DNA of 64,000 nt, taken from NCBI GenBank assembly GCA_035063765.1, contig JAPSFT010000001.1, positions 7,497 through 71,496 of the forward strand, read 5' to 3'. The notes beneath the pieces are model-generated. The model searched no databases. It worked only from the letters and a program-made list of their open reading frames with translations, and was not told the origin of the DNA. Within the stretch, counting starts at the first letter, position 1, and each line of letters starts with the position of its first letter. Made by a program: the position numbers and the translations under genes. This stretch comes from Deltaproteobacteria bacterium (lineage in GTDB: Bacteria > Myxococcota_A > UBA9160 > PR03). Of the stretch, positions 1 through 64,000 are shown in pieces.

Positions 1-320
1 CGCAGGCGGCCCCGGCAGCGGAGCAGCGCACGCCAGCGGCCGGGCGCGCCGGCGGCCGGGCCGAGCACCAGCGCCTCGGCTGCGCCCCCGCTCGCCTTGC
101 GGCCACGCAGGCGCGCCGGCAGCACGCGCGTCGCGTTCACGACGAGCAGGTCGCCGGCGCGCAGCAGGCCGGCGAGATCCGACACCCGGTGGTGACGGAT
201 CCCCGCGCCTTCTCGCGCGAGGACGAGCAGCCGCGCCGACTCGCGCGGCTCGGCCGGGCGCTGCGCGATGCGCTCGGGCGGAAGCTCGAAGTCGAAGCCG
301 GCGAGCGGGTCCTCGCTCAC
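1..320 (-). CDS. queA: S-adenosylmethionine:tRNA ribosyltransferase-isomerase QueA, N-terminal part (gene runs off left edge)
   Basis: Hand translation of the minus strand from GTG at 320 gives VSEDPLAGFDFELPPERIAQRPAEPRESARLLVL...GDLLVVNATRVLPARLRGRKASGG. This is the canonical QueA N-terminus. It is truncated by the window edge and so is absent from the ORF track. Its start overlaps the stop of the upstream gene (GTGA). Confidence 0.85.
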   Translation of the reverse strand, partial: MSEDPLAGFDFELPPERIAQRPAEPRESARLLVLAREGAGIRHHRVSDLAGLLRAGDLLVVNATRVLPARLRGRKASGGAAEALVLGPAAGAPGRWRALLRCRGRL

Positions 321-1702
321 GGCGCCGGAGGGCCGGTGGGGGCGGCCGCCGGCTCCGGCGGGGCGCGAGGCGAGGCAGGGGGCGGCGCGGGCGGGGGCTG
401 CGGCGGACGAGACGGGGCGGGCAGCAGGCTCGCCCGGAGGGCGGGCGCCCCGGCGAGCGCGTCGTAGGAGAAGAGCGAGATCCCGGCGGGAGCGAGCGCG
501 CGCATCGCGTCGAGCTGGGCGCGCGCGCGGGCGGGATCCTTCTCGAAGAGCCACGCCCCGAGGCCCACCCACACGCGCTCGCCGCCGACACCACCGAGGG
601 CGGCGCGCGCGAGCTGGCGCAGCAGCCGGTCGTCGCGCGTGTAGGCCATCGGCACGGCGAAGTCGAGCAGCCCGTCCTCGAGCCAGCCGCGCCAGTCCTG
701 GTAGAGCGAGAGGTACGAGCGGTCCGCGTAGGCCCACACGGCCGCCGAGGTCTCGATCGAGGGCTTGGCGCCGCGCGCTGCCGAGGCGATCCGCAGCACC
801 ACCTCGCTGACCCGCTCGCGCCGCCACTCGTCCCAGCGGTCCGCATTGCCGAGGCCGTCGCCGTAGGGCGCCACGAGGCCGGTCTCGCGCTGGAAGCGGG
901 CGCGGGAGGCCGCGCCGTAGCCGAAGTCCATTCCCACGCCGAAGCGCGAGCCGGGGATGAAAGGCAACACGTCGGGGTGACGGATGTAGTCGAGGTGGAC
1001 CCCGTCGAGCGCCGGGTAGCGCCCGACGAGCTCGCCGACCAGCGCCGCCAGCGTCTCGCCGACGACCGGCACGGCGGGGTCGAGCCACACCTGGGGCGTC
1101 CCCATCCGGTACCAGCGCCGGTCGGGCTCCGGGAAGTCGAGGTCCGGATAGCCGAGAACGCTGCGCCCGCGACGGTCGACCATGACGGCGTCGGGCCCGA
1201 GCTTCGCGAGCAGCGCGGCATCACGGCGCGTGGAGAGGGAGAGCGCGTTGACCCAGGCGTGGACGCGGAGCCCCGCACCGTGCGCCTGTGCGAGCAGCAC
1301 CGCGAAGGGGTCGACGCCCGAACGCTCGCGCGCCGCGCGGTGCGGCCCGGCATCGACCACCGAGGAGCTGAACCAGGCGCGCCCGCCGCGGTAGACCTGC
1401 ACGAACAGGTCGGTGGCGCCGAGGGCGCGGGCGTCGGCGACGAGCGCCGGGATCCGCGCCGGATCGTCGAGCACGCGCACCGCCCCTTCGCAGGGCACCC
1501 AGAGCGCGAGGCGCGGGGCCGGCGCGGTCGAGGTCGCGGCGGCGGTGATGGCGCTAGGCGTGGCTCCCGGGGGCGCCGCGGCGGCCGGGGCGAGCGGGCC
1601 GGGCAGGGTCTTCTCGGCGGCGACGGCATCCGCACCGCCGACGGCGGTCAGCAGGCCGAGCGCGACGAGGAGCCGCCATCCGATGGAGCGCGCCCGCTGC
1701 AA
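317..1702 (-). CDS. glycoside-hydrolase-like (GHL10 / DUF187, YngK-YddW type) secreted lipoprotein
   Basis: 461-aa ORF with an N-terminal signal peptide (WRLLVALGLLTAVGGADA). TIM-barrel-like motifs are present: LFVQVYRGGRAWF, GLRVHAWVNAL, HLDYIRHP. The C-terminal tail is Pro/Ala-rich. Confidence 0.8.
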   Translation of the reverse strand: MQRARSIGWRLLVALGLLTAVGGADAVAAEKTLPGPLAPAAAAPPGATPSAITAAATSTAPAPRLALWVPCEGAVRVLDDPARIPALVADARALGATDLFVQVYRGGRAWFSSSVVDAGPHRAARERSGVDPFAVLLAQAHGAGLRVHAWVNALSLSTRRDAALLAKLGPDAVMVDRRGRSVLGYPDLDFPEPDRRWYRMGTPQVWLDPAVPVVGETLAALVGELVGRYPALDGVHLDYIRHPDVLPFIPGSRFGVGMDFGYGAASRARFQRETGLVAPYGDGLGNADRWDEWRRERVSEVVLRIASAARGAKPSIETSAAVWAYADRSYLSLYQDWRGWLEDGLLDFAVPMAYTRDDRLLRQLARAALGGVGGERVWVGLGAWLFEKDPARARAQLDAMRALAPAGISLFSYDALAGAPALRASLLPAPSRPPQPPPAPPPASPRAPPEPAAAPTGPPAP

Positions 1703-1765
1703 GGTGGCGCGAACCTAGTGGAGAGCCCCGGGCGTCACAACGAGCATCTGGCACACTGCGCGGCG

Positions 1766-3796
1766 ATGGGAGGCCTGCTCGCGCGGATCGTGCTCGTCGC
1801 GCTCGGGGCGGGTGCCGCCGGCGCCATCCCGGCCGGGCCGGTGGAGCCGGTCCGGGCGATCGAGGTTGCCGGAGCGCATCTGCCCGAGCCGGCCGTCCGG
1901 GCCGCGAACGCGCTGCGCGCCGGCGCCTCCGCCCGCGAGCCCGCCGGCGCGGCCGAGCGCTACGCCGCGGCGGCCCTCGCCGAGCCCGCCGTGGCCGCGC
2001 GCGCCCGGCGGCTCGAGGCCCGGGCCTGGCTCGCCGCGGGTCGGCCGGCCGAGGCCGAGCGCGCCGCGCGGAGCGGGCTCGCGGCGAGTCCGGCATCCGC
2101 GGACGTCCTGGCGGGCCTGTACGAAGCGCTTGGCGCTGCGCGACGCGCCGCGGGCGACGAGGCCGGTGCGCGCAGCGCGTGGGCCGAGGCGCTGCAAAGC
2201 GGGCCCGACGCGGAGCTCCGTGCGACGCTGCGCCTGCGCCTCGGGGAGTCGCTCCTCGCGGCCGGCGCGACGGAGGCTGCGATCGTCCCGCTCCGTGCGC
2301 TCTGGATCGAGGCGCCGGAGCGCGAGGAGGCGCGGGTCGCCGGCGAGCGGCTGGCGGCGCTCGGGCCGGAGCCCGCAGCGCCGCTCGGCAGCGCCGCCGA
2401 TCGCCGCGCGCGCGCCGATCGGCTCTACGCGCTCCAGCGTAGCGAGGCGGCGCTCGCCGAGTACGACGCCGCGCTCGCGATCGGGGCGAGCGGCTCCGAG
2501 CAAGCGCATGCCCGGCGCCGCCGTGCCGACTGCCTCTTCCGGCTGCGTCGCTATGCCGAGGCGGAGGCGGCCTTCGCCGCGCTCGGCGACGATCCCGAGG
2601 CGCGCCTGTGGCGCGCGCGCGCGCAGGCGCGGCGGGGAGCGGTCGAGGGGGCGGTGGCGGCGCTCGAGGCGCTCGGCCGCGAGCAGGACGAGGGCACCTC
2701 GGCCTGGGCGCGGCAGCTCGCCGGGCAGCTCCACGCCGGGCGCGGGCGCAGCGATCGCGCGCGCACGCTCTTCGCGTCGGTCGCGGGCGACCCGAGCGCC
2801 AGCGACGCGATCGCCAGCGACGCGCTCCGGCAGCTCGCCTGGTCGGCCTGGCGCGCCGGCGATCCGCGCGAGGCGCAGGCGCGCTTCGCAGCGCTCGCCG
2901 CGCGCCAGCGCGACCCGATCGAGCAGCTCGAGGCGCGCTACTGGGAGGCGCGGGCGCGGGGAGGGGAGGGGGGGGCGCGCGCGCTCGCGGCCCTCGCGGG
3001 CGAATACCCCTTCAGCTACTACGGCTGGCGCGCCGCGCAGCAGGGCGAGACGGCCCCCGTCACGCCGCCCCCGGTGCCGCCGGGCACGCGCGCGCTCGAC
3101 GGCGCAGCCCTGCTCGCCGCCCGCATCCTCGTCGCAGCGGGCCTCACGGACGAGGCGCGTGCGGAGCTGCGTGCGCTCGACGGCCGTGCAGCCGGCCTCG
3201 ACGACCGGCTGGCCCTCGCCACCCTCCACGCGGCGGCGGGCGACTGGAGCGGGGCGCAGGGCCTCGTCGTCTCGGCCTACGGGGAGCGGCTCGCGCGCGG
3301 GCCGGTCAACGGGCCGCCGGCGCTCTGGCGGCTCGCCTGGCCCGAGGCGTACCCCGAGGCGCTGGCCGCCGCGCAGCTCGCAGACGGCGCCGAGCCCGCG
3401 CTCGTGCGCGCCCTCATGCGCGAGGAGAGCCGCTACGAGCCCGGCGCGATCTCGGTCACCGGCGCGCTCGGGCTCCTCCAGGTCATGCCCGACACCGGCG
3501 CGCGTCTGGCCCGCGAGCTCGGCATGGCGGACTTCGCGGCGCCGCAGCTCCTCGACCCGCCCACGAACCTGCGCCTCGGAAGCGCCTACCTCGCGAGCCT
3601 GCTGCGGCGCTTCGACGGCGCGCTCGCGCCCGCCGTGGCCAGCTACAACGCGGGCCCGGGCCCGGTCGCCGAGTGGCTCGCTGCCGGCCCCCGCGCGGAG
3701 GACGAGTGGGTGGACGCGATCCCCTACACCGAGACACGCGCCTACGTGAAGCGCGTCCTGCGCAGCCGCCACGCGTACCGGACGCTCGCGCCGTGA
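1766..3796 (+). CDS. slt: soluble lytic murein transglycosylase (Slt70-like)
   Basis: An in-frame ATG at 1766 lies inside ORF 977..3796. The protein has an N-terminal hydrophobic signal and a long Ala/Arg-rich helical repeat region. The C-terminal SLT catalytic domain reads LMREESRYEPGAISVTGALGLLQVMP ... SYNAGPG. Confidence 0.9.
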   Translation: MGGLLARIVLVALGAGAAGAIPAGPVEPVRAIEVAGAHLPEPAVRAANALRAGASAREPAGAAERYAAAALAEPAVAARARRLEARAWLAAGRPAEAERAARSGLAASPASADVLAGLYEALGAARRAAGDEAGARSAWAEALQSGPDAELRATLRLRLGESLLAAGATEAAIVPLRALWIEAPEREEARVAGERLAALGPEPAAPLGSAADRRARADRLYALQRSEAALAEYDAALAIGASGSEQAHARRRRADCLFRLRRYAEAEAAFAALGDDPEARLWRARAQARRGAVEGAVAALEALGREQDEGTSAWARQLAGQLHAGRGRSDRARTLFASVAGDPSASDAIASDALRQLAWSAWRAGDPREAQARFAALAARQRDPIEQLEARYWEARARGGEGGARALAALAGEYPFSYYGWRAAQQGETAPVTPPPVPPGTRALDGAALLAARILVAAGLTDEARAELRALDGRAAGLDDRLALATLHAAAGDWSGAQGLVVSAYGERLARGPVNGPPALWRLAWPEAYPEALAAAQLADGAEPALVRALMREESRYEPGAISVTGALGLLQVMPDTGARLARELGMADFAAPQLLDPPTNLRLGSAYLASLLRRFDGALAPAVASYNAGPGPVAEWLAAGPRAEDEWVDAIPYTETRAYVKRVLRSRHAYRTLAP

Positions 3797-4761
3797 GCAC
3801 CCCGCTCCTCCGCGAGCGCGCGGGTCCCTTCGAGCTCGACCTCCTCGGGATGGGCCAGTGCTCGATCGACCACGTCTGCACGGTCGAGGGCCTGCCGCCG
3901 CTCGGGGGCAAGCTCGCGATGCTGGCCTACGAGGTGCTGCCGGGCGGGCAGGTGGCGACGGCGCTGGTCGCGGCCGCCCGGCTCGGGCTGCGGGGCGCCT
4001 TCGTCGGCAGCACGGGCAGCGACATCGGTGCCACCGTGGCGCTGGCCCCGCTCGAGGCGGCCGGCGTCGACGTGGCCGGGGTGCGCCGCGTGGCGGGCGC
4101 CGCGACGCGGCTCGCGGTGATCCTCGTCGACCGCGCGAGCGGCGAGCGCACGGTGCTCGGCTATCGCGATCCGCGCCTGCGCCTGCACGCCGCGGACCTG
4201 CCGGCGGCGCGGCTTGCGAGCGCGCGCTGCCTGCTCCTGGACGGCGAGGATCCGGCGGCCGCGACCCACGCCGCGCGGGCGGCACGGCAGCTCGGCGTGC
4301 CGGTCGTTCTCGACGTCGACGCCGGGGGGCCAGAGCTCGAGCCGCTGCTCGCGGCGGCCGACTTCCCCGTGGTGTCGCGCGGCTTCGCCGAGGCGCTCGG
4401 CGGCGCGGGCGGGGTGCGCGGGGGCCTCGCGCGGCTGGTCGCGCTCGGGGCGCGGATGGCGGTCGCGACGCTCGGCGAGCACGGCTGTCTCGCGCGCCTC
4501 GGCGAGCGCGAGATCGCGAGCCCCGCATTCGCGATCACGCCCCGCGACACGACCGGCGCCGGCGACGTCTTCCACGCCGCCTTCGCCTGGGGTCTGCTCG
4601 AGGGGCTCGCGCCGGAGGCGCTCCTGCAGGCGGCCAACGCCGCGGCCGCGATCAGCTGCCGGGCGCTCGGCGCCCAGGGCGGGCTTCCGACCCGCGCCGA
4701 GCTCGCGGTCTTCCTGCGCGACCACGAGCCCGGCCCCTGGCGCGAGCCCGCACCGCACTGA
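3793..4761 (+). CDS. PfkB-family carbohydrate kinase (ribokinase-like)
   Basis: GTG at 3793 overlaps the slt stop (GTGA) and is in frame with ORF 2608..4761. It carries the ribokinase-fold glycine motif (LPGGQVATALVAAARLG) and the C-terminal PfkB signature DTTGAGDVFHAAF. Confidence 0.85.
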   Translation: MSTPLLRERAGPFELDLLGMGQCSIDHVCTVEGLPPLGGKLAMLAYEVLPGGQVATALVAAARLGLRGAFVGSTGSDIGATVALAPLEAAGVDVAGVRRVAGAATRLAVILVDRASGERTVLGYRDPRLRLHAADLPAARLASARCLLLDGEDPAAATHAARAARQLGVPVVLDVDAGGPELEPLLAAADFPVVSRGFAEALGGAGGVRGGLARLVALGARMAVATLGEHGCLARLGEREIASPAFAITPRDTTGAGDVFHAAFAWGLLEGLAPEALLQAANAAAAISCRALGAQGGLPTRAELAVFLRDHEPGPWREPAPH

Positions 4762-4805
4762 AGGCCGCCGGCCGGCGCGCCGATGCAGGGCGCCGGGAGG
4801 GCACC

Positions 4806-5249
4806 ATGACGAGGATGCGCCGCGACGGGCGCGTGAGCGCCGGCCTGCTGCTCGGGATCCTCCTGGTCCTCGCCGCGGCCGGCGCGTGGAACTACCGGCG
4901 CAATCTCGCTGCCGAGCAGGCCGAGCGCGCGAAGCGCCCGCTCGCAGGCTACACGACGGCGGATCTCGAAGCCCTGGCCGAGGCCTATCGTGCCGAGGTG
5001 GCCGAGCTCTCGAGCCGCTACGACGCGGCGCGCGGCCAGCGCGTTGCGACCGAGGAGCAGGGCTTCTTCGGCGAGCAGATCGACGAGTACGAGCGCGTGC
5101 GCCGCCGGAGCGGCCAGCGCCGCGAGGCCGGGGCCGAGCTCGGGCAGGGCGAGGCGGCGCTGCGCGACGTGGAGGCCGAGCTGCGCGCGCGCGGCGGCGA
5201 GGGCGGCTCCGCCTGGAGCGTGCACCTGCGCCGGCTCACGAGCTTCTAG
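4806..5249 (+). CDS. hypothetical membrane-anchored coiled-coil protein
   Basis: ATG at 4806 is in frame with ORF 3858..5249. It has one N-terminal TM helix (SAGLLLGILLVLAAAGAW) followed by a charged helical region. I recognise no family. Confidence 0.6.
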   Translation: MTRMRRDGRVSAGLLLGILLVLAAAGAWNYRRNLAAEQAERAKRPLAGYTTADLEALAEAYRAEVAELSSRYDAARGQRVATEEQGFFGEQIDEYERVRRRSGQRREAGAELGQGEAALRDVEAELRARGGEGGSAWSVHLRRLTSF

Positions 5250-5250
5250 C

Positions 5251-5949
5251 CTACTCCTCCTCGGGCCCCCCGAAGGGCTCCTCGTCCTCGACCTCGCCGG
5301 TCGGGAAGAGGTCCTCTTCGGCGTCGTCGATATCGGTGCGCACGCCGAGGTCGAACTCCTCGTCGTAGCGGACCGTCCCGTCGTCCTCGTCGTCGAGCAG
5401 CGGGGCCATCGGACGCGGCTGCTTCTTCGGCGGCGGCGGGGCCGGAGCGGACTGCAGGCTGACCTTCGGGCGCTGGCGCTGGTCGGCGCCGCACTTCGGG
5501 CACAGCGGCTCGGGCCTGTGCAGGTCGTAGAAGCGCGAGCCGCACTGGTAGCAGCTCCACTTGGTCCCGAGCTTCGAGCCGACGCCGCTGCCCACCGTGA
5601 CGGCAACGGTCCGCGGCGGACCCGAGCGCTTCCGTGCGGGCGCAGGCGGCGGCGGCGGCGCAGCCTCGCGCCGGCGCGACGCCGGCGACGGCGTCGCCGC
5701 CTTCGTCTCCTTGGCGGGCGGCGTCGTGGCGCGGGCCGCTCGATCACCCGTCCGGGTGGGCTTCTGCGGCTTCACCGGCGCCGGCGCGGACGCGGGCGTG
5801 CGCGCCTTCCCCGCGTCCTTCGTCTTCGCCGCCGGCTTCTTCGCCTCCGCCTTCCGCGTGTCCGCCGGCTTGCGCTTCGTGGCCGCCTTCTTCTCGGGGC
5901 GGGCCGGCTTCCTGGCGGTGGCCTTCGAGCTGCTCTTCTTCGTCGCCAT
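5251..5949 (-). CDS. FYDLN_acid (TIGR02300-type) zinc-ribbon protein with basic Lys/Ala/Pro-rich N-terminal extension
   Basis: The core reads WSCYQCGSRFYDLHRPEPLCPKCG (CxxC ... FYDL ... CxxC) and is followed by an acidic tail (DDEDD..., EVEDEEPFGGPEEE). ATG at 5949 overlaps the stop of the upstream gene (TGATG). An alternative short form could start at GTG 5595. Confidence 0.8.
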   Translation of the reverse strand: MATKKSSSKATARKPARPEKKAATKRKPADTRKAEAKKPAAKTKDAGKARTPASAPAPVKPQKPTRTGDRAARATTPPAKETKAATPSPASRRREAAPPPPPAPARKRSGPPRTVAVTVGSGVGSKLGTKWSCYQCGSRFYDLHRPEPLCPKCGADQRQRPKVSLQSAPAPPPPKKQPRPMAPLLDDEDDGTVRYDEEFDLGVRTDIDDAEEDLFPTGEVEDEEPFGGPEEE

Positions 5950-7349
5950 CACCCCCCCTTCGGTGCGAGGCGGATCGCCTCGTGCGGCAGGCTGCAAACG
6001 CCGAGCGCGCGCAGGTCGTCCTCTCCGTCGATGCGGGCGTGGTCGAGCTCCACCCATGCGTCGCGCGGGACCTCGATGCCCGCCGCCGCGAGCCAGCGGC
6101 GCGCGAGCGCGTCGAGCGCGCTCCGCGAGGTCTCGGGCGAGTCGCCACCCTCGGCGTTCTTCACGGGCGCGTACTCGTCCACGCGCTCGATCTCGAGGAT
6201 GGCCACGCGCGAGGCCGCGGGCAGGGCGTCGAAGAGGAAGCGCTCGAGCTTGTAGCCGTTCGGCTCGGCGGGTCGCACGCGGTGGCCGGCCGGATCCACG
6301 AACGGGATCTTCTTCGCCGACGCGTGATAGGGGAGCAGGTGTTCCGCGTCGGCGGCGACGCGCCGGGCGAACGACACGTCGAGCGCGTGGATCGCGATGC
6401 TTCCGGCCCAGTAGACGAGCGCGCCGGTTCCATCGCGCAGGTGCCGGTGCTCGTCGTCGATCTCGGTGTACTCGACCACGCCGATCCGCCCATCGACGCG
6501 CGCCACCACACCGACCTTCTCCATCGGGTCCGCCTTGCGCACCACCTTCGCCGACATCTCGGCGCCCTCGAGCGCGTGGAGCCCCAGGAAGACCGGGTCG
6601 GCGAGCGGCACCAGGGGGTTGTCCACCTGGTAGTAGGAGATCGTGGTGATGCCGCGCCGCGCGAGCTCGGCAAGGGCGCCGGAGTCCGCGAGCGCCTGGA
6701 AGGCGCCGCCGTGGCCGTTCGGGCTCTCGACGATCCGACCGGGCGCCTCGAGCAGCAGGCGGCCCTCGAAGTCGAGCGCCGGTGCCGTCGCCTGGCACAG
6801 GAACACGACGTCCTCGGCGGGCAGCCCGAAGTGCGCCTGCTCGGCGAGGAAGGCGCGGGTGGGCGCGTCGGTGGCGGGGCTCGTCATCACGAGCCAGGGG
6901 ATCGGCGTACCCCAGCGCCGGCGCGCGGCGTGGAGCTTCTGGGCCTGGAGCTCGAAGAGCGTGCGGCCCGTCACCGGACCGAGCGGGAAGACCCCCTTGG
7001 GCGCATCGAAGCCGAGCCGGGTCCCCTGGCCGCCGGCCACCACCATCACCGCCACGCGCCCCTCGCGAAGCAGGGCCTCGCCCCGCTCGCGCGCCTCCGC
7101 CCGGCGGCCGGGATCACCCCCGTGGGAGGGAAGGGCCTCGACCTCTGCCGGCTCGAGCTTCCAGGTCCCAGGGCCCGCGAGCTGGCGGGTGTGCTCGAAG
7201 CTCCGCTGGAGCTCCCCGAGATCCAGCCGGGAGGCCTGTTCGGCGAGCGCACGGCGCTCCCCGGGCTCCAGCTCCTCCCAGAACCGGAACACGTGATCCT
7301 GCCCGAACGCTCGGAAGCGCTCGCGGAGCTGCTCGATGGATTGCGTCAC
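5949..7349 (-). CDS. UDP-N-acetylglucosamine / UDP-sugar pyrophosphorylase (UDPGP, UAP1-like)
   Basis: Family motifs are present: MVVAGGQGTRLGFDAPKG, SPNGHGG, YYQVDNPL, KLERFLFD. I prefer GTG at 7349 (VTQSIEQLRERF...) as the start. The ORF-track ATG at 7469 adds 40 residues with poorer third-position GC. Confidence 0.85.
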   Translation of the reverse strand: MTQSIEQLRERFRAFGQDHVFRFWEELEPGERRALAEQASRLDLGELQRSFEHTRQLAGPGTWKLEPAEVEALPSHGGDPGRRAEARERGEALLREGRVAVMVVAGGQGTRLGFDAPKGVFPLGPVTGRTLFELQAQKLHAARRRWGTPIPWLVMTSPATDAPTRAFLAEQAHFGLPAEDVVFLCQATAPALDFEGRLLLEAPGRIVESPNGHGGAFQALADSGALAELARRGITTISYYQVDNPLVPLADPVFLGLHALEGAEMSAKVVRKADPMEKVGVVARVDGRIGVVEYTEIDDEHRHLRDGTGALVYWAGSIAIHALDVSFARRVAADAEHLLPYHASAKKIPFVDPAGHRVRPAEPNGYKLERFLFDALPAASRVAILEIERVDEYAPVKNAEGGDSPETSRSALDALARRWLAAAGIEVPRDAWVELDHARIDGEDDLRALGVCSLPHEAIRLAPKGG

Positions 7350-7488
7350 GTCGTCTGGTCGCTGCCCGGGGGCTCGAAGGCGGCGGGCGGAGTAGCACAG
7401 AAGCCCCCCGTTGCAACGACGGAGCCGGAAGCGGGAGGCCCTGAACCCGACTTCCTGGTGATTTGACATAATGAATCTTATCGGACAT

Positions 7489-7505
7489 CACACACACAGA
7501 GAGAG
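7489..7505. repeat. compound dinucleotide microsatellite (CA)5(GA)3G
   Basis: CACACACACAGAGAGAG was read directly. It lies in an AT-rich intergenic patch next to a TTGACA hexamer (7463-7468). Confidence 0.9.
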
Positions 7506-7510
7506 CAACG

Positions 7511-7528
7511 ATCCCGGTACGCCGGGAT
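7511..7528 (-). terminator. hairpin downstream of the lectin gene (weak terminator candidate)
   Basis: ATCCCGG-cgta/tacg-CCGGGAT forms a 7-bp stem. On the minus strand it is followed by CGTTGCTCTCTCTGTGTG, which is T-rich but not a clean U-tract. Confidence 0.35.
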
Positions 7529-7568
7529 GAAGGCTCCGGGTCCACGGGCATACCGATCGAGCCCCGCC

Positions 7569-8549
7569 TCAGGAGCGCCGGCGCCTCGCTGCGCGCAGCG
7601 CACCGAGCCCGGCGAGCGCGATCCAGCCGGCCTCCGCGCCGAGCTCGGGGACGACGGTGTAGTGGTAGGCGGGCGTGCCACTCGACCAGTTCTCGAAGTG
7701 GGTCGCGTAGTCGAAGCGCGCGGCGCGAACGAGGTCGAAGCCGGCCGTGACGTAGCGCTCGAGGATCACGCGACAGCCGTACCCACCGCAGGGCACCGAG
7801 TAGCCGTAGCGGATCGCGTTCTCGGCGCTCTCGGCGCTCACCAGGGTCGTCGTGATCGGGTCGAGGCCGTCGAAGCGGATCGCAAGGCCGCCGACGTCGA
7901 GGTCGAGCACGTAGGCCTGGTTCGAGAACACGCCGCTGAAGCCCGTCGCGCTGGCGGTGAGCGTCGCGCCGGCAGGGAGCGGGAAGACGAGCCCCTCGCT
8001 CGCGACCTCGAAGGTCCCGAAGGTGCCCGAGAGCACGCCGGGACCGACCGAACCATCGACCTCCGCGCTCCAGTCTACCTGCACCGTGACCGGGCCGGGC
8101 GGGACCACCTCGGCGACGGCGCGGAACACCGTGCTCCCGGAGTTGTCGTTCCAGAGGTAGTTGTTCAGCTCGACCGCGTTGCCGTCGCCGCTCGGCTGCC
8201 CGCCGGCGACCCACCAGCTCGTGTAGGCGGTGGGGCGACCGCTCGTCCAGACGAAGGTGCCCTCTTCCTCGACGTCGTTGAGCCCGATCCAGAGCGGCCC
8301 GCCGTGGATCGGGGCGAAGGTCTCCCAGACCCAGGTGTTCTCGGCCGCGTCGAGGATCGCGACCAGGTTGCCGCCGAGCGCGTTGGCCTCGGCCTCGGCA
8401 GCGGCCCAGGTGTTCGGCGAGAGCAGGTAGTAGTCGTGGCCCGTCGCCGGATTCCGGATCGGCCCGGCCTCGACCGCGGCCTGCGCGGTGGACGCGACGA
8501 GTACGGCGAGCAGCCCGAGCGAGAGTGCGCGGTGGCGGCGAGACGACAT
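7569..8549 (-). CDS. secreted C-type lectin domain protein with PEP-CTERM-type C-terminal sorting signal
   Basis: It has a signal peptide (LSLGLLAVLVASTAQA). CTLD-like motifs are YYLLSPNTWAAAEAEANALGGNLVAI ... WIGLNDVEEEGTFVWTSG. The C-terminus is VPELGAEAGWIALAGLGALRAARRRRS. Confidence 0.8.
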   Translation of the reverse strand: MSSRRHRALSLGLLAVLVASTAQAAVEAGPIRNPATGHDYYLLSPNTWAAAEAEANALGGNLVAILDAAENTWVWETFAPIHGGPLWIGLNDVEEEGTFVWTSGRPTAYTSWWVAGGQPSGDGNAVELNNYLWNDNSGSTVFRAVAEVVPPGPVTVQVDWSAEVDGSVGPGVLSGTFGTFEVASEGLVFPLPAGATLTASATGFSGVFSNQAYVLDLDVGGLAIRFDGLDPITTTLVSAESAENAIRYGYSVPCGGYGCRVILERYVTAGFDLVRAARFDYATHFENWSSGTPAYHYTVVPELGAEAGWIALAGLGALRAARRRRS

Positions 8550-8597
8550 CGATCGGGTTCCTCCGAGCGGCTTGGCACCGCGTGCGATCCGAACCGT

Positions 8598-9512
8598 TCA
8601 CGTGCGACCGCGCTCCTCGTGGGCCGCCACGGGTCGCCGGTGGGCCCGCGAGGCTCGCGGCGCACGGGCGCGGCGCGCTGCGGCGGCCGCGAGCGCGAAG
8701 GCAGCGGCCGGGGCTGCGGCGCCGGCACCCGGCTCCGGCACGAAGATCGCGAAGTCCTGCACGTCGGCCGCGACCGCCGCGATCGGCGGGCCGTTGTTCG
8801 TGGCGTGGCTCACGACGAACGCCTGGTCGGGCTCCATCGCGTCGAAGCTCGCGCTGCTCGTCGCCTCGGTCTCGAACCCCTCGCTCCCGACGGTGAGCGC
8901 GGCCTGTGCGGTGCGTGCGGTCTGGTCGAAGCGCAGCTCGATCTCGAAGGCGTCGCCGGCGCGGATCGCCTCGTCCGCGCTCTCGGTGAGGAACACGTCG
9001 TCGTAGCCGGCGAGCCCGATCGGGGAGAGGTTGCTCACCGCGAGCCGCAGCGGGCCGCCCTGGAAGTCGAGCAGGTAGCCCGCGGCGCCGTTCGCGATGG
9101 CGGTGTCGAAGAGCGTCACGCCCGTGGCCAGGAACTGCCCGGTCTCGACCACCTCGAAGCCGTCGAAGCGGCCGCGCACCCCGATCGGGACCCCTTCGGC
9201 GAAGGAGACCGGCACTGCGCCGCCGGAGAACTGCACGAGCGCGCTCGAGGATTCCGGCTCCGTGAGCCGGATCAGCATCTCGCCGCCCGTCACCGTCGGC
9301 GCAAGCGGGAGCGGATCCCCCTCGCGGCGGACGACCATGCCCCCGAAGCCCGGCGTGTCCACCTCCGGCGTCAGCGGGAATGCGCTCTCACCCGCGAAGT
9401 CCTCCAGGTAGACGGGCGCCCCGAGGTCCGCGAGGAGATCGGACGCGTGGGCGGCGCCTTCCGGAGCGCAGGCTGCCAGAACCAGGATCCACCGTGCCCA
9501 CGCCGACCCCAT
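8598..9512 (-). CDS. PEP-CTERM domain secreted protein, function unknown
   Basis: ATG at 9512 is in frame with ORF 8598..9827. It has a signal peptide (WARWILVLAACAPEGAAHA). A C-terminal FVPEPGAGAAAPAAAFALAAAAARRARAP motif is followed by about 20 extra residues. Confidence 0.7.
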   Translation of the reverse strand: MGSAWARWILVLAACAPEGAAHASDLLADLGAPVYLEDFAGESAFPLTPEVDTPGFGGMVVRREGDPLPLAPTVTGGEMLIRLTEPESSSALVQFSGGAVPVSFAEGVPIGVRGRFDGFEVVETGQFLATGVTLFDTAIANGAAGYLLDFQGGPLRLAVSNLSPIGLAGYDDVFLTESADEAIRAGDAFEIELRFDQTARTAQAALTVGSEGFETEATSSASFDAMEPDQAFVVSHATNNGPPIAAVAADVQDFAIFVPEPGAGAAAPAAAFALAAAAARRARAPRASRAHRRPVAAHEERGRT

Positions 9513-9799
9513 GCCCCCACCTCCGCCGCTACACCCGTGCCAGCGCTGCACCCGGATCGGCGGATCGCCGAACACGCCTCTCGCGGGGCCGCGCCGTCCC
9601 CGAAACGGCCGGCAATCCCGCGGGTATAGCTCGCGGGGGCGTCCGATGCCCCCGCGCGGATCGGCCGCCATCCCTGCTCGAGCGATGCGGGTATCATCGG
9701 CCGCAGGCGCCAGCAGGAGACGGTGCCCCCGACGCTGCGGTTCCTGCTCCCCCGAGCCGCGCACCCACCGCGACGTCCCGACGAGAAGGAACCGAACCG

Positions 9800-10255
9800 A
9801 TGCGGCGCTTCGCCGAGACGATCGCAATCACGGCCGCCCCCGAGCGGGTGTGGCGCGCGCTCACCGATCCAGCCGAGGTGGTGGCCTGGGACACCGGGAT
9901 CGTCGCGCCGATCGACGCGCCGCCCGACTATCCCCGACCGGGGCAGCAGGTCCGCTGGCGCTATCGGCTCGGGCCGCTGCCGCTGGTCCTGCACGATCGC
10001 CCGTCAGAGGTCGTCCCCGCCGCGACCCTGCGCTCGTCGATCGACCTCGGCCCCTTCACCTTCGACGAGACCTACACGCTCCGCGCCGAGGGCGCGACGA
10101 CGCACCTGACCGCCGACCTGTCGCTCGCGAGCACCCTGCCCCTCGCCGGTCCGTTGCTCGAGACGCTGATCGGCGCGCCCCTCGCGCGCTCGACGGTGCG
10201 ACTCTCGCTCGCCGCCATCAAACGACACTGCGAGGGAACGGGGTCGCCCGCCTGA
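9800..10255 (+). CDS. SRPBCC (START/Bet v1/AHSA1-like) family protein
   Basis: ATG at 9800 is preceded by GAAGGA. The N-terminus MRRFAETIAITAAPERVWRALTDPAEVVAW is typical of SRPBCC ligand-binding proteins. Confidence 0.75.
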   Translation: MRRFAETIAITAAPERVWRALTDPAEVVAWDTGIVAPIDAPPDYPRPGQQVRWRYRLGPLPLVLHDRPSEVVPAATLRSSIDLGPFTFDETYTLRAEGATTHLTADLSLASTLPLAGPLLETLIGAPLARSTVRLSLAAIKRHCEGTGSPA

Positions 10256-10370
10256 GATCCGTGGTGGGGGCCTCGGGGAGCCGCAATCCCCGGGATCGCG
10301 GGAAGCACGGGGACCGGCGACGATGCCGGCCCCCGCGCCCGCGATGGCGAAGGACGCTGCGCGCCGCGCG

Positions 10371-11255
10371 CTAGGGCTGGCGCGGCGTCTGGTACTCGAT
10401 GCCGATCCGGCCGAGCCGGATCTTGAACTCCTTCAGCACCGTGTCGGCCAGCACGCGCTCCATGTCCTCGGGCTGCATCGTCGCGAGGTCGACGCCCTGG
10501 TACTGCGCCTTGGCGCGCGGGAGGCCGGCCTCGGCCTCGAGGCGGTCCATCTCGGCCGCCATCGGGTTGTTCCGGAACGAGTCCGCGAAGGTGGCGAGCA
10601 TGTAGTAGGACATGTCCTTCTGCATGCGCTCGATCTCGGCCTTCTTCTCGGGCTGCTCGCGGATCAGCGACCCGATCCGGTTCTCGCCGAAGCCCACGTG
10701 GCGGCGCTCGTCGGCGATGGTGCCGGCGAGGGTGCGCGCGAACTTCGGGTTCATGTCGTTCGAGAGCGCCTGCATCATCTCGAAGACGCTGAAGGCCATG
10801 CCTTCGAGCACGATGTTCTGGCCGACCACGCCGGCCACGAAGTCCTTCTTGTCGACCTTCTCGAGCAGGACCTCGGCGAACTTCACGAGGTTCGGGTTGG
10901 CGTACTGCTTGATCACGTCCTCGAGGTCGTTCTTCTTGACCCCGAGGTCGTAGAGGCGCTGCGTGAAGATCTCGACGTGGCGGGCCTCGTCGAGGGTCTG
11001 GGTTGCGAGGAAGCGCTTGCTCGCCTCGTCGGGAGCGGCGTTGATGAGGCCCGAGGAGGCCGCGAGCGCACAGCGCTCGCCGGCGACGAGCTGCACCGTG
11101 GTGCGGATCGTCTCGGTGAGCAGCACCTCGTTGTCGAGGATCACCTCGGGCTCCTTCTGGCCCGGCTCGTGCCCGAACTCGGTGTTCGTCAGGTAGCCCT
11201 GGGGACAGGATTCGAGCCAGTGCTGGACCGAATACATCGAGAGGAAGTCGGACAT
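10371..11255 (-). CDS. ferritin-like class II di-iron carboxylate protein (two DExRH motifs)
   Basis: 294-aa ORF with LDEARHVE and ADERRHVG (DExRH twice), plus VLEGMAF. It has a duplicated AAGGAG Shine-Dalgarno and a non-junk amino-acid composition. Confidence 0.75.
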   Translation of the reverse strand: MSDFLSMYSVQHWLESCPQGYLTNTEFGHEPGQKEPEVILDNEVLLTETIRTTVQLVAGERCALAASSGLINAAPDEASKRFLATQTLDEARHVEIFTQRLYDLGVKKNDLEDVIKQYANPNLVKFAEVLLEKVDKKDFVAGVVGQNIVLEGMAFSVFEMMQALSNDMNPKFARTLAGTIADERRHVGFGENRIGSLIREQPEKKAEIERMQKDMSYYMLATFADSFRNNPMAAEMDRLEAEAGLPRAKAQYQGVDLATMQPEDMERVLADTVLKEFKIRLGRIGIEYQTPRQP

Positions 11256-11282
11256 GACGCTCCTTGCTCCTTGGGCGCTCGA

Positions 11283-11298
11283 CGGACCGATCGGTCCG
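11283..11298. promoter_or_regulatory. perfect 16-bp palindrome CGGACCGATCGGTCCG just upstream of the Shine-Dalgarno of the di-iron protein gene
   Basis: Read directly from the sequence. It lies 28 nt upstream of ATG 11255 (minus-strand gene). Confidence 0.35.
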
Positions 11299-11321
11299 CC
11301 GGTGGGCCGAATGTAGCAAGG

Positions 11322-11349
11322 AAAAAGGCCGCCGCCCGACCGGTCGGCC
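11322..11349 (-). terminator. intrinsic terminator after the cyt-b/molybdoenzyme gene
   Basis: The minus strand reads GGCCGaCCG-gtcggg-CGGCGGCC followed directly by TTTTT. That is an 8-bp GC stem with one bulge and a 6-nt loop. Confidence 0.55.
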
Positions 11350-11358
11350 GGGAGTGGA

Positions 11359-13089
11359 TCAGATCGGGGCCCGGTAGCCGTAGAACTCGTGGTCCTCGTT
11401 GTAGCCGCCCTGCCCTGCCCCGAGGTGCCGGAAGTCCGCCACCAGCTCGATCGCCTCGATCCACTTCACCTGCTTGAAGCCGAGCTCGTTCTCGCAGCGC
11501 AGCCGGAGGGGCGCCCCGTGGGTGACCCCGAGGGGCCGCCCGTTCATCTCGTAGGCGAGGAGGGTCAGGAAGTGGCCCATGTTCGCGAGCGAGTGGACGT
11601 CGTAGTAGCGGCCGCCCTCGGAGCCCAAGGCGAGGGAGTAGAAGACGGCGAAGCGGGCCCCGGGGAGGGGACGCACGAGGCGCAGGACCTCCCGGACCGG
11701 GACGCCGCCCCAGCGGGCGACGCCCGACCAGCCCTGGATGCAGAAGTGCGCGGTGATCTGCTCCTGCTTCGGCAGCGCTCGGAGCTCGGCGAGCGAGAGC
11801 TCCCGGGGAGCCTCCACGAGCCCGTCCACCCGCAGCCGGTAGCTCGCGAAGCGATCGCGCAGGAGGGCGTCGTAGGCGGGTGAGCTCGGGGGCGTGCCGT
11901 TCACCCAGAGATGGGGCGAGACCTCGGACTCGCGGTAGCGGGTCGTCACGTCCCACCACTCGCCGAGGGCCGCGAGCCACCCGACCAGCCGCTGCCCCCC
12001 CTGCTGGACCCGCCTCGGGTAGCGGAGGGTCAAGGGGGATGCTGCCAGCCAGACCAGCAGCACGGCTCCCATGGCCAGCGCGAAGAGCAAGAGGCCGGCC
12101 GGGCTCGCGTCGTTCCGCCCTGCGAACATGTGGTTCAGGTTGTGTCGCAGCCCGGTGACGAAGACCATCGTGACGTGCACGCACACGAAGAGCACGAACC
12201 AGCACAGCACCAGGAAGTGGAGCGAGCGGGCGGCCTGGCGGTTCGCGGCCCGCCCGGAGCGGCCGAGCTTGTTCGCGATGGCCGGCGCCTGGAGGAGGCC
12301 GGTCACGATCGCCAGCGGTGCGGCGACGAACACCGTCACGAAGTAGGCGAGCTTCTGGAGGGCGTTGAAGGCGACCCATCCGTCGTTGGGCGGCAGCTCG
12401 AGCGACAGGTACTGGAGGGCCGTCGAGAGCGCGTTCGGGAAGATCTCCCAGGAGGTCGGCACGAGCCGCTGCCACTGGTGGGTGGCGAAGAGGAGCAGGT
12501 AGAAGACCGCTCCGTTCACGATCCACAGCAGGTCGAAGGAGAAGTGCCACCAGCGCGCCAGCCCGATCGAGTGGCGGATGCCGGGAATGCCCAGCCAGCC
12601 GGGGAGCGTCACGGAGTCGTCCTTGGCGGTCCAGAGCCGATCCTTCGGCACCTCGTGCTGGAAGCGGAACCACTCGCTCCCGGGCGTGCAATCGCGGTTC
12701 CAGTACAGGCGCGGGTGGTCGGCCAGGATCTGGAGACCGGCGCGGGCGATGAGCGTCAGGAAGAGCAGGTTCAGGAAGTGCTGCGCGCGCAGCCACGCGG
12801 GATAGCCCGCGGAGTCGGCCCGCACCGAGCGAACGGTGCCCGGATAGCGGGCGAGGAACGCCTGCACGGGCGCGAGCTCGCGGAGCTCCTGGCCGACCGC
12901 GATCGCGACGAGGAGGACCAGGCCGCCGAGCGGGATCAGCCAGAAGACACCGAACCAGCGGCCTCCGATCCGGACGTGGGGCAGCGTGCCCGACCGGGGC
13001 GGGATCCAGCGGTCGAGCCGGAGCCGGTCGTCAGCGGGCGCGAGCGCCGCCTCGAGGGGATCGGATCGCGGGGGTCCGTCTCGTTCCAT
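11359..13089 (-). CDS. fused cytochrome b (b561/Ni-hydrogenase cyt-b type) membrane domain and molybdopterin-dependent oxidoreductase (YedY/MsrP, sulfite-oxidase fold)
   Basis: The N-terminal part is multi-TM with conserved His (HFLNLLFLTLIARAG, RWWHFSFDLLWIV, HFLVLCWFVLFVCVHV). The C-terminal part reads ITAHFCIQGWSGVARWGGVPVREVL ... HGAPLRLRCENELGFKQVKWI. Confidence 0.8.
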   Translation of the reverse strand: MERDGPPRSDPLEAALAPADDRLRLDRWIPPRSGTLPHVRIGGRWFGVFWLIPLGGLVLLVAIAVGQELRELAPVQAFLARYPGTVRSVRADSAGYPAWLRAQHFLNLLFLTLIARAGLQILADHPRLYWNRDCTPGSEWFRFQHEVPKDRLWTAKDDSVTLPGWLGIPGIRHSIGLARWWHFSFDLLWIVNGAVFYLLLFATHQWQRLVPTSWEIFPNALSTALQYLSLELPPNDGWVAFNALQKLAYFVTVFVAAPLAIVTGLLQAPAIANKLGRSGRAANRQAARSLHFLVLCWFVLFVCVHVTMVFVTGLRHNLNHMFAGRNDASPAGLLLFALAMGAVLLVWLAASPLTLRYPRRVQQGGQRLVGWLAALGEWWDVTTRYRESEVSPHLWVNGTPPSSPAYDALLRDRFASYRLRVDGLVEAPRELSLAELRALPKQEQITAHFCIQGWSGVARWGGVPVREVLRLVRPLPGARFAVFYSLALGSEGGRYYDVHSLANMGHFLTLLAYEMNGRPLGVTHGAPLRLRCENELGFKQVKWIEAIELVADFRHLGAGQGGYNEDHEFYGYRAPI

Positions 13090-14713
13090 CGGCCTGCTCG
13101 GGGGATAGCCGATGCGAGAGCCTGCGCAGGCGAGCCAGGCCGAGGAGCGCGCCCACCGCCGCGGCGGCGAGCAGGCCCCCGCCCGGCTCGGGCACGGGCG
13201 TGCAGGCGACGCCCGCGGGCGCGCGCACCGCGCTGAGCGAGGCGGCGCCGACCGCGACCGGCACGTGGAGGTCCCCGAACGCGATCGTGAGCGTCGCGGC
13301 CGGCCCCGGGTTGAGCACGATCGCCGCCGGGCGCCCCTCCGGGCTGCAGACGCCGGTCGCGATCGCCCCCGTTTCCGGGGTGACCGAGGTCTCGAGCACC
13401 GCGGAGCCCGGGGGCCCGAAGCGCGACACGATCGCCAGCACGTCCCACTCGAGCTCGCGCACCCACGAGCCGTCGCCCGGGTCGATCGTCACGACGCCCC
13501 AGCAGGTCTCGCAGCCGCCGAGATGCGGGCCGTTGTCGGGATCCAGCGCGAAGTTCCAGAGCAGCGAGGCGTTGGCCCAGTGGTTCCAGTCGTTCAGGAT
13601 CCGATGCGCGGTCGCCTGGAAGGCCTGCGCGCGCGTGCCGAGCCACTCGCCGGCGGAGCACTCGGTCTGCCAGATCTCGAGGTCGGGCCAGGCGTCGTGG
13701 ATCGCCTCGTTCGCGACGATCTGGTCGCCGCCGTAGCAGTGGAGCGCGGTGCCGGCGATCGGGAAGATGCGGCCCGTCTCGGCCATCACCTCGAAGGGGA
13801 ACGAGGGTGGGGCCGGCCCCGCGCAGGTGCCCGGGAAGCGCGCGTCGCACCAGTTGTGGTCCCAGATCAGGACGCGGGTTGCGAGCCCGGCCTCGGCGAG
13901 GGCCGGGCCCAGGTGCTCGCGCAGCAGCCGGGCCTGCTGGTCGGGAAACATCACCATCGAGGGGTAGGTGGACTGGAACGCCGCCGGCTCGTTCTGCACC
14001 GTGAGCCACCCGACCGGGATCCCCTCGTCGCCGTACGCCTCGACGAAGCGGACCAGGTAGCGTGCGAAGGCGTCCTCGAACGCCGGCACGAGCGAGCTGC
14101 CGAGGAGGAAAAAGCCCCCCTCCTTCATCCAGCCCGGCGCGCTCCACGGGCTGCCCATGATCTCGACGTCGGGCCGGATCGCCAGGATCTCCTGCAGCAC
14201 GGGGATCACCCACTGGCGGTCGCGCTCGATCGAGAAGGTCGTGAGCTCGGGATCGGGGACCGGCGACTCGGCGAGGCTCCGGTGCTCGAGCGAGAAGTCG
14301 GACGCGCCGATCGCGAGCCGCACCACCGAGACGCCCGCCTGCGCGGGATCGAAGAGCGACGCGAGCAGCGCGTGCCGCTCGGCCGCCGGGAGCCCGGCGA
14401 TCAGCCACGCCGACGACTCCGTCAGGGCCGCACCGACCCCGCGGAGGCGCTGGCGCGGCCGATCGAGCGCGATGGCCACCGCGGCACCGCCCGGCGCCAC
14501 GGGCTCCACCGGCCGCTGCGAGGCCTCGACCCGCTGCGCACCGTCCCCGCTCGACGTCACGACGTCGAGGAGCACCGGCTCCGCGCCCGCCGCGGGAGCA
14601 AGGGCACCCGAGGCGAGGAGGAGCAGCGAGGCGGCGCTCGCGACGGCGCGCGAGCGAAGCCGGCACGCCGCAACCCGCTCGCTGCGCCCGTGCTCCGAGT
14701 GCGCAGCTCGCAT
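13031..14713 (-). CDS. glycoside hydrolase family 30 (glucosylceramidase-like) with PEP-CTERM-type tail
   Basis: ATG at 14713 is in frame with ORF 13031..15085, and a signal peptide is present. GH30-like motifs are IMGSPWSAPGWMKEGG, WLTVQNEP and WQTECS. The C-terminal PVPEPGGGLLAAAAVGALLGLARLRRLS is followed by about 30 extra residues, which overlap the next gene by 59 nt. Confidence 0.8.
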   Translation of the reverse strand: MRAAHSEHGRSERVAACRLRSRAVASAASLLLLASGALAPAAGAEPVLLDVVTSSGDGAQRVEASQRPVEPVAPGGAAVAIALDRPRQRLRGVGAALTESSAWLIAGLPAAERHALLASLFDPAQAGVSVVRLAIGASDFSLEHRSLAESPVPDPELTTFSIERDRQWVIPVLQEILAIRPDVEIMGSPWSAPGWMKEGGFFLLGSSLVPAFEDAFARYLVRFVEAYGDEGIPVGWLTVQNEPAAFQSTYPSMVMFPDQQARLLREHLGPALAEAGLATRVLIWDHNWCDARFPGTCAGPAPPSFPFEVMAETGRIFPIAGTALHCYGGDQIVANEAIHDAWPDLEIWQTECSAGEWLGTRAQAFQATAHRILNDWNHWANASLLWNFALDPDNGPHLGGCETCWGVVTIDPGDGSWVRELEWDVLAIVSRFGPPGSAVLETSVTPETGAIATGVCSPEGRPAAIVLNPGPAATLTIAFGDLHVPVAVGAASLSAVRAPAGVACTPVPEPGGGLLAAAAVGALLGLARLRRLSHRLSPEQADGTRRTPAIRSPRGGARAR

Positions 14714-14738
14714 CGCGCGCCTCCTGCCTCCGGCCGCG

Positions 14739-15503
14739 CTACGGAGCCGCGGCTCCGCCTTCCGCTGGCTGCGTGCCCGCGTGGAGCTCCGCGAGCCGCG
14801 CCTGGATGTACGGCGGCATCCGGTAGTCGGGGGCCTCGACCTGCAGGCGCGCGTAGAGCGCGAGCGCCTCGTCGGGCCTGCCGGCGTCGGCCCACGTGCG
14901 GGCGGCGTCGGCCAGCGCCTCGCTGCGAAGCGGATAGCCAGGGGTGTCCGCGGCGGCGAGGTGGGCGCGCGCCGCGGCCTCGTAGTCGCCGGCCGCCTCG
15001 GCGAGCGCGGCCACCCGCTGCAGGACGACGCCCCGCATGGGCGAGTCCTCCGGGAGCGCGTCGGCGGCGGACTGCACGATCGCACGCGCGGGCTCGGGCG
15101 CGCCGAGCGCCTCGTAGATCCGGCTCGCCTCGAGCGCCGCGAGCGCCTGCGCGGGCGTTCCCTCGTGCTCGCGCGCGAAGCGCGCGAAGCGCTCCACGAA
15201 GTCGGTGCGAACCTGGCGCGCGGTCTCGGGATTCGCAGGCTCCGGCACCTCGGCGCCCAGGCTCTCGCCGCCCATCGCCGTGACGTACTCGCGCTGGATC
15301 GTCGCGAGCGCCGCCGAAGCCTCGTTCGCCGACGACGCCCGCCAGGCGCGCGCCCCGCCGAGCCCGGCTGCGATCAGCAGGATGGCGCCGGCCGTGCCGA
15401 GCACGATCAGGGGGTTCGCCGAGACCCAGTGCGCGAGGCGGTCCCCCAGCGACTCGAGCTGGGCGAGCGTGTCGGGATGGGCGTCCTTGTGGTGCTGCGC
15501 CAA
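14739..15503 (-). CDS. YfgM-like membrane-anchored TPR protein
   Basis: The only plausible start is TTG at 15503 (GGAG 9 nt upstream), in frame with ORF 14739..17216. It has one TM helix (ANPLIVLGTAGAILLIAAGLGG) followed by a TPR-like helical domain. It lies directly downstream of der, and yfgM and der are neighbours in enterobacteria. Confidence 0.65.
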   Translation of the reverse strand: MAQHHKDAHPDTLAQLESLGDRLAHWVSANPLIVLGTAGAILLIAAGLGGARAWRASSANEASAALATIQREYVTAMGGESLGAEVPEPANPETARQVRTDFVERFARFAREHEGTPAQALAALEASRIYEALGAPEPARAIVQSAADALPEDSPMRGVVLQRVAALAEAAGDYEAAARAHLAAADTPGYPLRSEALADAARTWADAGRPDEALALYARLQVEAPDYRMPPYIQARLAELHAGTQPAEGGAAAP

Positions 15504-15577
15504 GGGGTCTCCGAGGGCTCCTGGGATCTGGGAGCAGGCCGTCCTGCCGCCCGAGGAGCGGCGCAGTCTAGCCCCCC

Positions 15578-16963
15578 CTAGCCCTCCTTGCTGCGCCGTG
15601 CGCGGAGCTGGAGGCGCACCGGCGCGCCCTCGAGATCGAAGCGCTCGCGCAGCCGGTTCTCGAGGAAGCGCCGGTAGGACTCCTTCACCGCCGCCGGCTC
15701 GGTGCAGAAGAGGACGAAGGTCGGCGGGCGCTGCGCCACCTGGGTCGCGTAGAAGAACCTGAGCGGCCGCTTGCGGGGGCCGCGCTGGGCCATCGCGGGC
15801 TCGTGCGCCGCCACCGCGTCCTGGAGCCAGCGGTTCAGCTCCGGGGTCGGGATCCGCAGCCGCGTGGCGCGCGCGAGGCGGCGGGCGAGCGGGAAGATCC
15901 GCGGCAGGCGCAGGCCCGTGCGCGCCGAGACGGTCAGCACGGGGACGTCGGGGGCGAAGCGCAGCCGCTCGCGGATCGCCTCGCGGGCGCGGCGCGTGGC
16001 CTCGGCGTCGTCGCCGGCCAGGTCCCACTTGTTGACCAGGATCGCGGCCGCGCAGCCGCGCTGGCGCACGAGGCCGGCGAGCTGGACGTCGCCCTCCGTG
16101 AAGCCCTGGCTCGCGTCCGTCACGACGAGCGCCACCTCGGCGCGTTCGATCGCGCGCAGCGCCATCAGCGCGCTCGGCTTCTCGCCGACCCGGTCGCGCC
16201 GGCCCGGCCGGCGCAGGCCCGCGGTGTCCACGAGCACGTAGCGGCCGTCGGCGCGCTCGATCTCGAGGTCGATCGCGTCGCGCGTGGTGCCCGCCACGTT
16301 CGAGACCACCATCCGCTCCCTGCCGAGGAGCCGGTTGGCGAGCGAGCTCTTGCCGACGTTCGGGCGGCCGACGAGCGCGATGCGCACGGGCTCGGCGTCG
16401 CCCAGGGCTCCGCTCGCCTCCTCCTTGCCCTCGCCGGGCGACACCGGGAGGGCGCCCACCAGATCCTCGAAGGCGTCCCAGGCCCCTCTCCCGTGCTCCG
16501 CCGACACCGCTCGCACGCTCGCGAAGCCGAGCCGGTGGAACTCGCCGAGCGCGGCATCGTGGCGGGGGGCGTCGAGCTTGTTCACGACCAGCACGAGCGG
16601 GCGGCTCGTGCGCCGCAGCTCGCGCGCGATCGCCTCGTCCCCGGGCAGGAGCCCCGCCTGCCCGTCCACCACGAAGAGGACGGCGTCGGCCTCGGCGACC
16701 GCCGCGCGTGCCTGGGCCTGGACGGCGGCGTGGAGGTCCTCGCCCTCCCCGTCCCGGTCGGTGAGCGGCTCGAGGCCGGCCGTGTCCACCAGCAGCACGC
16801 GGCGATCCCCTGCCTCCACCTCCTCGACGATGCGATCGCGGGTGAGGCCGGGGTGGTCGTCTACGAGCGCGCGGCGGCGGCCGGCCAGCCGGTTGAAGAG
16901 CGTCGACTTGCCCACGTTGGGGCGGCCCACGATGGCGACGATCGGCAGCAGCGCGGAAGGCAT
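15578..16963 (-). CDS. der: ribosome-associated GTPase Der (EngA), tandem GTPase domains
   Basis: ATG at 16963 is in frame with ORF 15578..17263. There are two G domains (GRPNVGKSTLFNRL ... DTAG ... NKLD; GRPNVGKSSLANRL ... DTAG ... NKWD) and a C-terminal KH-like domain. Confidence 0.95.
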   Translation of the reverse strand: MPSALLPIVAIVGRPNVGKSTLFNRLAGRRRALVDDHPGLTRDRIVEEVEAGDRRVLLVDTAGLEPLTDRDGEGEDLHAAVQAQARAAVAEADAVLFVVDGQAGLLPGDEAIARELRRTSRPLVLVVNKLDAPRHDAALGEFHRLGFASVRAVSAEHGRGAWDAFEDLVGALPVSPGEGKEEASGALGDAEPVRIALVGRPNVGKSSLANRLLGRERMVVSNVAGTTRDAIDLEIERADGRYVLVDTAGLRRPGRRDRVGEKPSALMALRAIERAEVALVVTDASQGFTEGDVQLAGLVRQRGCAAAILVNKWDLAGDDAEATRRAREAIRERLRFAPDVPVLTVSARTGLRLPRIFPLARRLARATRLRIPTPELNRWLQDAVAAHEPAMAQRGPRKRPLRFFYATQVAQRPPTFVLFCTEPAAVKESYRRFLENRLRERFDLEGAPVRLQLRARRSKEG

Positions 16964-16994
16964 GGCGGGAATTTCCGGAAGGGGGCGGAGTTTC

Positions 16995-17024
16995 TTGACA
17001 ATCGCGCGCGCGCGCAAGTAGGCT
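16995..17024 (+). promoter_or_regulatory. sigma-70-like promoter candidate (TTGACA-N18-TAGGCT) upstream of 17174 gene
   Basis: TTGACA lies at 16995-17000, followed by an alternating CG spacer and TAGGCT at 17019-17024. This would give a leader of about 145 nt. Confidence 0.35.
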
Positions 17025-17173
17025 CGCGCGCGGGTGGCCGATGGGGCGGGCCTGCCGGGGGGGCGGGCAAGACCCATGGGCGCCAGCCCCTGGGAGCCGG
17101 ATCGCCCTCCGATCGCCTGCGATCGGAGCCGATCGGGCCCGCTCGGGCCACTCCGACCAAGAAGGAGACCGCC

Positions 17174-17638
17174 GTGCCCGTCGCCGCGCGCTGCATCCGC
17201 CTCGCCGTCCTCGCATCCGCCCTGGCCCTGCCGCTCGTCGCGGGAGCGCCGGACACCGCGCACGCGACGACCGCGACGATCAAGCGCTCGCTCCAGAACC
17301 TGTTCCTCTTCCCGTTCGACCTGGCGCTCTCGCCCTACGTCGGGACCCGCACCGTCTACAACCAGTGGCGCTCGAGCGACGACACCGACGCCGTGAAGAT
17401 CGCCTACCCCCTCCCCGGCGTCGCCTGGGCGGTGAGCGTGAACATGGGCGCCTCGGTCCTGCGCGGGGTGGCGGGCGCGATCGAGTTCCTGCCCGGCCTC
17501 GCGCTGATCCCCTTCGACGCCGATCTCGAGCCGCTCTTCGACCTCGCCGAGAAGAACAACGCGCTCTGGGACTCGGGCGAGGAGGGCTTCGCGCGCGCCC
17601 GCGTCGGTCTCGACTACATCGCACCGAGCGAGTTCTGA
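17174..17638 (+). CDS. secreted hypothetical protein
   Basis: GTG at 17174 has GAAGGAGA 6 nt upstream and is in frame with ORF 15803..17638. It has a signal peptide (RCIRLAVLASALALPLVAGAPDTAHA) and a non-junk composition. It may belong to an exosortase-associated small-protein family, but I cannot confirm that. Confidence 0.6.
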   Translation: MPVAARCIRLAVLASALALPLVAGAPDTAHATTATIKRSLQNLFLFPFDLALSPYVGTRTVYNQWRSSDDTDAVKIAYPLPGVAWAVSVNMGASVLRGVAGAIEFLPGLALIPFDADLEPLFDLAEKNNALWDSGEEGFARARVGLDYIAPSEF

Positions 17639-17656
17639 GCCGCGCCGCGCGGCTCA
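17636..17656. terminator. 21-nt hairpin TGAGCCGCG-CCG-CGCGGCTCA containing both convergent stop codons (17174 gene and miaA)
   Basis: It has a perfect 9-bp stem. TGA at 17636-17638 is the plus-strand stop and TCA at 17654-17656 is the miaA stop. There is no U-tract. Confidence 0.35.
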
Positions 17657-18619
17657 GGCGCCGGGCCCGGCTGCCAGGAACTCCTCCACCCGCTTCTCGA
17701 TCGCGGCCTGCTCGTCCGGGTGCACCCACTCGGCGCCGGGGACGGCGCGGAGCCACGTGCGCTGGCGGCGCGCGAAGCGCCGCGTGTCGCGCCGCATCTC
17801 GACGAGCGCCCCCGCGAGCGTCTCGAGGCCGTCCACGACCGGCATCAGGTGGCGATAGCCGATCGCCTGCAACGGCCGCAGCTCGGGCCCGTAGCCCTGC
17901 GCGCGCAGCCAGCGGCACTCGCGCAGGAGCCCGGCCTCGATCATCGCCTCGGCGCGCGCGTCGATGCGCGCGTCGAGCGCCGCCACGCCGGGGTCGAGGA
18001 CCAGGTGGAGCACGCGGAACGGGCGGTCCGCGAAGCGGTGCGCGGCGCGCAGCGCCGAAGGCGGCCGTCCGGTCCGCTCGAGGAGCTCGAGGCCGCGCAC
18101 CACCCGCCGCAGGTCGTGGGGATGGATCGCGCGGCCCGCCTCGGGATCGAGGGCGGCGAGCCGGCGGTGCAGGCGGTGCGGATCGCCCTGTGCCGCGGCG
18201 CGGGCGGCCTCGACCTCGAGCTCGGCGCGCAGCCCGGGATCCGCCGGCGCGTCGCGCAGCAGGCCTTCCAGGAAGGCGCGGATGTAGAGGCCGGTGCCGC
18301 CCACCAGGAACACCGCCGCTCCGCGGCCGTGGATCGCGGCCGCCGCGGCCCGGGCGTCGCTCGCGTAGCGGCCGGCGTCGTAGGGCTCGTCGGGCCGCAC
18401 CACGTCGAGCAGGTGATGGGGCACCCGCGCGCGCTCGGCGAGGCTCGGCTTGGCGGTGCCGATGTCGAGGAAGCGGTAGACCTGCACCGAGTCGGCGTTC
18501 ACGATCTCGCCGCCGAAGCGCAGGGCGAGCTCGATCGCGACGGCGGTCTTGCCGGCCGCCGTCGGGCCGGTCACGACCACGACGGGCGGCAGCGGCGCGG
18601 GCGGGGGCGGGGGCGACAT
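17654..18619 (-). CDS. miaA: tRNA dimethylallyltransferase MiaA
   Basis: ATG at 18619 is in frame with ORF 17654..18865. It carries the P-loop GPTAAGKTAVAIELA, then ADSVQVYRFLDIGTAKP and GGTGLY. Confidence 0.93.
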   Translation of the reverse strand: MSPPPPPAPLPPVVVVTGPTAAGKTAVAIELALRFGGEIVNADSVQVYRFLDIGTAKPSLAERARVPHHLLDVVRPDEPYDAGRYASDARAAAAAIHGRGAAVFLVGGTGLYIRAFLEGLLRDAPADPGLRAELEVEAARAAAQGDPHRLHRRLAALDPEAGRAIHPHDLRRVVRGLELLERTGRPPSALRAAHRFADRPFRVLHLVLDPGVAALDARIDARAEAMIEAGLLRECRWLRAQGYGPELRPLQAIGYRHLMPVVDGLETLAGALVEMRRDTRRFARRQRTWLRAVPGAEWVHPDEQAAIEKRVEEFLAAGPGA

Positions 18620-18644
18620 CGGCGCCAAGGGTAGGGGTCGGCCG

Positions 18645-20441
18645 CTAGGAGCGCGCGAAGCGGCGCTCGAGCTCGGCGCGCGAGAGGGGGACCGCGACGG
18701 GGCGGCCGTGGGGGCAGGTCGGCGCCCAAGGGATCGCGTCGAGCGCCGCGAGCAGGGCGCGCTGCTCGCGCGGGTCGAGGCGGTCGCCCGCGCGGCGGGC
18801 AGCGTGGCAGGCGAGCGAGGCGAAGAGGCGGTCCACGGCCTCGGGCGCGCGCAGGTCGCCCGCACCGGCCCCGAGCTGGTCGGCGACCTCGCGCAGGAGG
18901 GAGGCGGGATCGTGCCCGCTGAGCTCGGCGGGGATCGCCCGCACCGCGAGCACGCCCTCGCCGAAGGGCTCGACGTCGAAGCCGATCCGCTCGAGCCCGG
19001 CCTCGCTGACGCGGGCCGCCCGGCCCGGCGGGAGCTCGACCGTGACGGGCAGGAGCAGCGCCTGGCGCGGCACGGCCCGCTCGCGGAAGCCCGCGCGCAG
19101 CCGTTCGAAGAGCACCCGTTCGTGGGCGGCGTGCTGGTCGACCAGCACGAGCCCGTCGGGCGCCTCGAGCAGCAGGTAGGTCGCGAGGAGCTGTCCCAGG
19201 AGCGGGAGGTCGGTGAAGCGGAGCCGGGGCGTCCCGACAGGATCCGCAGCCGCCGGCAGCCCCACGGCTGCGGGCGGACGGCCGGCGAAGATCCAGTCGG
19301 AGGCGCCCTCCCGAACGAGCGGCGGAGCGGGCGTCGCCGCCGGAGCCGCGACGGGGCCGGCGGCCGGCGCCTCGGCGCCCTGCGCCACCGCGATCCAGCG
19401 CCGCCCGCCGAGCGCCTCGCGCACCGCGCGCGACACCAGCCGGTGGACCGCGTTCGGCTCCGCGAAGCGCACCTCCCACTTGGCCGGGTGCACGTTCACG
19501 TCGACGGCCTGGGGCGGCAGGTCGAGGAAGAGCACGGCGGAGGGGAAGCGGCCGCGCGGCAGGACGTCGCGATAGGCGTCGAGCAGGGCGTGGCGCAGCA
19601 GCCGGTCCCGCACCGGCCGGCGCTGCACGAAGAGGTACAGGCCTGCCGCGGTCGGGCGATGTGCGTCCGGCCGCGACGCGAAGCCCGTCAGACGCAGCGC
19701 GCCGTCTTGCGCCGAGAGCGCGACCAGGCCCTCGGCCTCGCGCTCCGAGAGCACCGCGGCGATGCGGTCGAGAGGCTCCGCCACGGCGGGCCAGCTCAGG
19801 GCCGGGCGCTCGTCGCGGCGCAGGTCGAAGTGGACGGCCGGGAGGGCGAGCGCCGCGCGCGCGAGCCAGTCGGCGACGTGGCTCCACTCGGTGGCCGCCG
19901 TCTTCAGGAACTTGCGCCGGGCGGGCACGTTGTAGAAGAGGTCGGCGACCTCGACGCGCGTGCCCTCGGGCACGCCGGCCGCCCGCTCGCCCGTGCGCTT
20001 GCCACCCTCGATCTCGATCTCGAACCCGGCCGGTGCGCCGCGCGCCCGCGTGCGCAGCCGCAGCCGCGAGACCGAGGCGATCGCGGGCAGCGCCTCGCCC
20101 CGGAACCCGAAGGTCGCGATGCGGGCGAGATCCTCCGCGGAGCCGATCTTGCTCGTGGCGTGGCGCTCGAGCGCGAGCCGGGCGTCCTCGGGCGTCATCC
20201 CGGCCCCGTCGTCGCTCACCGCCACCAGCGCGGCGCCCCCCTCCCGGACGTCGATCCGGAGCCGGGTCGCCCCGGCGTCGAGGGCGTTCTCGACGAGCTC
20301 CTTCACGACCGAAGCGGGCCGCTCGACCACCTCCCCGGCCGCGATCTGGTCCACCAGGGCGTCGGGCAGCCGATGGACCCGGCCCCCCTGCCCTGCCCCG
20401 GCCGGCGCCTCCCCGGGCTGCTCCTGCGGGGTTCCCGGCAA
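18645..20441 (-). CDS. mutL: DNA mismatch repair protein MutL
   Basis: The sequence LPDALVDQIAAGEVVERPASVVKELVENALDAGA ... DDGAGM ... is present, along with a C-terminal dimerisation domain. The start is uncertain: there is no ATG/GTG just upstream of the conserved N-terminus. I chose TTG at 20441 (GGGAG 7 nt upstream). Confidence 0.9.
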   Translation of the reverse strand: MPGTPQEQPGEAPAGAGQGGRVHRLPDALVDQIAAGEVVERPASVVKELVENALDAGATRLRIDVREGGAALVAVSDDGAGMTPEDARLALERHATSKIGSAEDLARIATFGFRGEALPAIASVSRLRLRTRARGAPAGFEIEIEGGKRTGERAAGVPEGTRVEVADLFYNVPARRKFLKTAATEWSHVADWLARAALALPAVHFDLRRDERPALSWPAVAEPLDRIAAVLSEREAEGLVALSAQDGALRLTGFASRPDAHRPTAAGLYLFVQRRPVRDRLLRHALLDAYRDVLPRGRFPSAVLFLDLPPQAVDVNVHPAKWEVRFAEPNAVHRLVSRAVREALGGRRWIAVAQGAEAPAAGPVAAPAATPAPPLVREGASDWIFAGRPPAAVGLPAAADPVGTPRLRFTDLPLLGQLLATYLLLEAPDGLVLVDQHAAHERVLFERLRAGFRERAVPRQALLLPVTVELPPGRAARVSEAGLERIGFDVEPFGEGVLAVRAIPAELSGHDPASLLREVADQLGAGAGDLRAPEAVDRLFASLACHAARRAGDRLDPREQRALLAALDAIPWAPTCPHGRPVAVPLSRAELERRFARS

Positions 20442-20613
20442 GCGATGGCTCCCGGCCCCACCCCGAGCGGCCTCCCTCTGCGCGGCCTCCCTTCGCGCCG
20501 GATCGCGCGGGTCCGTGGCGATCTCCCCCTCGGCAACGGGCGCATCATGGGCCGGCGGCGCGGGCCCGGTCAACCCCGGCCTCGCAAAATCAGTGCTCAA
20601 GCCCTCAAATTGA

Positions 20614-20642
20614 TTGACAAACGCCTGTGTTTCTCCATAGCC
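20614..20642 (+). promoter_or_regulatory. sigma-70-like promoter candidate (TTGACA-N17-ATAGCC) upstream of the degenerate bEBP-like gene
   Basis: TTGACA lies at 20614-20619 in the only AT-rich patch of the mutL/20686 intergenic region. Confidence 0.3.
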
Positions 20643-20685
20643 TCCCTCCGGGCACGTCCGCCTGGGGTGTGGGAGGGACCAACCG

Positions 20686-21723
20686 ATGTCCGAGGGAGCA
20701 ACCTCGCAGAACGCCGCGGCGTTCGGAGCGATCGAAGCGATCGAAGCGATCGGAACCGTGGATCGGGGTTCGGGAGCGAGCGCCGAGACGCCGGTCCTGC
20801 GGCGCTCGGGACGCCGTCGCGAGGACCGCATCGTGGTCGCGAGCGGTGCCGCGCAGCGCTCGATCGACCGCGCGATCCTCGCCGCCCGCAGCACGCAGCC
20901 CGTGCTGGTGACGGGCGCACCGGGCACTGGCAAGTCGATGCTGGCGCGCGCGATCCATGCCTGGAGCGCGGACGCCGCCGCGCCGCTCGAGACCCTCGCC
21001 TGCGCCGCGGTGCCGGAGCCGCTGCAGGCGCGCGAGCTCTTCGGCTGCACGGCGGGCACCTACCCGGCGTTGCCGGGCGCGCACCTGGGCGCCCTCGAGC
21101 GCGCCGCCGCCGGCACCCTGCTGCTGGAAGGCCTCGACGCGCTCGCGGCCGGAGTCCGCACCGCGCTCGGGCGCGCGCTCGCGCAGGGGTCGTTCCGCCC
21201 CGAAGGCGCGAGCGAGGAGCTGGCGCTGCGCACGCGCGTCATCGCCACCACCGACCGCGACCTCGGCGAGCTGCCGCTCGGCACGCCGCACCAGGCCGTG
21301 GACCTGCCGCCGCTCGCCGAGCGCCGCGAGGACGTGCTGCCGCTCGCCGCCCACTTCCTGGCGCAGGCCTCCGCCGAGGCGGGAGTCCCCGCGGTCGGCT
21401 TCACGGCGGAGGCGCGCACGGCGCTGCTCGCGGAGGCATGGCCGGGCAACGTCGCGGAGCTGCGCGAGCGGGTGCGCCAGGCCGTGCGCCTGACGGGTGG
21501 CGGCGCGATCCCGGCCGAGGCCCTGATGCTGGCGGCGCCGAGCGAACACGTCCCCTCCTTCCGCGAGGCGAAGCGCGCCTTCGAGGCCCGCTACGTGGAG
21601 ACCGTGCTGCGCCTGTGCGACGGCAACATCAGCCAGGCCGCGCGCCTCGCGCGCAAGGACCGCAAGGACTTCTACGACGTGATCCGCCGGACCGGGATCG
21701 ACCCGGCGCAGTTCCGCCGCTAG
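20686..21723 (+). CDS. sigma-54-activator-like AAA+ / Fis-HTH regulator with degenerate GAFTGA and Walker B motifs
   Basis: Walker A GAPGTGKS and a C-terminal Fis-type HTH (GNISQAARLARKDRKDFYDVIRR) are present. The GAFTGA loop reads ELFGCTAGTYPALPG. The Walker B position reads GTLLLEGLDAL instead of GGTLFLDEI. Confidence 0.8.
   Translation: MSEGATSQNAAAFGAIEAIEAIGTVDRGSGASAETPVLRRSGRRREDRIVVASGAAQRSIDRAILAARSTQPVLVTGAPGTGKSMLARAIHAWSADAAAPLETLACAAVPEPLQARELFGCTAGTYPALPGAHLGALERAAAGTLLLEGLDALAAGVRTALGRALAQGSFRPEGASEELALRTRVIATTDRDLGELPLGTPHQAVDLPPLAERREDVLPLAAHFLAQASAEAGVPAVGFTAEARTALLAEAWPGNVAELRERVRQAVRLTGGGAIPAEALMLAAPSEHVPSFREAKRAFEARYVETVLRLCDGNISQAARLARKDRKDFYDVIRRTGIDPAQFRR
20726..20752 (+). 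repeat. in-frame 9-bp tandem repeat x3 (GAGCGATCG AAGCGATCG AAGCGATCG)
   Basis: It encodes GAIEAIEAIG near the N-terminus of the 20686 gene. Confidence 0.9.
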
Positions 21724-21771
21724 CGAGCGCCGTCCGCGCCCGCGCTCGGAGGGGCGCGGTATGCTCCGCCC

Positions 21772-22575
21772 GTGCGCGTCGCCGCCGTGCAGATGACCTC
21801 GACCGACGACGTCGCGGCGAACCTCGCCGCTGCGCGCAAGCACGTCGCCGACGCAGCGGCGCTCGGCGCGGGTCTCGTGGCGCTGCCCGAGAACTTCGCG
21901 TTCCTGCGCCGTGAAGGGGAGCCGATCCCGTGCGCGCAGGGGCTCGACGGCGAGATCGCGGGCACCCTGCGCGAGCTCGCGCGCGAGCACCGGATCTGGC
22001 TGCTCGGCGGCACCTTCCCGGAGGCGGCCGGCGCGGAGGGGCGTGTCCACAACACGGCCCTCGCGATCGATCCCGAGGGCCGGGTCGCGGCGGTGTATCG
22101 CAAGATCCACCTCTTCGACGTCGACCTCTCCGCCCAGGGCGGCCTCGTCTACCGCGAGTCCGATCGCGTCGCGCCGGGTGCCGGGATCGCGCACGTCGAG
22201 ACGCCCTTCGGCGGGATCGGCCTGTCGGTCTGCTACGACCTGCGCTTCCCGGAGCTGTATCGCGCGCTCGCGGCACGCGGCGTTCGCTTCCTCGCCGTGC
22301 CCGCCGCGTTCGCGCGGGAGACCGGACGCGACCACTGGGAGGTCCTGCTCCGTGCCCGCGCGATCGAGAACCAGGCCTTCGTGATCGCCGCCGCGCAGGT
22401 CGGGGAGCACGGCGGCGGGCGCGCCAGCTACGGCCGCTCGATGATCGTGGACCCCTGGGGCCTCGTGCTGGCGCGTGCGCCCGACGTGCCGGGCCCGATC
22501 GTCGCCGAGTGCCGCCTCGAGGAGCAGGACCGCATCCGCACCGCCCTGCCCGCCCTGCGCCACCGCCGCCTGTAG
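21772..22575 (+). CDS. carbon-nitrogen hydrolase (nitrilase superfamily, Nit-type amidase)
   Basis: 267-aa ORF with the Glu-Lys-Cys catalytic context: ALPENF, VYRKIHLFD, GLSVCYDLRFPE. Confidence 0.88.
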   Translation: MRVAAVQMTSTDDVAANLAAARKHVADAAALGAGLVALPENFAFLRREGEPIPCAQGLDGEIAGTLRELAREHRIWLLGGTFPEAAGAEGRVHNTALAIDPEGRVAAVYRKIHLFDVDLSAQGGLVYRESDRVAPGAGIAHVETPFGGIGLSVCYDLRFPELYRALAARGVRFLAVPAAFARETGRDHWEVLLRARAIENQAFVIAAAQVGEHGGGRASYGRSMIVDPWGLVLARAPDVPGPIVAECRLEEQDRIRTALPALRHRRL

Positions 22576-22679
22576 CAGGCGCGCCTCGCGGCTCAAGCCC
22601 TCCGCGCCCCCGGCCGATCCAGCATGGCGCGAAGCGTCCCGCCCCCTGGATCGTGAGGCCTCGGAGGAGCGCCGCCCCC

Positions 22680-23015
22680 ATGGTCCCGCCGCAACCCGCA
22701 GCGACAGCCGCGACCGGCCGCCGGGCCGCGCTGCTGATCCGCACCGGCGACTTCGAGGGCACGCGCTACGAGCTCGGCTTCGGCGAGACGCTGATCGGCC
22801 GCAATCCCACCACCGACATCACGCTGCTCGACGAGGGCGCGAGCCGCGAGCACGCGATCGTCCTCTACGACGAGGAACAGGAGCGCTGGTCGATCGAGGA
22901 CCTCCAGTCCACCAACGGGACCAAGGTCAACGGCAAGCGCGTGCGCAGCCACCCGCTCGCCCCCGGTGACGAGATCCAGATCGGCCACACCCGCTTCGAG
23001 TTCGTCAGCGAGTAG
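22680..23015 (+). CDS. FHA domain protein
   Basis: ATG at 22680 (GGAGGAG upstream) is in frame with ORF 21930..23015. The FHA core reads LIGRNPTTDITLLDEGASREHA ... STNGTKVNGKRV. Confidence 0.85.
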   Translation: MVPPQPAATAATGRRAALLIRTGDFEGTRYELGFGETLIGRNPTTDITLLDEGASREHAIVLYDEEQERWSIEDLQSTNGTKVNGKRVRSHPLAPGDEIQIGHTRFEFVSE

Positions 23016-23670
23016 CCCCGCCCGGGACCGCAGGCGGCTGGCTGCGGAAGTGCTCCGCGACGAGGTCGGCCACCTCCTGCGGTGAGTCGGTGACGTGGAA
23101 GAGGGCGAGATCGCTCGCGGCGATCGCACCGAGCCGCACGGGCTCCTCGCTCAGCCACTCGAGCAGCCCCGCCCAGAACGAGCGGCCGAAGAGCACCACC
23201 GGGAACGGCGGCATCTTGCCGGTCTGCTTGAGCGTGATGGCCTCGAAGATCTCGTCGAGGGTGCCGAAGCCGCCGGGCAGCCCGACGAAGCCGCACGAGT
23301 ACTTCACGAACATCACCTTGCGCACGAAGAAGTAGTCGAAGAGCAGGCTGGTCCCGACGTGGTCGTTCGCGCGCTGCTCCCAGGGCAGCTTGATGTTGAG
23401 CCCGATCGACTGGCCGCCGGCCTCGCGCGCTCCCCGGTTGGCGGCCTCCATGATCCCCGGCCCGCCGCCGGTGATGACCGAGAAGCCGGCCTTGGCGAGC
23501 GCGGAGGCCACCCGCTCGGCCTCGATCGAGTAGGGGTGCTCCGGGGGCACGCGCGCGCCGCCGAAGACGCTCACCGCGGGCCAGACCGGCCGGAGGGATT
23601 CGAAGCCCTCCACGAACTCGCCCATGATCTTGAAGACCGTCCAGGTGTCCTTGGCGCGCGGATCGTGCAC
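23005..23670 (-). CDS. LOG family protein (TIGR00730; cytokinin-riboside-5'-monophosphate phosphoribohydrolase-like)
   Basis: The motifs VITGGGPGIMEAANRGA and GLPGGFGTLDEIFE (PGGxGTxxE) are present. GTG at 23670 is the nearest in-frame start upstream of DTWTVFKIMGEF. The ORF-track 5' extension is Arg/Pro junk that overlaps the next gene. Confidence 0.85.
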   Translation of the reverse strand: MHDPRAKDTWTVFKIMGEFVEGFESLRPVWPAVSVFGGARVPPEHPYSIEAERVASALAKAGFSVITGGGPGIMEAANRGAREAGGQSIGLNIKLPWEQRANDHVGTSLLFDYFFVRKVMFVKYSCGFVGLPGGFGTLDEIFEAITLKQTGKMPPFPVVLFGRSFWAGLLEWLSEEPVRLGAIAASDLALFHVTDSPQEVADLVAEHFRSQPPAVPGGATR

Positions 23671-23791
23671 GGAGTCCGGATCGGCGCGGCGCGGAGGCGC
23701 TTGAGCCCGCGGGTCCGGACGCCCCCGGCCGGGCGCGACCTGGCCGCGTCCCGGGCCGGAGCGAGCGTGGGGCGCGGGGGTGGCCCGCGGC

Positions 23792-24085
23792 TCAGCGCTT
23801 GCGGAACAGCGCGTCGAGCGCCGCCTGCGCGCCCGCGCGGGGGTCCGCCTCGCGGGCGGCGCCACCACCGGCGGCCGGCACGAACCAGTCGCAGCGGTTG
23901 GCCCGCTGGCGGTCGGCGACCCGCTCCGCCTGCGGCTCGCGGCACTCGTTGTAGGCGCCCGCGTCGTGGTGGGCGCAGTTGCGGCAGGCGTGGAGGTCGG
24001 CGCCGCAGCGCGGGCAAGCGTCGCGGAAGCCGACCCGCTCCCCGCTCGCGAGTCCGATCGCGGCACCGCACGCGAAGCACTCCAT
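23792..24085 (-). CDS. small cysteine-rich zinc-ribbon protein
   Basis: ATG at 24085 opens MECFACGAAIG ... CPRCGADLHACRNCAHH ... ECRE ... RCDWF, which carries multiple CxxC pairs. The protein is 97 aa. Confidence 0.65.
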   Translation of the reverse strand: MECFACGAAIGLASGERVGFRDACPRCGADLHACRNCAHHDAGAYNECREPQAERVADRQRANRCDWFVPAAGGGAAREADPRAGAQAALDALFRKR

Positions 24086-24183
24086 CGTGCCCGCACCCTG
24101 CGCCAGTGGCGCCCGCGCTGTCAAGCGAAGCCGGGCGAAGCCAGCGCGCGGCCCGGCGCCGGCGGTGATAGGCTGCCGAGCCG

Positions 24184-24828
24184 ATGTCGCCCTGCCCTGG
24201 CCGCCCCCTGTCCTCCCGGCTCCTCGCGCCGCTCCTCGCGCTCGCCCTCGCCGGGTCCGCCGCCCCGGCGCTGGCTGGTCCCGACGAGACCGACCTCGTG
24301 CTGCACTGGCTGCGCGGCGGCTGGCGCTCACCGCTCGTCTGCACCTTCGCGGGCGAGCCGCGGCGCGGTGTGCGCAGGGTCGTGATCGCGCCCGGGCCGC
24401 CGCAGTCGGAGCGGCGCGTGGACCGGATCACCTTCTCCTCGCTCGAAGCGCGCGACGCCGAACGCTGCCGCAACCCGCTCGGCGGCGACGCGCCGAACCT
24501 GGTCGGCAGCCTGCTGGTCGGCTACACGCCGAAGCGTCCCCATTCCGACACGCCGCAGCGCGAGTTCGAGCAGCAGCTGAGGGACGGCGCCGTCCGGCTC
24601 GACGTGGTCTCCGGGCGGCTGCGCCTGGGCGCTGCCTCCGCCGACCCCGCCTCGCTGCCCGAGATCGACTTCGCGGGCGGCCATGCCGAGGCGGGCGAGA
24701 TCCCGAAGGGCTCCGACATGGCCCGCATGCTGGTCGACTTCGGCCCGCGCCGGCGCCTGTGGCTCGTGCTCGAGGCGCCCGGCGGCACGCGCGTCGAGCT
24801 GCCCCTGGTGCAGTTCGAGCAGCGTTGA
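24184..24828 (+). CDS. secreted hypothetical protein
   Basis: 214-aa ORF with a signal peptide (RLLAPLLALALAGSAAPALAG) and a balanced composition. Confidence 0.6.
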   Translation: MSPCPGRPLSSRLLAPLLALALAGSAAPALAGPDETDLVLHWLRGGWRSPLVCTFAGEPRRGVRRVVIAPGPPQSERRVDRITFSSLEARDAERCRNPLGGDAPNLVGSLLVGYTPKRPHSDTPQREFEQQLRDGAVRLDVVSGRLRLGAASADPASLPEIDFAGGHAEAGEIPKGSDMARMLVDFGPRRRLWLVLEAPGGTRVELPLVQFEQR

Positions 24829-26150
24829 CCTCCGGCGACCTCACCCGCTGGCTCGAGGACGCGCGCTGGCGCCCGGGGCCGGGGGTCTCCCGGGCGCGCC
24901 TGCGCGAGCGGGTGGCCGCGCTGCGCACGGCGCTCGCGGCGGCTCCCCTCGCGCGCAAGGCGGGCCGGCGCAAGGCGCTCTTCGCGCTCGCCCTCGACGG
25001 CCCTGTGCCCGATCACCTCCTGAAGGTCGAGCGCTACGCGGGGGCGTCCCTTCCGCGACGCCTCGGGCGCGGCGGCGCGGCGCAGGAGCTGGCGCGCGCG
25101 GCGGCGAGCGCGGCGCGCGGCGTGCCGACGCCGCTGCCCCTGGCGGCGGGCGCGGTGCGACGCGGCGGGCGGCTCGAGGCCACCTTCCTGCTCGTTCCGC
25201 TCGTAGCGGACGCCGTGGATCTCGCGCGGGCCTGGGAGGGGGGACGCGCGCCTCGCAGGCTGCGGCGGGCGGTGGCGGGAGCGCTCGGGGCCGCGATCCG
25301 CGTGCTCCACGACGCCGGGATCGACCAGGACGACCTCGCGCCGAACAACTTCCTCTGGCGCGAGGGACCGGAGCCGCGCGTCCTCGTCATCGACTTCGAG
25401 CGGGTCCGCGTGGGGCGCCGGGTGGCCCCCGCACGCCGCGCGCTCGCGCTCGCGCGGCTCGATCGACACCTGGCCGGCGCGAGCGCGAGCGACCGCATGC
25501 GGCTCCTGCGCGGCTATGCCGGCGGCCACGCGCGCGCGTGGTGGCGCGCGGTCGCGGCCGCCCACGCGCGGCTCGCGGCCCGCGACTTCGCGCACCTGCT
25601 GCGGACGGGGACCCGGGCGAGCCGGCGCTTCGCGCCGGTCGCGAGCCCCGGCTTCCGGGGCTGGGCGCGGCGCGAGGGGCCGCTCCCCGCGGCGCTGGCC
25701 GCCCTCGACACCCCTGGCGCGGCGACCGGGCTGTGGATCACCGCGCTCGGCGCGCCCGCGGAGCCCGAGCGCGTGTGGGCCGCGGCGCTCGTGCTCGCCC
25801 AGCGTGCTGCTGCGCCCCCACCTGTCGCACTCTTGTGTCGAGGGGGGGCGTGTTTCCTCGTGGCCGAGCGGGTGAGCGGGGCCCGGCCCTTCGCGGGGGC
25901 GCCCTCCGAAGGGGCGGCGCTGGCGGGCCTGCTCTCCCGGCTGCTCGCGTTCGGCTTCGAGCCCTCGGCGCTCGCGTGCGACGCGCTCGTGCTGGCCCCC
26001 GGACCGGCCGGGGGCCTGTACGCGCAGCTCCTCGACCCGCGCGGCCTGCGCCCGGGACAGGTGCGCCGGGCGGGGCCGGACGCGCGCGCGTGGGCGGCCC
26101 GCCTGCTGGCGGGCGGCGTTCCCCCCCCTCAGAAGACGCTCCCGCGGTGA
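24825..26150 (+). CDS. lipopolysaccharide-kinase (Kdo/WaaP)-like protein kinase fold protein
   Basis: The catalytic-loop-like LHDAGIDQDDLAPNNFLW and the motif VLVIDFERV are present. There is no ATG in the N-terminal part. TTG at 24825 overlapping the upstream stop (TTGA) is my best guess for the start. Confidence 0.6.
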   Translation: MTSGDLTRWLEDARWRPGPGVSRARLRERVAALRTALAAAPLARKAGRRKALFALALDGPVPDHLLKVERYAGASLPRRLGRGGAAQELARAAASAARGVPTPLPLAAGAVRRGGRLEATFLLVPLVADAVDLARAWEGGRAPRRLRRAVAGALGAAIRVLHDAGIDQDDLAPNNFLWREGPEPRVLVIDFERVRVGRRVAPARRALALARLDRHLAGASASDRMRLLRGYAGGHARAWWRAVAAAHARLAARDFAHLLRTGTRASRRFAPVASPGFRGWARREGPLPAALAALDTPGAATGLWITALGAPAEPERVWAAALVLAQRAAAPPPVALLCRGGACFLVAERVSGARPFAGAPSEGAALAGLLSRLLAFGFEPSALACDALVLAPGPAGGLYAQLLDPRGLRPGQVRRAGPDARAWAARLLAGGVPPPQKTLPR

Positions 26151-26518
26151 CCGAGGCGCACGCGGGTCACGACCTCGGTCAGCTCGACGATCTGCGCGTG
26201 CGCGGCGCCGGCCGCGCCCAGGCGGCAGCTCGCGACGACGCGCTCGGCGGCCTCGGCGAGCGGCGGCAGGCCCAGCGCCTGCGCCTCGATCGCGAGCTCC
26301 GCCGCGCGCTTGGCCGCCTCCTCGAGCTGGCCCTCGGACTCCGCCTCCTGGATGCCGTCGATGCGCTCGCCGAGCGCGACGACGAAGACGTCGAGCTGCT
26401 CGAGCGCGTGATCGTCGACGAGCAGCGAGTGGATCGGGCCGGGGCGAGGGATCTCCACGCCGGGCCTATCGGAGCGCGCCGCAGCGAGCCTGAGGCGCTC
26501 GCGTACCATCCGGGCCAT
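26129..26518 (-). CDS. hypothetical helical protein (possibly Hpt-like but lacking the phospho-accepting His context)
   Basis: 129-aa ORF with a balanced E/L/A/V/I composition. It overlaps the convergent upstream gene by 22 nt. Its ATG shares a CATG with the divergent gene start at 26517. Confidence 0.5.
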   Translation of the reverse strand: MARMVRERLRLAAARSDRPGVEIPRPGPIHSLLVDDHALEQLDVFVVALGERIDGIQEAESEGQLEEAAKRAAELAIEAQALGLPPLAEAAERVVASCRLGAAGAAHAQIVELTEVVTRVRLGHRGSVF

Positions 26519-27215
26519 GCGCAGCGCCCGGAAGCCCAGCAGCTACTCGCTCCTGTTCACCTACGTGCTCCCCTATTTCGCCTACGTGCTCGCGCTCATG
26601 CTGCCCGAGACGCTGCTGCCCAGGCCCTGGGCCTACGCGCTCGCGATCGGCGCCAGCGCCGCCGGGATCGCCAGGGCCTGGCGCTGGTACGTGCCGCTGC
26701 GGGGGCCCCGCTCGCCGGCGGGGTCGGTCGCAGCCGGTCTCGCCGCGGGCGTCGCCGGGACGGCGCTCTGGCTCGTGATCAAGGCGCCCTTCTACGAGCC
26801 GGGCGGCGAGCCCTGGTCGCCGGCGGCCTTCTGGATGCGGGTGCTCGCCTCGACGACGGTCGTCGCGGTCTTCGAGGAGATGCTCTTCCGCGGCCTGCTC
26901 CTGCGCCTCGCCGTCACCTGGGACCGGCTGCGGCGCGCAGGTGCGAAGGAGCCCCTGGGCGATGCCCTCCACGAGCACGGTCCCGGCGACGTCGAGCCCG
27001 GGGGGTGGACGGTCCCCGCCCTCGTGCTCTCGTCGCTCGCCTTCGCGAGCGGTCATGCTCCCGCCGAATGGCCTGCGGCGACGGCCTACGGGCTCCTGAT
27101 GGCGGGGCTCTGGGTCTGGCGGAAGGACCTGCTCTCGTGCGTCGTCGCGCACGGGGTCACGAACTTCACTCTGGCCCTGTGGGTACGACACACGGGACAG
27201 TGGTCGGTCTGGTGA
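26517..27215 (+). CDS. CPBP-family intramembrane glutamic endopeptidase (CAAX-protease-like)
   Basis: The protein is multi-TM. It carries the signature motifs EEMLFRG, FASGH and HGVTNF. Confidence 0.85.
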   Translation: MRSARKPSSYSLLFTYVLPYFAYVLALMLPETLLPRPWAYALAIGASAAGIARAWRWYVPLRGPRSPAGSVAAGLAAGVAGTALWLVIKAPFYEPGGEPWSPAAFWMRVLASTTVVAVFEEMLFRGLLLRLAVTWDRLRRAGAKEPLGDALHEHGPGDVEPGGWTVPALVLSSLAFASGHAPAEWPAATAYGLLMAGLWVWRKDLLSCVVAHGVTNFTLALWVRHTGQWSVW

Positions 27216-27240
27216 TCCCCACGGGGCCAAACGTCATGGC

Positions 27241-27268
27241 TTTATTCATCGCTTCATTCGGATATATT
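27241..27268 (+). promoter_or_regulatory. promoter candidate (TTTATT-N16-TATATT) immediately upstream of metH
   Basis: This is an AT-rich 40-nt patch. TATATT ends 8 nt before ATG 27277, so any transcript from it would be nearly leaderless. Confidence 0.3.
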
Positions 27269-27276
27269 GATCGACC

Positions 27277-30948
<3,672 letters not shown>

Positions 30949-30967
30949 ACCCGGAGGGCGCGAGCCG

Positions 30968-31702
30968 GTGACGGCGCCGCTGGTCTTCGTGACGGGCGGC
31001 TCGAGCGGGATCGGCCGGGCGTTGATCGAGACGCTGCCCTGGCCCGCTGCGCGGGTCCTGAACCTGAGCCGGCGCGCGGGGCCCGCCGGGGCGGTGCCCG
31101 CCGAGCACGTCGCCGTGGACCTCGCGACCGCGAGCGGCTGGGATCACGCGGCGGCCTGTTTCGCGCGCGAGCTCGGGCGCTTCGGGGGGGAGCTCGCGGT
31201 CCTGGTCCAGGCGGCGGGGACGCTGACGCCGATCGCCTTCGCGGGCGAGGCGGCGGCCGGGCCGTATCGCATGAACGTGCTCCTCAACTCCGCGGCGCCC
31301 CAGATCCTCGGCGACGCCTTCCTGCGCGCGCTCGCCGCGAGCCGTGCCCGCGGCTGGATGCTCTGCATCGGCTCGGGCGCCGCGCGCAGCCCCTACGAGG
31401 GCTGGTCCGGCTACTGCGCGGGCAAGGCGGCCACCGACCACTGGGTACGCACCGCCGGCGCCGAACAGGCGCGGCGCGGCAATCGCTGCCGGATCCTGTG
31501 CGTGGCGCCGGGCGTCGTCGAGACGCCGATGCAGGCCGAGATCCGCGCGACGGCCGCGCGCGACTTCCCGCAGGTCGGGCGCTTCCGCGCGCTGCACCGG
31601 GAAGGCCAGCTCCGCGACCCGCTCGCCGTCGCGCGCGAGCTCTGGGCGCTGCGCGAGCGCGAGCTCGCGAACGGCGCCGTGATCGATCTGCGCGACGACT
31701 GA
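30968..31702 (+). CDS. short-chain dehydrogenase/reductase (SDR)
   Basis: TGGSSGIGRA (the Rossmann TGxxxGIG motif) and the catalytic YCAGKAA (YxxxK) are present. Confidence 0.85.
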   Translation: MTAPLVFVTGGSSGIGRALIETLPWPAARVLNLSRRAGPAGAVPAEHVAVDLATASGWDHAAACFARELGRFGGELAVLVQAAGTLTPIAFAGEAAAGPYRMNVLLNSAAPQILGDAFLRALAASRARGWMLCIGSGAARSPYEGWSGYCAGKAATDHWVRTAGAEQARRGNRCRILCVAPGVVETPMQAEIRATAARDFPQVGRFRALHREGQLRDPLAVARELWALRERELANGAVIDLRDD

Positions 31703-31743
31703 GCAGCGGGCGCTCCGCACCGTCTGCCCTACCCTGCGGGCCC

Positions 31744-32382
31744 GTGCCGCCCCTGCGCGCCGTGATCTTCGACCTCGGCGGGGTCGTGATGGGCTCGCCG
31801 CTCCACGCGATCGCCGCCTACGAGCGCGAGCTCGGAATCGCGCCGGGCAGCGTGAACCGGCTGGTGGTGGCGGCGGGGCCCGGCGGGGCCTGGTCGCGGC
31901 TCGAGCGGGGCGAGCTCGACCTCGAGGCCTTCTACCCCGCCTTCGACGCCGAGTGCGCGGGGGCGGGCCATCCCCTGTCGGCCCGCACGATGATGGAGCG
32001 CATCGCGCTCGCCGCGCAGCCCCGCCCGCGCATGCTCGCCGCCGTGCGCGCGATCCGGAGCCGCGGCCTGCGCACCGGCGCACTCACCAACAACTGGCAG
32101 GGCGACGGCACCCGCGAGCGCGACTGGCTCGCGACCCACTTCGACGCCGTCGTCGAGTCCGCGGTCGAAGGGCTGCGCAAGCCCGATCCTCGCATCTACG
32201 AGCGGGCGCTCGCGCGGCTCGCCGTGACGGCACGCGAGGCCGTGTTCCTCGACGACATCGGCCGCAACCTGAAGCCCGCGCGCGCGCTCGGCATGCACAC
32301 GATCAAGGTCGATGATCCGGACGCGGCGCTGGCGGCGCTCGAGGCGCTGCTCGGGTTCGCGCTCCGAGAAGAGGGCTCGTAG
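31744..32382 (+). CDS. HAD-superfamily hydrolase (epoxide-hydrolase N-terminal phosphatase-like subfamily)
   Basis: GTG at 31744 is in frame with ORF 31498..32382. Motif I is VIFDLGGVV, followed by TNN, KPDPRIY and FLDDIGRNL. Confidence 0.8.
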   Translation: MPPLRAVIFDLGGVVMGSPLHAIAAYERELGIAPGSVNRLVVAAGPGGAWSRLERGELDLEAFYPAFDAECAGAGHPLSARTMMERIALAAQPRPRMLAAVRAIRSRGLRTGALTNNWQGDGTRERDWLATHFDAVVESAVEGLRKPDPRIYERALARLAVTAREAVFLDDIGRNLKPARALGMHTIKVDDPDAALAALEALLGFALREEGS

Positions 32383-32398
32383 GTCGCTGGGGATCGCG

Positions 32399-32421
32399 AC
32401 GAGGGCCTTCGCGGCCCTCGT
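32399..32421 (+). terminator. GC-rich hairpin after the HAD gene (ACGAGGGCC-ttcgc-GGCCCTCGT)
   Basis: It has a 9-bp perfect stem and a 5-nt loop, 17 nt after the stop at 32382. There is no U-tract. Confidence 0.35.
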
Positions 32422-32530
32422 GGCGCCGACGGCGGCGAGCCTCGCAGGCCTCCTCGCGGCCTCGCTCCCGACTCGCGATTGCCGAGCGCCTTCCCTATCT
32501 TGCGCAGCCGTCTCCAACCGGAGAGGAACC

Positions 32531-33547
32531 ATGTCCCAGCTCCTGCACGTCGCGATCGCCGGCGCCACGGGCGCCGTCGGCGCGGAGTTCCTGCGCCTGC
32601 TCGAGCTGCGCGCGTACCCGATCGCGAAGCTGACGCTCCTCGCCAGCAAGCGCAGCGTCGGGCGCACGCTGCGCTTCCGCGGCGAGGAGATCCCCGTCCA
32701 GGAGCTCACGCCGCAAGCCTTCCAGGGCGTCGAGCACGCGTTCTTCAGCGCGGGGGCGAGCCAGAGCAAGGCCTTCGCCCAGGCGGCGGTCGACGCGGGC
32801 GCGGTCGTGATCGACAACTCGAGCGCGTTCCGGTACGTCGACGACATCCCGCTCGTGATCCCCGAGGTCAACCCGGACGACGCCTTCCGGCACGCCGGGA
32901 TCGTGGCCAACCCGAACTGCACGACCATCGTCGCGCTGATGGCGCTGGCGCCGCTGCATCGCGCCTTCGGCATCGAACGCGCGGTCATGTCGAGCTATCA
33001 GGCGATCAGCGGGGCGGGCGCGCAGGCGATGGCGGAGCTCGACCGGCAGGTGCACGACTGGGCCGCGGGGCGCCCGCTCGAGGTGAAGCACCAGCCGAAG
33101 CAGATCGCCTTCAACGTGATCCCCCGGATCGACGCCGTGCAGGACAACTTCTACACGAAGGAGGAGATGAAGTTCGTGTGGGAGGGCCGCAAGATCCTCC
33201 ACCACCCGGCGCTGCGCGCGACCGCCACCTGCGTCCGCGTACCGGTGTTCCGCTCCCACGCGGTGTCCTTGAATCTCGAGCTCGCGAAGCCGGCGACGCG
33301 TGCGGCCGCGCTCGCGGCGCTGCACGCCGCGCCGGGCCTGCGCGTCACCGACGACCCCGCCTCCGAGGTCTACCCGACACCGCTCGAGACCAGCGAGCAG
33401 GACGACGTCTTCGTCGGCCGCGTGCGCGAGGACGTCTCGGTGCCGGGCGGCCGCGGCCTTGCGCTCTGGGTGGTGGGCGACCAGCTCGGCAAGGGCGCGG
33501 CGCTCAACGCCGTGCAGATCGGCGAGCTCCTGATCCGCGGGCGCTGA
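32531..33547 (+). CDS. asd: aspartate-semialdehyde dehydrogenase
   Basis: ATG at 32531 (GGAGAGGA upstream) is in frame with ORF 32312..33547. The motifs GATGAVG, the active-site NPNCTT and DQLGKGAALNAVQ are present. Confidence 0.95.
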   Translation: MSQLLHVAIAGATGAVGAEFLRLLELRAYPIAKLTLLASKRSVGRTLRFRGEEIPVQELTPQAFQGVEHAFFSAGASQSKAFAQAAVDAGAVVIDNSSAFRYVDDIPLVIPEVNPDDAFRHAGIVANPNCTTIVALMALAPLHRAFGIERAVMSSYQAISGAGAQAMAELDRQVHDWAAGRPLEVKHQPKQIAFNVIPRIDAVQDNFYTKEEMKFVWEGRKILHHPALRATATCVRVPVFRSHAVSLNLELAKPATRAAALAALHAAPGLRVTDDPASEVYPTPLETSEQDDVFVGRVREDVSVPGGRGLALWVVGDQLGKGAALNAVQIGELLIRGR

Positions 33548-33639
33548 GGCCCGGCGCTCCGCCGACCTCGCGCGCCGCGGTCGAGTGGCGAAGGGGTTCG
33601 AGGGCCGTAGCGCACGGAGCTCCTCCGGGGCGCCGAGCG

Positions 33640-36168
33640 TCAGCCGGACGAAGCAGCCAGCGCGAGGGCGGCCTCGATGATCGCGAGGTGCGAGTAGGCC
33701 TGCGGCGTGTTGCCGAGCGAGAGCGTGGCGACGGGGTCGTACTGCTCGGAGAGCATGGCGGTCGGCCCCGCGCAGGCGGCCATCGCTTCGAAGAGCGCGC
33801 GGGCGTCGGAGCGGCGCCCGAGCGACAACAGGGCCTGCACGAGCCACGCGCTGCACAGGTGGAAGCCGCCCTCGCTGCCCGGCAGCCCGTCGTCCGCGCG
33901 ATAGCGGAAGACGGTCGGCCCCTCTCGCAGCCCCTGCTCCACCGCCTCCACCGTCGCGCGCCAGCGCGGGTCGGCTGCCGGCAGCAGGCCCGAGAGCCCG
34001 ACCGCGAGCGTGGCGGCGTCGAGGTCGCTGCCGTCGTAGGCCGCGGTGAAGGCGCCGGGCTGCTCCTTCCACCCGTGCTGCAGGACGTCCGCGGCGATGC
34101 GGTCCGCGAGCTCGCGCCAGTCGGCGCGCTCCCGGCCGTAGAGCTCGGCGATGCGCACGCCGCGATCGGCCGCGATCCAGCACATCACCTTCGAGTGCAG
34201 GTGGTGGCGCGGCGGGCGGCGGATCTCCCAGATCCCGTGATCCGGCTCCTGCCAGCGAGCGGCCACCGCCCCCACCAACCCCTCGACGAGCCGCCAGTGC
34301 TCCGAGGAGAGCGGCGCGTCGCGTTCGGCCAGCAGCGCCACCAGCTCGACGATCGGTCCGAACACGTCGAGCTGGAGCTGGTGGGCGGCCAGGTTCCCGA
34401 CCCGCACCGGGCGGCTGCCGCGATAGCCGGGCAGCTCGCCGATCTCGGCCTCCGAGCCGAGCGCTTCGCCCCCGACACCGTAGAGCGGCTGGAGTCGCTC
34501 GGGCGCAGCGATCCGGTCGACCACCGCGAGCACCCAGCCGAGGTAGTGGAGCGCTTCGCTCGTGCTGCCGAGCCGCACCAGCGCGGCCGCCGCGAGCGCG
34601 CCATCGCGGAGCCAGCAGTAGCGGTAGTCCCAGTTCCGGATCCCGCCCGGGTACTCGGGCAGGCTGGTCGTCGCGGCCGCGGCGATCGCGCCGGTCGGGC
34701 CGTGGCAGAGGGCCTTCAGCACGAGCGCACTGCGCCGGATCCGTTCGCCCCCCTCGCCTGGTACGACGAGGCCGCCGGCCCACGACGACCAGAACAGCTC
34801 CGTCTGGCGCTCGCGTTGCTCGGCCGGGGGCTGGCTCGCCCGCAGGCTGCCGGTTCCGTAGCGCAGCTCGAGCTCGATCGGCCCCGCGTCGAGGTCGAGC
34901 TCGGCGCGTGCAGTCTGGTGGGGGCCTTCGTCCGCGATCGTCCAGCGTACCCCCGGTGCCCGCAGCACGATCGGGTCGTTGCTCGGCTCGATCGCGAGCC
35001 CGCCGTCGAGCGCGCGCAGCCGGGTCGGGATGCGGCCGAAGTCGAGACGCGGTGCCAGCTCGACGCCGACCCGACCCTGCCCCTCGATGCGGCGCACGAG
35101 GTCGGTCCGACCCGCACGCAGATGGGGGCGACCGCCGGAGGCGTCGAGGAAGTCCACCACCCGGAAGCGTTGCCAGTGCGTCTCGAGCACGAAGGAGTCG
35201 CCGATCCAGCGCTGCCCGTGCGGGCGCTCGCCGTCGAGGGCCAGCACGGAGAAGTGTCCCGCGGCCGGGCCGCCGAGCAGCTCCGCGAAGAGTGCCGGCG
35301 AGTCGAGCCGCGGCAGACATAGCCAGGTGATCCGCGCGGCCGGCGTCACGAGCGCGAAGGTGCGCTGGTCGGAGAGGCAGGCATGGTCTTCGATCGGGAC
35401 CGCGCCAGCGCCCGCGAGCCACGCGGCGCGCAGCTCCGCGAGCTGCGCGAGCAGCCGCCCCACGGCCTCCGGATCCGGGATCCGCTGGATCGCGAGCGAG
35501 GAGCCTTCTCCGACCTTCACGGCCAGATCGGGCCCCGAGAGCGTCGCGAAGGCATCCTCGTCGGTGCGATCGTCGCCGACGAAGCAGACCGCGGTGGCGC
35601 CGACGCGCTGGCGGAGCTGGGCGAGCGCCATCCCCTTGTCGGTGGAGAGCACGGCCAGCTCGACCACCTTCTTGCCGTGGCGCGTGAACACGCCCTCGAG
35701 GGCGCCGGGGCCCTCCCGGACGGCGCGCAGCGCCTCCTGGGCGAGATCCTCGGGCGCCTCGCGGTAGTGGAAGGCCACGCTCGCGGGCTTCTCCTCGAGG
35801 CGTGCGCCCGGCAGGCGCGCGGCGATCCCCGCCAGGTCCTCGCGCACCCGCTGGCGCAGCGCGCGCGCCTCGTCCGGCAGCGAGCCCACGAAGTCCGGGT
35901 CGAACTCGCTGCCGTGGCTCCCGACCAGGTGCACGTCCTCGGGCTCACCGATCATGCCGGCCAGGTCGCGCAGCGCGCGGCCCGAGATCACCGCGACGTG
36001 GGTGTTGGCGAGACCCGCGAGCTGGCGCAGCGCCACCACCGACTCGCGCAGCGGCTGTGCCGCCGCCGGGTCCGGGACGATCGGCGCGAGCGTCCCGTCG
36101 TAGTCGGTCGCCACGAGGAGCACCGGCGTGCGGGCCAGCGCGGCGAGCCGGCGCTCGAGGTCGCTCAT
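33640..36168 (-). CDS. otsB: bifunctional trehalose-6-phosphate phosphatase (OtsB, HAD) fused to glycoside hydrolase family 15 (glucoamylase/trehalase-like) domain
   Basis: ATG at 36168 is in frame with ORF 33640..37470. The N-terminus reads LLVATDYDGTLAPIV ... GDDRTDEDAF. The C-terminal roughly 600 aa carry the GH15 pattern (NWDYRYCWLRDGA, LQLDVFG, WEIR, LSEQYDP). ATGA overlap with otsA. Confidence 0.88.
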   Translation of the reverse strand: MSDLERRLAALARTPVLLVATDYDGTLAPIVPDPAAAQPLRESVVALRQLAGLANTHVAVISGRALRDLAGMIGEPEDVHLVGSHGSEFDPDFVGSLPDEARALRQRVREDLAGIAARLPGARLEEKPASVAFHYREAPEDLAQEALRAVREGPGALEGVFTRHGKKVVELAVLSTDKGMALAQLRQRVGATAVCFVGDDRTDEDAFATLSGPDLAVKVGEGSSLAIQRIPDPEAVGRLLAQLAELRAAWLAGAGAVPIEDHACLSDQRTFALVTPAARITWLCLPRLDSPALFAELLGGPAAGHFSVLALDGERPHGQRWIGDSFVLETHWQRFRVVDFLDASGGRPHLRAGRTDLVRRIEGQGRVGVELAPRLDFGRIPTRLRALDGGLAIEPSNDPIVLRAPGVRWTIADEGPHQTARAELDLDAGPIELELRYGTGSLRASQPPAEQRERQTELFWSSWAGGLVVPGEGGERIRRSALVLKALCHGPTGAIAAAATTSLPEYPGGIRNWDYRYCWLRDGALAAAALVRLGSTSEALHYLGWVLAVVDRIAAPERLQPLYGVGGEALGSEAEIGELPGYRGSRPVRVGNLAAHQLQLDVFGPIVELVALLAERDAPLSSEHWRLVEGLVGAVAARWQEPDHGIWEIRRPPRHHLHSKVMCWIAADRGVRIAELYGRERADWRELADRIAADVLQHGWKEQPGAFTAAYDGSDLDAATLAVGLSGLLPAADPRWRATVEAVEQGLREGPTVFRYRADDGLPGSEGGFHLCSAWLVQALLSLGRRSDARALFEAMAACAGPTAMLSEQYDPVATLSLGNTPQAYSHLAIIEAALALAASSG

Positions 36169-37550
36169 CGCTCGAGCCCGGCCAGGAAGGAGCGCGCCCA
36201 GGCGTGGACGTCGTGCCGCGCGACGATCCGGCGCAGCGCCACCATGCGCCGCTCCTGCTCCGCCTCGGGCATCCCGACCGCCTCCACCATCGCGTCCTTG
36301 AGCCCCTCGACGTCGTAGGGGTTCACCTGGGACGCGCCGCGCAGCTCGTGCGCCGCACCCGTCATCTCCGACAGCATCAGCACGCCGCGCTCGTCGACGC
36401 GGGAGGCCACGTACTCCTTCGCGACCAGGTTCATGCCGTCGCGCACCGGTGTGACCAGCATCACGTCGGCGGTCCGGTACAGGGCGACCAGCTCGGGGAG
36501 CGAGAAGCTGCGGTGCAGATAGTGGACGGGGGCGCGGCCCACCTCGCCGAACTCCCCGTTGATCGAGCCCACCAGCCGCTCGACCTCGCTGCGCAGCGCC
36601 TGGTAGTCCTCCACCTCCTCGCGGCTCGGGACGGCCACCTGGACCAGCACGCACTGGCGCGGATCCAGGCGCTTCTCGCGCAGGAGCTCCTCGAAGGCCA
36701 GCAGCCGCACGTCGATGCCCTTCGTGTAGTCGAGCCGGTCGACGCCGAGCAGCACGCGCCGGGGGTGCCCGAGCCGGGCGCGGATCCCGGCGGCCATCCG
36801 GATCACCTCGGGGCTCTCGGCGACGCGCTCGAAGCGGGCCGTGTCGATCGAGATCGGGAAGGCCCCGAAGCGGCTCGCGTGGCCGTGGAGGCGCAGCTCG
36901 TCGCGCGCCCCCTCGGCACCCGCGTAGCGCCGGCACAGCACCGAGAAGTTGCGTGCGCCGACGACGGTCTGGAAGCCTACGACGTCGGCGCCCAGCAGAC
37001 CCTCCAGGATCTGGCGCCGCCACGGAAGCTGCGCGAAGAGCTCCTGGGGTGGGAAGGGGATGTGGAGGAAGAAGCCGATGCGCAGGTCCGGCCGCTGCTC
37101 GCGGATCATGAGGGGCACGAGCTGGAGGTGGTAGTCGTGCACCCAGACGATCGCGCCGGAGGCAGCCTCCTCGGTCGCGACCGCGGCGAAGATCCGGTTC
37201 ACCTCGACGTAGGCGGCCCACCAGGGCCGTTGGTACTGGGGAGGCCGCACGGCGTCGTGGTAGAGCGGCCAGAGCGTGCGATTGGAGAAGCCGTCGTAGT
37301 AGCGCTCGACCTGGCTGCGCGAGAGCGCTACCGGACGGAGCTGGATCCCCTGGCTCTCGAGTCGGCGCGGCGCGCTCGCGCCGCGGCCGGGCCAGCCGAC
37401 CCAGGTGCTCGAACGCTTGCGGAGGACCGGTCCGAGGGCGGAGACCAGGCCGCCCGGGCTCAGGTCCCACTCGTCCTCGCGGCCGCGCTGCGCGGTCACC
37501 GGAAGCCGATTCGAGACCACCACCAGCTCGCTACCCGCTCGTTTCGGCAC
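36165..37550 (-). CDS. otsA: alpha,alpha-trehalose-phosphate synthase (UDP-forming) OtsA
   Basis: 461-aa ORF with a GTG start. GT20 motifs are present: [41 protein letters not shown]. Confidence 0.95.
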
Positions 37551-37646
37551 TCGCCCGGTACGCTCCGTCGCAGACAGCCCGTCGCGAGCCCGAGCCTAGC
37601 GCCATCGAGGCGGACGCAAAGTCGCGCGAGCGCTATCCAACCGCGC

Positions 37647-38666
37647 ATGGCCGAACCCACCCTGCACTACGCCCGCACGCGTGACGGCTGGCGGCTGGCC
37701 CTGCACCACCGCGCGCCGGCGCGCGGCGGCCACGGCGCGGCGCTCCTGCTGTGTCACGGCATGGGCTCGAACCGCTTCAACATGGACGGGCCCGGCCGGG
37801 CGAGCCTCGCGCGCCATCTCCAGGCCCTGGGCTGGGACGTGTGGGTGCTCGAGCTGCGTGGCGCGGGCCTGTCGCGGCGCCGGCTGCGCTTCCCGCGCGC
37901 GAGCTACGGCTGGACCTTCGAAGACTACGTCCAACACGACGTGCCGGCCGCGGTCTCGCTGGTGCGACAGCTCACCGGCCAGGAGCGGCTCCTGTGGGTC
38001 GGCCACTCGCTCGGCGGGATGATCGCGTACGCCGCGATGATGACGCCCCTCGCCGATGCCTTCGCCGGCGCCGTCACGCTCGCGTCGCCGGGCATGACCG
38101 ACATCGGCCACGAGGCGCTCGACCGCTGGATCGCGCTGCGCCGGCTCTTGCGCTTTGCGCCGGCGCGGCTTCCTGCGCGCTGCGCGGCGCGGGCCGGCTC
38201 GCCCCTCGCCGGCGCGATCGCCCGCACCGTACCGACGCTGGTTCGCGACTGGCTCTGGCACCCCGACAACCTCGACCTCGACGTGGTGCGCTTCATGATG
38301 CGACACGGGGTCGAGGACCTGCCCCGCTCGCTGCTGATCGAATTCGCCCGCTGGTACGACGCCAAACGCATGAGCGACCGCTACCGGATCTTCAGCTTCG
38401 GCGACCATCTCGAGCGGGTCCGCGTGCCGATGCTGGTGATCGCCGGCGCCCGGGACCGGCTGACGCCACCCGCAGATCTGGCTCGCCTGGTCGAGCGACT
38501 GGGCTCGAGCGACAAGACCTTCTGGGTGGCAGGGCACGCGTCCGGCCTCGCCCACGAGTACAGCCACGTCGATCTCGTGCTCGGCCGCCACGCGCCCGAC
38601 GAGATCTACCCCGTCGTGGCCGCCTGGCTCGCCGACCACGCACCGGGAGCCGCGGGCCGGTCCTGA
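37647..38666 (+). CDS. alpha/beta-fold hydrolase
   Basis: ATG at 37647 is in frame with ORF 35802..38666. It has the nucleophile elbow GHSLGG, and the late acid/His region reads AGARD ... SHVD. Confidence 0.8.
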   Translation: MAEPTLHYARTRDGWRLALHHRAPARGGHGAALLLCHGMGSNRFNMDGPGRASLARHLQALGWDVWVLELRGAGLSRRRLRFPRASYGWTFEDYVQHDVPAAVSLVRQLTGQERLLWVGHSLGGMIAYAAMMTPLADAFAGAVTLASPGMTDIGHEALDRWIALRRLLRFAPARLPARCAARAGSPLAGAIARTVPTLVRDWLWHPDNLDLDVVRFMMRHGVEDLPRSLLIEFARWYDAKRMSDRYRIFSFGDHLERVRVPMLVIAGARDRLTPPADLARLVERLGSSDKTFWVAGHASGLAHEYSHVDLVLGRHAPDEIYPVVAAWLADHAPGAAGRS

Positions 38667-38669
38667 TGC

Positions 38670-39350
38670 TCAGCCCGGAGCGGTCTGGTGTACCAGCTCG
38701 CGCAGGCGTTCGGGCCGCAGGAGCACGATGCGGCGGTTGTCGCGCCCGATGAGCCCCTCGGCGGAGAGCTCGCGCAGGGTCTGGTTCACGGTCTGGCGGG
38801 TGGCTCCCACCAGCGTCGCGAGCTCGCTCTGGGTGATCGGGATGTCGATCACGCGGTGACCGTTCTCGGTCTGCCCGAAGTCGGCCGCGAGCTCCCCGAG
38901 CATGCGCGCGACGCGCGTGCGCACGTTGCGGAAGACCAGGTCCTCGACCCGGCTCTCGATCTTCTTGAGCCGATCGCCGATCTGGAGGCTCACCTGGAAG
39001 GCGAGCGCGGAGCGAGCCGCGAGCACCTGCTGGAAGTTCTCGCGCGGGATCTTCCAGACCGCCGACGCGCGCACCGCCTCGGCGAAGCTCTCGCGCGGAT
39101 ACTCGCCGAAGGCCGGCAGCTCCCCGAAGACCTCACCCGGCGCCACGTAGCCGAAGCTGGTCTCACCGCCTCCCTCCGAGAGACGATAGATCCGGGCGAG
39201 GCCAGCCTGCAGCAGGTACACCGACTGGGGCTGCCGGGTGGGCGCGAAGATCAGCTCGCCGCGCGCGAAGCGGCGCAGACTGGCACCCCGCTCGAGCTCC
39301 GCCAGCTCGTCGTCTTCCATCCGCGACAGCCACTCGATGGTGCGCATCAT
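38670..39350 (-). CDS. Crp/Fnr-family transcriptional regulator
   Basis: ATG at 39350 is in frame with ORF 38670..39821. It has a cNMP-binding-like barrel (GELIF ... VYLLQAGLARIY ... GEVFGE) and a C-terminal HTH (SELATLVGATRQTVNQTLREL). There is no N-terminal Fnr Cys cluster. Confidence 0.9.
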   Translation of the reverse strand: MMRTIEWLSRMEDDELAELERGASLRRFARGELIFAPTRQPQSVYLLQAGLARIYRLSEGGGETSFGYVAPGEVFGELPAFGEYPRESFAEAVRASAVWKIPRENFQQVLAARSALAFQVSLQIGDRLKKIESRVEDLVFRNVRTRVARMLGELAADFGQTENGHRVIDIPITQSELATLVGATRQTVNQTLRELSAEGLIGRDNRRIVLLRPERLRELVHQTAPG

Positions 39351-40018
39351 CCCCCCGCTCGGGGCGCCCTCGGCGCCCCTTCCTGGGATCCGCCCTCCGG
39401 CCGTTCCCGGGGCGGCGCCTCCGCCCCGGGAGCCTCGCGAGACGCTGCGTCCGGCGACCGCCAGACCCGCTCGCGCAGCGACTCGAACTCGCGGGTCAGG
39501 AAGTCGGCCACGTCGCGGCCCGCACGCTCCACCGAGGAGCGCAGCTCGGTGAGCGTCTCCTCCATCTCCACGCGCCGGCGCTCGCGCTGCCCGCGCCGGC
39601 GTCCGCTCTCGACGGCGCGCCGCGCCGCCTCGCCGAGGTCGTCGAGCTCCCGGCCGAGCTCGACCACGAGGTCGTCGAGGGTGACCAGGCCCGAGAGGCG
39701 GCCGTCGCGCAGCACCACGATGCGGCGCACGCGGGCCGTGCGCATGCGCTCCACCACGACTTCGATCGGGTCGTCGGCGCTCACCGTGACGAGCGGGCGG
39801 CTCATCAGCTCCGCGGCGCACTGCTTCTCGGCGCCAGCGCGGGCGACCACGCGGCAGGCGAGATCGCGATCGGTGACGATGCCCACCGGATGGTCCGCCT
39901 CGTCGACGATCACCACGCTGCCGACCGCGAAGTCGCCCATCAGCCCCGCAAGCTCGGCGGCGCTCGCGTCGAGCGGCGCGGTCGCGACCTCGGTGCGGTA
40001 GTAGTCACGCGTGCGCAT
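39347..40018 (-). CDS. CBS-pair protein with charged coiled-coil C-terminal extension (CBS-2)
   Basis: 223-aa ORF with two CBS motifs (VGIVTDRDL, GLVTLDDLV) followed by an Arg/Glu-rich helical tail. ATGA overlap with the crp start. Confidence 0.85.
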   Translation of the reverse strand: MRTRDYYRTEVATAPLDASAAELAGLMGDFAVGSVVIVDEADHPVGIVTDRDLACRVVARAGAEKQCAAELMSRPLVTVSADDPIEVVVERMRTARVRRIVVLRDGRLSGLVTLDDLVVELGRELDDLGEAARRAVESGRRRGQRERRRVEMEETLTELRSSVERAGRDVADFLTREFESLRERVWRSPDAASREAPGAEAPPRERPEGGSQEGAPRAPRAGG

Positions 40019-40021
40019 GGG

Positions 40022-40483
40022 TCACTTCCCTTCCGGCGCCGGACCGGGTCTTCCGGGGGACCGCTCCACGGGGGCCTGGGCCGCGGCCGCCGCGGCGACC
40101 CCCGCGAGCTCGCTCGCCACCAGACGCAGGATGTCGTCGGAGCTCAGGATGCCGACCAGCTCCTCGTCCGCGTTCACGATCGGGATCCGCCGTACGGACC
40201 GGCGCCGCATCAGGGCCGCGGCGGCGCGGAGCGACGACGTCTCGTGCATCACCAGGGGGTCGGTGCCGAACGCATCGACCACCCGCGTCGTGTCGGGGTC
40301 GAGTCCGTCGCGCAGCACGCGTAGCGCGAGGTCGCGATCGGTGACGATCGCGCGCGGGTGCGACCCGAGCAGCCCCACGAGGCACCCGACTCCCTCCTCC
40401 GCCATGCGCACGGCGGCGGCGCGCAGCGTGTCGCGCGCGTCGATCGTGCGGACGTCGCGCTGGCAGTAGTCGGCGATCGCCAC
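40022..40483 (-). CDS. CBS-pair protein (CBS-1)
   Basis: GTG at 40483 has GAAGGAGG 4 nt upstream and is in frame with ORF 40022..40603. CBS motifs are AIVTDRDLALRV and VGILSSDDILRL. It ends 3 nt before CBS-2. Confidence 0.85.
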   Translation of the reverse strand: MAIADYCQRDVRTIDARDTLRAAAVRMAEEGVGCLVGLLGSHPRAIVTDRDLALRVLRDGLDPDTTRVVDAFGTDPLVMHETSSLRAAAALMRRRSVRRIPIVNADEELVGILSSDDILRLVASELAGVAAAAAAQAPVERSPGRPGPAPEGK

Positions 40484-40524
40484 GGCCCCTCCTTCGCGAG
40501 CTCCCCATCGACGACCCGGGCTGG

Positions 40525-40540
40525 TGCAACCGCCATGCCC
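40525..40540 (-). promoter_or_regulatory. sigma-54-type (-24/-12) promoter candidate P1 for the CBS-1/CBS-2/crp operon
   Basis: The minus strand reads GGGCATGGCGGTTGCA, against the consensus TGGCAC-N5-TTGCW, with exact GG-N10-GC spacing. The predicted +1 is near 40514, 31 nt upstream of GTG 40483, with AGGAGG in between. Confidence 0.6.
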
Positions 40541-40666
40541 GTCTGCCCGTGAGCCCCGCGACGCCCTGGGTCGGCGGTTGTGGCGTTCTGGCGCATAGGA
40601 CATTGTCGGCGGGGCGACCTGTCGCGCTGGCCCTGGCGAGCCGGGTCACCGGCTCCCTCCCGCTCC

Positions 40667-40683
40667 GGGCATGGCTCGTGCAA
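40667..40683 (+). promoter_or_regulatory. sigma-54-type promoter candidate P2 for CBS-3
   Basis: The plus strand reads GGGCATGGCTCGTGCAA with exact GG-N10-GC spacing. It shares the GGGCATGGC core with P1. The predicted +1 is near 40693, 30 nt upstream of ATG 40723. Confidence 0.55.
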
Positions 40684-40722
40684 GCTCGCGCACGCTGGAG
40701 CCGACCGGGAGCCGCCGAGCCG

Positions 40723-41160
40723 ATGCCCCTCTACGACCGTCCCGTCTCGACCATCATGCGCCGCGAGTTTGCGAGTCTGCACCCGGACGACCGCCTGGAC
40801 CTCGCGGAGCAGATGATGAAGGTCGGGCGCGTGCGCCACCTGCCGGTGCTGGGCCCGGACGGCCACGTGGTCGGCATCGTCTCGAGCCGCGACCTGCTCG
40901 AAGCCTCGCTCAGCAGCGTGCTCGATCTCGATCCCGCTTCGCGGCGCGGGTTCCTCCGCTCGGTGGCGGTCGCCGATGTGATGCGGCCGGAGGTCGAGAC
41001 GGTCGCGGAGAGCACGTCGCTGCTCGGCGCGGCGAGCCGGATGATCCGCCACAGGATCGGCTGCCTGCCGATCGTGGGCCCCGACGGTGTCATGACCGGA
41101 CTCGTCACCGAGACCGATCTGCTGATCGCGGCCTATCTCCCGGAGCCCGCTCCGCGCTAG
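40723..41160 (+). CDS. CBS-pair protein (CBS-3)
   Basis: ATG at 40723 is in frame with ORF 40549..41160. CBS motifs are VGIVSSRDLL and GLVTETDLL. Confidence 0.85.
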   Translation: MPLYDRPVSTIMRREFASLHPDDRLDLAEQMMKVGRVRHLPVLGPDGHVVGIVSSRDLLEASLSSVLDLDPASRRGFLRSVAVADVMRPEVETVAESTSLLGAASRMIRHRIGCLPIVGPDGVMTGLVTETDLLIAAYLPEPAPR

Positions 41161-41182
41161 CTAGGCGCGCGGCGCGCGAGCG

Positions 41183-41590
41183 TCAGCGATCGAGCGCGAG
41201 GCGCACGAAGTCGCCCTCGGTCAGGATGCCCACGAGCCTGCCCTTCGCGACCACCGGCAGGCAGCCGAGCTTGCGCTCCAGCATGATGCGTGCCGCCTCG
41301 ACCAACGCGGTGTCGGGCTCGACCGTCACCGGATCGTTGGTCATCACCTCCTTGACGAGCAACATGCCCATCACCTTCTGCTGCGCGTGCGCGCCGTAGC
41401 CGAGCGCACGCGCCAGCGCGCCCCGGAACAGGTCGCGCTGCGAGAGCACGCCGACCACCTCCCCCGTCGCCTCGTCGAGCACCGGCGTATGGCGGATGCG
41501 CCCGAGCCGCATCAGGTCGTCCGCGATCACGAGCTGGTCGTTGCGCAGGACGGTCGCCACCTCGGTGCTCATCACGTCACGGACCTTCAT
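41183..41590 (-). CDS. CBS-pair protein (CBS-4)
   Basis: 135-aa ORF with the strong SD GGAGGGAG. The sequence reads MKVRDVMSTEVATV ... VGVLSQRDLF ... VGILTEGDFV. Confidence 0.9.
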   Translation of the reverse strand: MKVRDVMSTEVATVLRNDQLVIADDLMRLGRIRHTPVLDEATGEVVGVLSQRDLFRGALARALGYGAHAQQKVMGMLLVKEVMTNDPVTVEPDTALVEAARIMLERKLGCLPVVAKGRLVGILTEGDFVRLALDR

Positions 41591-41661
41591 CGAACTCCCT
41601 CCTCGTGCGCGCCGGACAACCCCTTGCTGCGCCTGGAGTGCAGGAGGATACTGGCTCGCTG

Positions 41662-42939
41662 GTGAAGGAAGGGCTCGACGACCGGCTCGACTACCTGGGG
41701 CTGACCGAGGACGATCGGCAGCTGCTCGCCCGCATCGGGCCGCTGCTCGAGCGCCACGCCGACCGCTTCGTCGCCGCCTTCTACCGCCACCTGCTCTCCT
41801 TCGACGAGACCCGGCGCCTGCTCGCCGACCCCGCGGTGACGGAACGCCTGCTGGGCAAGCAACGCGAGTACCTCCTGAGCCTCGCGACCCCCGGGCTCGA
41901 CGCGACCTACCTCGAGGAACGGATCCGGATCGGTGCCGTGCACGCCCAGGTCGGACTCGGCCCGCGCTACTACCTCGGTGCCTACGCGCTCTACTTCTCG
42001 CTGCTGGCGCCGGTGATCGCCTCCGATTGCGAGGGCGACACGGAGCTCGTCCAGCGCACCTTGAGTGCCCTCGTCAAGGTGCTGTTGCTCGACGCCGAGC
42101 TCGCGATGGAGTCCTACGTGGAGCGCCACGGGGAAGGGCTCACCCACCTGAACCGGGAGCTCGCCGCCGTGAGCCGCTCGCTCTCGCGCGAGGTCGAGGT
42201 CCAGGAGCAGGAGCTCCGGCAGACCCAGAAGCGCGCACGCGCCGCCGAGGACCTGGCGTCGGTCGCGACGCTCGTGGCGGGGCTCGCCCACGAGATCGGT
42301 ACGCCGATGGGGGTGATCCGTGGCCATGCGGAGGCGCTCGGCGGCGCGGTCCAGGGCGAACGGGCGCAATGGCGGCTGCGCACGATCCTGGAGCAGATCG
42401 ACCGCATCTCGAGCATCATCCGCGCGCTGCTCGACGTCGCGCGGCCACGCGAGCGCGTCCTGGTGCCGATCGAGCTCCCACAGGTGCTGGACAACGCGCT
42501 CGCCTTCCTGTCCGAGCGGATGCGGCGCCACGGGATCGAGATCGAGCGCCGCTACGACCGGGTGCCGGTGATCCACGGGGATCCCGACAAGCTCCAGCAG
42601 CTGTTCCTGAACCTGTTCCTGAACGCGGCCGACGCGATGCCCGACGGTGGACACCTTATCGTGTCGGTCGCGGCCTCGGATGGCCAGGCGGTCGGGATCC
42701 GGATCGCCGACGACGGCGTCGGCATCCCCGCCGCCGACCTCGAGAACCTGTTCACGCCCTTCTTCACGACCAAGCCGGCAGGCCGCGGCAGCGGACTCGG
42801 GCTGGTGGTCGCCCAGGGCATCGTCGCCGATCACGGCGGGCGCATCGAGGTGCTCAGCGCCCCCGGCCGCGGCACCGAGTTCGTGATCGAGCTGCCGCTG
42901 CGCGCTCAAACCGGGCCGGAGGGGCGGATCGGATCGTAG
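41662..42939 (+). CDS. globin-coupled sensor histidine kinase (protoglobin sensor + HisKA + HATPase_c)
   Basis: The N-terminal globin-coupled-sensor pattern reads LDYLGLTEDDRQLLARIGPLLERHADRFVAAFYRHL ... RIGAVHAQVGLGPRYYLGAY, giving a distal Tyr and a proximal His context. The H-box is LAHEIGTP, and N/G boxes are present (NLFLNAADAM, DDGVGI, GSGLGL). I prefer GTG 41662 as the start; the ORF-track start is GTG 41605. Confidence 0.85.
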   Translation: MKEGLDDRLDYLGLTEDDRQLLARIGPLLERHADRFVAAFYRHLLSFDETRRLLADPAVTERLLGKQREYLLSLATPGLDATYLEERIRIGAVHAQVGLGPRYYLGAYALYFSLLAPVIASDCEGDTELVQRTLSALVKVLLLDAELAMESYVERHGEGLTHLNRELAAVSRSLSREVEVQEQELRQTQKRARAAEDLASVATLVAGLAHEIGTPMGVIRGHAEALGGAVQGERAQWRLRTILEQIDRISSIIRALLDVARPRERVLVPIELPQVLDNALAFLSERMRRHGIEIERRYDRVPVIHGDPDKLQQLFLNLFLNAADAMPDGGHLIVSVAASDGQAVGIRIADDGVGIPAADLENLFTPFFTTKPAGRGSGLGLVVAQGIVADHGGRIEVLSAPGRGTEFVIELPLRAQTGPEGRIGS

Positions 42940-43334
42940 GCGCGGCGCAGGAGGTCGCTCTCGGTGAGCAGGCCGACCAGCCGCGGGCCGTCCGGGCCGG
43001 GCTCGACGATCGGCAGGCAGCCCGTGCGCGAGCGGGCGATCCGCGCCGCCGCCTCGTCGACGCTCATCGTGGTCCCGCCCGTCTCGGTGTCCGGCGACAT
43101 CACCTCTTCGACGCGCGTGCAGCGGCCGGCAAGGGCGGCCTCGACGAGGACCGCGAACGAGAGCACGCCGCGCAGGACCCCGTCGGCCACCACCGGGAGC
43201 TGGCGCAGGCGCGCCACCCGCATCATCTGGAGCGTCTCCGCGATCGAGGCACCCGGTGCGACGGAGAGCCAATGCCGCCGCATCACCCGAGCCACTTCGG
43301 CCCCGAACGTCCCCGTGCTTCCCTCGAACCCCAT
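42906..43334 (-). CDS. CBS-pair protein (CBS-5)
   Basis: 142-aa ORF with the motifs RGVLSFAVL and VGLLTESDLL. It overlaps the 3' end of the convergent kinase gene by 34 nt. Confidence 0.8.
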   Translation of the reverse strand: MGFEGSTGTFGAEVARVMRRHWLSVAPGASIAETLQMMRVARLRQLPVVADGVLRGVLSFAVLVEAALAGRCTRVEEVMSPDTETGGTTMSVDEAAARIARSRTGCLPIVEPGPDGPRLVGLLTESDLLRRAYDPIRPSGPV

Positions 43335-43346
43335 GCCGCCCGCAGG

Positions 43347-43362
43347 TGCAGACGGCGTGCCA
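43347..43362 (-). promoter_or_regulatory. sigma-54-type promoter candidate P3 for CBS-5
   Basis: The minus strand reads TGGCACGCCGTCTGCA with exact GG-N10-GC spacing. The predicted +1 is near 43336, only about 2 nt upstream of ATG 43334. Confidence 0.5.
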
Positions 43363-43472
43363 GCACCTCCCGGCGTCCCGGAGGCGGCGCGAGATCCAGA
43401 TCCGGGGCCTGATGCCTCGCTTCGTGTGCCAGGAGGGGTGCGATGCTGAGGCTGCGCGTCGTGAGCTGATTT

Positions 43473-43507
43473 GTCACATTCGGGTCATTTTGCCCTATAC
43501 GTGTGAC
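43473..43507. promoter_or_regulatory. inverted repeat GTCACA-N23-TGTGAC in the AT-richest patch between P3 and P4 (possible activator or Crp-type site)
   Basis: The sequence is gatTTGTCACAttcgggtcattttgccctatacgTGTGACctc. The arms are exact 6-mers. Confidence 0.3.
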
Positions 43508-43535
43508 CTCATCTGCAGCGCCCGTGCGTCGCGGG

Positions 43536-43551
43536 TGGCACGTAACGTGCT
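43536..43551 (+). promoter_or_regulatory. sigma-54-type promoter candidate P4 for the bEBP/USP/APH-P-loop/CBS-6 operon
   Basis: The plus strand reads TGGCACGTAACGTGCT with exact GG-N10-GC spacing. The predicted +1 is near 43562, about 4 nt upstream of ATG 43566. Confidence 0.55.
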
Positions 43552-43565
43552 CCTGGGATACCCCG

Positions 43566-44953
<1,388 letters not shown>

Positions 44954-44957
<4 letters not shown>

Positions 44958-45865
44958 GCCGCTTCCGGACGATCCTCGTCCCGACCGACTTCTCGGCCCA
45001 CGCGCACGCCGCGATCGAGCTGGCCCGCACGCTGGCTCACACAGGCGGCGGGGCGGTCCACCTGCTGCACGCCTACGAGGTGCCGCTCGGCACGATCTCG
45101 CCCTACGGCGTCGCGCTGCCCGACGGCCTGCTGGCGCAGGTGCGCGACGCAGCCGCGCGCCGGCTCGAGAAGGCGGCCCACGGCTTCGTCGAGGCGAAGG
45201 TCTCCTGCGAGACCCACGTCGCACACGGACCTGCCGCGGACGCGATCACCGAGGCGGCACAGCGCCTGCACGCCGACCTGGTCGTGATGGGCACGCGCGG
45301 GCTGAGCGGATGGAAGCACGCCCTGCTCGGCAGCGTGGCCGAACGCACCGTACGCAGCTCGCCCTGCCCCGTGCTGACCTTCCGTACGCCCGACCGCGCC
45401 GAAGGAGGATCCGTGGGCCACTTCCGCAAGCTCCTCGTGCCCCTCGACTTCTCGAAGCACTCCGACGCCGCCCTCGCGCTCGCGGTCGAGCTCGCGAGCG
45501 AGCACGCCGCCGAGGTCCACCTGCTCCATGCCTACGAGCTGCCCGCCGCCGTGACGATGGCCTACGGCGTCGCGATCCCCCAGGCGGTCTGGGACGGGGT
45601 CCAGGAAGCCGCCCTCGCGCGCCTCGAGGAGGGACGCAAGCGCCTCGAGGCGGCCGGCATCCGCGGCACCACGCACCTCGTGACGGGGCCCGCCGCAGAT
45701 GCCATCGCGCAAGCTGCCGAGAGCGTGGCTGCGGACCTGATCGTGATGGGCACCCGCGGCCTCACGGGGCTCAAGCACGTGCTGCTCGGCAGCGTCGCGG
45801 AGCGCACGATCCGCACCGCGCCCTGTCCCGTCCTCACGCTCAAGTCGGACGCGCAGGACGCCTGA
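44954..45865 (+). CDS. tandem universal stress protein (two UspA domains)
   Basis: GTG at 44954 overlaps the upstream stop (GTGA). There are two repeats of ILVPTDFS ... LLHAYE ... DLVVMGTRGLSG..H.LLGSVAERT.R...CPVLT. Confidence 0.9.
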
Positions 45866-45877
45866 CGGAGAGGCCGC

Positions 45878-47521
45878 ATGCCTCCCCCTGTCGAGCCGCT
45901 CCCCGCCGGGCTCGCTGCGGCGCTCGCGCGGCCGGCGGCACACCCCTTCGACGCGAGCGCTGCGGCGGGCGTCGAGCACGTCCAGACCCACCTCTCGCAC
46001 GTGTACCTGACGGGAGCGCGGGCCTGGAAGCTCCGCAAGGCCGCCGCGCTCGGCTTCGTCGACTTCGCGACGCGCGCGAAGCGCAATCGCGACTGCGCCC
46101 GCGAGGTCCGGCTCAACCGCCGCCTCGCACGCGACGTGTACCTGGGCGTCGCCCCGGTCGAGGCCGATCCCGCCGGCGGCTTCCGGATCGGTGCGCTCGC
46201 CCCGGACGCGGACGAGGAGACCCTGGCGCGCGACCCGCACGAACACGTGGTCGCGATGCGCCGGCTGCCGGCGGGGCACGACGCGCTCGCGCTCCTCGAG
46301 CGCGGCGCGCTCCACGCGCGCCACCTCGACGCGGTCGCCGAGCGGCTCGCCCGCTTCCACGCCGAGCACGGCCTCGGCGTCCCCGCGCCCTTCACACCCG
46401 ACGCCTGGCGCGCCCGGATCGAGGGCCCCGTGCGCGACAACCTGCGCCTGCTCGAGCCGGCCGCGGGCCGGCTCTTCCCGCGCTCGACCTGGCGCCAGGT
46501 CGAGCAGCGGACGAGCGCCTTCGCCGACGCCCACGCCGGCCGCTTCGAGGCGCGCCGCCGCGAGGGCCGCGCCGTCGACGGCCACGGCGACGTGCACCTC
46601 CAGCACGTCTGGTTCGAGCCGGGCCGCGCCGAGCCGCTGCTCGTCGACTGCATCGAGTTCCGCGACGACCTGCGTCGGATCGACGCCGCCTCCGAGGTGG
46701 CCTTCCTCGCGATGGACCTGCGCTACCGGCGCCGGGCGCAGCTCGCGGCGCGCTTCCTGCGCCGCTACGCGGCCGCCCGCGACGACTTCGGCCTCTACGG
46801 CGTGCTCGACTACTTCGTGAGCTACCGGGCCGCGGTGCGCGCGAAGGTGGCGGCGCTCGCCGCCGACGACGGCGCGATCGAGCCCGGCCAGCGCGCCGCC
46901 GCGGCGGCGAGCGCGCGCCGCCACCTCGCGCTCGCAGCGCGCGCCCTGGCGCCGCCGCGCGCGGGCGGGCTGGTGCTGGTCGGGGGCCTCGTCGGCAGCG
47001 GCAAGAGCAGCGTCGCCGAGACGATGGCCGACACCGCCGGAGGCGTCGTCGTCGCGTCGGACCGGGTGCGCAAGGCGCTCGCGGGGCTCGCTCCCACCGC
47101 GCGCGGCGGAGCCGCACGGGGCCTCTACGACAGCGCTGCGAAGGAGCGCGTCTACCAGGCGCTGCTCGAACGGGCGGAGCCGATCACGGCCTCGGGCCGG
47201 ATCGCGATCCTCGACGCCACCTACGCCCTCGAGCGCCACCGGGCGGCCGCGCTCGCCTGGGCGCGCGGGCGTGGGATCGAGCCGGTGCTCGTCGAGGCGC
47301 GCTGCCCGCACGAGACCACCCTCGCGCGCCTTGCGGCGCGCGCCGCCGCCGGCCGGGATCCCTCCGATGCCGGCCCGGAGCTGCTCGCCTGGAGCGAGCG
47401 CCACTACCAGCCGCCGCGCGCGGGCGTCATCGTCATCGAGACCCATCAGCCGGATTGGCGGACCCGGGCGCGTTCCCTCGCCCGCCGTCTGCACCCGACC
47501 CGGGAGCCAGCGGAGGAGTGA
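45878..47521 (+). CDS. aminoglycoside-phosphotransferase-like kinase domain fused to P-loop (AAA_33-type) kinase domain
   Basis: 547-aa ORF (SD GGAGAGG). The N-terminal APH-like catalytic loop is HGDVHLQHVW ... DCIEF. The C-terminal Walker A is GGLVGSGKSS. Confidence 0.8.
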   Translation: MPPPVEPLPAGLAAALARPAAHPFDASAAAGVEHVQTHLSHVYLTGARAWKLRKAAALGFVDFATRAKRNRDCAREVRLNRRLARDVYLGVAPVEADPAGGFRIGALAPDADEETLARDPHEHVVAMRRLPAGHDALALLERGALHARHLDAVAERLARFHAEHGLGVPAPFTPDAWRARIEGPVRDNLRLLEPAAGRLFPRSTWRQVEQRTSAFADAHAGRFEARRREGRAVDGHGDVHLQHVWFEPGRAEPLLVDCIEFRDDLRRIDAASEVAFLAMDLRYRRRAQLAARFLRRYAAARDDFGLYGVLDYFVSYRAAVRAKVAALAADDGAIEPGQRAAAAASARRHLALAARALAPPRAGGLVLVGGLVGSGKSSVAETMADTAGGVVVASDRVRKALAGLAPTARGGAARGLYDSAAKERVYQALLERAEPITASGRIAILDATYALERHRAAALAWARGRGIEPVLVEARCPHETTLARLAARAAAGRDPSDAGPELLAWSERHYQPPRAGVIVIETHQPDWRTRARSLARRLHPTREPAEE

Positions 47522-47970
47522 TGCCCGAGCGATCCGTCGAGAGCGTGATGCAGCGCGACGTCGTGACCCTGCGCCCCGAGAGCAGCGCGCGCGAGGCCGA
47601 GCGCCTGCTCGCCACGCACCGCATCGGCGGCGCGCCGGTGGTGGACGAGGCCGGGCGCGTGGTGGGCGTCCTCTCCCAGAGCGACCTCGGCCGGCTCGAG
47701 GCCGAGCGCCCGAGCACAGCGGCTGCGGGCGCCTTCTTCAGCGACGTCGACGACTACCGCGACATCGGGGCGCTGCCCGCCGCGGCGAGCGTGGTGCCGG
47801 TGGCGCGCTTGATGAGCCGGGAGGTGCTCTCGGTCTCACCCGCGGCGACGCTCGCCGAGGCGGCCCGGCGCATGCGCGAGCGGCGCGTGCACCGGCTCCT
47901 GGTCGTCGAGAACGGGGCGCTGCGTGGCGTGGTCAGCGCCTTCGACCTGCTGGTCGCGATCACCGGGTGA
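47521..47970 (+). CDS. CBS-pair protein (CBS-6)
   Basis: ATG at 47521 overlaps the upstream TGA by 1 nt (GTGATG) and is in frame with ORF 45310..47970. CBS motifs are VGVLSQSDL and RGVVSAFDLL. Confidence 0.85.
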   Translation: MPERSVESVMQRDVVTLRPESSAREAERLLATHRIGGAPVVDEAGRVVGVLSQSDLGRLEAERPSTAAAGAFFSDVDDYRDIGALPAAASVVPVARLMSREVLSVSPAATLAEAARRMRERRVHRLLVVENGALRGVVSAFDLLVAITG

Positions 47971-48037
47971 TGGCCGGCCGGGCGAGCGCTCCCCCCGCCG
48001 CTCATCCCTCGCGCAGCGAACGGTAGGCGCGCAGGTG

Positions 48038-49149
48038 GCGGAGCGCGCCGGCCGGATCGCCGAGCCGGTCGTGGAGCCGCGCGTCGTGGCGGAGGTGCGC
48101 TACGCCGAGGGCACCCGCGACGGGCGCCTGCGCCAGCCCGTCCTGCTGCGCCTGCGCGAGGACAAGAGGCCCGCCGGGATCGATGCGCCGCCCGGCCCGC
48201 GAGGCGGGCGCCCGAAGGTCCCGCGAAGCCGAAGGAGAAGAGCACGAAACCGAAGCCCGGACACGAGCTTGTCCTCACGAACCTCGACAAGACCTTCTGG
48301 CCGGACGAGGGCCTCACCAAGGGCGACCTGCTCGGCTACTACCGCGCGATCGCCCCCTGGCTCCTGCCCTACCTGCGCGACCGCCCGCTCACGCTCGTCC
48401 GGCACCCGGACGGGATCACGGGCAAGGCGTTCTTCCAGAAGGACGCGCCCGCCTCGGCGCCCGCGTGGGTGCGGCGCGAGCGGCTCTGGAGCGAGCACGG
48501 CCGTCGCGAGATCCGCTTCTTCGTCGTGGACGACGTGGACGCGCTGCTCTACGTCGCGAACCTCGGCGCCATCGCGCTCCACGTGCAGGCGAGCCGGGTC
48601 GCCGACCTCGCGCATCCCGACTGGTGCATCCTCGACCTCGACCCCAAGGGCGCACCCTTCCGCGACGTCGTCACGATCGCACGTACCCTCCATGGGCTCA
48701 CCGGCGAGATCGGGCTCCCGGCCTTCCCGAAGACCAGCGGCTCGGCGGGTCTGCACGTGCTCGTGCCCCTCGGAGGGCGCCTCACCTTCGCGAAGGCGCG
48801 CACGCTCGCGGAGCTCCTCGCGCGCGAGGTGGTGGCGCGCCACCCCGGGATCGCGACGCTCGCGCGGCGCGTGGCTGCTCGCGGCGGGCGCGTCTACGTC
48901 GACACCGGCCAGAACGGGCACGGGAAGCTCCTCGTGGCGCCCTTCTCGGTGCGCGCGCTGCCCGGGGCGCCGGTCTCGATGCCGCTGCGCTGGAGCGAGC
49001 TCGGCCCGCGCCTCGACCCGCGGCGCTTCACGATCCGCAACGCGCTCGCGCGCCTGCGCCGGCTCGGCGAGGATCCCCTCGCGCCGGTCCGGGGCCCCGC
49101 GCCCGACCTGCTCGGGGCGCTCGAACGGCTGGCCCGGCGGGGCCGCTGA
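48038..49149 (+). pseudogene. ligD: LigD remnant: last ~40 codons of the ATP-dependent ligase (OB) domain, a frameshift, then an apparently intact primase-polymerase (LigD-Pol) domain lacking any ATG/GTG/TTG start
   Basis: One frame reads AEPVVEPRVVAEVRYAEGTRDGRLRQPVLLRLREDKRP, the ligase-domain C-terminus. The next frame reads PAKPKEKSTKPKPGHELVLTNLDKTFWPDEG ... CILDLDP ... SGSAGLHVLVP ... VYVDTGQNGHGKLLVAPFSVR. That frame has no canonical start between 47971 and GTG 48469. Confidence 0.6.
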
Positions 49150-49200
49150 TCCCCCCACCGCTATCCTGCCCCCCCTGCCACGCAAGAACGGGGACGTCGG

Positions 49201-50088
49201 TTGCGTCGTCTGTCTCTCCTCGCGATCGCGCTCGCCGCCCGGGTCTGCGTGGCGCACGCCGCGCCGCCGCCGCCGCTCGGCGTGGTCGCCACCATCGAGC
49301 CGATCGCGATGATCGCGCGCGAGCTCGCCGGCGCGCACTTCACCGTCTCGACCCTCGTGCCGCCCGGCGCGAGCCCCCACACCTTCGATCCGCGCCCCGG
49401 CGACGTCGTGCGGGTGGCACGAGCCGCGCTCCTGATCGCGGTCGGGGGCGGCCTCGACGGCTGGACGCAGCGCCTGCTCGGCGCGAGCGGGCGCCCGGTC
49501 GAGACGCTCGTGCTGCTCGAGCTGCCGGACCTCGCGCCGCTGCCCGCGGCGGGCGCGGCGTCGCGCGGGTCCGATCCCCACGTCTGGCTCGACCCGCTCC
49601 GGGTGCGCGACGTGCTCGCGCCCGCCATCGCCGCCCGCCTGGAACACCTCGATCCCGCGCACGCCGCCGACACGGCGGCGCGGCTCGCCGATCTCCAGGC
49701 GCGCCTCACGAGCCTCGATCGCGACCTGCGCGCCGTGCTCGCGGGCCCGCGCCGCGCCTACGTGGCCTTCCACGCCGCCTGGCGCTACTTCGGGGCGCGC
49801 TACGGGCTGGAGGAGATCGGCGTGATCGAGGAGGCCCCCGGCGAGGAGCCGGGCCCGCGCGAGCTGGCGGAGCTGGTCGCGGCGGCGCGCGCCGTTGGCG
49901 TGCGCGCGATCCTGATCGAGCCGCAGCTCGACCCGCGCGTGGCGCGCACGCTGGCCGCGGAGTTCGGCGCCACCACCATACTGGTCGATCCCAACGGCGA
50001 CCCCACGGATCCTGAACGAGCCGGCTACGAAGGGCTCCTGCGCTGGAACGCCCGGGCCTTCGCGCGAGCGCTGGGCGGGAGCTCATGA
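49201..50088 (+). CDS. znuA: zinc ABC transporter substrate-binding protein ZnuA-like
   Basis: The start is TTG and a signal peptide is present. Cluster-9 SBP motifs are GASPHTFDPRPGD, SDPHVWLDP and HAAWRYF. Confidence 0.88.
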   Translation: MRRLSLLAIALAARVCVAHAAPPPPLGVVATIEPIAMIARELAGAHFTVSTLVPPGASPHTFDPRPGDVVRVARAALLIAVGGGLDGWTQRLLGASGRPVETLVLLELPDLAPLPAAGAASRGSDPHVWLDPLRVRDVLAPAIAARLEHLDPAHAADTAARLADLQARLTSLDRDLRAVLAGPRRAYVAFHAAWRYFGARYGLEEIGVIEEAPGEEPGPRELAELVAAARAVGVRAILIEPQLDPRVARTLAAEFGATTILVDPNGDPTDPERAGYEGLLRWNARAFARALGGSS

Positions 50089-50831
50089 GCGAGGTCGCGA
50101 TCCGCTTCGAGCACGTCGACGTGCTCCGCGACGGCCGGCTCGTGCTCGAGGACGTGAGCTTCGCGGTGGGCACGGGTCAGTTCGTCGGCGTGGTGGGCCC
50201 GAACGGCGCCGGCAAGACGACGCTCCTGCGCGCGCTCCTCGGCCTCCTGCCGGTGGCGCGCGGGCGCATCGAGGTGCTGGGGCGGCCGCCGGGCGCGGCG
50301 CGCGGCGAGATCGGCTACGTGCCCCAGCGACACATGATCGCCCCGGGCTTCCCGGCGACCGTCCGCGACGTGGTGGCGATGGGCCGGCGCGGGCGCCTGC
50401 GCGCGGGCGACCGCGAGGCGGTGGAGCGCGCCCTCGCGCGCGTGGACCTGCTCGAGCGCGCGGGCCGGCCGGTGGGCCGGCTCTCGGGCGGCGAGCAGCG
50501 GCGCGTGATGCTCGCCCAGGCGCTCTGCGCGGGCGCGCGCCTGCTGGTCCTCGACGAGCCCACGATCGGCCTCGACCTGCCGGCCGAGCAGGCCTTCTAC
50601 GCGCTGCTGCGCGGCCTCGACACCACCGTGCTCGCGGTCTCCCACGACCTCCTCGCGCTCGCCTCGGTGGCCGACGAGCTGATCTGCATCAACCGCACGA
50701 TGCACGTGCACGGCAACCCGGACGACGTCGTCCACAGCCACGCGCTGCGCGCCGCCTACCACTGCGAGTTCGACTTCCTGGCGGGCGAGCTCGCGCACCA
50801 CTCGAAGCCCTCCGCGGACCCGCGCTCCTGA
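50085..50831 (+). CDS. znuC: zinc ABC transporter ATP-binding protein ZnuC-like
   Basis: [20 protein letters not shown] and LLVLDEP are present. ATGA overlap with znuA. Confidence 0.9.
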
Positions 50832-51625
50832 TGCTGGAGCTCGCCTTCATGCAGCGTGCGCTGCTGGCCGCCGCGGCGATCGGCCTGGTGTGCGGCGCCC
50901 TCGGCTTCTTCGTCGTGCTGCGCCGGCTGGCCTTCATCGGGGTCGGGATCTCGCACTCGGCGATCGGCGGCGTCGCGCTCGCCGTCGTGCTCGGCTGGCC
51001 GCCGCTCGGGACGGCGGCGGTCTTCGCCGTGGCTGTGGCGCTCGCGATCGCGCGCCTCGCGCGCAGCGGGCGCCTGTCCGAGGACGCCGTGATCGGGATC
51101 TTCTTCTCGGGCTCGCTGGCGCTCGGGGTGGTGCTCTTCAGCCTGCGCCGGGGCTACCAGCAGGACCTCTTCGGCTACCTGTTCGGCAACGTGCTCGCGA
51201 TCACGCCGGGCGAGCTCGCGCTGCTTGCGGCCGCCGGCGCGGCGGTGCTGGCGGCGCTCGCGATCAGCTTCCGCCCGCTGCTCTTCCTGGCCTTCGACGA
51301 GGAGGTGGCGCGCGCCTACGGCCACCCGGTGGCCGCGCTCGAGACGGGGCTGCTGGTGCTCCTGGCCGTGACCGTGGTGATCGGGGTGCGGCTGGTCGGC
51401 GTGATCCTGGTCGAGGCCCTGCTCGTGGTCCCCGCCGCCACCGCGACCCTCTGGGCCACCCACTACCGGGCCCAGCTCGCCCTCGCGATGGCCCTCGGGG
51501 CGAGCGCCGGCGTCCTGGGCCTCGCCGCCGCCTACGCCTTCGACCTGGCGGCCGGCGGCACGATCGTGCTGGTCTCGGTGGCGGGCTTCTTCGTGTCCCT
51601 CGTGCTCCGGCCCCGGCCGGGATGA
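50831..51625 (+). CDS. znuB: zinc ABC transporter permease ZnuB-like
   Basis: 264-aa multi-TM ABC-3 family permease. Its start overlaps the znuC stop by 1 nt. Confidence 0.9.
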
Positions 51626-51765
51626 CCCCTCCCGGTCCCGGGACCACGACCCGGCCCCGGGATCGCGTGCCGGGGCCCTGGGCCGGCGCGATCGTTTTGC
51701 TATCTACAGGCGCCCCGGCGGGACCCGTCGCGCCGGAGCCTGCTCTTCACGAGGGACGATCGCCG

Positions 51766-52071
51766 ATGGCCAAGACCTCCCAGGTGCACCGGGACCTGCG
51801 CCGCAAGGCGCTGATCCAGAAGCACGCCGGCAAGCGCGCCGAGCTGCGCCAGAAGCTCCAGGACCCGGAGGTCTCGATCGAGGAGAAGCTGGCCGCCCAG
51901 CTCGCCTTCTCGAAGCTGCCGCGCAACTCGTGCCCCACGCGCAAGAAGAATCGCTGCGCGATCACCGGCCGCGCGCGCGCCTACTACAAGAAGTTCGGGA
52001 TCTCCCGCATCGCGCTGCGCGAGCTCGCGCTGGCGGGGCAGCTCCCGGGCGTGCGCAAGTCGAGCTGGTAG
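51766..52071 (+). CDS. rpsN: 30S ribosomal protein S14, long cysteine-poor (C-minus) form, located outside any spc-type operon
   Basis: ATG at 51766 is in frame with ORF 50890..52071. The sequence reads [28 protein letters not shown] ... [40 protein letters not shown]. The protein is 101 aa and has no CxxC pairs. Confidence 0.92.
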
Positions 52072-52084
52072 GAGCGAGCGCGCC

Positions 52085-52330
52085 GTGAAGCCCGGCATCC
52101 ATCCCGACTACCACAAGGTCATCTTCGTCGACAGCGCGAGCGGGACGGAGTGGACGACGCGCTCGACGATGGGCTCGAGCGAGACGCGCGAGGTGGACGG
52201 CGAGCAGGTCCCGGTGATCCGGCTCGAGGTCTCGGCCGTGAGCCACCCGTTCTGGACCGGCCAGCTCCGCGAGGCCGCGCGCGGCGGCAAGGTCGACGAG
52301 TTCCGGCGCCGCTACGGCAAGAAGAAGTAG
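52085..52330 (+). CDS. rpmE2: 50S ribosomal protein L31 type B (no cysteines, zinc-independent form)
   Basis: The sequence reads MKPGIHPDYHKVIFVDSASGTEW ... SHPFWTGQ. The CxxC positions of zinc-binding L31 are replaced (VDSAS). Confidence 0.92.
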   Translation: MKPGIHPDYHKVIFVDSASGTEWTTRSTMGSSETREVDGEQVPVIRLEVSAVSHPFWTGQLREAARGGKVDEFRRRYGKKK

Positions 52331-52339
52331 GAGACCCCG

Positions 52340-52621
52340 ATGCCCCGCCGCTGCGAGCTCACCGGGACGCGCGTGTCGTTCGGCCACAACGTCTCGCACT
52401 CGAACCGCAAGTCGAGCCGGACGTTCGCGCCGAACCTCCAGAGCGTGTCGCTGCTCTCCGACGGCCTCGGCCGCTCCGTGCGCCTGCGCGTCTCGACGCG
52501 CGCGCTGCGCTCCGTCCAGAAGCGCGGTGGGCTCGACGCCTTCCTGCTCGGCACGCCCGACGACCGGCTTCCGCCCGAGGCCCTCGAGCTCAAGCGCCGC
52601 CTGCGCCGCGCGATCGGCTAG
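52340..52621 (+). CDS. rpmB: 50S ribosomal protein L28
   Basis: The sequence [34 protein letters not shown] is the canonical L28 N-terminus. Confidence 0.92.
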
Positions 52622-52655
52622 CGCGACGCCCGCCGCGGCGAGCGGACGCGAGGGA

Positions 52656-52994
52656 ATGACGGAGCGCGCCACACAGCGACGGCTCGCAGCCGCGCTCGCG
52701 GCGGCCGCGCTCCTCGCCCTCGGCGCGCCGCTCCACCAGCACCACGGCGTCTCCGAAGCATCGGCGCAGACGATCACCGGCCACGCCACGGCGGCGGACG
52801 TGGCCCACGGGGGCGCCGGCTGCCCCGCCTGCCAGACGAGCGCGACCCGCGCCGGGGCGGCGCCGCCCGGCATCGCCTCGCTGCCGTTCGCCCTCCCGGC
52901 GCTCCGCCTCGACGCGGCCCGCACGCCGGCGGCTCCATCCACCGAGACGCGTCTCCCGAGTCCGCCCCGCGGCCCACCGTCCCCGATCGCCTGA
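52656..52994 (+). CDS. small secreted His/Cys-containing hypothetical protein
   Basis: ATG at 52656 is in frame with ORF 52527..52994. It has a signal peptide (LAAALAAAALLALGAP), then HQHHG and HGGAGCPAC, and a Pro/Ala-rich tail. Confidence 0.5.
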   Translation: MTERATQRRLAAALAAAALLALGAPLHQHHGVSEASAQTITGHATAADVAHGGAGCPACQTSATRAGAAPPGIASLPFALPALRLDAARTPAAPSTETRLPSPPRGPPSPIA

Positions 52995-53108
52995 CTCGAA
53001 TCCCGTCACGAGTCATCCGGCGACCGCGTGCGTCGCGCCCTCGAGCGCGTGGCCGCGGCCGCCCGCATCGTGCGCGCGCCGGCATGACGGCGCGCGCCGG
53101 AGGGGACC

Positions 53109-54599
53109 ATGCGGAGCTCCGCGTTCCACCTGTCGATTGCCTTCCTGTGCCTTTCCTGTGCGACGGAGGCCGGCGCCGCCGAGCCGGTGCCGCCCACGAT
53201 CCAGCAGCAGCTCGACGCCCTCGCTCGCGAGAACGCCGAGCTGCGCCGCACCGTCGAGACGCTCGCCGACGAGGTGCGCGCGGCGCGCGACGAGGCGCGC
53301 GCGGCCGGCGCCCAGGCGCCCGCCGGGGCGGCGCCGATCGCCGGCGCCCCCCCCGACGGCGCACTGCTCTCGCTGGGCGGCGGCCGCCTCCAGCTCCTCG
53401 ACCTCTCGCTCGACGTGCTCGCCGCGGCCGGCTGGTCGGACGCCACCAACGACCAGCTCGGGCTGCTCGAGGGCGGCGGCCACGACCCGCGCCGGCGCGG
53501 CTTCACGCTGCAGCAGGCGGAGCTCTCGATGGCGGGCGCGGTCGACCCGTACTTCACGGGCGAGGCGCACCTGGTCTACTTCATCGATCCCGAGGGCGAA
53601 TCGCGCTTCGAGCTCGAGGAGGCGTTCGTCACCACCACGAGCCTGCCCTTCGGGCTCCACGAGCGCGGCGCGCAGCTCGAGATGGGGCACTTCTTCACCG
53701 AGTTCGGCCGCATCAACCCCCAGCACCCGCACCAGTGGGACTGGATGGACCAGCCCGTCGTGAGCACGCGCTTCTTCGGCGAAGACGGGCTGCGCGCGCC
53801 CGGCGTGCGGCTCGGCTGGCTGCTCCCGGTGCCGTGGTTCTCCGAGGTCCACCTCGGCGCGCAGAACGCCAACGGCGAGACGATGCTCTCGTTCCTGGCC
53901 AGCGACGAGGCCTTCGAGGAGCGCCCGATCGGGGGGCGGCCCTTCGCCGACGTCGACGTGCGCTCGCCGAAGGACCTGCTCTACCTGGCGCGCTGGGTGA
54001 ACGGCGTCGACCTCTCGGACACGACGAGCGCGCAGCTCGGCGTCTCCTACGTGACCGGCCCGAACGCGACCGGGCCGGACGGGAGGACCCACATCGTGGG
54101 GGGCGACGTCGTCGTGAAGTGGCGTCCGCTCAGCGCCGAACACGGCTGGCCCTTCGTGACCTTCCAGGCCGAGCTGATGGGCCGCCGCTACGAGGCCGAC
54201 GGCTTCGACCTGTGCCTCGACGAGGACTGCCAGGACCTGGTCGGGGTCGGCAGCGACGACCTCGAGGACTGGGGCTTCTACGCGCAGCTCCTCTACGGCT
54301 TCCGGCGCAACTGGGCCGCTGGCTTCCGCGTCGAGCACGCGGGCGGCAGCGGCCACGACTTCGACCAGGACAGCTCGCTCGACGACGGCGCGCCGGTCTT
54401 CGCCTCGCGCGAGGACGACCCGTTCCGGAGCGACCGCACCCGGATCGCGCCGCTGCTGGTCTTCCATCCCTCGGAGTTCTCGCGCCTGCGCCTGCAGGCC
54501 AACTACGACTGGACCGAAGGCCCGGAGCTCGACGACGCGCTCTCCGTGTGGGCCGGGATCGAGTTCCTGTTCGGCGCCCACGCGGCGCACGCGTACTAG
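53109..54599 (+). CDS. outer-membrane beta-barrel (porin-like) protein with N-terminal coiled coil and His-rich C-terminus
   Basis: 496-aa ORF with a signal peptide (LSIAFLCLSCATEAGAA) and a heptad-like segment (IQQQLDALARENAELRRTVETLADEV). Long stretches alternate hydrophobic and polar residues. It ends ...FLFGAHAAHAY, with the terminal aromatic typical of OMP barrels. Confidence 0.7.
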   Translation: MRSSAFHLSIAFLCLSCATEAGAAEPVPPTIQQQLDALARENAELRRTVETLADEVRAARDEARAAGAQAPAGAAPIAGAPPDGALLSLGGGRLQLLDLSLDVLAAAGWSDATNDQLGLLEGGGHDPRRRGFTLQQAELSMAGAVDPYFTGEAHLVYFIDPEGESRFELEEAFVTTTSLPFGLHERGAQLEMGHFFTEFGRINPQHPHQWDWMDQPVVSTRFFGEDGLRAPGVRLGWLLPVPWFSEVHLGAQNANGETMLSFLASDEAFEERPIGGRPFADVDVRSPKDLLYLARWVNGVDLSDTTSAQLGVSYVTGPNATGPDGRTHIVGGDVVVKWRPLSAEHGWPFVTFQAELMGRRYEADGFDLCLDEDCQDLVGVGSDDLEDWGFYAQLLYGFRRNWAAGFRVEHAGGSGHDFDQDSSLDDGAPVFASREDDPFRSDRTRIAPLLVFHPSEFSRLRLQANYDWTEGPELDDALSVWAGIEFLFGAHAAHAY

Positions 54600-54608
54600 G
54601 AGGCCGCC

Positions 54609-55622
54609 ATGACCCTGCGACAGCTCGCGCTTCCGATCCTCTTCGTCGCCATGCTCGCGCCGGGGGGCGCCCGCGCCGACGCGCTGCGGGTGGTGGCGAC
54701 CACCCCGGACCTCGCCGACCTCGCCCGGCAGGTGGGCGGCGACGCGGTCGAGGTCACCTCGCTCGCCAAGGGCCCCCAGGACGTCCACTTCGTCGAGCCG
54801 CGCCCGAGCTTCGTGAAGGAGCTGCACCGGGCGGAGCTGCTGATCCGTGTGGGCATGGGGCTCGAGAGCGGCTGGCTACCCCCCCTGCTCGGCGCAGCCC
54901 GCAACCCCCGCATCCAGCGCGGCGCCGCAGGCTCCCTCGACGCCTCGACGGCGATCGTGCCGCGCGAGGTGCCGCAGGCCCGGGTCGACCGCTCGATGGG
55001 CGACGTGCACCCGTTCGGGAACCCGCACTACCTGCCGGATCCGCTGAACGGGCTGCGCGTCGCGGGCGCGATCCGCGACCGGCTCTCGGCGCTGCGTCCG
55101 GACCAGGCGCGCGCGTTCGCCGCGCGCTACCACGCGTTCGCTGCCCGGCTCGTCGAACGGCTGGTGGGCGCGGAGCTCGCGGGGCAGCGCACGCCGGCCG
55201 AGATCGCGGCCGCCGTCGAGGCAGGCCGGCTCCCGGCGCTGGTCGCCGAGGCGGGTGCGTCGCTCGGGGGCTGGCTCGGTGCGATCGGGACCGGGCCGCC
55301 GCGCAAGGCGGTGGAGGACCATCGCGCGTGGATCTACCTGGCCGAGCGCTTCGGGCTCGAGCTGGTGGCCGCGCTCGAGCCGCTGCCGGGCATCGCGCCG
55401 ACCACGCGCCAACTCCAGGAGGTGGTCGAGCAAATGCAGGCGGAACGCGTGAATCTGATCCTGTCTACCCCGTACTTCTCGCCGCGCCACGCGGAGTTCG
55501 TCGCGGAACGCACGGGCGCGCGCATCGTCGAGCTCGCCCACCAGACCGGCAGCCGTCCGGGCACCGACGACTACCTGGCGACGGTCGACTTCAACGTGCG
55601 TGCGCTGGTCGGGGCGCGCTGA
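54609..55622 (+). CDS. second metal (Zn/Mn-type) ABC transporter substrate-binding protein
   Basis: A signal peptide is present. The motifs LRVVATTPDLADL, QDVHFVEPRPS, GDVHPFGNPHY and DHRAWIYL indicate a cluster-9 SBP of a different subtype from the znuA at 49201. Confidence 0.85.
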   Translation: MTLRQLALPILFVAMLAPGGARADALRVVATTPDLADLARQVGGDAVEVTSLAKGPQDVHFVEPRPSFVKELHRAELLIRVGMGLESGWLPPLLGAARNPRIQRGAAGSLDASTAIVPREVPQARVDRSMGDVHPFGNPHYLPDPLNGLRVAGAIRDRLSALRPDQARAFAARYHAFAARLVERLVGAELAGQRTPAEIAAAVEAGRLPALVAEAGASLGGWLGAIGTGPPRKAVEDHRAWIYLAERFGLELVAALEPLPGIAPTTRQLQEVVEQMQAERVNLILSTPYFSPRHAEFVAERTGARIVELAHQTGSRPGTDDYLATVDFNVRALVGAR

Positions 55623-56320
55623 TGCCGGTGCTCGCGTTGCGCGGCGCGCGCATCGGCCACGGCGGGCGCAGCGTGCTCGCCGGCGTGGACTGGGAGGTCC
55701 ACGCCGGCGAGAGCTGGTTCGTGCTCGGCCCGAACGGCGCCGGCAAGACCTCCCTCCTCCACACCGTGCTGGGCCTGCTGCCGCTCCAGGGCGGGCGGCT
55801 CGAACGCGACCCCGAGCGCGCGAGCCTGGCGCGGATCGGCTTCGTGCCGCAGCGCTGCGAGCTGAGCCCGACGCTGCCGACGACCGTCCGCGAGTTCGTG
55901 ACGCTCGGGCGGGTCGGCCTGCCTCGCGCGCGCGCTGGCGAGCTCGCCGAGGCCCTCGCACGCGCGGGCCTCGCGGGGCTCGAGGAGCGCAGCTACTGGT
56001 CGCTCTCGGGCGGCCAGCGGCAGCGCGCGCTGGTGGCGCGGGCGCTCGTGCGCCGGCCCGCCCTCCTGATCCTCGACGAGCCCACCGAGGGCCTCGATCC
56101 GCCCAGCGAGGACGCCTTCCTCGAGGTCGTGGACGCGCTCCAACGCGAGCGGAGGGTGACGGTGCTCTTCGTCACGCACCGGCTCGCGCTGGCCGCGCGG
56201 CGCGCGAGCCACCTCGCGCTGGTGGACGCCGGCACCGTGGTCGCCGGGCCACGCGAGGAGATGCTGGGCCGGCCCGAGCTGCGGCGCGCCTTCGGATCGG
56301 CGCTGGCGGGCCTCGCGTGA
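55622..56320 (+). CDS. metal ABC transporter ATP-binding protein
   Basis: ATG at 55622 overlaps the upstream TGA by 1 nt. [19 protein letters not shown] and LLILDEP are present. Confidence 0.9.
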   Translation: MPVLALRGARIGHGGRSVLAGVDWEVHAGESWFVLGPNGAGKTSLLHTVLGLLPLQGGRLERDPERASLARIGFVPQRCELSPTLPTTVREFVTLGRVGLPRARAGELAEALARAGLAGLEERSYWSLSGGQRQRALVARALVRRPALLILDEPTEGLDPPSEDAFLEVVDALQRERRVTVLFVTHRLALAARRASHLALVDAGTVVAGPREEMLGRPELRRAFGSALAGLA

Positions 56321-57165
56321 TCGAATCGTTCCTCGAGTCCTGGGCGCTGTTCCAGACCACGTATCTCGCGGGAACGGCGCTGGCGGCGCTGCTCGCGCTG
56401 GTGGGCGTGTGGGTGGTGGCGCGCGAGCAGGTCTTCCTCGGCGCCGCGATCGGCCAGGCCTCGACGCTCGGCATCGCAGCCCTGCTGTGGGGCGCCGGGC
56501 TCGGCGCAGCGGCGCACTGGCCGTGGCTCGAATCGCGCGCCGCCGCCGACGTCGCCGCGGTGGCGGCGTCGGTGACGACGGCGCTGCTGACCGCGAGCCC
56601 GCGGCGCGCAGGTGCGGCGGGCGCCGAGGCGCGCACGGCGTGGATCTTCCTCGCCGCTGCGAGCCTGCCGGTGCTGCTGCTCGCGCACAGCCCGCACGGG
56701 CTCGAGGAGGTGCACCGGCTGATGTTCTCGACCCTGATCGGCGCCCACGAAGGGGAACTCGCGGTGTTCGCGGCCCTGGCGGCAGCGAGCATGCTCGGGG
56801 CTGCGTGCTGGAGCGACCGGCTCCGGCTGCTCGCGATGGACCCGGAGATGGCGGCGGCGGTCGGGATCCCGGCCCGGCGCTGGCTGCGCGGCGTGGCGCT
56901 GTGGCTCGGGCTCGCGATCGGCCTCTCGATCCGCTCCTCGGGTCTCATCTACACCCTCGGATGTTTGGTGCTCCCGGCGCTCGTGGCGCGCAACCTGTGT
57001 CGCGAGGTGCGGCCGATGCTCTGGGTAGCGCCGGCCGTCGCGGCGGCATCCGCCCTCACGGCCTTCGTAGTCGCCAATGCCGCCGACGTGCCGCCGGCGC
57101 ACGCCGCGGTCGCGCTCCTTTGCGCGCTCGTGGCCCTGACCGCACCCCGGCACCGGACTGCCTGA
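56317..57165 (+). CDS. metal ABC transporter permease (ABC-3 family)
   Basis: GTG at 56317 overlaps the upstream stop (GTGA) and is in frame with ORF 55600..57165. The protein is multi-TM. Confidence 0.85.
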   Translation: MIESFLESWALFQTTYLAGTALAALLALVGVWVVAREQVFLGAAIGQASTLGIAALLWGAGLGAAAHWPWLESRAAADVAAVAASVTTALLTASPRRAGAAGAEARTAWIFLAAASLPVLLLAHSPHGLEEVHRLMFSTLIGAHEGELAVFAALAAASMLGAACWSDRLRLLAMDPEMAAAVGIPARRWLRGVALWLGLAIGLSIRSSGLIYTLGCLVLPALVARNLCREVRPMLWVAPAVAAASALTAFVVANAADVPPAHAAVALLCALVALTAPRHRTA

Positions 57166-57170
57166 GGGTT

Positions 57171-57180
57171 CCCCCCCCCC
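57171..57180. repeat. intergenic homopolymeric C10 tract
   Basis: Ten consecutive C residues lie 5 nt after the permease stop codon (TGA 57163-57165) and about 120 nt upstream of the small PEP-CTERM ORF. Confidence 0.9.
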
Positions 57181-57299
57181 GCTCGGGCCCTGCTGATCCC
57201 CTTCCGCCTCCTGCGCGCGCAGATGGCCCCCTCATCGCGCTCAGTTCCGAGCCCGTTTCCGCCGATGGGGGGAGCGGGACCGGTAGCGAGGGGAGCGTC

Positions 57300-57740
57300 G
57301 TGGCGCGTCGGATCGTCACAGGGGTCCTGCTCATCGTCTGCCTGGCGGTGGCGCCCCCCGCAGCGCACGGCCCGGCAACGCCCGCGCCCGGCTGGGACCT
57401 GTTTGCGGCGGAGGCGCAGTTCGTGAGCCTGGCGCCGCGAGCGGCTTTCGCACCGGAGAGCGCCGCGTTGACGGCCGGGCACAGGCCGCACGCGACGCCC
57501 GAACCCGCCGCGCTGTTGCTCCTCAGCCTCTGCCTGCTCGGTCTCCGCCAGCGTCAGTGGGTGCGCGCCCTCAGCCACGCGGCAGCAACCGCGCGCGGCG
57601 AGCGGCCGCCCTGGTCCACCGCGCCGTTCAGGCGCCGCATGGTCGGGGCGTCGATCGCACCCCCGAGCCCGGCGAGCGCACGCACCACCTCGGGACGCTC
57701 ACGGGCCAGCCGCGCGCCCGCCAGCACCACCGCGTCGTAG
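57300..57740 (+). CDS. small PEP-CTERM-type secreted protein (tentative)
   Basis: GTG at 57300 (GAGGGGAG upstream) is in frame with ORF 56409..57740. It has a signal peptide (RRIVTGVLLIVCLAVAPPAAHG) and the motif ATPEPAALLLLSLCLLGLRQRQ. The frame stays open about 60 codons further and overlaps the convergent gene. Confidence 0.4.
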   Translation: MARRIVTGVLLIVCLAVAPPAAHGPATPAPGWDLFAAEAQFVSLAPRAAFAPESAALTAGHRPHATPEPAALLLLSLCLLGLRQRQWVRALSHAAATARGERPPWSTAPFRRRMVGASIAPPSPASARTTSGRSRASRAPASTTAS

Positions 57741-59110
57741 GGCGGGATCACGCCCCGCTCGTCGCGCAGCAGCACGAGGCCGCGGGCTGCGATCCGGCCG
57801 TCGGTCGAGAAGGCGCTGATCACGTCGACCTGCCCGCTCGCGAGCGCGTCGTACATGAGCGAGGGGTCCATGCTGCGTTCGCTCCGGAACGCGAGCCCGT
57901 AGGCGGCGACGAGGGCACGCCACTCGGGGCGTTCCAGGAACTCGTAGTCGGCGCCGATCGCGAGCGAGGGGGCGTGGCGCGCCAGGTCCGCGATGGTCGC
58001 GATCCCGAGCGCGCGGGCGCGATCGCCGCGCATCGCGAGCGCGTAGGCGTTCTCGAAGCCGAGCGCCGCGACCAGCGTGACCCCGTCCTGCTCCGCGAGC
58101 GCGCGGCGCACCTCCGCCAGCATCGCGGCGCGGGCGGGAGGCGGCCCGCTGCGGCCGAGCACCGTGGCCCACAGGGTCCCGGTGTAGTCCACGTACGCGT
58201 CGATCTCGCCCGCGCGCAGCGCGTCGAAGAGCACCGTCGAGCCGAGGGAGCCCAGCACCCGCGCCGGGGCGCCCGTCTCGCGCGCGATCCAGCCGGCCAG
58301 CAGCTCGGCCAGCACGTACTGCTCGGTGAAGGTCTTGGCTCCGATCACGACCGGCGCCGGAGCGCTCGCGGCCGCGCCTCCCCCACCCGCGCGCGGCAGG
58401 CTCGCGGCGGCGGCGAGCAGCGCGAGGCCCGCGAGCGCGGCGGCCACGAGCCCGCGCCGGCGCCCGGCCACGCCGCGCTCGAGCAGGCGGATCGCCCGGT
58501 CGAGGGTGAAGGCCAGGGCGGCCGCGGCCCCGCAGCCGAGCGACACCGCCGCGTAGTTGCGGGTCTGGAGCCCGCTGAAGATGAAGTGGCCGAGGCTCGG
58601 CGCGCCGACCGGGGTCGCGAGGGTCGCGGTCCCCACCACCCAGACCGCCGCGGTGCGCAGGCCCGCGATCATCACCGGCAGCGCGAGCGGCAGCTCGACG
58701 CGCCAGAGCCGCTGCCGGCCGGTCATGCCCATCGCGCGGGCGGCCTCCCGCACGCCGGGATCGACGCCCGCGAGGCCGGCAACGACGTTCTGGAGGATCG
58801 GCAGCGTTCCGTAGAGCGAGAGCGCGAGCAGCGCCGGGGCGACCCCGATCGCCGGTACCGCGAAGCCGAGCACGCGCAGGCTCCAGCCCCCGAGCGCGGC
58901 GAGGACGGGCACCATGAAGGCCAGGAGCGCCAGGCTCGGGATCGTCTGGAGGGCGCCCACGAGGGCCAGGAGTACGCGCCCCCCGCGCGGCTGCCGGCTG
59001 GCCCAGACCCCGAGCGGGACGCTCGCCGCCGTCGCGATCAGAAGCGCCGCGAGCGAGAGCTGGAGGTGCGCCGCGGTGTAGCGCGGGAGCTCGCCGAGCA
59101 GCTCGCTCAC
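57554..59110 (-). CDS. osmoprotectant (glycine betaine/choline-type) ABC transporter, fused permease and substrate-binding domains
   Basis: 518-aa ORF. The N-terminal BPD permease domain carries the EAA-loop context VREAARAMGMTGRQRLWRVELPLA. The C-terminal OpuAC-type SBP reads VVIGAKTFTEQYVLAEL ... YVDYTGTLW. Confidence 0.88.
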   Translation of the reverse strand: MSELLGELPRYTAAHLQLSLAALLIATAASVPLGVWASRQPRGGRVLLALVGALQTIPSLALLAFMVPVLAALGGWSLRVLGFAVPAIGVAPALLALSLYGTLPILQNVVAGLAGVDPGVREAARAMGMTGRQRLWRVELPLALPVMIAGLRTAAVWVVGTATLATPVGAPSLGHFIFSGLQTRNYAAVSLGCGAAAALAFTLDRAIRLLERGVAGRRRGLVAAALAGLALLAAAASLPRAGGGGAAASAPAPVVIGAKTFTEQYVLAELLAGWIARETGAPARVLGSLGSTVLFDALRAGEIDAYVDYTGTLWATVLGRSGPPPARAAMLAEVRRALAEQDGVTLVAALGFENAYALAMRGDRARALGIATIADLARHAPSLAIGADYEFLERPEWRALVAAYGLAFRSERSMDPSLMYDALASGQVDVISAFSTDGRIAARGLVLLRDERGVIPPYDAVVLAGARLARERPEVVRALAGLGGAIDAPTMRRLNGAVDQGGRSPRAVAAAWLRARTH

Positions 59111-59871
59111 GCGCGGGCGTCCCCGAGCAGGGCCTCGACCGCCCGGGCCTGCCGCCGCGGCGTCGCGACGAGCTGCGCGACGACGGGATCCGCGGGCGCC
59201 CGCAGGAGCTCGCGGGGGGTCCCGAGCTGGAGCAGGCGCCCCCCGGCGAGCACCGCGATCCGGTCGGCGAGGAGGACCGCCTCCGCCAGGTCGTGGGTGA
59301 CGAAGAGCGTCGTGATCCCGAGGGTCTGGCGGATCTCCTGGAAGCGTTGCTGGAGGGTGTCGCGGGTGAGCGGATCGAGGGCTCCGAAGGGCTCGTCCAT
59401 CAGCAGCACCTCGGGCTCCCCGGCGAGCGCGCGCGCGATCCCGACCCGCTGCTGCTGGCCGCCCGAGAGCGCGGCCGGCCGGCGCCGGGCGAGCTCGGGC
59501 GGGAGCTCCATCAGCGCCAGCAGCTCGGCGACGCGCCGCCGCACCCGCGCGCGCTCCCAGCCGAGGAGCTCCGGCACCACGGCCACGTTCTCCGCGACCG
59601 AGAGGTGCGGGAAGAGCCCGATCTGCTGGAAGCAGTAGCCGATGCGGCGGCGCAGCTCGGGGGCGCGCAGGGTGCGGACGTCGCGGCCAGCGATGCGCAC
59701 CACGCCGTGGCTCGGCTCCACCAGGCGGTTCACCATCTTGAGGGTCGTCGTCTTGCCCGAGCCCGAGCCGCCGACCAGCGCCACGAGCTCGCCGGGCGCC
59801 ACGCGCAGCGTGAGCTCGTGCACCGCCACGACCTCGCCGAAGCGCCGCCCTACCCGCTCGAGCTCGATCAA
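59107..59871 (-). CDS. osmoprotectant ABC transporter ATP-binding protein
   Basis: GGSGSGKTTTLKMVNRL, LSGGQQQRVGIARAL and LLMDEPFGALD are present. ATGA-type overlap with the permease gene. Confidence 0.9.
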   Translation of the reverse strand: MIELERVGRRFGEVVAVHELTLRVAPGELVALVGGSGSGKTTTLKMVNRLVEPSHGVVRIAGRDVRTLRAPELRRRIGYCFQQIGLFPHLSVAENVAVVPELLGWERARVRRRVAELLALMELPPELARRRPAALSGGQQQRVGIARALAGEPEVLLMDEPFGALDPLTRDTLQQRFQEIRQTLGITTLFVTHDLAEAVLLADRIAVLAGGRLLQLGTPRELLRAPADPVVAQLVATPRRQARAVEALLGDARA

Positions 59872-59956
59872 GGCGCGCCTCCTCCTCGGACGGATGCCCG
59901 GGCCGATCCTATGCCGGCTGGCCCGCGCGCGCGAAGCCGGTCACCCTCGGCAGGCC

Positions 59957-60556
59957 ATGGACACGCGCGCAGAGGAGCTGCTGGCCTTCTGGCTCGGGCC
60001 GCTCGACGGGGACGGCCTGGCCGCGCCCGCCTTCGAGGCGCGCTGGTTCGCGAAGGACGCGGCCTTCGACGGCGAGCTGCGCCGCCGCTTCGGCGCGCTC
60101 CACGAGGCGGCCTGCGCCGGCCGGCTCGAGGACTGGGCCGGGAGCCCGCGCGGCCGGCTCGCGCTCGTCCTCCTCCTCGATCAGCTCTCGCGCAACCTCC
60201 AGCGCGGCCGGGCCGAGGCCTTCGCCGGCGACGCCCGTGCGCTGGCGCACGCACGCGCCGCCCTGACCCGCGGCGAGGACCTCGCGCTCGCCCTGTGCGA
60301 GCGCGTCTTCCTCTACCTGCCCTTCGAGCACGCCGAGGACCGCAAGGCGCAGGAGCTCGCGGTGGAGCGCTTCCGGCTCCTCGCCGCCGCCGCCCCGGAG
60401 CGGGCACGCGCGCGCTTCGCGAGCTTCCTCGACTACGCCATCCGGCACCGTGAGGTGATCGAGCGCTTCGGGCGCTTCCCGCACCGCAACCCGGCCCTGG
60501 GACGCGCCTCGACGCCCGAGGAGCGCGCCTGGGTCGAACGGGAGGGCGGCTTCTGA
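59957..60556 (+). CDS. DUF924 family protein
   Basis: ATG at 59957 is in frame with ORF 59642..60556. The sequence reads LLAFWLGP ... RWFAKDAAFD ... LLLDQLSRN ... IERFGRFPHRN. Confidence 0.8.
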   Translation: MDTRAEELLAFWLGPLDGDGLAAPAFEARWFAKDAAFDGELRRRFGALHEAACAGRLEDWAGSPRGRLALVLLLDQLSRNLQRGRAEAFAGDARALAHARAALTRGEDLALALCERVFLYLPFEHAEDRKAQELAVERFRLLAAAAPERARARFASFLDYAIRHREVIERFGRFPHRNPALGRASTPEERAWVEREGGF

Positions 60557-61311
60557 TCCGCGCCGTCCTGCTCGACCTCTTCGACACGCTGGTCGACCTG
60601 TCGCTCGCCGACCTGCCGCGCCTCACCGTCGCCGGGCGCGAGCTGCCGACCACCGCCGGCGCCGTCCACGCGGCGCTGCGACCCCACCTGTCGATCTCCT
60701 TCGAGGACTTCGCCGCCGCCCTCGCCGCCGTGGACCGGGACCTGCGGGCCGCGTACTGGGGCCAGGGACGCGAGCTCCCGACCCCGCTGCGCTTCGCCCA
60801 CCTGCTGGCGCGGCTCGGCGCGTCCGATCCGGAGGGCACGCTCGCGGACGCGCTGACCCGCGCGCACATGGACCTCCTGGTCGGGATCGCGCGCACGCCG
60901 GCGCACCACCCGGCCGTCCTCGACCGGCTGCGCGGGCGCGTGCGGCTCGGCCTGTGCTCGAACTGGAGCTGGAGCCCCGCGGCGCACCGGATCCTCGCCG
61001 GCACGGGCCTGCGCGAGCGCCTCGATGCGCTCGCCATCTCGCACGACGTCGGGGTCCGCAAGCCGCGCGCTGAGCTCTTCGCCGCGGCGCTCGACGCGCT
61101 CGGTGTCGCGCCCGGCGAGGCGATCCACGTCGGTGACGACCTGCGCGCCGACGTGGAGGGCGCCGCGGCGCTCGGCCTGCGCACGGTCTGGATCACGCGC
61201 CGGGTCGCGGACCCCGGCGCGGCGCGCGCGAGCACCCCCGGCGCGCGGCCCGACTGGGTGGTCCGCGATCTCGCCGAGCTCGAGGCGATCGTCGCGGGGG
61301 AGCGGGCCTGA
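60553..61311 (+). CDS. HAD-superfamily hydrolase, probable non-canonical (CTG) start
   Basis: The catalytic motif I LLDLFDTLV lies at 60568-60594, upstream of the first GTG (60730) used by the ORF track. The frame is open from 60454 with no ATG/GTG/TTG. CTG at 60553 has GGGAGGG 7 nt upstream and overlaps the DUF924 stop. Later motifs SNW, VRKP and HVGDD are present. Confidence 0.65.
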   Translation: MIRAVLLDLFDTLVDLSLADLPRLTVAGRELPTTAGAVHAALRPHLSISFEDFAAALAAVDRDLRAAYWGQGRELPTPLRFAHLLARLGASDPEGTLADALTRAHMDLLVGIARTPAHHPAVLDRLRGRVRLGLCSNWSWSPAAHRILAGTGLRERLDALAISHDVGVRKPRAELFAAALDALGVAPGEAIHVGDDLRADVEGAAALGLRTVWITRRVADPGAARASTPGARPDWVVRDLAELEAIVAGERA

Positions 61312-61312
61312 G

Positions 61313-62440
61313 TCAGGCGGCGGGCGGCACCAGGGAGGGGTCGAACCAGGTCAGGATCTCGCCGTTCACCTCGCGCGGGTAGGTGTGCGAGAGATCCTCG
61401 ATCTCGCGATAGACGAGGGCCGCACCGGCGCGCTCGAGCTCGTCGCGGGCGAGCCGCGCGAGCGCGGGCGGGAAGAGCCAGTCGAGCGCGCCGTGCACCT
61501 GGAAGACGCGGCGCCCGCGCGCGCGCCCGAGGTTGCCGCTCGCGAGGTTGAGCGGGTGGAGGACGCCCGCGACCGGTGCCAGGGCGGTGTAGGGCGCGTC
61601 CTCGTCGAGCCCGGCCAGGAGCGTGAAGGTGGCGCCGTCCGAGAGCCCCGTGAGGAGGATCCGCCCGCGGTCGACCGGCCAGCGCGCGGACACCCAGTCC
61701 ACCATCGAGCGCAGCCGCAGGGCGTCGCTCGGGGGCGCCTCGAGCGACCAGGTCGAGCCGACGGAGGTCGGCGCCAGCAGGAGGAAGCCCCGGCCGCGCG
61801 CCTCGCGCAGCCAGGTCCAGAGGAAGTCGCGGCCGTGGCCCGCGCCGCCGTGGAGCGCGACCACCAGGGGCCGCGGCGCTTCCCCGGCGAGCCACTCGGG
61901 CACGTAGAGCGAGAAGCCGCCGCGCGCCTCGGGATCGCCGTCCGAGCCCGCGCGGTGCAGGCCCACGCCCGCGCCGAAGGCCGGCGCCGGATGCGGATCG
62001 AGCGCCGCGAGCCGCCCGTGCCAGCCCGGCTCGACGAAGTGCCGGCCGATCGGAGGGAGCACGCCGCGCAGTGGATAGAAGGCCTCGAGCGCCCGGCAGC
62101 CGCGGCGCAGGCTGCCGAGCACGCGCGCCACTGCCTCCGCCGGCGGCCCCGGGTCGAGGAAGAGCGCGAGCGCGGCGAGGGTCTCGGCGGCGCCCGCCGC
62201 GAGCTGCTCGTGGAAGGGCACGAGCGCGGGCGGGACCTCGGCGGCACCGAAGGCCTCCTGCGCCTCCGCGAGCCGGTCGCGCAGCGGTCCGAGCTGCTGG
62301 CGCAGGCGCGGCGCGTCGGGCGGGTGGAGGCGGCGCTGCGCCCACTCGAGGCCCTGGAGCCCGGCGAGCGAGGCGCTGCCGACGGCGGTGAGCGCGCGCG
62401 CGTAGCCGGGCGGCAGCTCCGGATCGGGCTCGCCGCTCAT
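61313..62440 (-). CDS. alpha/beta hydrolase (phospholipase/carboxylesterase-type) with N-terminal helical domain
   Basis: ATG at 62440 is in frame with ORF 61313..63046. The motifs VVALHGGAGHG, GLSDGA (GxSxG) and VHGALD are present. Confidence 0.75.
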   Translation of the reverse strand: MSGEPDPELPPGYARALTAVGSASLAGLQGLEWAQRRLHPPDAPRLRQQLGPLRDRLAEAQEAFGAAEVPPALVPFHEQLAAGAAETLAALALFLDPGPPAEAVARVLGSLRRGCRALEAFYPLRGVLPPIGRHFVEPGWHGRLAALDPHPAPAFGAGVGLHRAGSDGDPEARGGFSLYVPEWLAGEAPRPLVVALHGGAGHGRDFLWTWLREARGRGFLLLAPTSVGSTWSLEAPPSDALRLRSMVDWVSARWPVDRGRILLTGLSDGATFTLLAGLDEDAPYTALAPVAGVLHPLNLASGNLGRARGRRVFQVHGALDWLFPPALARLARDELERAGAALVYREIEDLSHTYPREVNGEILTWFDPSLVPPAA

Positions 62441-63783
62441 CGCCCCGCGCCCTTCGCCGCCGCGACCGCCGCGCCCTCCGCCGGGGCCTCGATCACGGGC
62501 AGCTCGCGGCGCTGCCCGCGCAGCGCGGCGCGCACGGCGGGGTGTGCGACCTCGATCAGCGCGCGCGCCCGCTCGGCGACCGTGCGGCCGGCCAGCTCGG
62601 CCGCACCGTACTCGGTCACGATCACGTCCACCTGGTGGCGCGGCGTCGTGACGGACGCCCCCGGCGCGAAGCCGTGCACGATCCTCGACACCACACCGTG
62701 CCGCGTGCGGGCGCTCGACGGCAGGCAGATCAGCGAACGCCCGCCCTCCGAGAACCCCGCGCCGCTCACGAACTCCTCGTGGCCGCCGATCCCCGAGTAC
62801 TCCTCGTCCCCGATCCGGTCCGCCACCACCTGGCCGAGCAGGTCGACCGAGAGCGCGCCGTTGATCGAGATCATGCGGCGGTTGCGCGCGATCAGGGCGG
62901 GATCGTTGGTCTGGTCGATGGGCAGGAAGCGCACCGACTCGTTGCCGTCGAGCCAGTCGTAGAGCGCGCGCGAGCCCAGGGCGAAGGTCGCGGTCGAGAT
63001 CCCGTCGAAGAGACCCTTGCGGTTCGTGACCTTGCCGCTCCGGCACAGCTCCATGAGCCCGTCCGTGAACATCTCGGTGTGGATGCCGTAGTCGCCGCCG
63101 CTGCCGGCCGCGAGCAGGCGCGCGATCTGTCCCGGTACGCCGCCGATCCCGGTCTGGAGGGTGGCGCCCTCGGGCACGAAGCGGCAGGCATGCCCGGCGA
63201 TCCGGCGCTCCACCTCGTCGGGCTCCGCGACCGGCAGCGCCACCACGTCGCGATCGCTCTCGACCACGACGTCGACCTCGTCCACGTGGAGCGCATGGCG
63301 GTGGGCGGGCGGCAGCCCGAGCGTGCGCGGCAGCTTGGGGTTCACCTCGACCACCAGGAGCCGGCCCGGGTCACGGCCGCAGCGGTGCAGCTCCTCGACC
63401 GTGGCGCCGGCGTGCAGGGAGAGCGAGAGCCAGCCGCCCGCGTCGGGCGGCGCGGCGGTCGTCCCCATCACGCGCGGCGCCATCGCGCGGGCCAGGTGCG
63501 CGAAGCGCCGGAAGTCCGCGGGGATGAAGGCGACCGTGTGGCCGGCTGCGCGCAGCGCGCGCTCGACGGGGCCGAAGAACCCCGAGTGGAGCGTGACACC
63601 CGGGCGCGTGAAGAGCGGGAAGAAATCGGTCAGGAGCGCCCCGAACACCGTGAGGCCGCGCCAGTCGTCGCGCGCCGAGAGCGCGTGCAGGAACGCCGCG
63701 GGCTGGCCCGGCCCGAGCGGAACCGCCAGGGTGTCGTCGGGACGCAGCAGCGCGGCCGCCTCGGGTAGCGAGAGCATGCGCAT
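62437..63783 (-). CDS. acetyl-CoA hydrolase/transferase family protein (4-hydroxybutyrate / succinyl-CoA:acetate CoA-transferase-like)
   Basis: ATG at 63783 (GAGGAGG upstream) is in frame with ORF 62437..63867. The motifs TLQTGIGGVP, SINGALSVDLLGQV and SGIGGHEEF are present. ATGA overlap with the downstream esterase. Confidence 0.88.
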   Translation of the reverse strand: MRMLSLPEAAALLRPDDTLAVPLGPGQPAAFLHALSARDDWRGLTVFGALLTDFFPLFTRPGVTLHSGFFGPVERALRAAGHTVAFIPADFRRFAHLARAMAPRVMGTTAAPPDAGGWLSLSLHAGATVEELHRCGRDPGRLLVVEVNPKLPRTLGLPPAHRHALHVDEVDVVVESDRDVVALPVAEPDEVERRIAGHACRFVPEGATLQTGIGGVPGQIARLLAAGSGGDYGIHTEMFTDGLMELCRSGKVTNRKGLFDGISTATFALGSRALYDWLDGNESVRFLPIDQTNDPALIARNRRMISINGALSVDLLGQVVADRIGDEEYSGIGGHEEFVSGAGFSEGGRSLICLPSSARTRHGVVSRIVHGFAPGASVTTPRHQVDVIVTEYGAAELAGRTVAERARALIEVAHPAVRAALRGQRRELPVIEAPAEGAAVAAAKGAGR

Positions 63784-63914
63784 CGGGGACCTCCTCGGGG
63801 TCGTCGCAGTCTCGGGGGTCGCGGGGAGGCGGGCAATCCGGCGGCCGACGCTCGCCCTCCCTCCCATGGTCCGGGCAATGCCCGCCGCTACTCTCCGCCG
63901 CCCTGGAGGATCCC

Positions 63915-64000
63915 ATGACCCATCGCAGCCCGTTCGTGGCCGCTCTGCTGCTCGCGCTGGCGGCGGCCTTCGCCCCGCCGGCCGAGGCCGAGAAGGCGCC
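63915..64000 (+). CDS. secreted protein, N-terminal fragment (runs off right edge)
   Basis: ATG at 63915 has GGAGGA 5 nt upstream. MTHRSPFVAALLLALAAAFAPPAEAEKA is a signal peptide. Confidence 0.5.
   Translation, partial: MTHRSPFVAALLLALAAAFAPPAEAEKA

Follow-up and report, generated by a model that had tools for sequence, protein, structure and literature searches.

Architecture of the locus

The window, meaning the whole 64-kb stretch of DNA that was analysed, carries the remnant of a ligD gene between a CBS-pair gene and znuA. It comes from a high-GC (74.8%) Myxococcota-like MAG, and a scan of GTDB genomes gave a best match that was 71% identical and did not return the window's own species. 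The features of the region were as follows.

47521-47970, plus strand: CBS-pair gene (149 aa; Pfam CBS, E 1.9e-31), which closes the usp-AAA_33-CBS run and is the left ancestral neighbour of the deleted segment
48002-48082, minus strand: 3' stub of a MerR-HTH/TPR gene, 26 codons (ARLHDRLGDPAGALRHLRAYRSLREG) plus stop
48004-48006, plus strand: ATC, start of GenBank MEB2343159.1 (381 aa); P0122 is the frame-1 translation from here
48035-48037, plus strand: GTG, the gene callers' start of a 371-codon ORF in the in-frame sister haplotypes
48071-48082, unstranded: deletion junction, the sole surviving copy of the 12-nt direct repeat GTGGAGCCGCGC
48071-48204, plus strand: LigD ligase OB remnant (to about 48166) and first part of the Lig-Pol linker, frame 2 mod 3
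48204-48205, unstranded: frameshift site, one C missing (GGCCGGG to GGCGGG) relative to the in-frame haplotypes
48205-49149, plus strand: remainder of the linker and complete LigD Pol domain with stop codon, frame 1 mod 3
48469-48471, plus strand: GTG, first canonical start in the Pol frame
48654-48816, plus strand: tract in which the window haplotype has a cluster of 16 derived substitutions, 14 of them synonymous, by a polarised codon table
49201-50088, plus strand: znuA (Pfam ZnuA, E 7.7e-65), the right ancestral neighbour

The OB tail (48071-48166) translates in frame 2 mod 3 as VEPRVVAEVRYAEGTRDGRLRQPVLLRLREDK and matched positions 58-94 of the 94 in Pfam DNA_ligase_A_C (PF04679, E 1.3e-9), exceeding the gathering score, as well as positions 260-300 of the 302 in TIGR02779. 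The last 37 profile positions (approximately 40 residues) were retained and about 60% of the OB domain was gone. An earlier note on this DNA, made from the letters alone, had recognised the end of the OB domain and had placed it immediately after the CBS gene; the domain assignment held, while a 31-nt spacer followed by the 81-nt minus-strand stub separates the two. The OB remnant mapped by tblastn to residues 729-769 of the LigD ORF of L013, a more distant relative. As a whole the ligD remnant represents the 3' 42% of a PE-Lig-Pol gene, about 486 of 843 codons (58%) having been lost, and syntenic relatives have a full-length LigD with which it is colinear (82.5% nucleotide identity to L185 and 70% amino acid identity to L013).

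No match to the adenylation domain PF01068 was obtained in any frame of 47971-49149, and the phosphoesterase domain PF13298, which is carried by the L185, L012 and JGI orthologues, was absent from the window by tblastn. When the PE-Lig part of L012 and the full L013 LigD were used as tblastn queries, only L013 ORF residues 729-1082 were found in the window, and neither ku nor any other ligD was detected by tblastn within the 64 kb. The earlier proposal that NHEJ ligation would be inactivated held for this locus, within the scope of the window. An apparent continuation of decayed ligase homology upstream of 48071 in a MAFFT alignment (GRIAEPV against GRALAPL) was ruled out, since this stretch is antisense merR/TPR sequence.

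Integrity of the Pol domain

The Lys/Pro linker and complete Pol domain described previously were confirmed, with matches to positions 1-253 of the 254 in PF21686 LigD_Prim-Pol (E 9.8e-85) and to TIGR02778 at 232 bits against a cut-off of 214.7. The family motifs included LTNLDKTFWPDEG (48274-48312), ILDLDP (48628-48645, with the catalytic DLD at 48634-48642), SGSAGLHV (48736-48759) and VYVDTGQNGHGK (48892-48927). The catalytic motifs DLD and VDTGQN are intact and the domain is free of stop codons. Among PDB entries the best match was 5dmu (E 1e-54), with 5op0, 2iru and 2fao also matched; DLD, SGSAGLHV and VDTGQN aligned with the equivalent motifs of 5dmu, 5op0 and 6sa0, and the AEP fold is complete.

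The domain departs from the family at 9 of 130 conserved positions. Two substitutions, P181A and L353R, were present in all truncated alleles at positions that are 95-96% conserved among 119 relatives, and neither was seen in the closest intact relatives. Three further changes at near-invariant sites were private, F37L and Q254K to the window and L171P to the allele P0124. Together these substitutions may reflect relaxed constraint.

Between haplotypes pN/pS was 0.17 over the Pol domain and approximately 0.3, from small counts, outside the substitution tract at 48654-48816. This tract lies 3-7% further than the sister haplotype from every outgroup while its flanks are equidistant, and it was probably imported by recombination. 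Outside it there were 4 nonsynonymous and 5 synonymous differences, which by hand calculation is not significantly different from neutral, and the ratios of functional neighbours were as noisy (9:3 for AAA_33). The low pN/pS is weak as a test of function because most of the synonymous excess falls in this one clustered tract and the counts are small; dN/dS was set aside for these reasons and because the neighbouring genes are equally erratic. The Pol domain probably appears intact only because its decay is recent.

Gene order in relatives and the deletion junction

Three related contigs, with AAA_33 proteins 88, 85 and 78% identical to that of the window, shared the order usp, AAA_33 and CBS, then a convergent merR/TPR-ku pair, a full-length PE-Lig-Pol ligD and znuACB. 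The contig L184 was colinear with window positions 35863-48082 (12.2 kb) at 90.8% nucleotide identity up to the junction base, and past the junction continued through merR/TPR, ku and the 5' end of ligD to its contig end. A contig of JGI 3300056388 and L185 carried the full order through a ligD of 852 or 843 aa, znuACB and S14/L31/L28. The CBS gene occupied the same position in L184, L185 and the JGI contig, and znuA lay directly 3' of ligD in the intact relatives. All contigs with enough upstream sequence had a divergent ku and a full-length ligD, down to LigD identities of 55-78%. A ku gene adjoined 114 of the 161 related loci, many of which are on short contigs, and those of all syntenic relatives. 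No literature linking MerR/TPR proteins to Ku or LigD was found.

Relative to these contigs the window is without approximately 3.3 kb of the ancestral segment. The earlier inference that ligD lost its 5' part was upheld, as relatives with the same flanks have a full-length ligD exactly here, while its supposition of a Lig-Pol type ancestor was not; the relatives' genes point clearly to a three-domain PE-Lig-Pol ancestor of 843-852 aa. The CBS/Usp "stress island" is a conserved ancestral neighbourhood, colinear at 90.8% nucleotide identity with a relative that retains ku-ligD, and nothing was inserted.

Two homology blocks meet at the junction, the left one running to 48082 and the right one starting from 48071, so that they share exactly 12 nt. 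An exact copy of GTGGAGCCGCGC occurs in the L184 merR/TPR gene at its 3' end, and L185, L093 and L095 have one within the OB domain of ligD. Window positions 47400-48082 aligned continuously to L184 positions 11523-12181 (86.5%), and of the 26 residues that the stub encodes on the reverse strand, 23 agree with the C-terminal end of the MerR/TPR protein from L184. One deletion removed ku, nearly all of merR/TPR and the 5' part of ligD, with a microhomology-mediated origin suggested by the repeat. Of the insertion or deletion scar that had been proposed, the deletion was confirmed; the junction lies at the 12-nt repeat between the merR/TPR stub and the OB domain and does not involve the island.

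Proteins of about 360 aa consisting of an OB tail and Pol domain (P0063, P0094 and others) at first suggested that stand-alone genes sharing this 5' end are widespread, and this was rejected; on their contigs each proved to be the 3' portion of a full ligD gene that adjoins ku and is split by a frameshift, probably an assembly indel. P0002 (77% identity), which begins at the same VEPR motif, was uninformative on truncation, since no stop interrupts its frame before the contig edge and more ligase-like sequence lies upstream.

Start codons and annotation

A codon scan showed the Pol frame to be open from 47971 with its first ATG, GTG or TTG at 48469, in line with the earlier reading. A start at this GTG would omit the linker and about the first 68 Pol residues, and the resulting 226-aa ORF is what gene callers reported on 21 Logan contigs. 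The predicted proteins P0001, P0123 and P0124 begin instead at GTG 48035, which in the sister haplotypes is approximately 77 codons upstream of the Pol domain. Together with the 11 codons that follow, this GTG is antisense to the merR/TPR stub. The same antisense GTG is present inside the intact merR/TPR gene of L184; it is a fortuitous, putative start. The only table-11 initiator upstream of the domain in the Pol frame is ATC 48004, from which the first 67 or so residues are out-of-frame, arginine-rich sequence, and the resulting MEB2343159.1 is listed by GenBank as an intact 381-aa "non-homologous end-joining DNA ligase".

Neither a sigma-70-like promoter nor a T-run terminator was found at the locus. 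A hairpin following the CBS gene (47964-48011) was rejected as a terminator, its folding being no more stable than that of shuffled sequence (z = 0.19). Transcripts reading through from the CBS operon may allow expression.

Frameshift and haplotypes

The frame jump that had been placed within 48185-48215 corresponds to the single C missing after 48204, as defined by pairwise alignments with L007-L010, L094 and L174-L183. Two sister haplotypes, at 99.8% and 98.4% nucleotide identity, both have the large deletion and keep the frame with a 371-codon ORF. The frameshift was present, with identical sequence, in 21 independent assemblies that draw on at least six runs (accessions in four well-separated ranges) and in an NCBI MAG, and was absent from 15 in-frame contigs carrying the same large deletion. 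Runs with frameshifted contigs were SRR13988011/12, SRR22348921, SRR28106877/82 and SRR12072159, and runs with in-frame contigs were SRR32005132, SRR27710304/05 and SRR140557xx. It was completely linked to 48228G, all 15 in-frame contigs having 48228A, and to TT at 49895-49896 wherever contigs cover those positions. In public data the in-frame 371-codon alleles were at least as common as the frameshifted ones (25 contigs compared with 15-21).

The frameshift is real, given its linkage to SNPs and its repeated appearance across six or more sequencing runs, and the window represents a true haplotype rather than a read error. It is also very recent, as the Pol domain of the in-frame allele P0123 is identical to that of the window, in keeping with the recent decay that the earlier note had left open. 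That note had also named a single frame with an upstream start as something that would count against its reading, and this applies by half: the sister haplotypes are in frame with an upstream GTG, but this putative start is antisense-derived and the window's frameshift follows linked SNPs.

Proposed history and alternative explanations

The region is very probably a non-functional pseudogene relic of a ku-ligD end-joining locus that was lost in one step. As expected of a pseudogene, an intact orthologue occupies the syntenic position in relatives, and truncation, loss of start and promoter, and a frameshift are present. In the ancestor the minus-strand genes merR/TPR and ku lay between a plus-strand run of usp, AAA_33 and CBS and a second plus-strand run of ligD (PE-Lig-OB-Pol) and znuACB. 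A single deletion of approximately 3.3 kb then occurred between the two copies of GTGGAGCCGCGC, in the merR/TPR 3' end and the ligD OB domain, likely by RecA-independent slipped mispairing or microhomology-mediated end joining. Lost with it were the whole of ku, the greater part of merR/TPR, the promoter region between the divergent ku and ligD, and the first 486 or so codons of ligD. By chance a GTG antisense to the merR/TPR stub is in frame across the junction, which gives some strains a chimeric 371-codon ORF of 12 antisense-derived codons, OB tail, linker and Pol. The later 1-nt deletion in the linker after 48204 severed this ORF from Pol in the window haplotype. The window's Pol domain is probably not expressed as a working protein, because the native promoter, ribosome-binding site, start, ligase domain and adjacent ku are all missing.

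The alternative that survives best, though improbable, is that truncation gave rise to a new stand-alone primase-polymerase gene, translated from GTG 48035 in sister strains or from ATC 48004 in the frameshifted allele, whose product would work without a ligase domain as the stand-alone Prim-Pols of mycobacteria and Methanocella do. A complete Pol domain with intact catalytic motifs would be expected of such an enzyme, its closest PDB match (5dmu) is an NHEJ polymerase of Methanocella that stands alone, and stand-alone enzymes that act in repair are known (PMC5663958). Two haplotype groups, 1.6% apart at the nucleotide level, retain in-frame 371-codon alleles, and the pN/pS over Pol would fit continued purifying selection, although that low value is owed largely to one clustered tract. 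Against this reading, the start and first 12 codons are the antisense of another gene's 3' end and the native promoter region is deleted, the window haplotype is out of frame, ATC is a very rare initiator, and the locus no longer has ku, with which the Pol domain is known to partner. Near-invariant positions are substituted in all truncated alleles, and one in-frame allele also carries L171P. There is accordingly a low probability that the deletion gave birth to a fusion gene in which the antisense start and 12-residue leader provide a Ku-less primase-polymerase with a de novo N-terminus. It is equally doubtful that such a fusion gene is being caught at a polymorphic stage, in frame in the P0123 and P0001 haplotypes and being lost in that of the window.

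A sequencing or assembly error that conceals an in-frame 371-codon ORF in the window is very unlikely. The site does lie in an extremely GC-rich stretch (GGCCGGGCG) and in-frame contigs at 99.8% identity exist, but the same 1-nt deletion recurs in the 21 independent contigs and an NCBI MAG, and a random error would not follow the haplotype marked by 48228G.

Insertion of the "stress island", or of its AAA_33-CBS end, into ligD with displacement of the 5' part has a negligible probability. The more distant L013 is without AAA_33-CBS between usp and ku, as such an insertion would predict, but the three closer relatives have usp, AAA_33 and CBS beside an intact merR/TPR-ku-ligD, L184 is colinear over the island to the junction base, and a merR/TPR stub remains between CBS and the ligD remnant; the relatives' gene order and the junction analysis together refute it. 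A programmed -1 ribosomal frameshift or transcriptional slippage uniting the two frames is just as remote, for while both frames are open at the shift site and a -1 event between 48035 and about 48265 would yield a Pol-containing product, 48035-48270 contains neither an X XXY YYZ slippery heptamer nor any homopolymer reaching 5 nt, near-identical sister alleles have one more base, and the start of the upstream frame is fortuitous.

Significance

Bacterial NHEJ has been gained and lost sporadically, with comparative work inferring that ku and ligD are as a rule lost jointly, and the pseudogene relic described here lets one such loss be followed base by base. Relatives at about 91% nucleotide identity still have the ancestral arrangement intact, the mediating 12-nt repeat is identifiable, and the population shows successive relics, first in frame and then frameshifted; beyond these traceable steps this is ordinary gene decay. 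The locus also bears on annotation. Metagenome gene callers report a "LigD" of 226 or 371 aa and GenBank one of 381 aa through the ATC, and surveys that count Pol-domain matches would mis-score the NHEJ status of the organism because the relic is annotated as LigD or an end-joining ligase.

Comparison with known systems

In the three-domain LigD (PE-Lig-Pol, as in Pseudomonas aeruginosa LigD; NCBIfam PRK05972 and TIGR02776, divergent from ku), the OB tail, Lys/Pro-rich linker and Pol domain are colinear with those of the window. The window differs in being without the phosphoesterase and adenylation domains, about 60% of the OB domain, the start, the promoter region and an adjacent ku, and in having the linker frame broken.

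Deletions between short direct repeats (microhomology) in bacteria arise by RecA-independent slipped mispairing or alternative end joining. The lesion has nothing unusual in comparison, with one 12-nt copy left and the 3.3 kb between the ancestral copies gone.

The stand-alone Prim-Pols of Methanocella paludicola (5dmu) and mycobacteria (Prim-PolC/PolD1 and PolD2; 5op0, 6sa0) likewise have a Pol domain without an attached ligase, and their catalytic DxD...D and SGxxGxH motifs are conserved in the window. Each of those is a genuine gene that has a start of its own and shares an operon with ligC or ku/lig genes (PMC5663958), whereas the window's Pol has an OB fragment attached, CBS and znuA as neighbours, no ligC, ku or lig partner, and a broken frame. 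A start of its own just upstream of the Pol domain is absent in the window, and the sole upstream start of the sister haplotypes is antisense-derived.

One-step loss of ku and ligD has been inferred as the likeliest route of NHEJ loss (Sharda et al. 2020, PMC7719229), and here too one event disabled both components. In that study losses were inferred from presence and absence on a tree, whereas at this locus the lesion itself is visible together with its in-frame and frameshifted intermediates.

Domain content of the ligD remnant

The ligD remnant (47971-49149) was translated in the three forward frames. One frame (2 mod 3) encodes VAERAGRIAEPVVEPRVVAEVRYAEGTRDGRLRQPVLLRLREDKRPAGIDAPPGPRGG, which Pfam matched to the final 37 of the 94 positions of the OB domain of ATP-dependent ligases (PF04679, E 1.3e-9), and another (1 mod 3) carries on with APEGPAKPKEKSTKPKPGHELVLTNLDKTFWPDEG to a stop at 49147-49149 and matched positions 1-253 of 254 of the LigD primase-polymerase (Pol) domain (PF21686, E 9.8e-85). 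NCBIfam was concordant (TIGR02779 positions 260-300 of 302; TIGR02778 over its cut-off). The top solved-structure matches for Pol were 5dmu, 5op0/6sa0, 2iru and 2fao, all stand-alone or excised LigD-type polymerases, and the DxD, SGxxGxH and D..QN motifs were conserved in the alignment to solved structures. The Pol frame is already open at 47971, its earliest ATG/GTG/TTG is a GTG at 48469, and the sole further table-11 initiator 5' of the Pol domain in this frame is an ATC at 48004. An earlier note had described an OB tail, a frame jump, a complete Pol domain and no early start, and the translations, Pfam/NCBIfam matches and codon scan bore out each of these particulars.

Ancestral locus in related genomes

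A tblastn search of the 64-kb window, which covers that part of the genome only, with Ku and the full LigD of related contigs returned the remnant itself as the only match; a second ku or ligD may lie elsewhere. The nearest GTDB genome (L013, a Myxococcota MAG, 71% amino acid identity) has partial synteny with the window, and at the corresponding place a divergent ku adjoins a full PE-Lig-Pol ligD (PE, phosphoesterase domain). The same divergent ku and full ligD were present on metagenome contigs down to 55-78% identity where there was enough upstream sequence. The decisive relatives were found through the upstream AAA_33 gene and were contigs L184 (88% protein identity), JGI 3300056388 (85%) and L185 (78%), whose gene order is that of the window plus three genes.

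Gene order shared by L184, JGI 3300056388 and L185
Plus strand: usp, AAA_33, CBS
Minus strand: merR/TPR (MerR-HTH and TPR gene), ku; at L184:12101-13854 (-) and L185:12656-14436 (-), likewise in contigs L011 and L012
Plus strand: ligD, 843-852 aa (PE, Lig, OB, Pol)
Then: znuA, znuC, znuB, S14, L31, L28

The "stress island" of the window (35863-47970) holds six CBS-pair genes, Usp, a protoglobin-histidine kinase, a sigma54 response regulator, a Crp-family regulator and AAA_33. L185 is colinear with it at about 80%. L184 is colinear with window 35863-48082 at 90.8% nucleotide identity, beyond which it continues with merR/TPR, ku and the 5' end of ligD. The region is therefore an ancestral neighbourhood conserved on the chromosome rather than a mobile island. 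The suggestion that the remnant abuts an inserted island does not hold, as the three relatives share the island beside merR/TPR-ku-ligD, and island insertion is ruled out by their gene order, the L184 colinearity and the junction geometry.

Two features of the neighbourhood were also observed. In 54 of the 98 ku-ligD loci among L013-L173, spanning Myxococcota, Gemmatimonadota, Acidobacteriota and others, the gene that directly follows ku on its strand encodes a MerR-HTH and TPR protein of ~280 aa. From this gene context MerR/TPR may be a third conserved part of this NHEJ module or may regulate it, and a literature search found no paper tying MerR/TPR proteins to Ku or LigD. Downstream of the remnant lies a zinc-starvation (Zur-regulon-like) cluster; in intact relatives ligD is directly 5' of znuA on the same strand.

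Zur-regulon-like cluster, 49201-57165 (+)
znuA-znuC-znuB
51766-52621: S14/L31/L28 paralogues
Two unknown ORFs
54609-57165: second znuA-ABC-permease set

Deletion junction

Window and L184 are homologous through CBS and then the 3' end of merR/TPR as far as window 48082, and homology to ligD of L185 begins at 48071, so that the two blocks overlap by 12 bases, GTGGAGCCGCGC. The exact 12-mer occurs in L184 inside the merR/TPR 3' end (plus-strand reading) and in L185, L093 and L095 in the part of ligD for the OB domain, coding there for VEPR; the ligD-side copy is known from relatives at 78-82% identity, as the contig of the closest relative stops inside ligD. The window keeps one copy and ~3.28 kb between the copies is missing (L185 coordinates). 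The chance of a 12-nt identity at a random junction was estimated by us from base composition at ~1e-6. The minus strand of 48002-48082 encodes ARLHDRLGDPAGALRHLRAYRSLREG*, which agrees with the C-terminus of L184 MerR/TPR at 23 of 26 residues. The homology blocks, 12-mer copies and minus-strand stub therefore define the deleted segment: ~260 merR/TPR codons, all of ku, the divergent promoter region and the first ~486 of the 843 ligD codons (58%). The proposed loss of the ligD 5' part is thus fixed at the repeat at 48071-48082, and of the "insertion or deletion scar" put forward for the junction the deletion stands, with the 12-mer at both ancestral sites, and the insertion falls, with the island ancestral in L184.

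Frameshift alleles

Logan contigs with the 226-aa ORF called from 48469 numbered 21. An alignment over 47900-48520 took in six contigs, each from a different run; five were identical to the window, one had four SNPs, and all six carried the frameshift. Other contigs encode a 371-aa protein (P0001, 97% identical) and have an extra C after 48204 (GGCCGGG against GGCGGG in the window). The 90% protein cluster comprised three in-frame variants, P0123 (18 contigs, Pol domain the same as that of the window), P0001 (4 contigs) and P0124 (3 contigs), together with P0122, which is GenBank MEB2343159.1 (381 aa), the frame-1 translation of the window from ATC 48004. Base-by-base comparison of 21 contigs with the window defined four haplotypes.

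Haplotypes and nucleotide identity to the window
H1: window, L001-L005; frameshifted; 100%
H1': L006; frameshifted; 99.9%
H2: L174-L183; in frame; 99.7-99.8%
H3: L007-L010, L094; in frame; 98.0-98.5%

The indel was fully linked to 48228 G/A and, where a contig covers them, to flank SNPs (e.g. 49895-49896), and is therefore a genuine allele. An assembly artefact is ruled out by this linkage and by the recurrence of the C deletion across contigs of separate runs, which upholds the frame break that had been placed at the linker. Loss of the C is the derived state because full-length relatives must be in frame. The sequence comparisons indicate that the frameshift is real, recent and polymorphic. 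Programmed frameshifting is ruled out, as no slippery heptamer or homopolymer run was found between the two frames and the sister alleles carry the extra base. At 48143-48167, inside the OB tail, four SNPs in 25 nt divide the window from the otherwise identical frameshifted L006, two of which change amino acids (F37L, G45R); these are either post-frameshift changes or a small recombination patch.

The 371-codon ORF of the in-frame haplotypes starts at GTG 48035, and this codon and the first 12 codons are antisense to the merR/TPR stub. A matching antisense GTG was found within the intact merR/TPR gene of L184, and the ORF is thus a by-product of the in-frame junction. The promoter and start native to ligD are missing from it; a search near the remnant gave neither a sigma-70-like promoter nor a terminator, and a hairpin after CBS was no better than chance. 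The main alternative reading, expression of the chimeric ORF as a new stand-alone Prim-Pol, for which Prim-PolC or Mpa-Pol (PMC5663958; PDB 5dmu) would offer an analogy, appears improbable.

Constraint on the relic

Between H1/H2 and H3 the Pol region had 18 synonymous and 8 nonsynonymous differences (pN/pS 0.17), 16 of which (14 synonymous, 2 nonsynonymous) fall in 48654-48816. There the derived states belong to the window and P0123 haplotypes, as judged against the P0001 haplotype and all outgroups, and the window haplotype is 3-7% farther from every outgroup than H3, an excess not seen in the equidistant flanks. This segment looks like a tract imported by recombination, with an unsampled lineage that has a functional ligD as donor, or else like the product of local hypermutation. 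The rest of Pol had 4 nonsynonymous and 5 synonymous differences, a count too small to separate from neutrality, and functional neighbours were equally noisy (nonsynonymous:synonymous, AAA_33 9:3, znuA 4:4). In the AAA_33 3' part (46919-47521) the window and L007 differed by 9 nonsynonymous and 3 synonymous changes (pN/pS about 1.2), with one difference in the adjoining CBS; this C-terminal excess may reflect either a tail that evolves fast or noise from the low divergence.

Conservation was scored on a 119-sequence family alignment with 130 highly conserved positions, at which close intact relatives deviated 4-5 times and truncated alleles 8-9 times. P181A and L353R were common to all truncated alleles and absent from close intact relatives and every other aligned sequence. 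F37L occurred in H1 only, Q254K in H1 and H2, and L171P was private to P0124, at a site where 116 of 119 sequences have Leu. These changes suggest relaxed constraint without proving it.

Origin of the relic and comparison with known systems

Deletions between direct repeats come about by slipped mispairing or microhomology-mediated joining. We consider it very probable that a single microhomology-mediated deletion, by either route, destroyed the merR/TPR-ku-ligD module and that a later event broke the frame. The first step would have left an in-frame chimeric relic without promoter or start, and the second would be a further 1-nt deletion in the lineage of the window.

Current annotations label the remnant an intact NHEJ ligase or polymerase. 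MEB2343159.1 (48004-49149 (+), Deltaproteobacteria bacterium MAG, 287-kb contig) is annotated as an intact 381-aa 'non-homologous end-joining DNA ligase' with an ATC start, and its first ~67 residues are Arg-rich and come from reading the merR/TPR stub antisense and the OB tail out of frame. In two unrelated assemblies (L011:4573-7089, L012:4587-7104) a full ligD is called as overlapping split ORFs with the break inside the OB domain, and the resulting ~360-aa 'OB tail + Pol' products look in protein databases like the architecture in the window; these splits probably stem from indel errors (one of the contigs bears the label 6x). The locus is of modest interest as an NHEJ loss event documented with its breakpoints, and a segregating series of relic alleles is visible at it.

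The remnant has its homologue in the 3' 42% of a classical three-domain LigD. Compared with a functional LigD it is without the adenylation domain, PE domain, complete OB domain, start codon and adjacent ku, and so does not belong with functional LigD. Its likeness to stand-alone Prim-Pols extends to domain content alone. The remnant is very probably a unitary pseudogene that arose through a short-repeat deletion, which is a known kind.

Follow-up and report, generated by a model that had tools for sequence, protein, structure and literature searches.

The window, by which we mean the whole 64-kb stretch of DNA that was analysed, has eleven co-oriented genes on the + strand between positions 49201 and 57165, all of which are present as originally predicted. 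In order, these are znuA1C1B1, a long-form S14 gene, a type B L31 gene, an L28 gene, a gene for a 112 aa His/Cys protein, one for a 496 aa outer membrane protein (OMP) barrel, and znuA2C2B2; each has a GC3 of 0.90-0.99. The junctions between them are of -4, -1, 140, 13, 9, 34, 114, 9, -1 and -4 nt; hence the tiny or overlapping junctions ascribed to the cluster are found in eight of the ten cases, the exceptions being the 140 nt before S14 and the 114 nt before the OMP gene, which mark internal regulatory regions. The features are grouped below into module 1 (49201-51625), module 2 (51766-52621) and module 3 (52656-57165).

49160..49170, + strand: putative -10 region (TATCCT) in the short, partially conserved motif GCTATCCTGCC, around 30 nt upstream of znuA1
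49201..50088, + strand: znuA1, periplasmic cluster A-I metal-binding protein (PF01297, E 8e-65)
50085..50831, + strand: znuC1, ABC ATPase (PF00005, E 3e-29), overlapping znuA1 by 4 nt
50831..51625, + strand: znuB1, ABC-3 permease (PF00950, E 3e-67)
51696..51714, + strand: promoter-like motif TTTGCTATCTACAGGCGCC, conserved among relatives, in the 140-nt gap before S14
51715..51736, + strand: GC hairpin CCGGCGGGACCCGTCGCGCCGG in the S14 5' leader, at the same position in L091, L092 and L094
51766..52071, + strand: putative rpsN paralogue, long-form S14, 101 aa (NF006477, 133.5 bits, cut-off 77)
52085..52330, + strand: rpmE2, type B (zinc-free) L31, 81 aa (NF002462, 103.7 bits, cut-off 86)
52340..52621, + strand: rpmB copy, L28, 93 aa, one Cys (TIGR00009, 80.3 bits, cut-off 48.3)
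52623..57171, + strand: five-gene cassette, present or absent among near-identical strains
52656..52994, + strand: putative CruR/CutF-like (DUF2946-type) leader peptide, 112 aa, two Cys and five His (PF11162, E 6e-4)
52992..53015, + strand: hairpin in the minimum-free-energy fold, its 5' arm including the leader UGA stop (UGACUCG...CGAGUCA)
53072..53100, + strand: predicted GC hairpin of 10-13 base pairs that adjoins, and in part overlaps, the Shine-Dalgarno sequence of the OMP gene (GGAGGGG, 53099-53105)
53109..54599, + strand: OMP with signal peptide, coiled coil (residues 29-68) and predicted porin-like beta-barrel (AlphaFold, Foldseek)
54609..55622, + strand: znuA2, second cluster A-I binding protein (PF01297, E 1e-44)
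55622..56320, + strand: znuC2, ABC ATPase (PF00005, E 7e-26)
56317..57165, + strand: znuB2, permease of the ABC-3 type, start codon GTG (NCBIfam AztB matched weakly, E 2e-12)

Module 1 is an ordinary Znu/Azt-like ABC importer. ZnuA1 has its His ligands in SPHTF, DPHVW and AFHAAW motifs and an Asp close to the C terminus; the three His align with those of its best PDB match, Synechocystis ZnuA (2OV1/1PQ4; E 7e-30). In ZnuA2, residues H60, H140 and H238 and a D132-x-H134 loop are invariant, being conserved in 63 of 63 homologues; the three His align to those conserved in Synechocystis ZnuA, its presumed zinc ligands. For znuB2, a PF00950 match is on record in the identical gene of L002 and L006. 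Both binding proteins have the three-His ligand set of the zinc-type cluster A-I proteins (termed 'cluster-9' in the original prediction), in keeping with the zinc theme proposed for the region. As in ZnuABC and AztABCD systems, exemplified by Synechocystis ZnuA and Paracoccus AztC, a PF01297 three-His protein is combined with an ABC-3 permease and an ABC ATPase. However, both systems, ZnuA1 included, fall under every NCBIfam equivalog cut-off (the top model for ZnuB1, AztB, scores 198 bits against a cut-off of 280), neither has a His-rich loop or an AztD or ZinT partner, and ZnuA2 has the extra invariant D-x-H loop and an operon that includes an outer membrane channel. The motif upstream of znuA1, GCTATCCTGCC, is weak: it is partially conserved in L008 (CCATCCTGCC...TGCCA.GCA), and no equivalent was found in L095 or L099.

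The S14 protein of module 2 is the long form lying outside any ribosomal operon, as predicted, and lacks a CxxC pair, so it is of the non-zinc (C-) form; it is not cysteine-less, having two isolated Cys. The L31, by contrast, does have no Cys at all, and is named by NCBI as type B L31 (MEB2343164.1). The motif before the trio, TTTGCTATCTACAGGCGCC, has the consensus T[G/T]TGCTAnnTA among relatives; in L008, L091, L092 and L094 the sequence is the same or nearly so, and despite diverged flanks it can still be recognised in L093-L102 and L111. It occurs once in the window, is non-palindromic, represents the cluster's most AT-rich 19-mer (at 51691-51714) and may be an extended -10 element (TGnTATCTA) with the role of a promoter. 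Zinc-free paralogues of this kind are known from B. subtilis (RpmEB/YhzA) and from the mycobacterial altRP operon rpmB2-rpmG2-rpsN2-rpsR2 with rpmE2, and are regulated by Zur (PMC6103462; PMC5912738). The same families, S14, L31 and L28, are represented here, the zinc-ribbon Cys are likewise lost, and the genes likewise lie outside core ribosomal operons and beside a zinc importer; the differences are that the trio consists of S14-L31-L28 alone, that the host is an uncultured high-GC deltaproteobacterial/Myxococcota MAG, and that the 64-kb window yielded neither a Zur box nor a Zur gene. Nor did primary zinc-binding S14, L31 or L28 genes turn up in the window or in the fragments of relatives covered. 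We infer that these are alternative, second-copy ribosomal proteins, in which case module 2 would be a three-gene operon for zinc-free S14, L31 and L28 that, under its own conserved promoter-like element, would allow ribosomes to be assembled without zinc.

Comparison with near-identical strains reveals that the remaining genes are gained or lost as a block. L001 and L003 have an L31 identical to that of the window and left flanks 99.9% and 98.4% identical to it, respectively; in L001, an 83-bp stretch takes the place of the 4549-bp segment 52623-57171, which is likewise missing from L003, where matching sequence restarts only at around 57476. The breakpoint falls directly after the L28 stop codon. 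Elsewhere, the OMP gene is followed by znuA2, znuC2 and znuB2 in that order in nearly all of 80 genome loci, spanning Myxococcota, Planctomycetota, Methylomirabilota, Binatia, Nitrospirota, Entotheonella and others, of which just one (L034) has S14-L31-L28-type ribosomal genes adjoining the OMP-importer unit; separate look-ups, besides these 80 loci, found the same arrangement in L008 and L092. All eleven genes retain their order in L008, L034 and L092, relatives with OMPs 73-87% identical to that of the window, and in the window's clade the cassette adjoins znuABC and the zinc-free ribosomal proteins even where the barrel subfamily is merely 25% identical. In the more distant relatives L104, L109 and L110, the trio is found by itself, flanked by a class-I tRNA synthetase gene on one side and a MatE gene on the other. 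Hence the 'single zinc-starvation island' that had been proposed retains its zinc theme and its conserved gene order, but comprises three separable modules rather than one unit.

Module 3 is headed by the 112 aa protein, which does exist as the 'His/Cys mini-protein' originally described, but is best read, by analogy, as an arrest-peptide leader with a regulatory role, of the CruR/CutF (DUF2946) type. Its N terminus, judged by eye, is a putative export signal. The motif C56-P-A-C59 (nt 52821-52832) is followed by exactly 45 residues, R105-G-P-P108 (nt 52968-52979), four residues, the stop codon and the 114-nt gap to the OMP gene. A leader-type upstream ORF passed the motif filter in 53 of the 78 loci with sufficient upstream sequence; two look spurious, and the other 51 have a CxxC, 43-48 residues (mode 45) and an R[A/G/S]PP mostly three residues before the stop. 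The median gap from leader to OMP gene across the leader loci is 209 nt. Across 44 orthologues, the only invariant residues are C56, C59, R105, P107 and P108, and mean column identity outside these five is 18%; PF11162 matches ten of the 44, the sole match to any other family being a stray one to DUF2284 in one member.

These features, among them the 45-residue spacing from the CxxC to the C-terminal motif and the long intergenic region, are those that define CruR (Roy et al. 2022, PMC9426467). CruR (Bp2923) is a DUF2946 upstream ORF of Bordetella pertussis that controls the TonB-dependent transporter gene bfrG (PMC9426467), and the protein at this locus resembles it as a small protein, predicted to be exported, that heads an uptake operon and carries a CxxC, 45 residues and a motif resembling RAPP, in this case RGPP, shortly before the stop. 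Unlike CruR, which precedes a TonB-dependent transporter with PepSY, it is followed by a porin-like barrel and an ABC importer of the Znu type; its gene neighbourhood favours zinc over copper; its PF11162 score of 21.0 bits is below the gathering score of 23.7; and there is no clear Rho loading-site signature, no consistent C-over-G bias being found in the leader RNA. Shared with CutF are the DUF2946 family, the proline-rich C-terminal stalling motif and a GC stem-loop, here at 53072-53100, that abuts the downstream gene's Shine-Dalgarno sequence, although in the window this stem-loop lies around 80 nt from the leader stop codon. CutF turns on a detoxifying enzyme at high copper; since it is an importer that would be controlled here, the opposite logic is to be expected. 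A hairpin analogous to the one beside the Shine-Dalgarno sequence is found in L092, L008, L009 and L010. As for the hairpin at the stop codon, its pairing is kept despite changes on both sides, because L008 has UGAACUC...GAGUUCA at the same place; it is not a general feature, the stop being paired in 15 of 50 loci, with a median z-score of about 0. The GC-rich leader RNA as a whole did not fold better than shuffled sequences (z about -1.1).

The OMP matched no family in Pfam or NCBIfam. Its AlphaFold model (pLDDT 74.5, pTM 0.70) has Foldseek matches to chitoporin, OprP/OprO, PorB, DcaP and AlgE (E 3e-11 to 1e-8), and the family comprises 3527 cluster representatives at E<=1e-3. Invariant motifs include GGGHDP, NPxHPHxWDWxDQP, C369...C374 and a C-terminal HxxHxY, and ten of the 80 homologues have His/Asp/Glu-rich repeats in one loop. 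The predicted barrel resembles those of the trimeric substrate-selective porins OprP/OprO and Acinetobacter DcaP, and the predicted N-terminal coiled coil is as in DcaP; however, at 10-12% identity the protein belongs to no known porin sequence family. It may share with ZnuD the role of passing zinc across the outer membrane but, unlike the TonB-dependent zinc receptors ZnuD and ZnuK/L (PMC4176598), has no plug domain or TonB box, and so would be TonB-independent. The invariant His-rich motifs, and the repeats in some members, set it apart from both known porins and these receptors.

Module 3 could thus be envisaged as a five-gene cassette acting across the cell envelope. The barrel, with its invariant His, Asp and Glu motifs, would admit metal to the periplasm without TonB, the three-His protein would capture it, and the ABC permease and ATPase would import it. 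Control, by analogy with Bordetella CruR, would depend on the leader: during its translation and export, the CxxC, together with neighbouring His, would sample periplasmic metal whilst the ribosome came to a pause at the RGPP near the C terminus. Under metal scarcity, a ribosome paused there would keep the downstream mRNA open or protected, such that the barrel and importer are made; metal bound to the nascent chain would relieve the pause, after which the 114-nt leader RNA would shut the operon, either by termination or by hiding the ribosome binding site.

Zinc is the likelier cargo of this module, on the basis of the ligand residues and neighbouring genes. It is doubtful that module 3 is instead a copper system akin to the CruR-BfrG operon, with a leader that senses periplasmic copper through its CxxC and, jointly with this, a barrel and ABC system that import copper, for instance for haem-copper oxidases. 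Every characterised DUF2946 leader (CruR, CutF and CopL) does sense copper and belongs to a copper-related operon (PMC9426467; Ozturk et al.), although such specificity is not common to all CutF-like leaders (Ozturk et al.). The CxxC is a classic Cu(I) motif, the L010 cassette lies among genes for SCO1/PCuAC, CtaG, CsoR and a copper-type P-type ATPase, and in L083 a SCO1-like gene is found just upstream of the leader. Yet the three invariant His are those of the zinc class of cluster A-I proteins, amongst which we know of no copper importer, and the cassette in the window's clade adjoins znuABC and the zinc-free ribosomal genes. Across the 80 loci, Fur-family genes were found at 13, COG0523 genes at 9 and ZIP genes at 12, counts that are inflated by around ten related Binatia genomes and represent only about 5-6 independent lineages, whereas SCO1 was found at one and CopA, CsoR and CtaG at none; such zinc-related neighbours in other lineages also accord with the original zinc theme. 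Eight leader-less Binatia loci (L066-L078) have a divergent Fur-family gene instead, seven of them with COG0523 directly upstream of the OMP gene, and in each of the six inspected an inverted, AT-rich repeat lies between the Fur-family and COG0523 genes. It is quite improbable that the 112 aa protein is no regulatory leader but a stable metallochaperone, periplasmic or anchored in the membrane, that hands metal from the barrel to ZnuA2. The signal-like N terminus, a nearly invariant H27 after the signal segment, the invariant CxxC preceded in many orthologues by His-rich stretches, and the constant position of the gene directly upstream of the barrel gene would all suit such a function. However, conservation limited to the CxxC, the extreme C-terminal RxPP and the spacing between them is the pattern of an arrest peptide, not a folded domain; long gaps precede the next gene; Binatia loci dispense with the leader where a Fur-family regulator adjoins; and the Bordetella homologue was undetected in proteomics (PMC9426467).

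Nothing in the window shows the Zur control originally proposed: no Fur-family gene is encoded within its 64 kb, and no palindromic operator, including, as had been noted, an AT-rich Zur-type palindrome, is found in any of the four intergenic regions of the cluster. That all eleven genes nevertheless form one Zur-repressed island of one or two transcription units, with a non-canonical GC-rich operator and the mini-protein as a periplasmic metal-binding accessory, is unlikely. Their shared orientation and close spacing, and the recurrence of the gene order in relatives, including those with a divergent barrel subfamily, would fit, as would the Fur-family genes flanking homologous cassettes in other lineages. 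A GC palindrome, CCGGGCCCGG, also lies upstream of S14 in L103, L104, L107 and L108, with three one-mismatch copies at 51607-51660 in the window, but the window as a whole is not enriched in it, with 33 matches where 26.4 would be expected. The two long internal gaps, the gain or loss of the cassette as a block, and a mini-protein with the hallmarks of an arrest peptide and otherwise poor conservation further argue against a single island. It is very unlikely that the ribosomal trio represents the sole genomic copies, housekeeping genes beside znuABC by chance. In many bacteria, a long S14 lacking CxxC and an L28 with one Cys are the only forms present, and in L104, L109 and L110 the trio does lie beside housekeeping genes. 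However, the L31 passes the type B model, S14 is outside an spc-type operon in all relatives seen, and at least ten relatives have the trio linked to znuABC; a softer argument is that, in L034, its identity of 72-80% is comparable to that of the transporters (65-78%), unlike core ribosomal proteins.

The region is therefore best regarded, with reasonable confidence, as a composite locus for zinc acquisition and zinc sparing, made up of three units that are found separately elsewhere. If the 112 aa protein is an arrest-peptide leader, the last five genes would have their own post-transcriptional metal sensor. Module 3 represents a widespread, undescribed operon, in which a small, probably metal-sensing leader peptide precedes a new porin-like OMP and a Znu-type importer.

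Eleven ORFs lie on the plus strand between positions 49201 and 57165 of the window, all with a third-position GC content of 0.90-0.99 and plausible ribosome-binding sites, in a sequence with a GC content of 70-81%. The remainder of the window is ordinary chromosome, encoding proteins such as MetH, MutL, Der, a trehalose-phosphate synthase and a sigma-54 activator. The cluster consists of the following genes:

Genes of the cluster (window positions)
49201-50088, plus strand: znuA1, PF01297 binding protein
50085-50831, plus strand: znuC1, ABC ATPase
50831-51625, plus strand: znuB1, ABC-3 permease
51766-52071, plus strand: S14, long form, 101 aa
52085-52330, plus strand: L31, type B (103.7 bits to NF002462, cut-off 86)
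52340-52621, plus strand: L28 (TIGR00009)
52656-52994, plus strand: mini-protein, 112 aa, with a weak DUF2946 match (21.0 bits against 23.7)
53109-54599, plus strand: outer-membrane protein (OMP), 496 aa, no family
54609-55622, plus strand: znuA2, PF01297 binding protein
55622-56320, plus strand: znuC2, ABC ATPase
56317-57165, plus strand: znuB2, ABC-3 type permease

The successive junctions measure -4, -1, 140, 13, 9, 34, 114, 9, -1 and -4 nt; hence the original prediction was right that eleven genes are co-oriented, but the tiny or overlapping junctions it described are interrupted by two sizeable gaps, of 140 nt and 114 nt. Proteins identical to those of the window are deposited at NCBI as MEB2343163-67, where the mini-protein and the OMP are named hypothetical. 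Directly upstream of znuA1 is a LigD-like gene (DNA_ligase_A_C and Prim-Pol; approximately 47990-49149) that has a 1 nt frameshift relative to the 99.7% identical locus L004, its N-terminal and Prim-Pol parts being in different frames; either the gene is a pseudogene or the assembly is wrong here.

The identities of S14, L31 and L28 are secure, with matches to PF00253, PF01197 and PF00830, and to NF006477, NF002462 and TIGR00009, the latter three all above their cut-offs. L31 contains no cysteine at all, as anticipated, and S14 is indeed the long form devoid of CxxC pairs; however, S14 is not cysteine-less, having two isolated cysteines, and L28 has one. The CxxC zinc-ribbon cysteines have thus been lost. 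S14 was also correctly placed outside any ribosomal protein operon, and it is not found within an spc-type operon in any relative. Together with the type B form of L31 and the divergence of the trio, this lends indirect support to these genes being candidate alternative copies, of the kind represented by the L31, S14 and L28 paralogues established as members of Zur regulons (PMC6103462). In the related locus L034 the trio is 72-80% identical and the neighbouring transporters 65-78%, a similar pace of divergence for both. In a search for a zinc-binding primary copy that covered the 64 kb window, and up to 10 kb on either side of the matches in relatives, the metagenome scan gave type Z S14 loci (L128-L170) only from organisms of lower GC content (46-68%), none of them of the lineage of the window.

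The cluster had been proposed to be one single zinc island, yet its parts prove to be separable. A lookup of contigs encoding an identical L31 returned six places. Loci L002, L005 and L006 are 99.8-100% identical to the window across the parts they cover, while in L001 and L003 the L28 gene is followed directly by an OpuAC-type permease gene, and the last five genes are absent. In BLAST alignments, window positions 50202-52622 are 99.9% identical to L001, in which 83 unrelated bases replace 52623-57171 before homology resumes at 95.9%. The last five genes thus constitute a 4.5 kb block, starting directly after the L28 stop codon, that some near-identical strains carry and others lack. The stretch immediately beyond the block, 57172-57950, is the most divergent between strains (91-96% identity, vs over 99% in the flanks); a small ORF at approximately 57300-57740, downstream of the cassette, encodes a PEP-CTERM-like tail, TPEPAALLLLSLCLLGLRQRQ, with a weak NCBIfam match (E 0.02).

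A wider scan of genome collections using an alignment of OMP homologues, in which over 550 candidates were confirmed, returned 80 loci from the Myxococcota, Planctomycetota, Methylomirabilota, Binatia, Nitrospirota, Nitrospinota, Entotheonella, Geobacteraceae, Marinimicrobia and other groups. Nearly all of these retain the order OMP-znuA2-znuC2-znuB2, and only one (L034) has S14-L31-L28 adjacent to it; other look-ups found the ribosomal genes also adjoining the cassette in the close relatives L008 and L092, and the five-gene unit alone among unrelated genes in L007, L009 and L010. Conversely, a metagenome scan with S14 showed that S14-L31-L28 is itself a conserved trio, preceded by znuABC in the closest relatives and, in L104, L109 and L110, standing by itself with a class-I tRNA synthetase gene on one side and a MatE gene on the other. 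Four further loci (L093, L097, L102 and L127) have, behind the trio, a second barrel subfamily, which is only 25% identical to the OMP of the window (E 3e-22), is around 540 aa long, bears the motif GRMPHWH, and comes with a separate importer and leader ORF. The presence of so divergent a barrel behind the same trio indicates that the association of trio and cassette is recurrent in the clade of the window, with each part autonomous. The znuABC and ribosomal protein half is a familiar arrangement, of a well-known kind, in a new lineage. Tight co-oriented clusters cannot safely be read as single regulons, given that the five-gene block varies between strains 99.9% identical in the adjoining sequence.

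The mini-protein that heads this block is, as judged from its sequence, a putative arrest peptide of the CruR/CutF (DUF2946) type, and is referred to here as the leader. It has a hydrophobic N-terminal stretch, RRLAAALAAAALLALGAP, a candidate export signal recognised by eye and shared by its orthologues, followed by C56-P-A-C59, exactly 45 residues, R105-G-P-P108, four residues and a UGA stop codon. The window leader matches PF11162 at 21.0 bits (E 6e-4), below the gathering threshold of 23.7. Of 44 orthologous leaders, 10 match it at E<=0.01; the sole match among the 44 to another family is a stray hit of a single member to DUF2284. A profile search with the leader alignment was no help in placing the family, yielding only 13 matches, none labelled by Pfam. 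Sufficient upstream sequence was available at 78 related loci; a motif filter retained 53 of these, and with two that look spurious (L019 and L087) removed, 51 have an upstream ORF with CxxC, a spacing of 43-48 residues (mode 45) and R[A/G/S]PP. Across the loci the C-terminal motif takes the form RAPP (30), RGPP (12) or RSPP (8), the tail between it and the stop codon having a modal three residues rather than the four of the window, and the gap from leader to OMP has a median length of 209 nt over the 53 loci, against 114 nt in the window. In the 44-leader alignment, mean column identity is just 18%, and the only invariant columns are the two cysteines (C56 and C59), the arginine and the two prolines.

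The same CxxC, 45-residue spacing, C-terminal RAPP-type motif and long intergenic region characterise CruR (Bp2923) of B. pertussis, in which 45 residues separate CxxC from RAPP, and in which the nascent chain senses copper, whereupon translation arrest is lifted and Rho-dependent termination is triggered upstream of the gene for a copper-uptake transporter (Roy et al. 2022, PMC9426467). In R. capsulatus CutF, copper-dependent stalling during export instead melts a stem-loop shielding the ribosome-binding site of the next gene, and the authors point out that metals other than copper may be sensed by some CutF-like proteins (Ozturk et al. 2023, PMC9973294). No mention of ZnuA, ABC importers, porins or zinc is made in either paper, and an operon of leader, OMP and importer appears to be undescribed in the literature searched.

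Because the genes that it would control form an importer, the leader would be expected to follow the CruR logic, with the metal switching the operon off, either through termination, as in CruR, or through occlusion of the ribosome-binding site, as in CutF. Two hairpins lie in the gap between leader and OMP. The 5' arm of the first (52992-53015) includes the leader stop codon, and L008 preserves this pairing through changes on both sides; the second (53072-53100), GC-rich and 10-13 base pairs long, immediately adjoins the Shine-Dalgarno sequence and has analogues in L092, L008, L009 and L010. In this GC-rich context, neither hairpin nor the whole region folds better than shuffled sequences (z about -1.1). 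A general hairpin over the leader stop codon was rejected, as just 15 of 50 loci pair it, with a median z of about 0; it is a local feature, shared by the window with L008 and a few other loci. In the leader-to-OMP gaps C does not consistently exceed G, and the signature of a Rho loading site in them was uninformative (median C/G ratio 1.06, vs 1.00 for the loci).

The adjacent OMP is predicted to have a porin-like beta-barrel fold. An AlphaFold model built from a 36-sequence alignment (pLDDT 74.5, pTM 0.70) has a long helix at residues 29-68, then a beta-barrel with over 20 predicted strand segments, the strand number being approximate. Foldseek comparison with the PDB matched chitoporin, OprP/OprO, PorB, DcaP and AlgE (E 3e-11 to 1e-8, 10-12% identity), with a probability of 1.00 and a query-normalised TM-score of 0.42-0.48 to chitoporin, OprP, PorB and DcaP; the last of these is a porin with an N-terminal coiled coil, resembling the helix that precedes the barrel in the model. 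Profile searches detected neither a Plug nor a TonB-dependent receptor domain, and no Pfam or NCBIfam family; the faint matches were to the LbtU porin (E 0.2) and an Lpp-like alanine zipper (E 0.09). LbtU is a TonB-independent outer-membrane receptor, and this match to the siderophore porin, far below the NCBIfam cut-off, is a lead only. The family is large: clustered at 50% identity, it numbers 3527 representatives at a threshold of E<=1e-3, and 2252 at the stricter E<=1e-10. Its invariant residues include H125-D126, H206, H208, W210, W212, D214, C369, C374, H491 and H494, several of which fall in loops predicted at low confidence. Ten of the 80 homologues, mostly from Binatia, have DEHGH-type repeats in one loop. 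His/Asp/Glu-rich repeats (e.g. DEHGHADEHGHADEH), resembling the His-rich loops of zinc-binding proteins, were observed in L066-L078, L083, L060 and L058, in the loop equivalent to residues 262-275 or so of the window OMP.

The identity of the metal has to be judged from the importer and from the genes around it. Both systems comprise a PF01297 binding protein, an ABC-3 permease and an ABC ATPase in one operon. ZnuA1 and ZnuA2 align best with Synechocystis ZnuA, the three conserved histidines of which, presumably the zinc ligands, are matched by histidines in both; each is thus predicted to have a three-His site, the third ligand being His and not Glu. In ZnuA2, H60, H140 and H238, as well as the D132-x-H134 loop, are invariant across all 63 homologues compared. 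The NCBIfam equivalog cut-offs are missed by both ZnuA1 (138 vs 350 for AztC, 110 vs 268 for ZnuA) and ZnuA2 (88 vs 350 for AztC).

The alternative is that the cassette is a copper system: every leader of this family studied so far is a copper sensor, CxxC is a classic copper motif, and SCO1 or PCuAC-type genes lie beside the cassette in L010 and L083. Yet in Pfam scans of 259 flanking ORFs, cobW/COG0523 and FUR ranked among the families recurring most often on the upstream side, and ZIP headed the list on the downstream side. A targeted search of the 80 loci found a Fur-family gene at 13, COG0523 at nine and ZIP at 12, while of the copper markers SCO1 appeared once, and CopA, CsoR and CtaG not at all; these zinc marker counts are not independent, about ten of the loci being from Binatia. 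At eight Binatia loci a divergent Fur-family gene takes the place of the leader, and in seven of the eight COG0523 immediately precedes the barrel; the Fur-COG0523 intergenic region contains the AT-rich inverted repeat TTTACAATATAGTTGCAAA, or a one-base variant, in all six such loci inspected. On balance zinc is favoured as the cargo of the cassette, copper retaining a lesser but appreciable likelihood.

Other arrangements occur at some of these loci. In L083 (7045-9700; Binatia), solitary L28 and L24-like genes beside a Fur-family gene are followed by an SCO1-like gene, a CruR-like leader and a barrel, such that the locus mixes zinc and copper signals. Around 450-500 nt of extra sequence between znuA2 and znuC2 in L066-L078 (Binatia) is possibly another gene. 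In L022 (6457-14149), the order is a Fur-family gene, a CruR-like leader (CLLC...RAPPA), znuABC, a barrel and a second znuABC, so the leader heads both importers; this order, too, speaks for zinc.

The window contains no Fur or Zur gene (phmmer, E<=10), and the four intergenic regions lack AT-rich or perfect palindromes, bearing out the original prediction that an AT-rich Zur-type palindrome is absent. Scanning positions 48500-58000 against Rfam at E<=1 brought up no relevant element, and searches for sigma-70 promoters and terminators identified no and one candidate site respectively, no more than shuffled sequences give. The most AT-rich spot of the cluster is the motif TTTGCTATCTACAGGCGCC at 51696-51714, in the 140 nt gap before S14, which relatives keep as T[G/T]TGCTAnnTA. 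It can be read from its sequence as a putative extended -10 type promoter, which would provide S14-L31-L28 with its own start. A sigma-54 reading of the TTGCTA motif was rejected on inspection, the GG and GC elements being 14 nt apart and not 12. Directly downstream is a GC hairpin (51715-51736), conserved in L091, L092 and L094, where it is followed by a U-rich tract; it might be a leader or attenuator for the trio. Exact copies of the GC palindrome CCGGGCCCGG lie 42-111 nt upstream of S14 in L103, L104, L107 and L108; L108 and L104 have it twice, with a mismatch in one of the L104 copies. Three copies in the window, each with one mismatch, are found at 51607-51660, in the znuB1-S14 gap. Conspicuous locally in the four relatives, the palindrome is nonetheless not enriched across the window, with 33 matches vs 26.4 expected, and could be an operator or just GC-rich structure.

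The second half of the cluster is hence a widespread, unannotated, envelope-spanning importer headed by a DUF2946-type leader, a putative arrest peptide, and it probably serves zinc. It is represented at more than 550 genome loci and by around 3,500 protein cluster representatives, in many mostly uncultured phyla. We tentatively put forward, as a serious possibility rather than an expectation, a fuller account: that it is an undescribed route of zinc uptake in which a TonB-independent, His-lined porin is genetically fused to a Znu-type importer, that the arrest peptide, not a DNA-binding Zur, reads periplasmic zinc, and that the unit was recruited beside znuABC and zinc-free ribosomal proteins in the clade of the window.

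To our knowledge, the passage of zinc across the outer membrane is poorly understood beyond a few TonB-dependent receptors, and a family of porin-type barrels almost always travelling with a Znu-type importer is a concrete candidate for this step. Copper is the only metal that DUF2946 peptides have so far been shown to sense; around 50 leaders that precede a zinc-type importer, amid genes with links to zinc, form a branch that would bear directly on whether nascent chains sense other metals. If the zinc reading is true, a mechanism so far known only for copper would extend to zinc.
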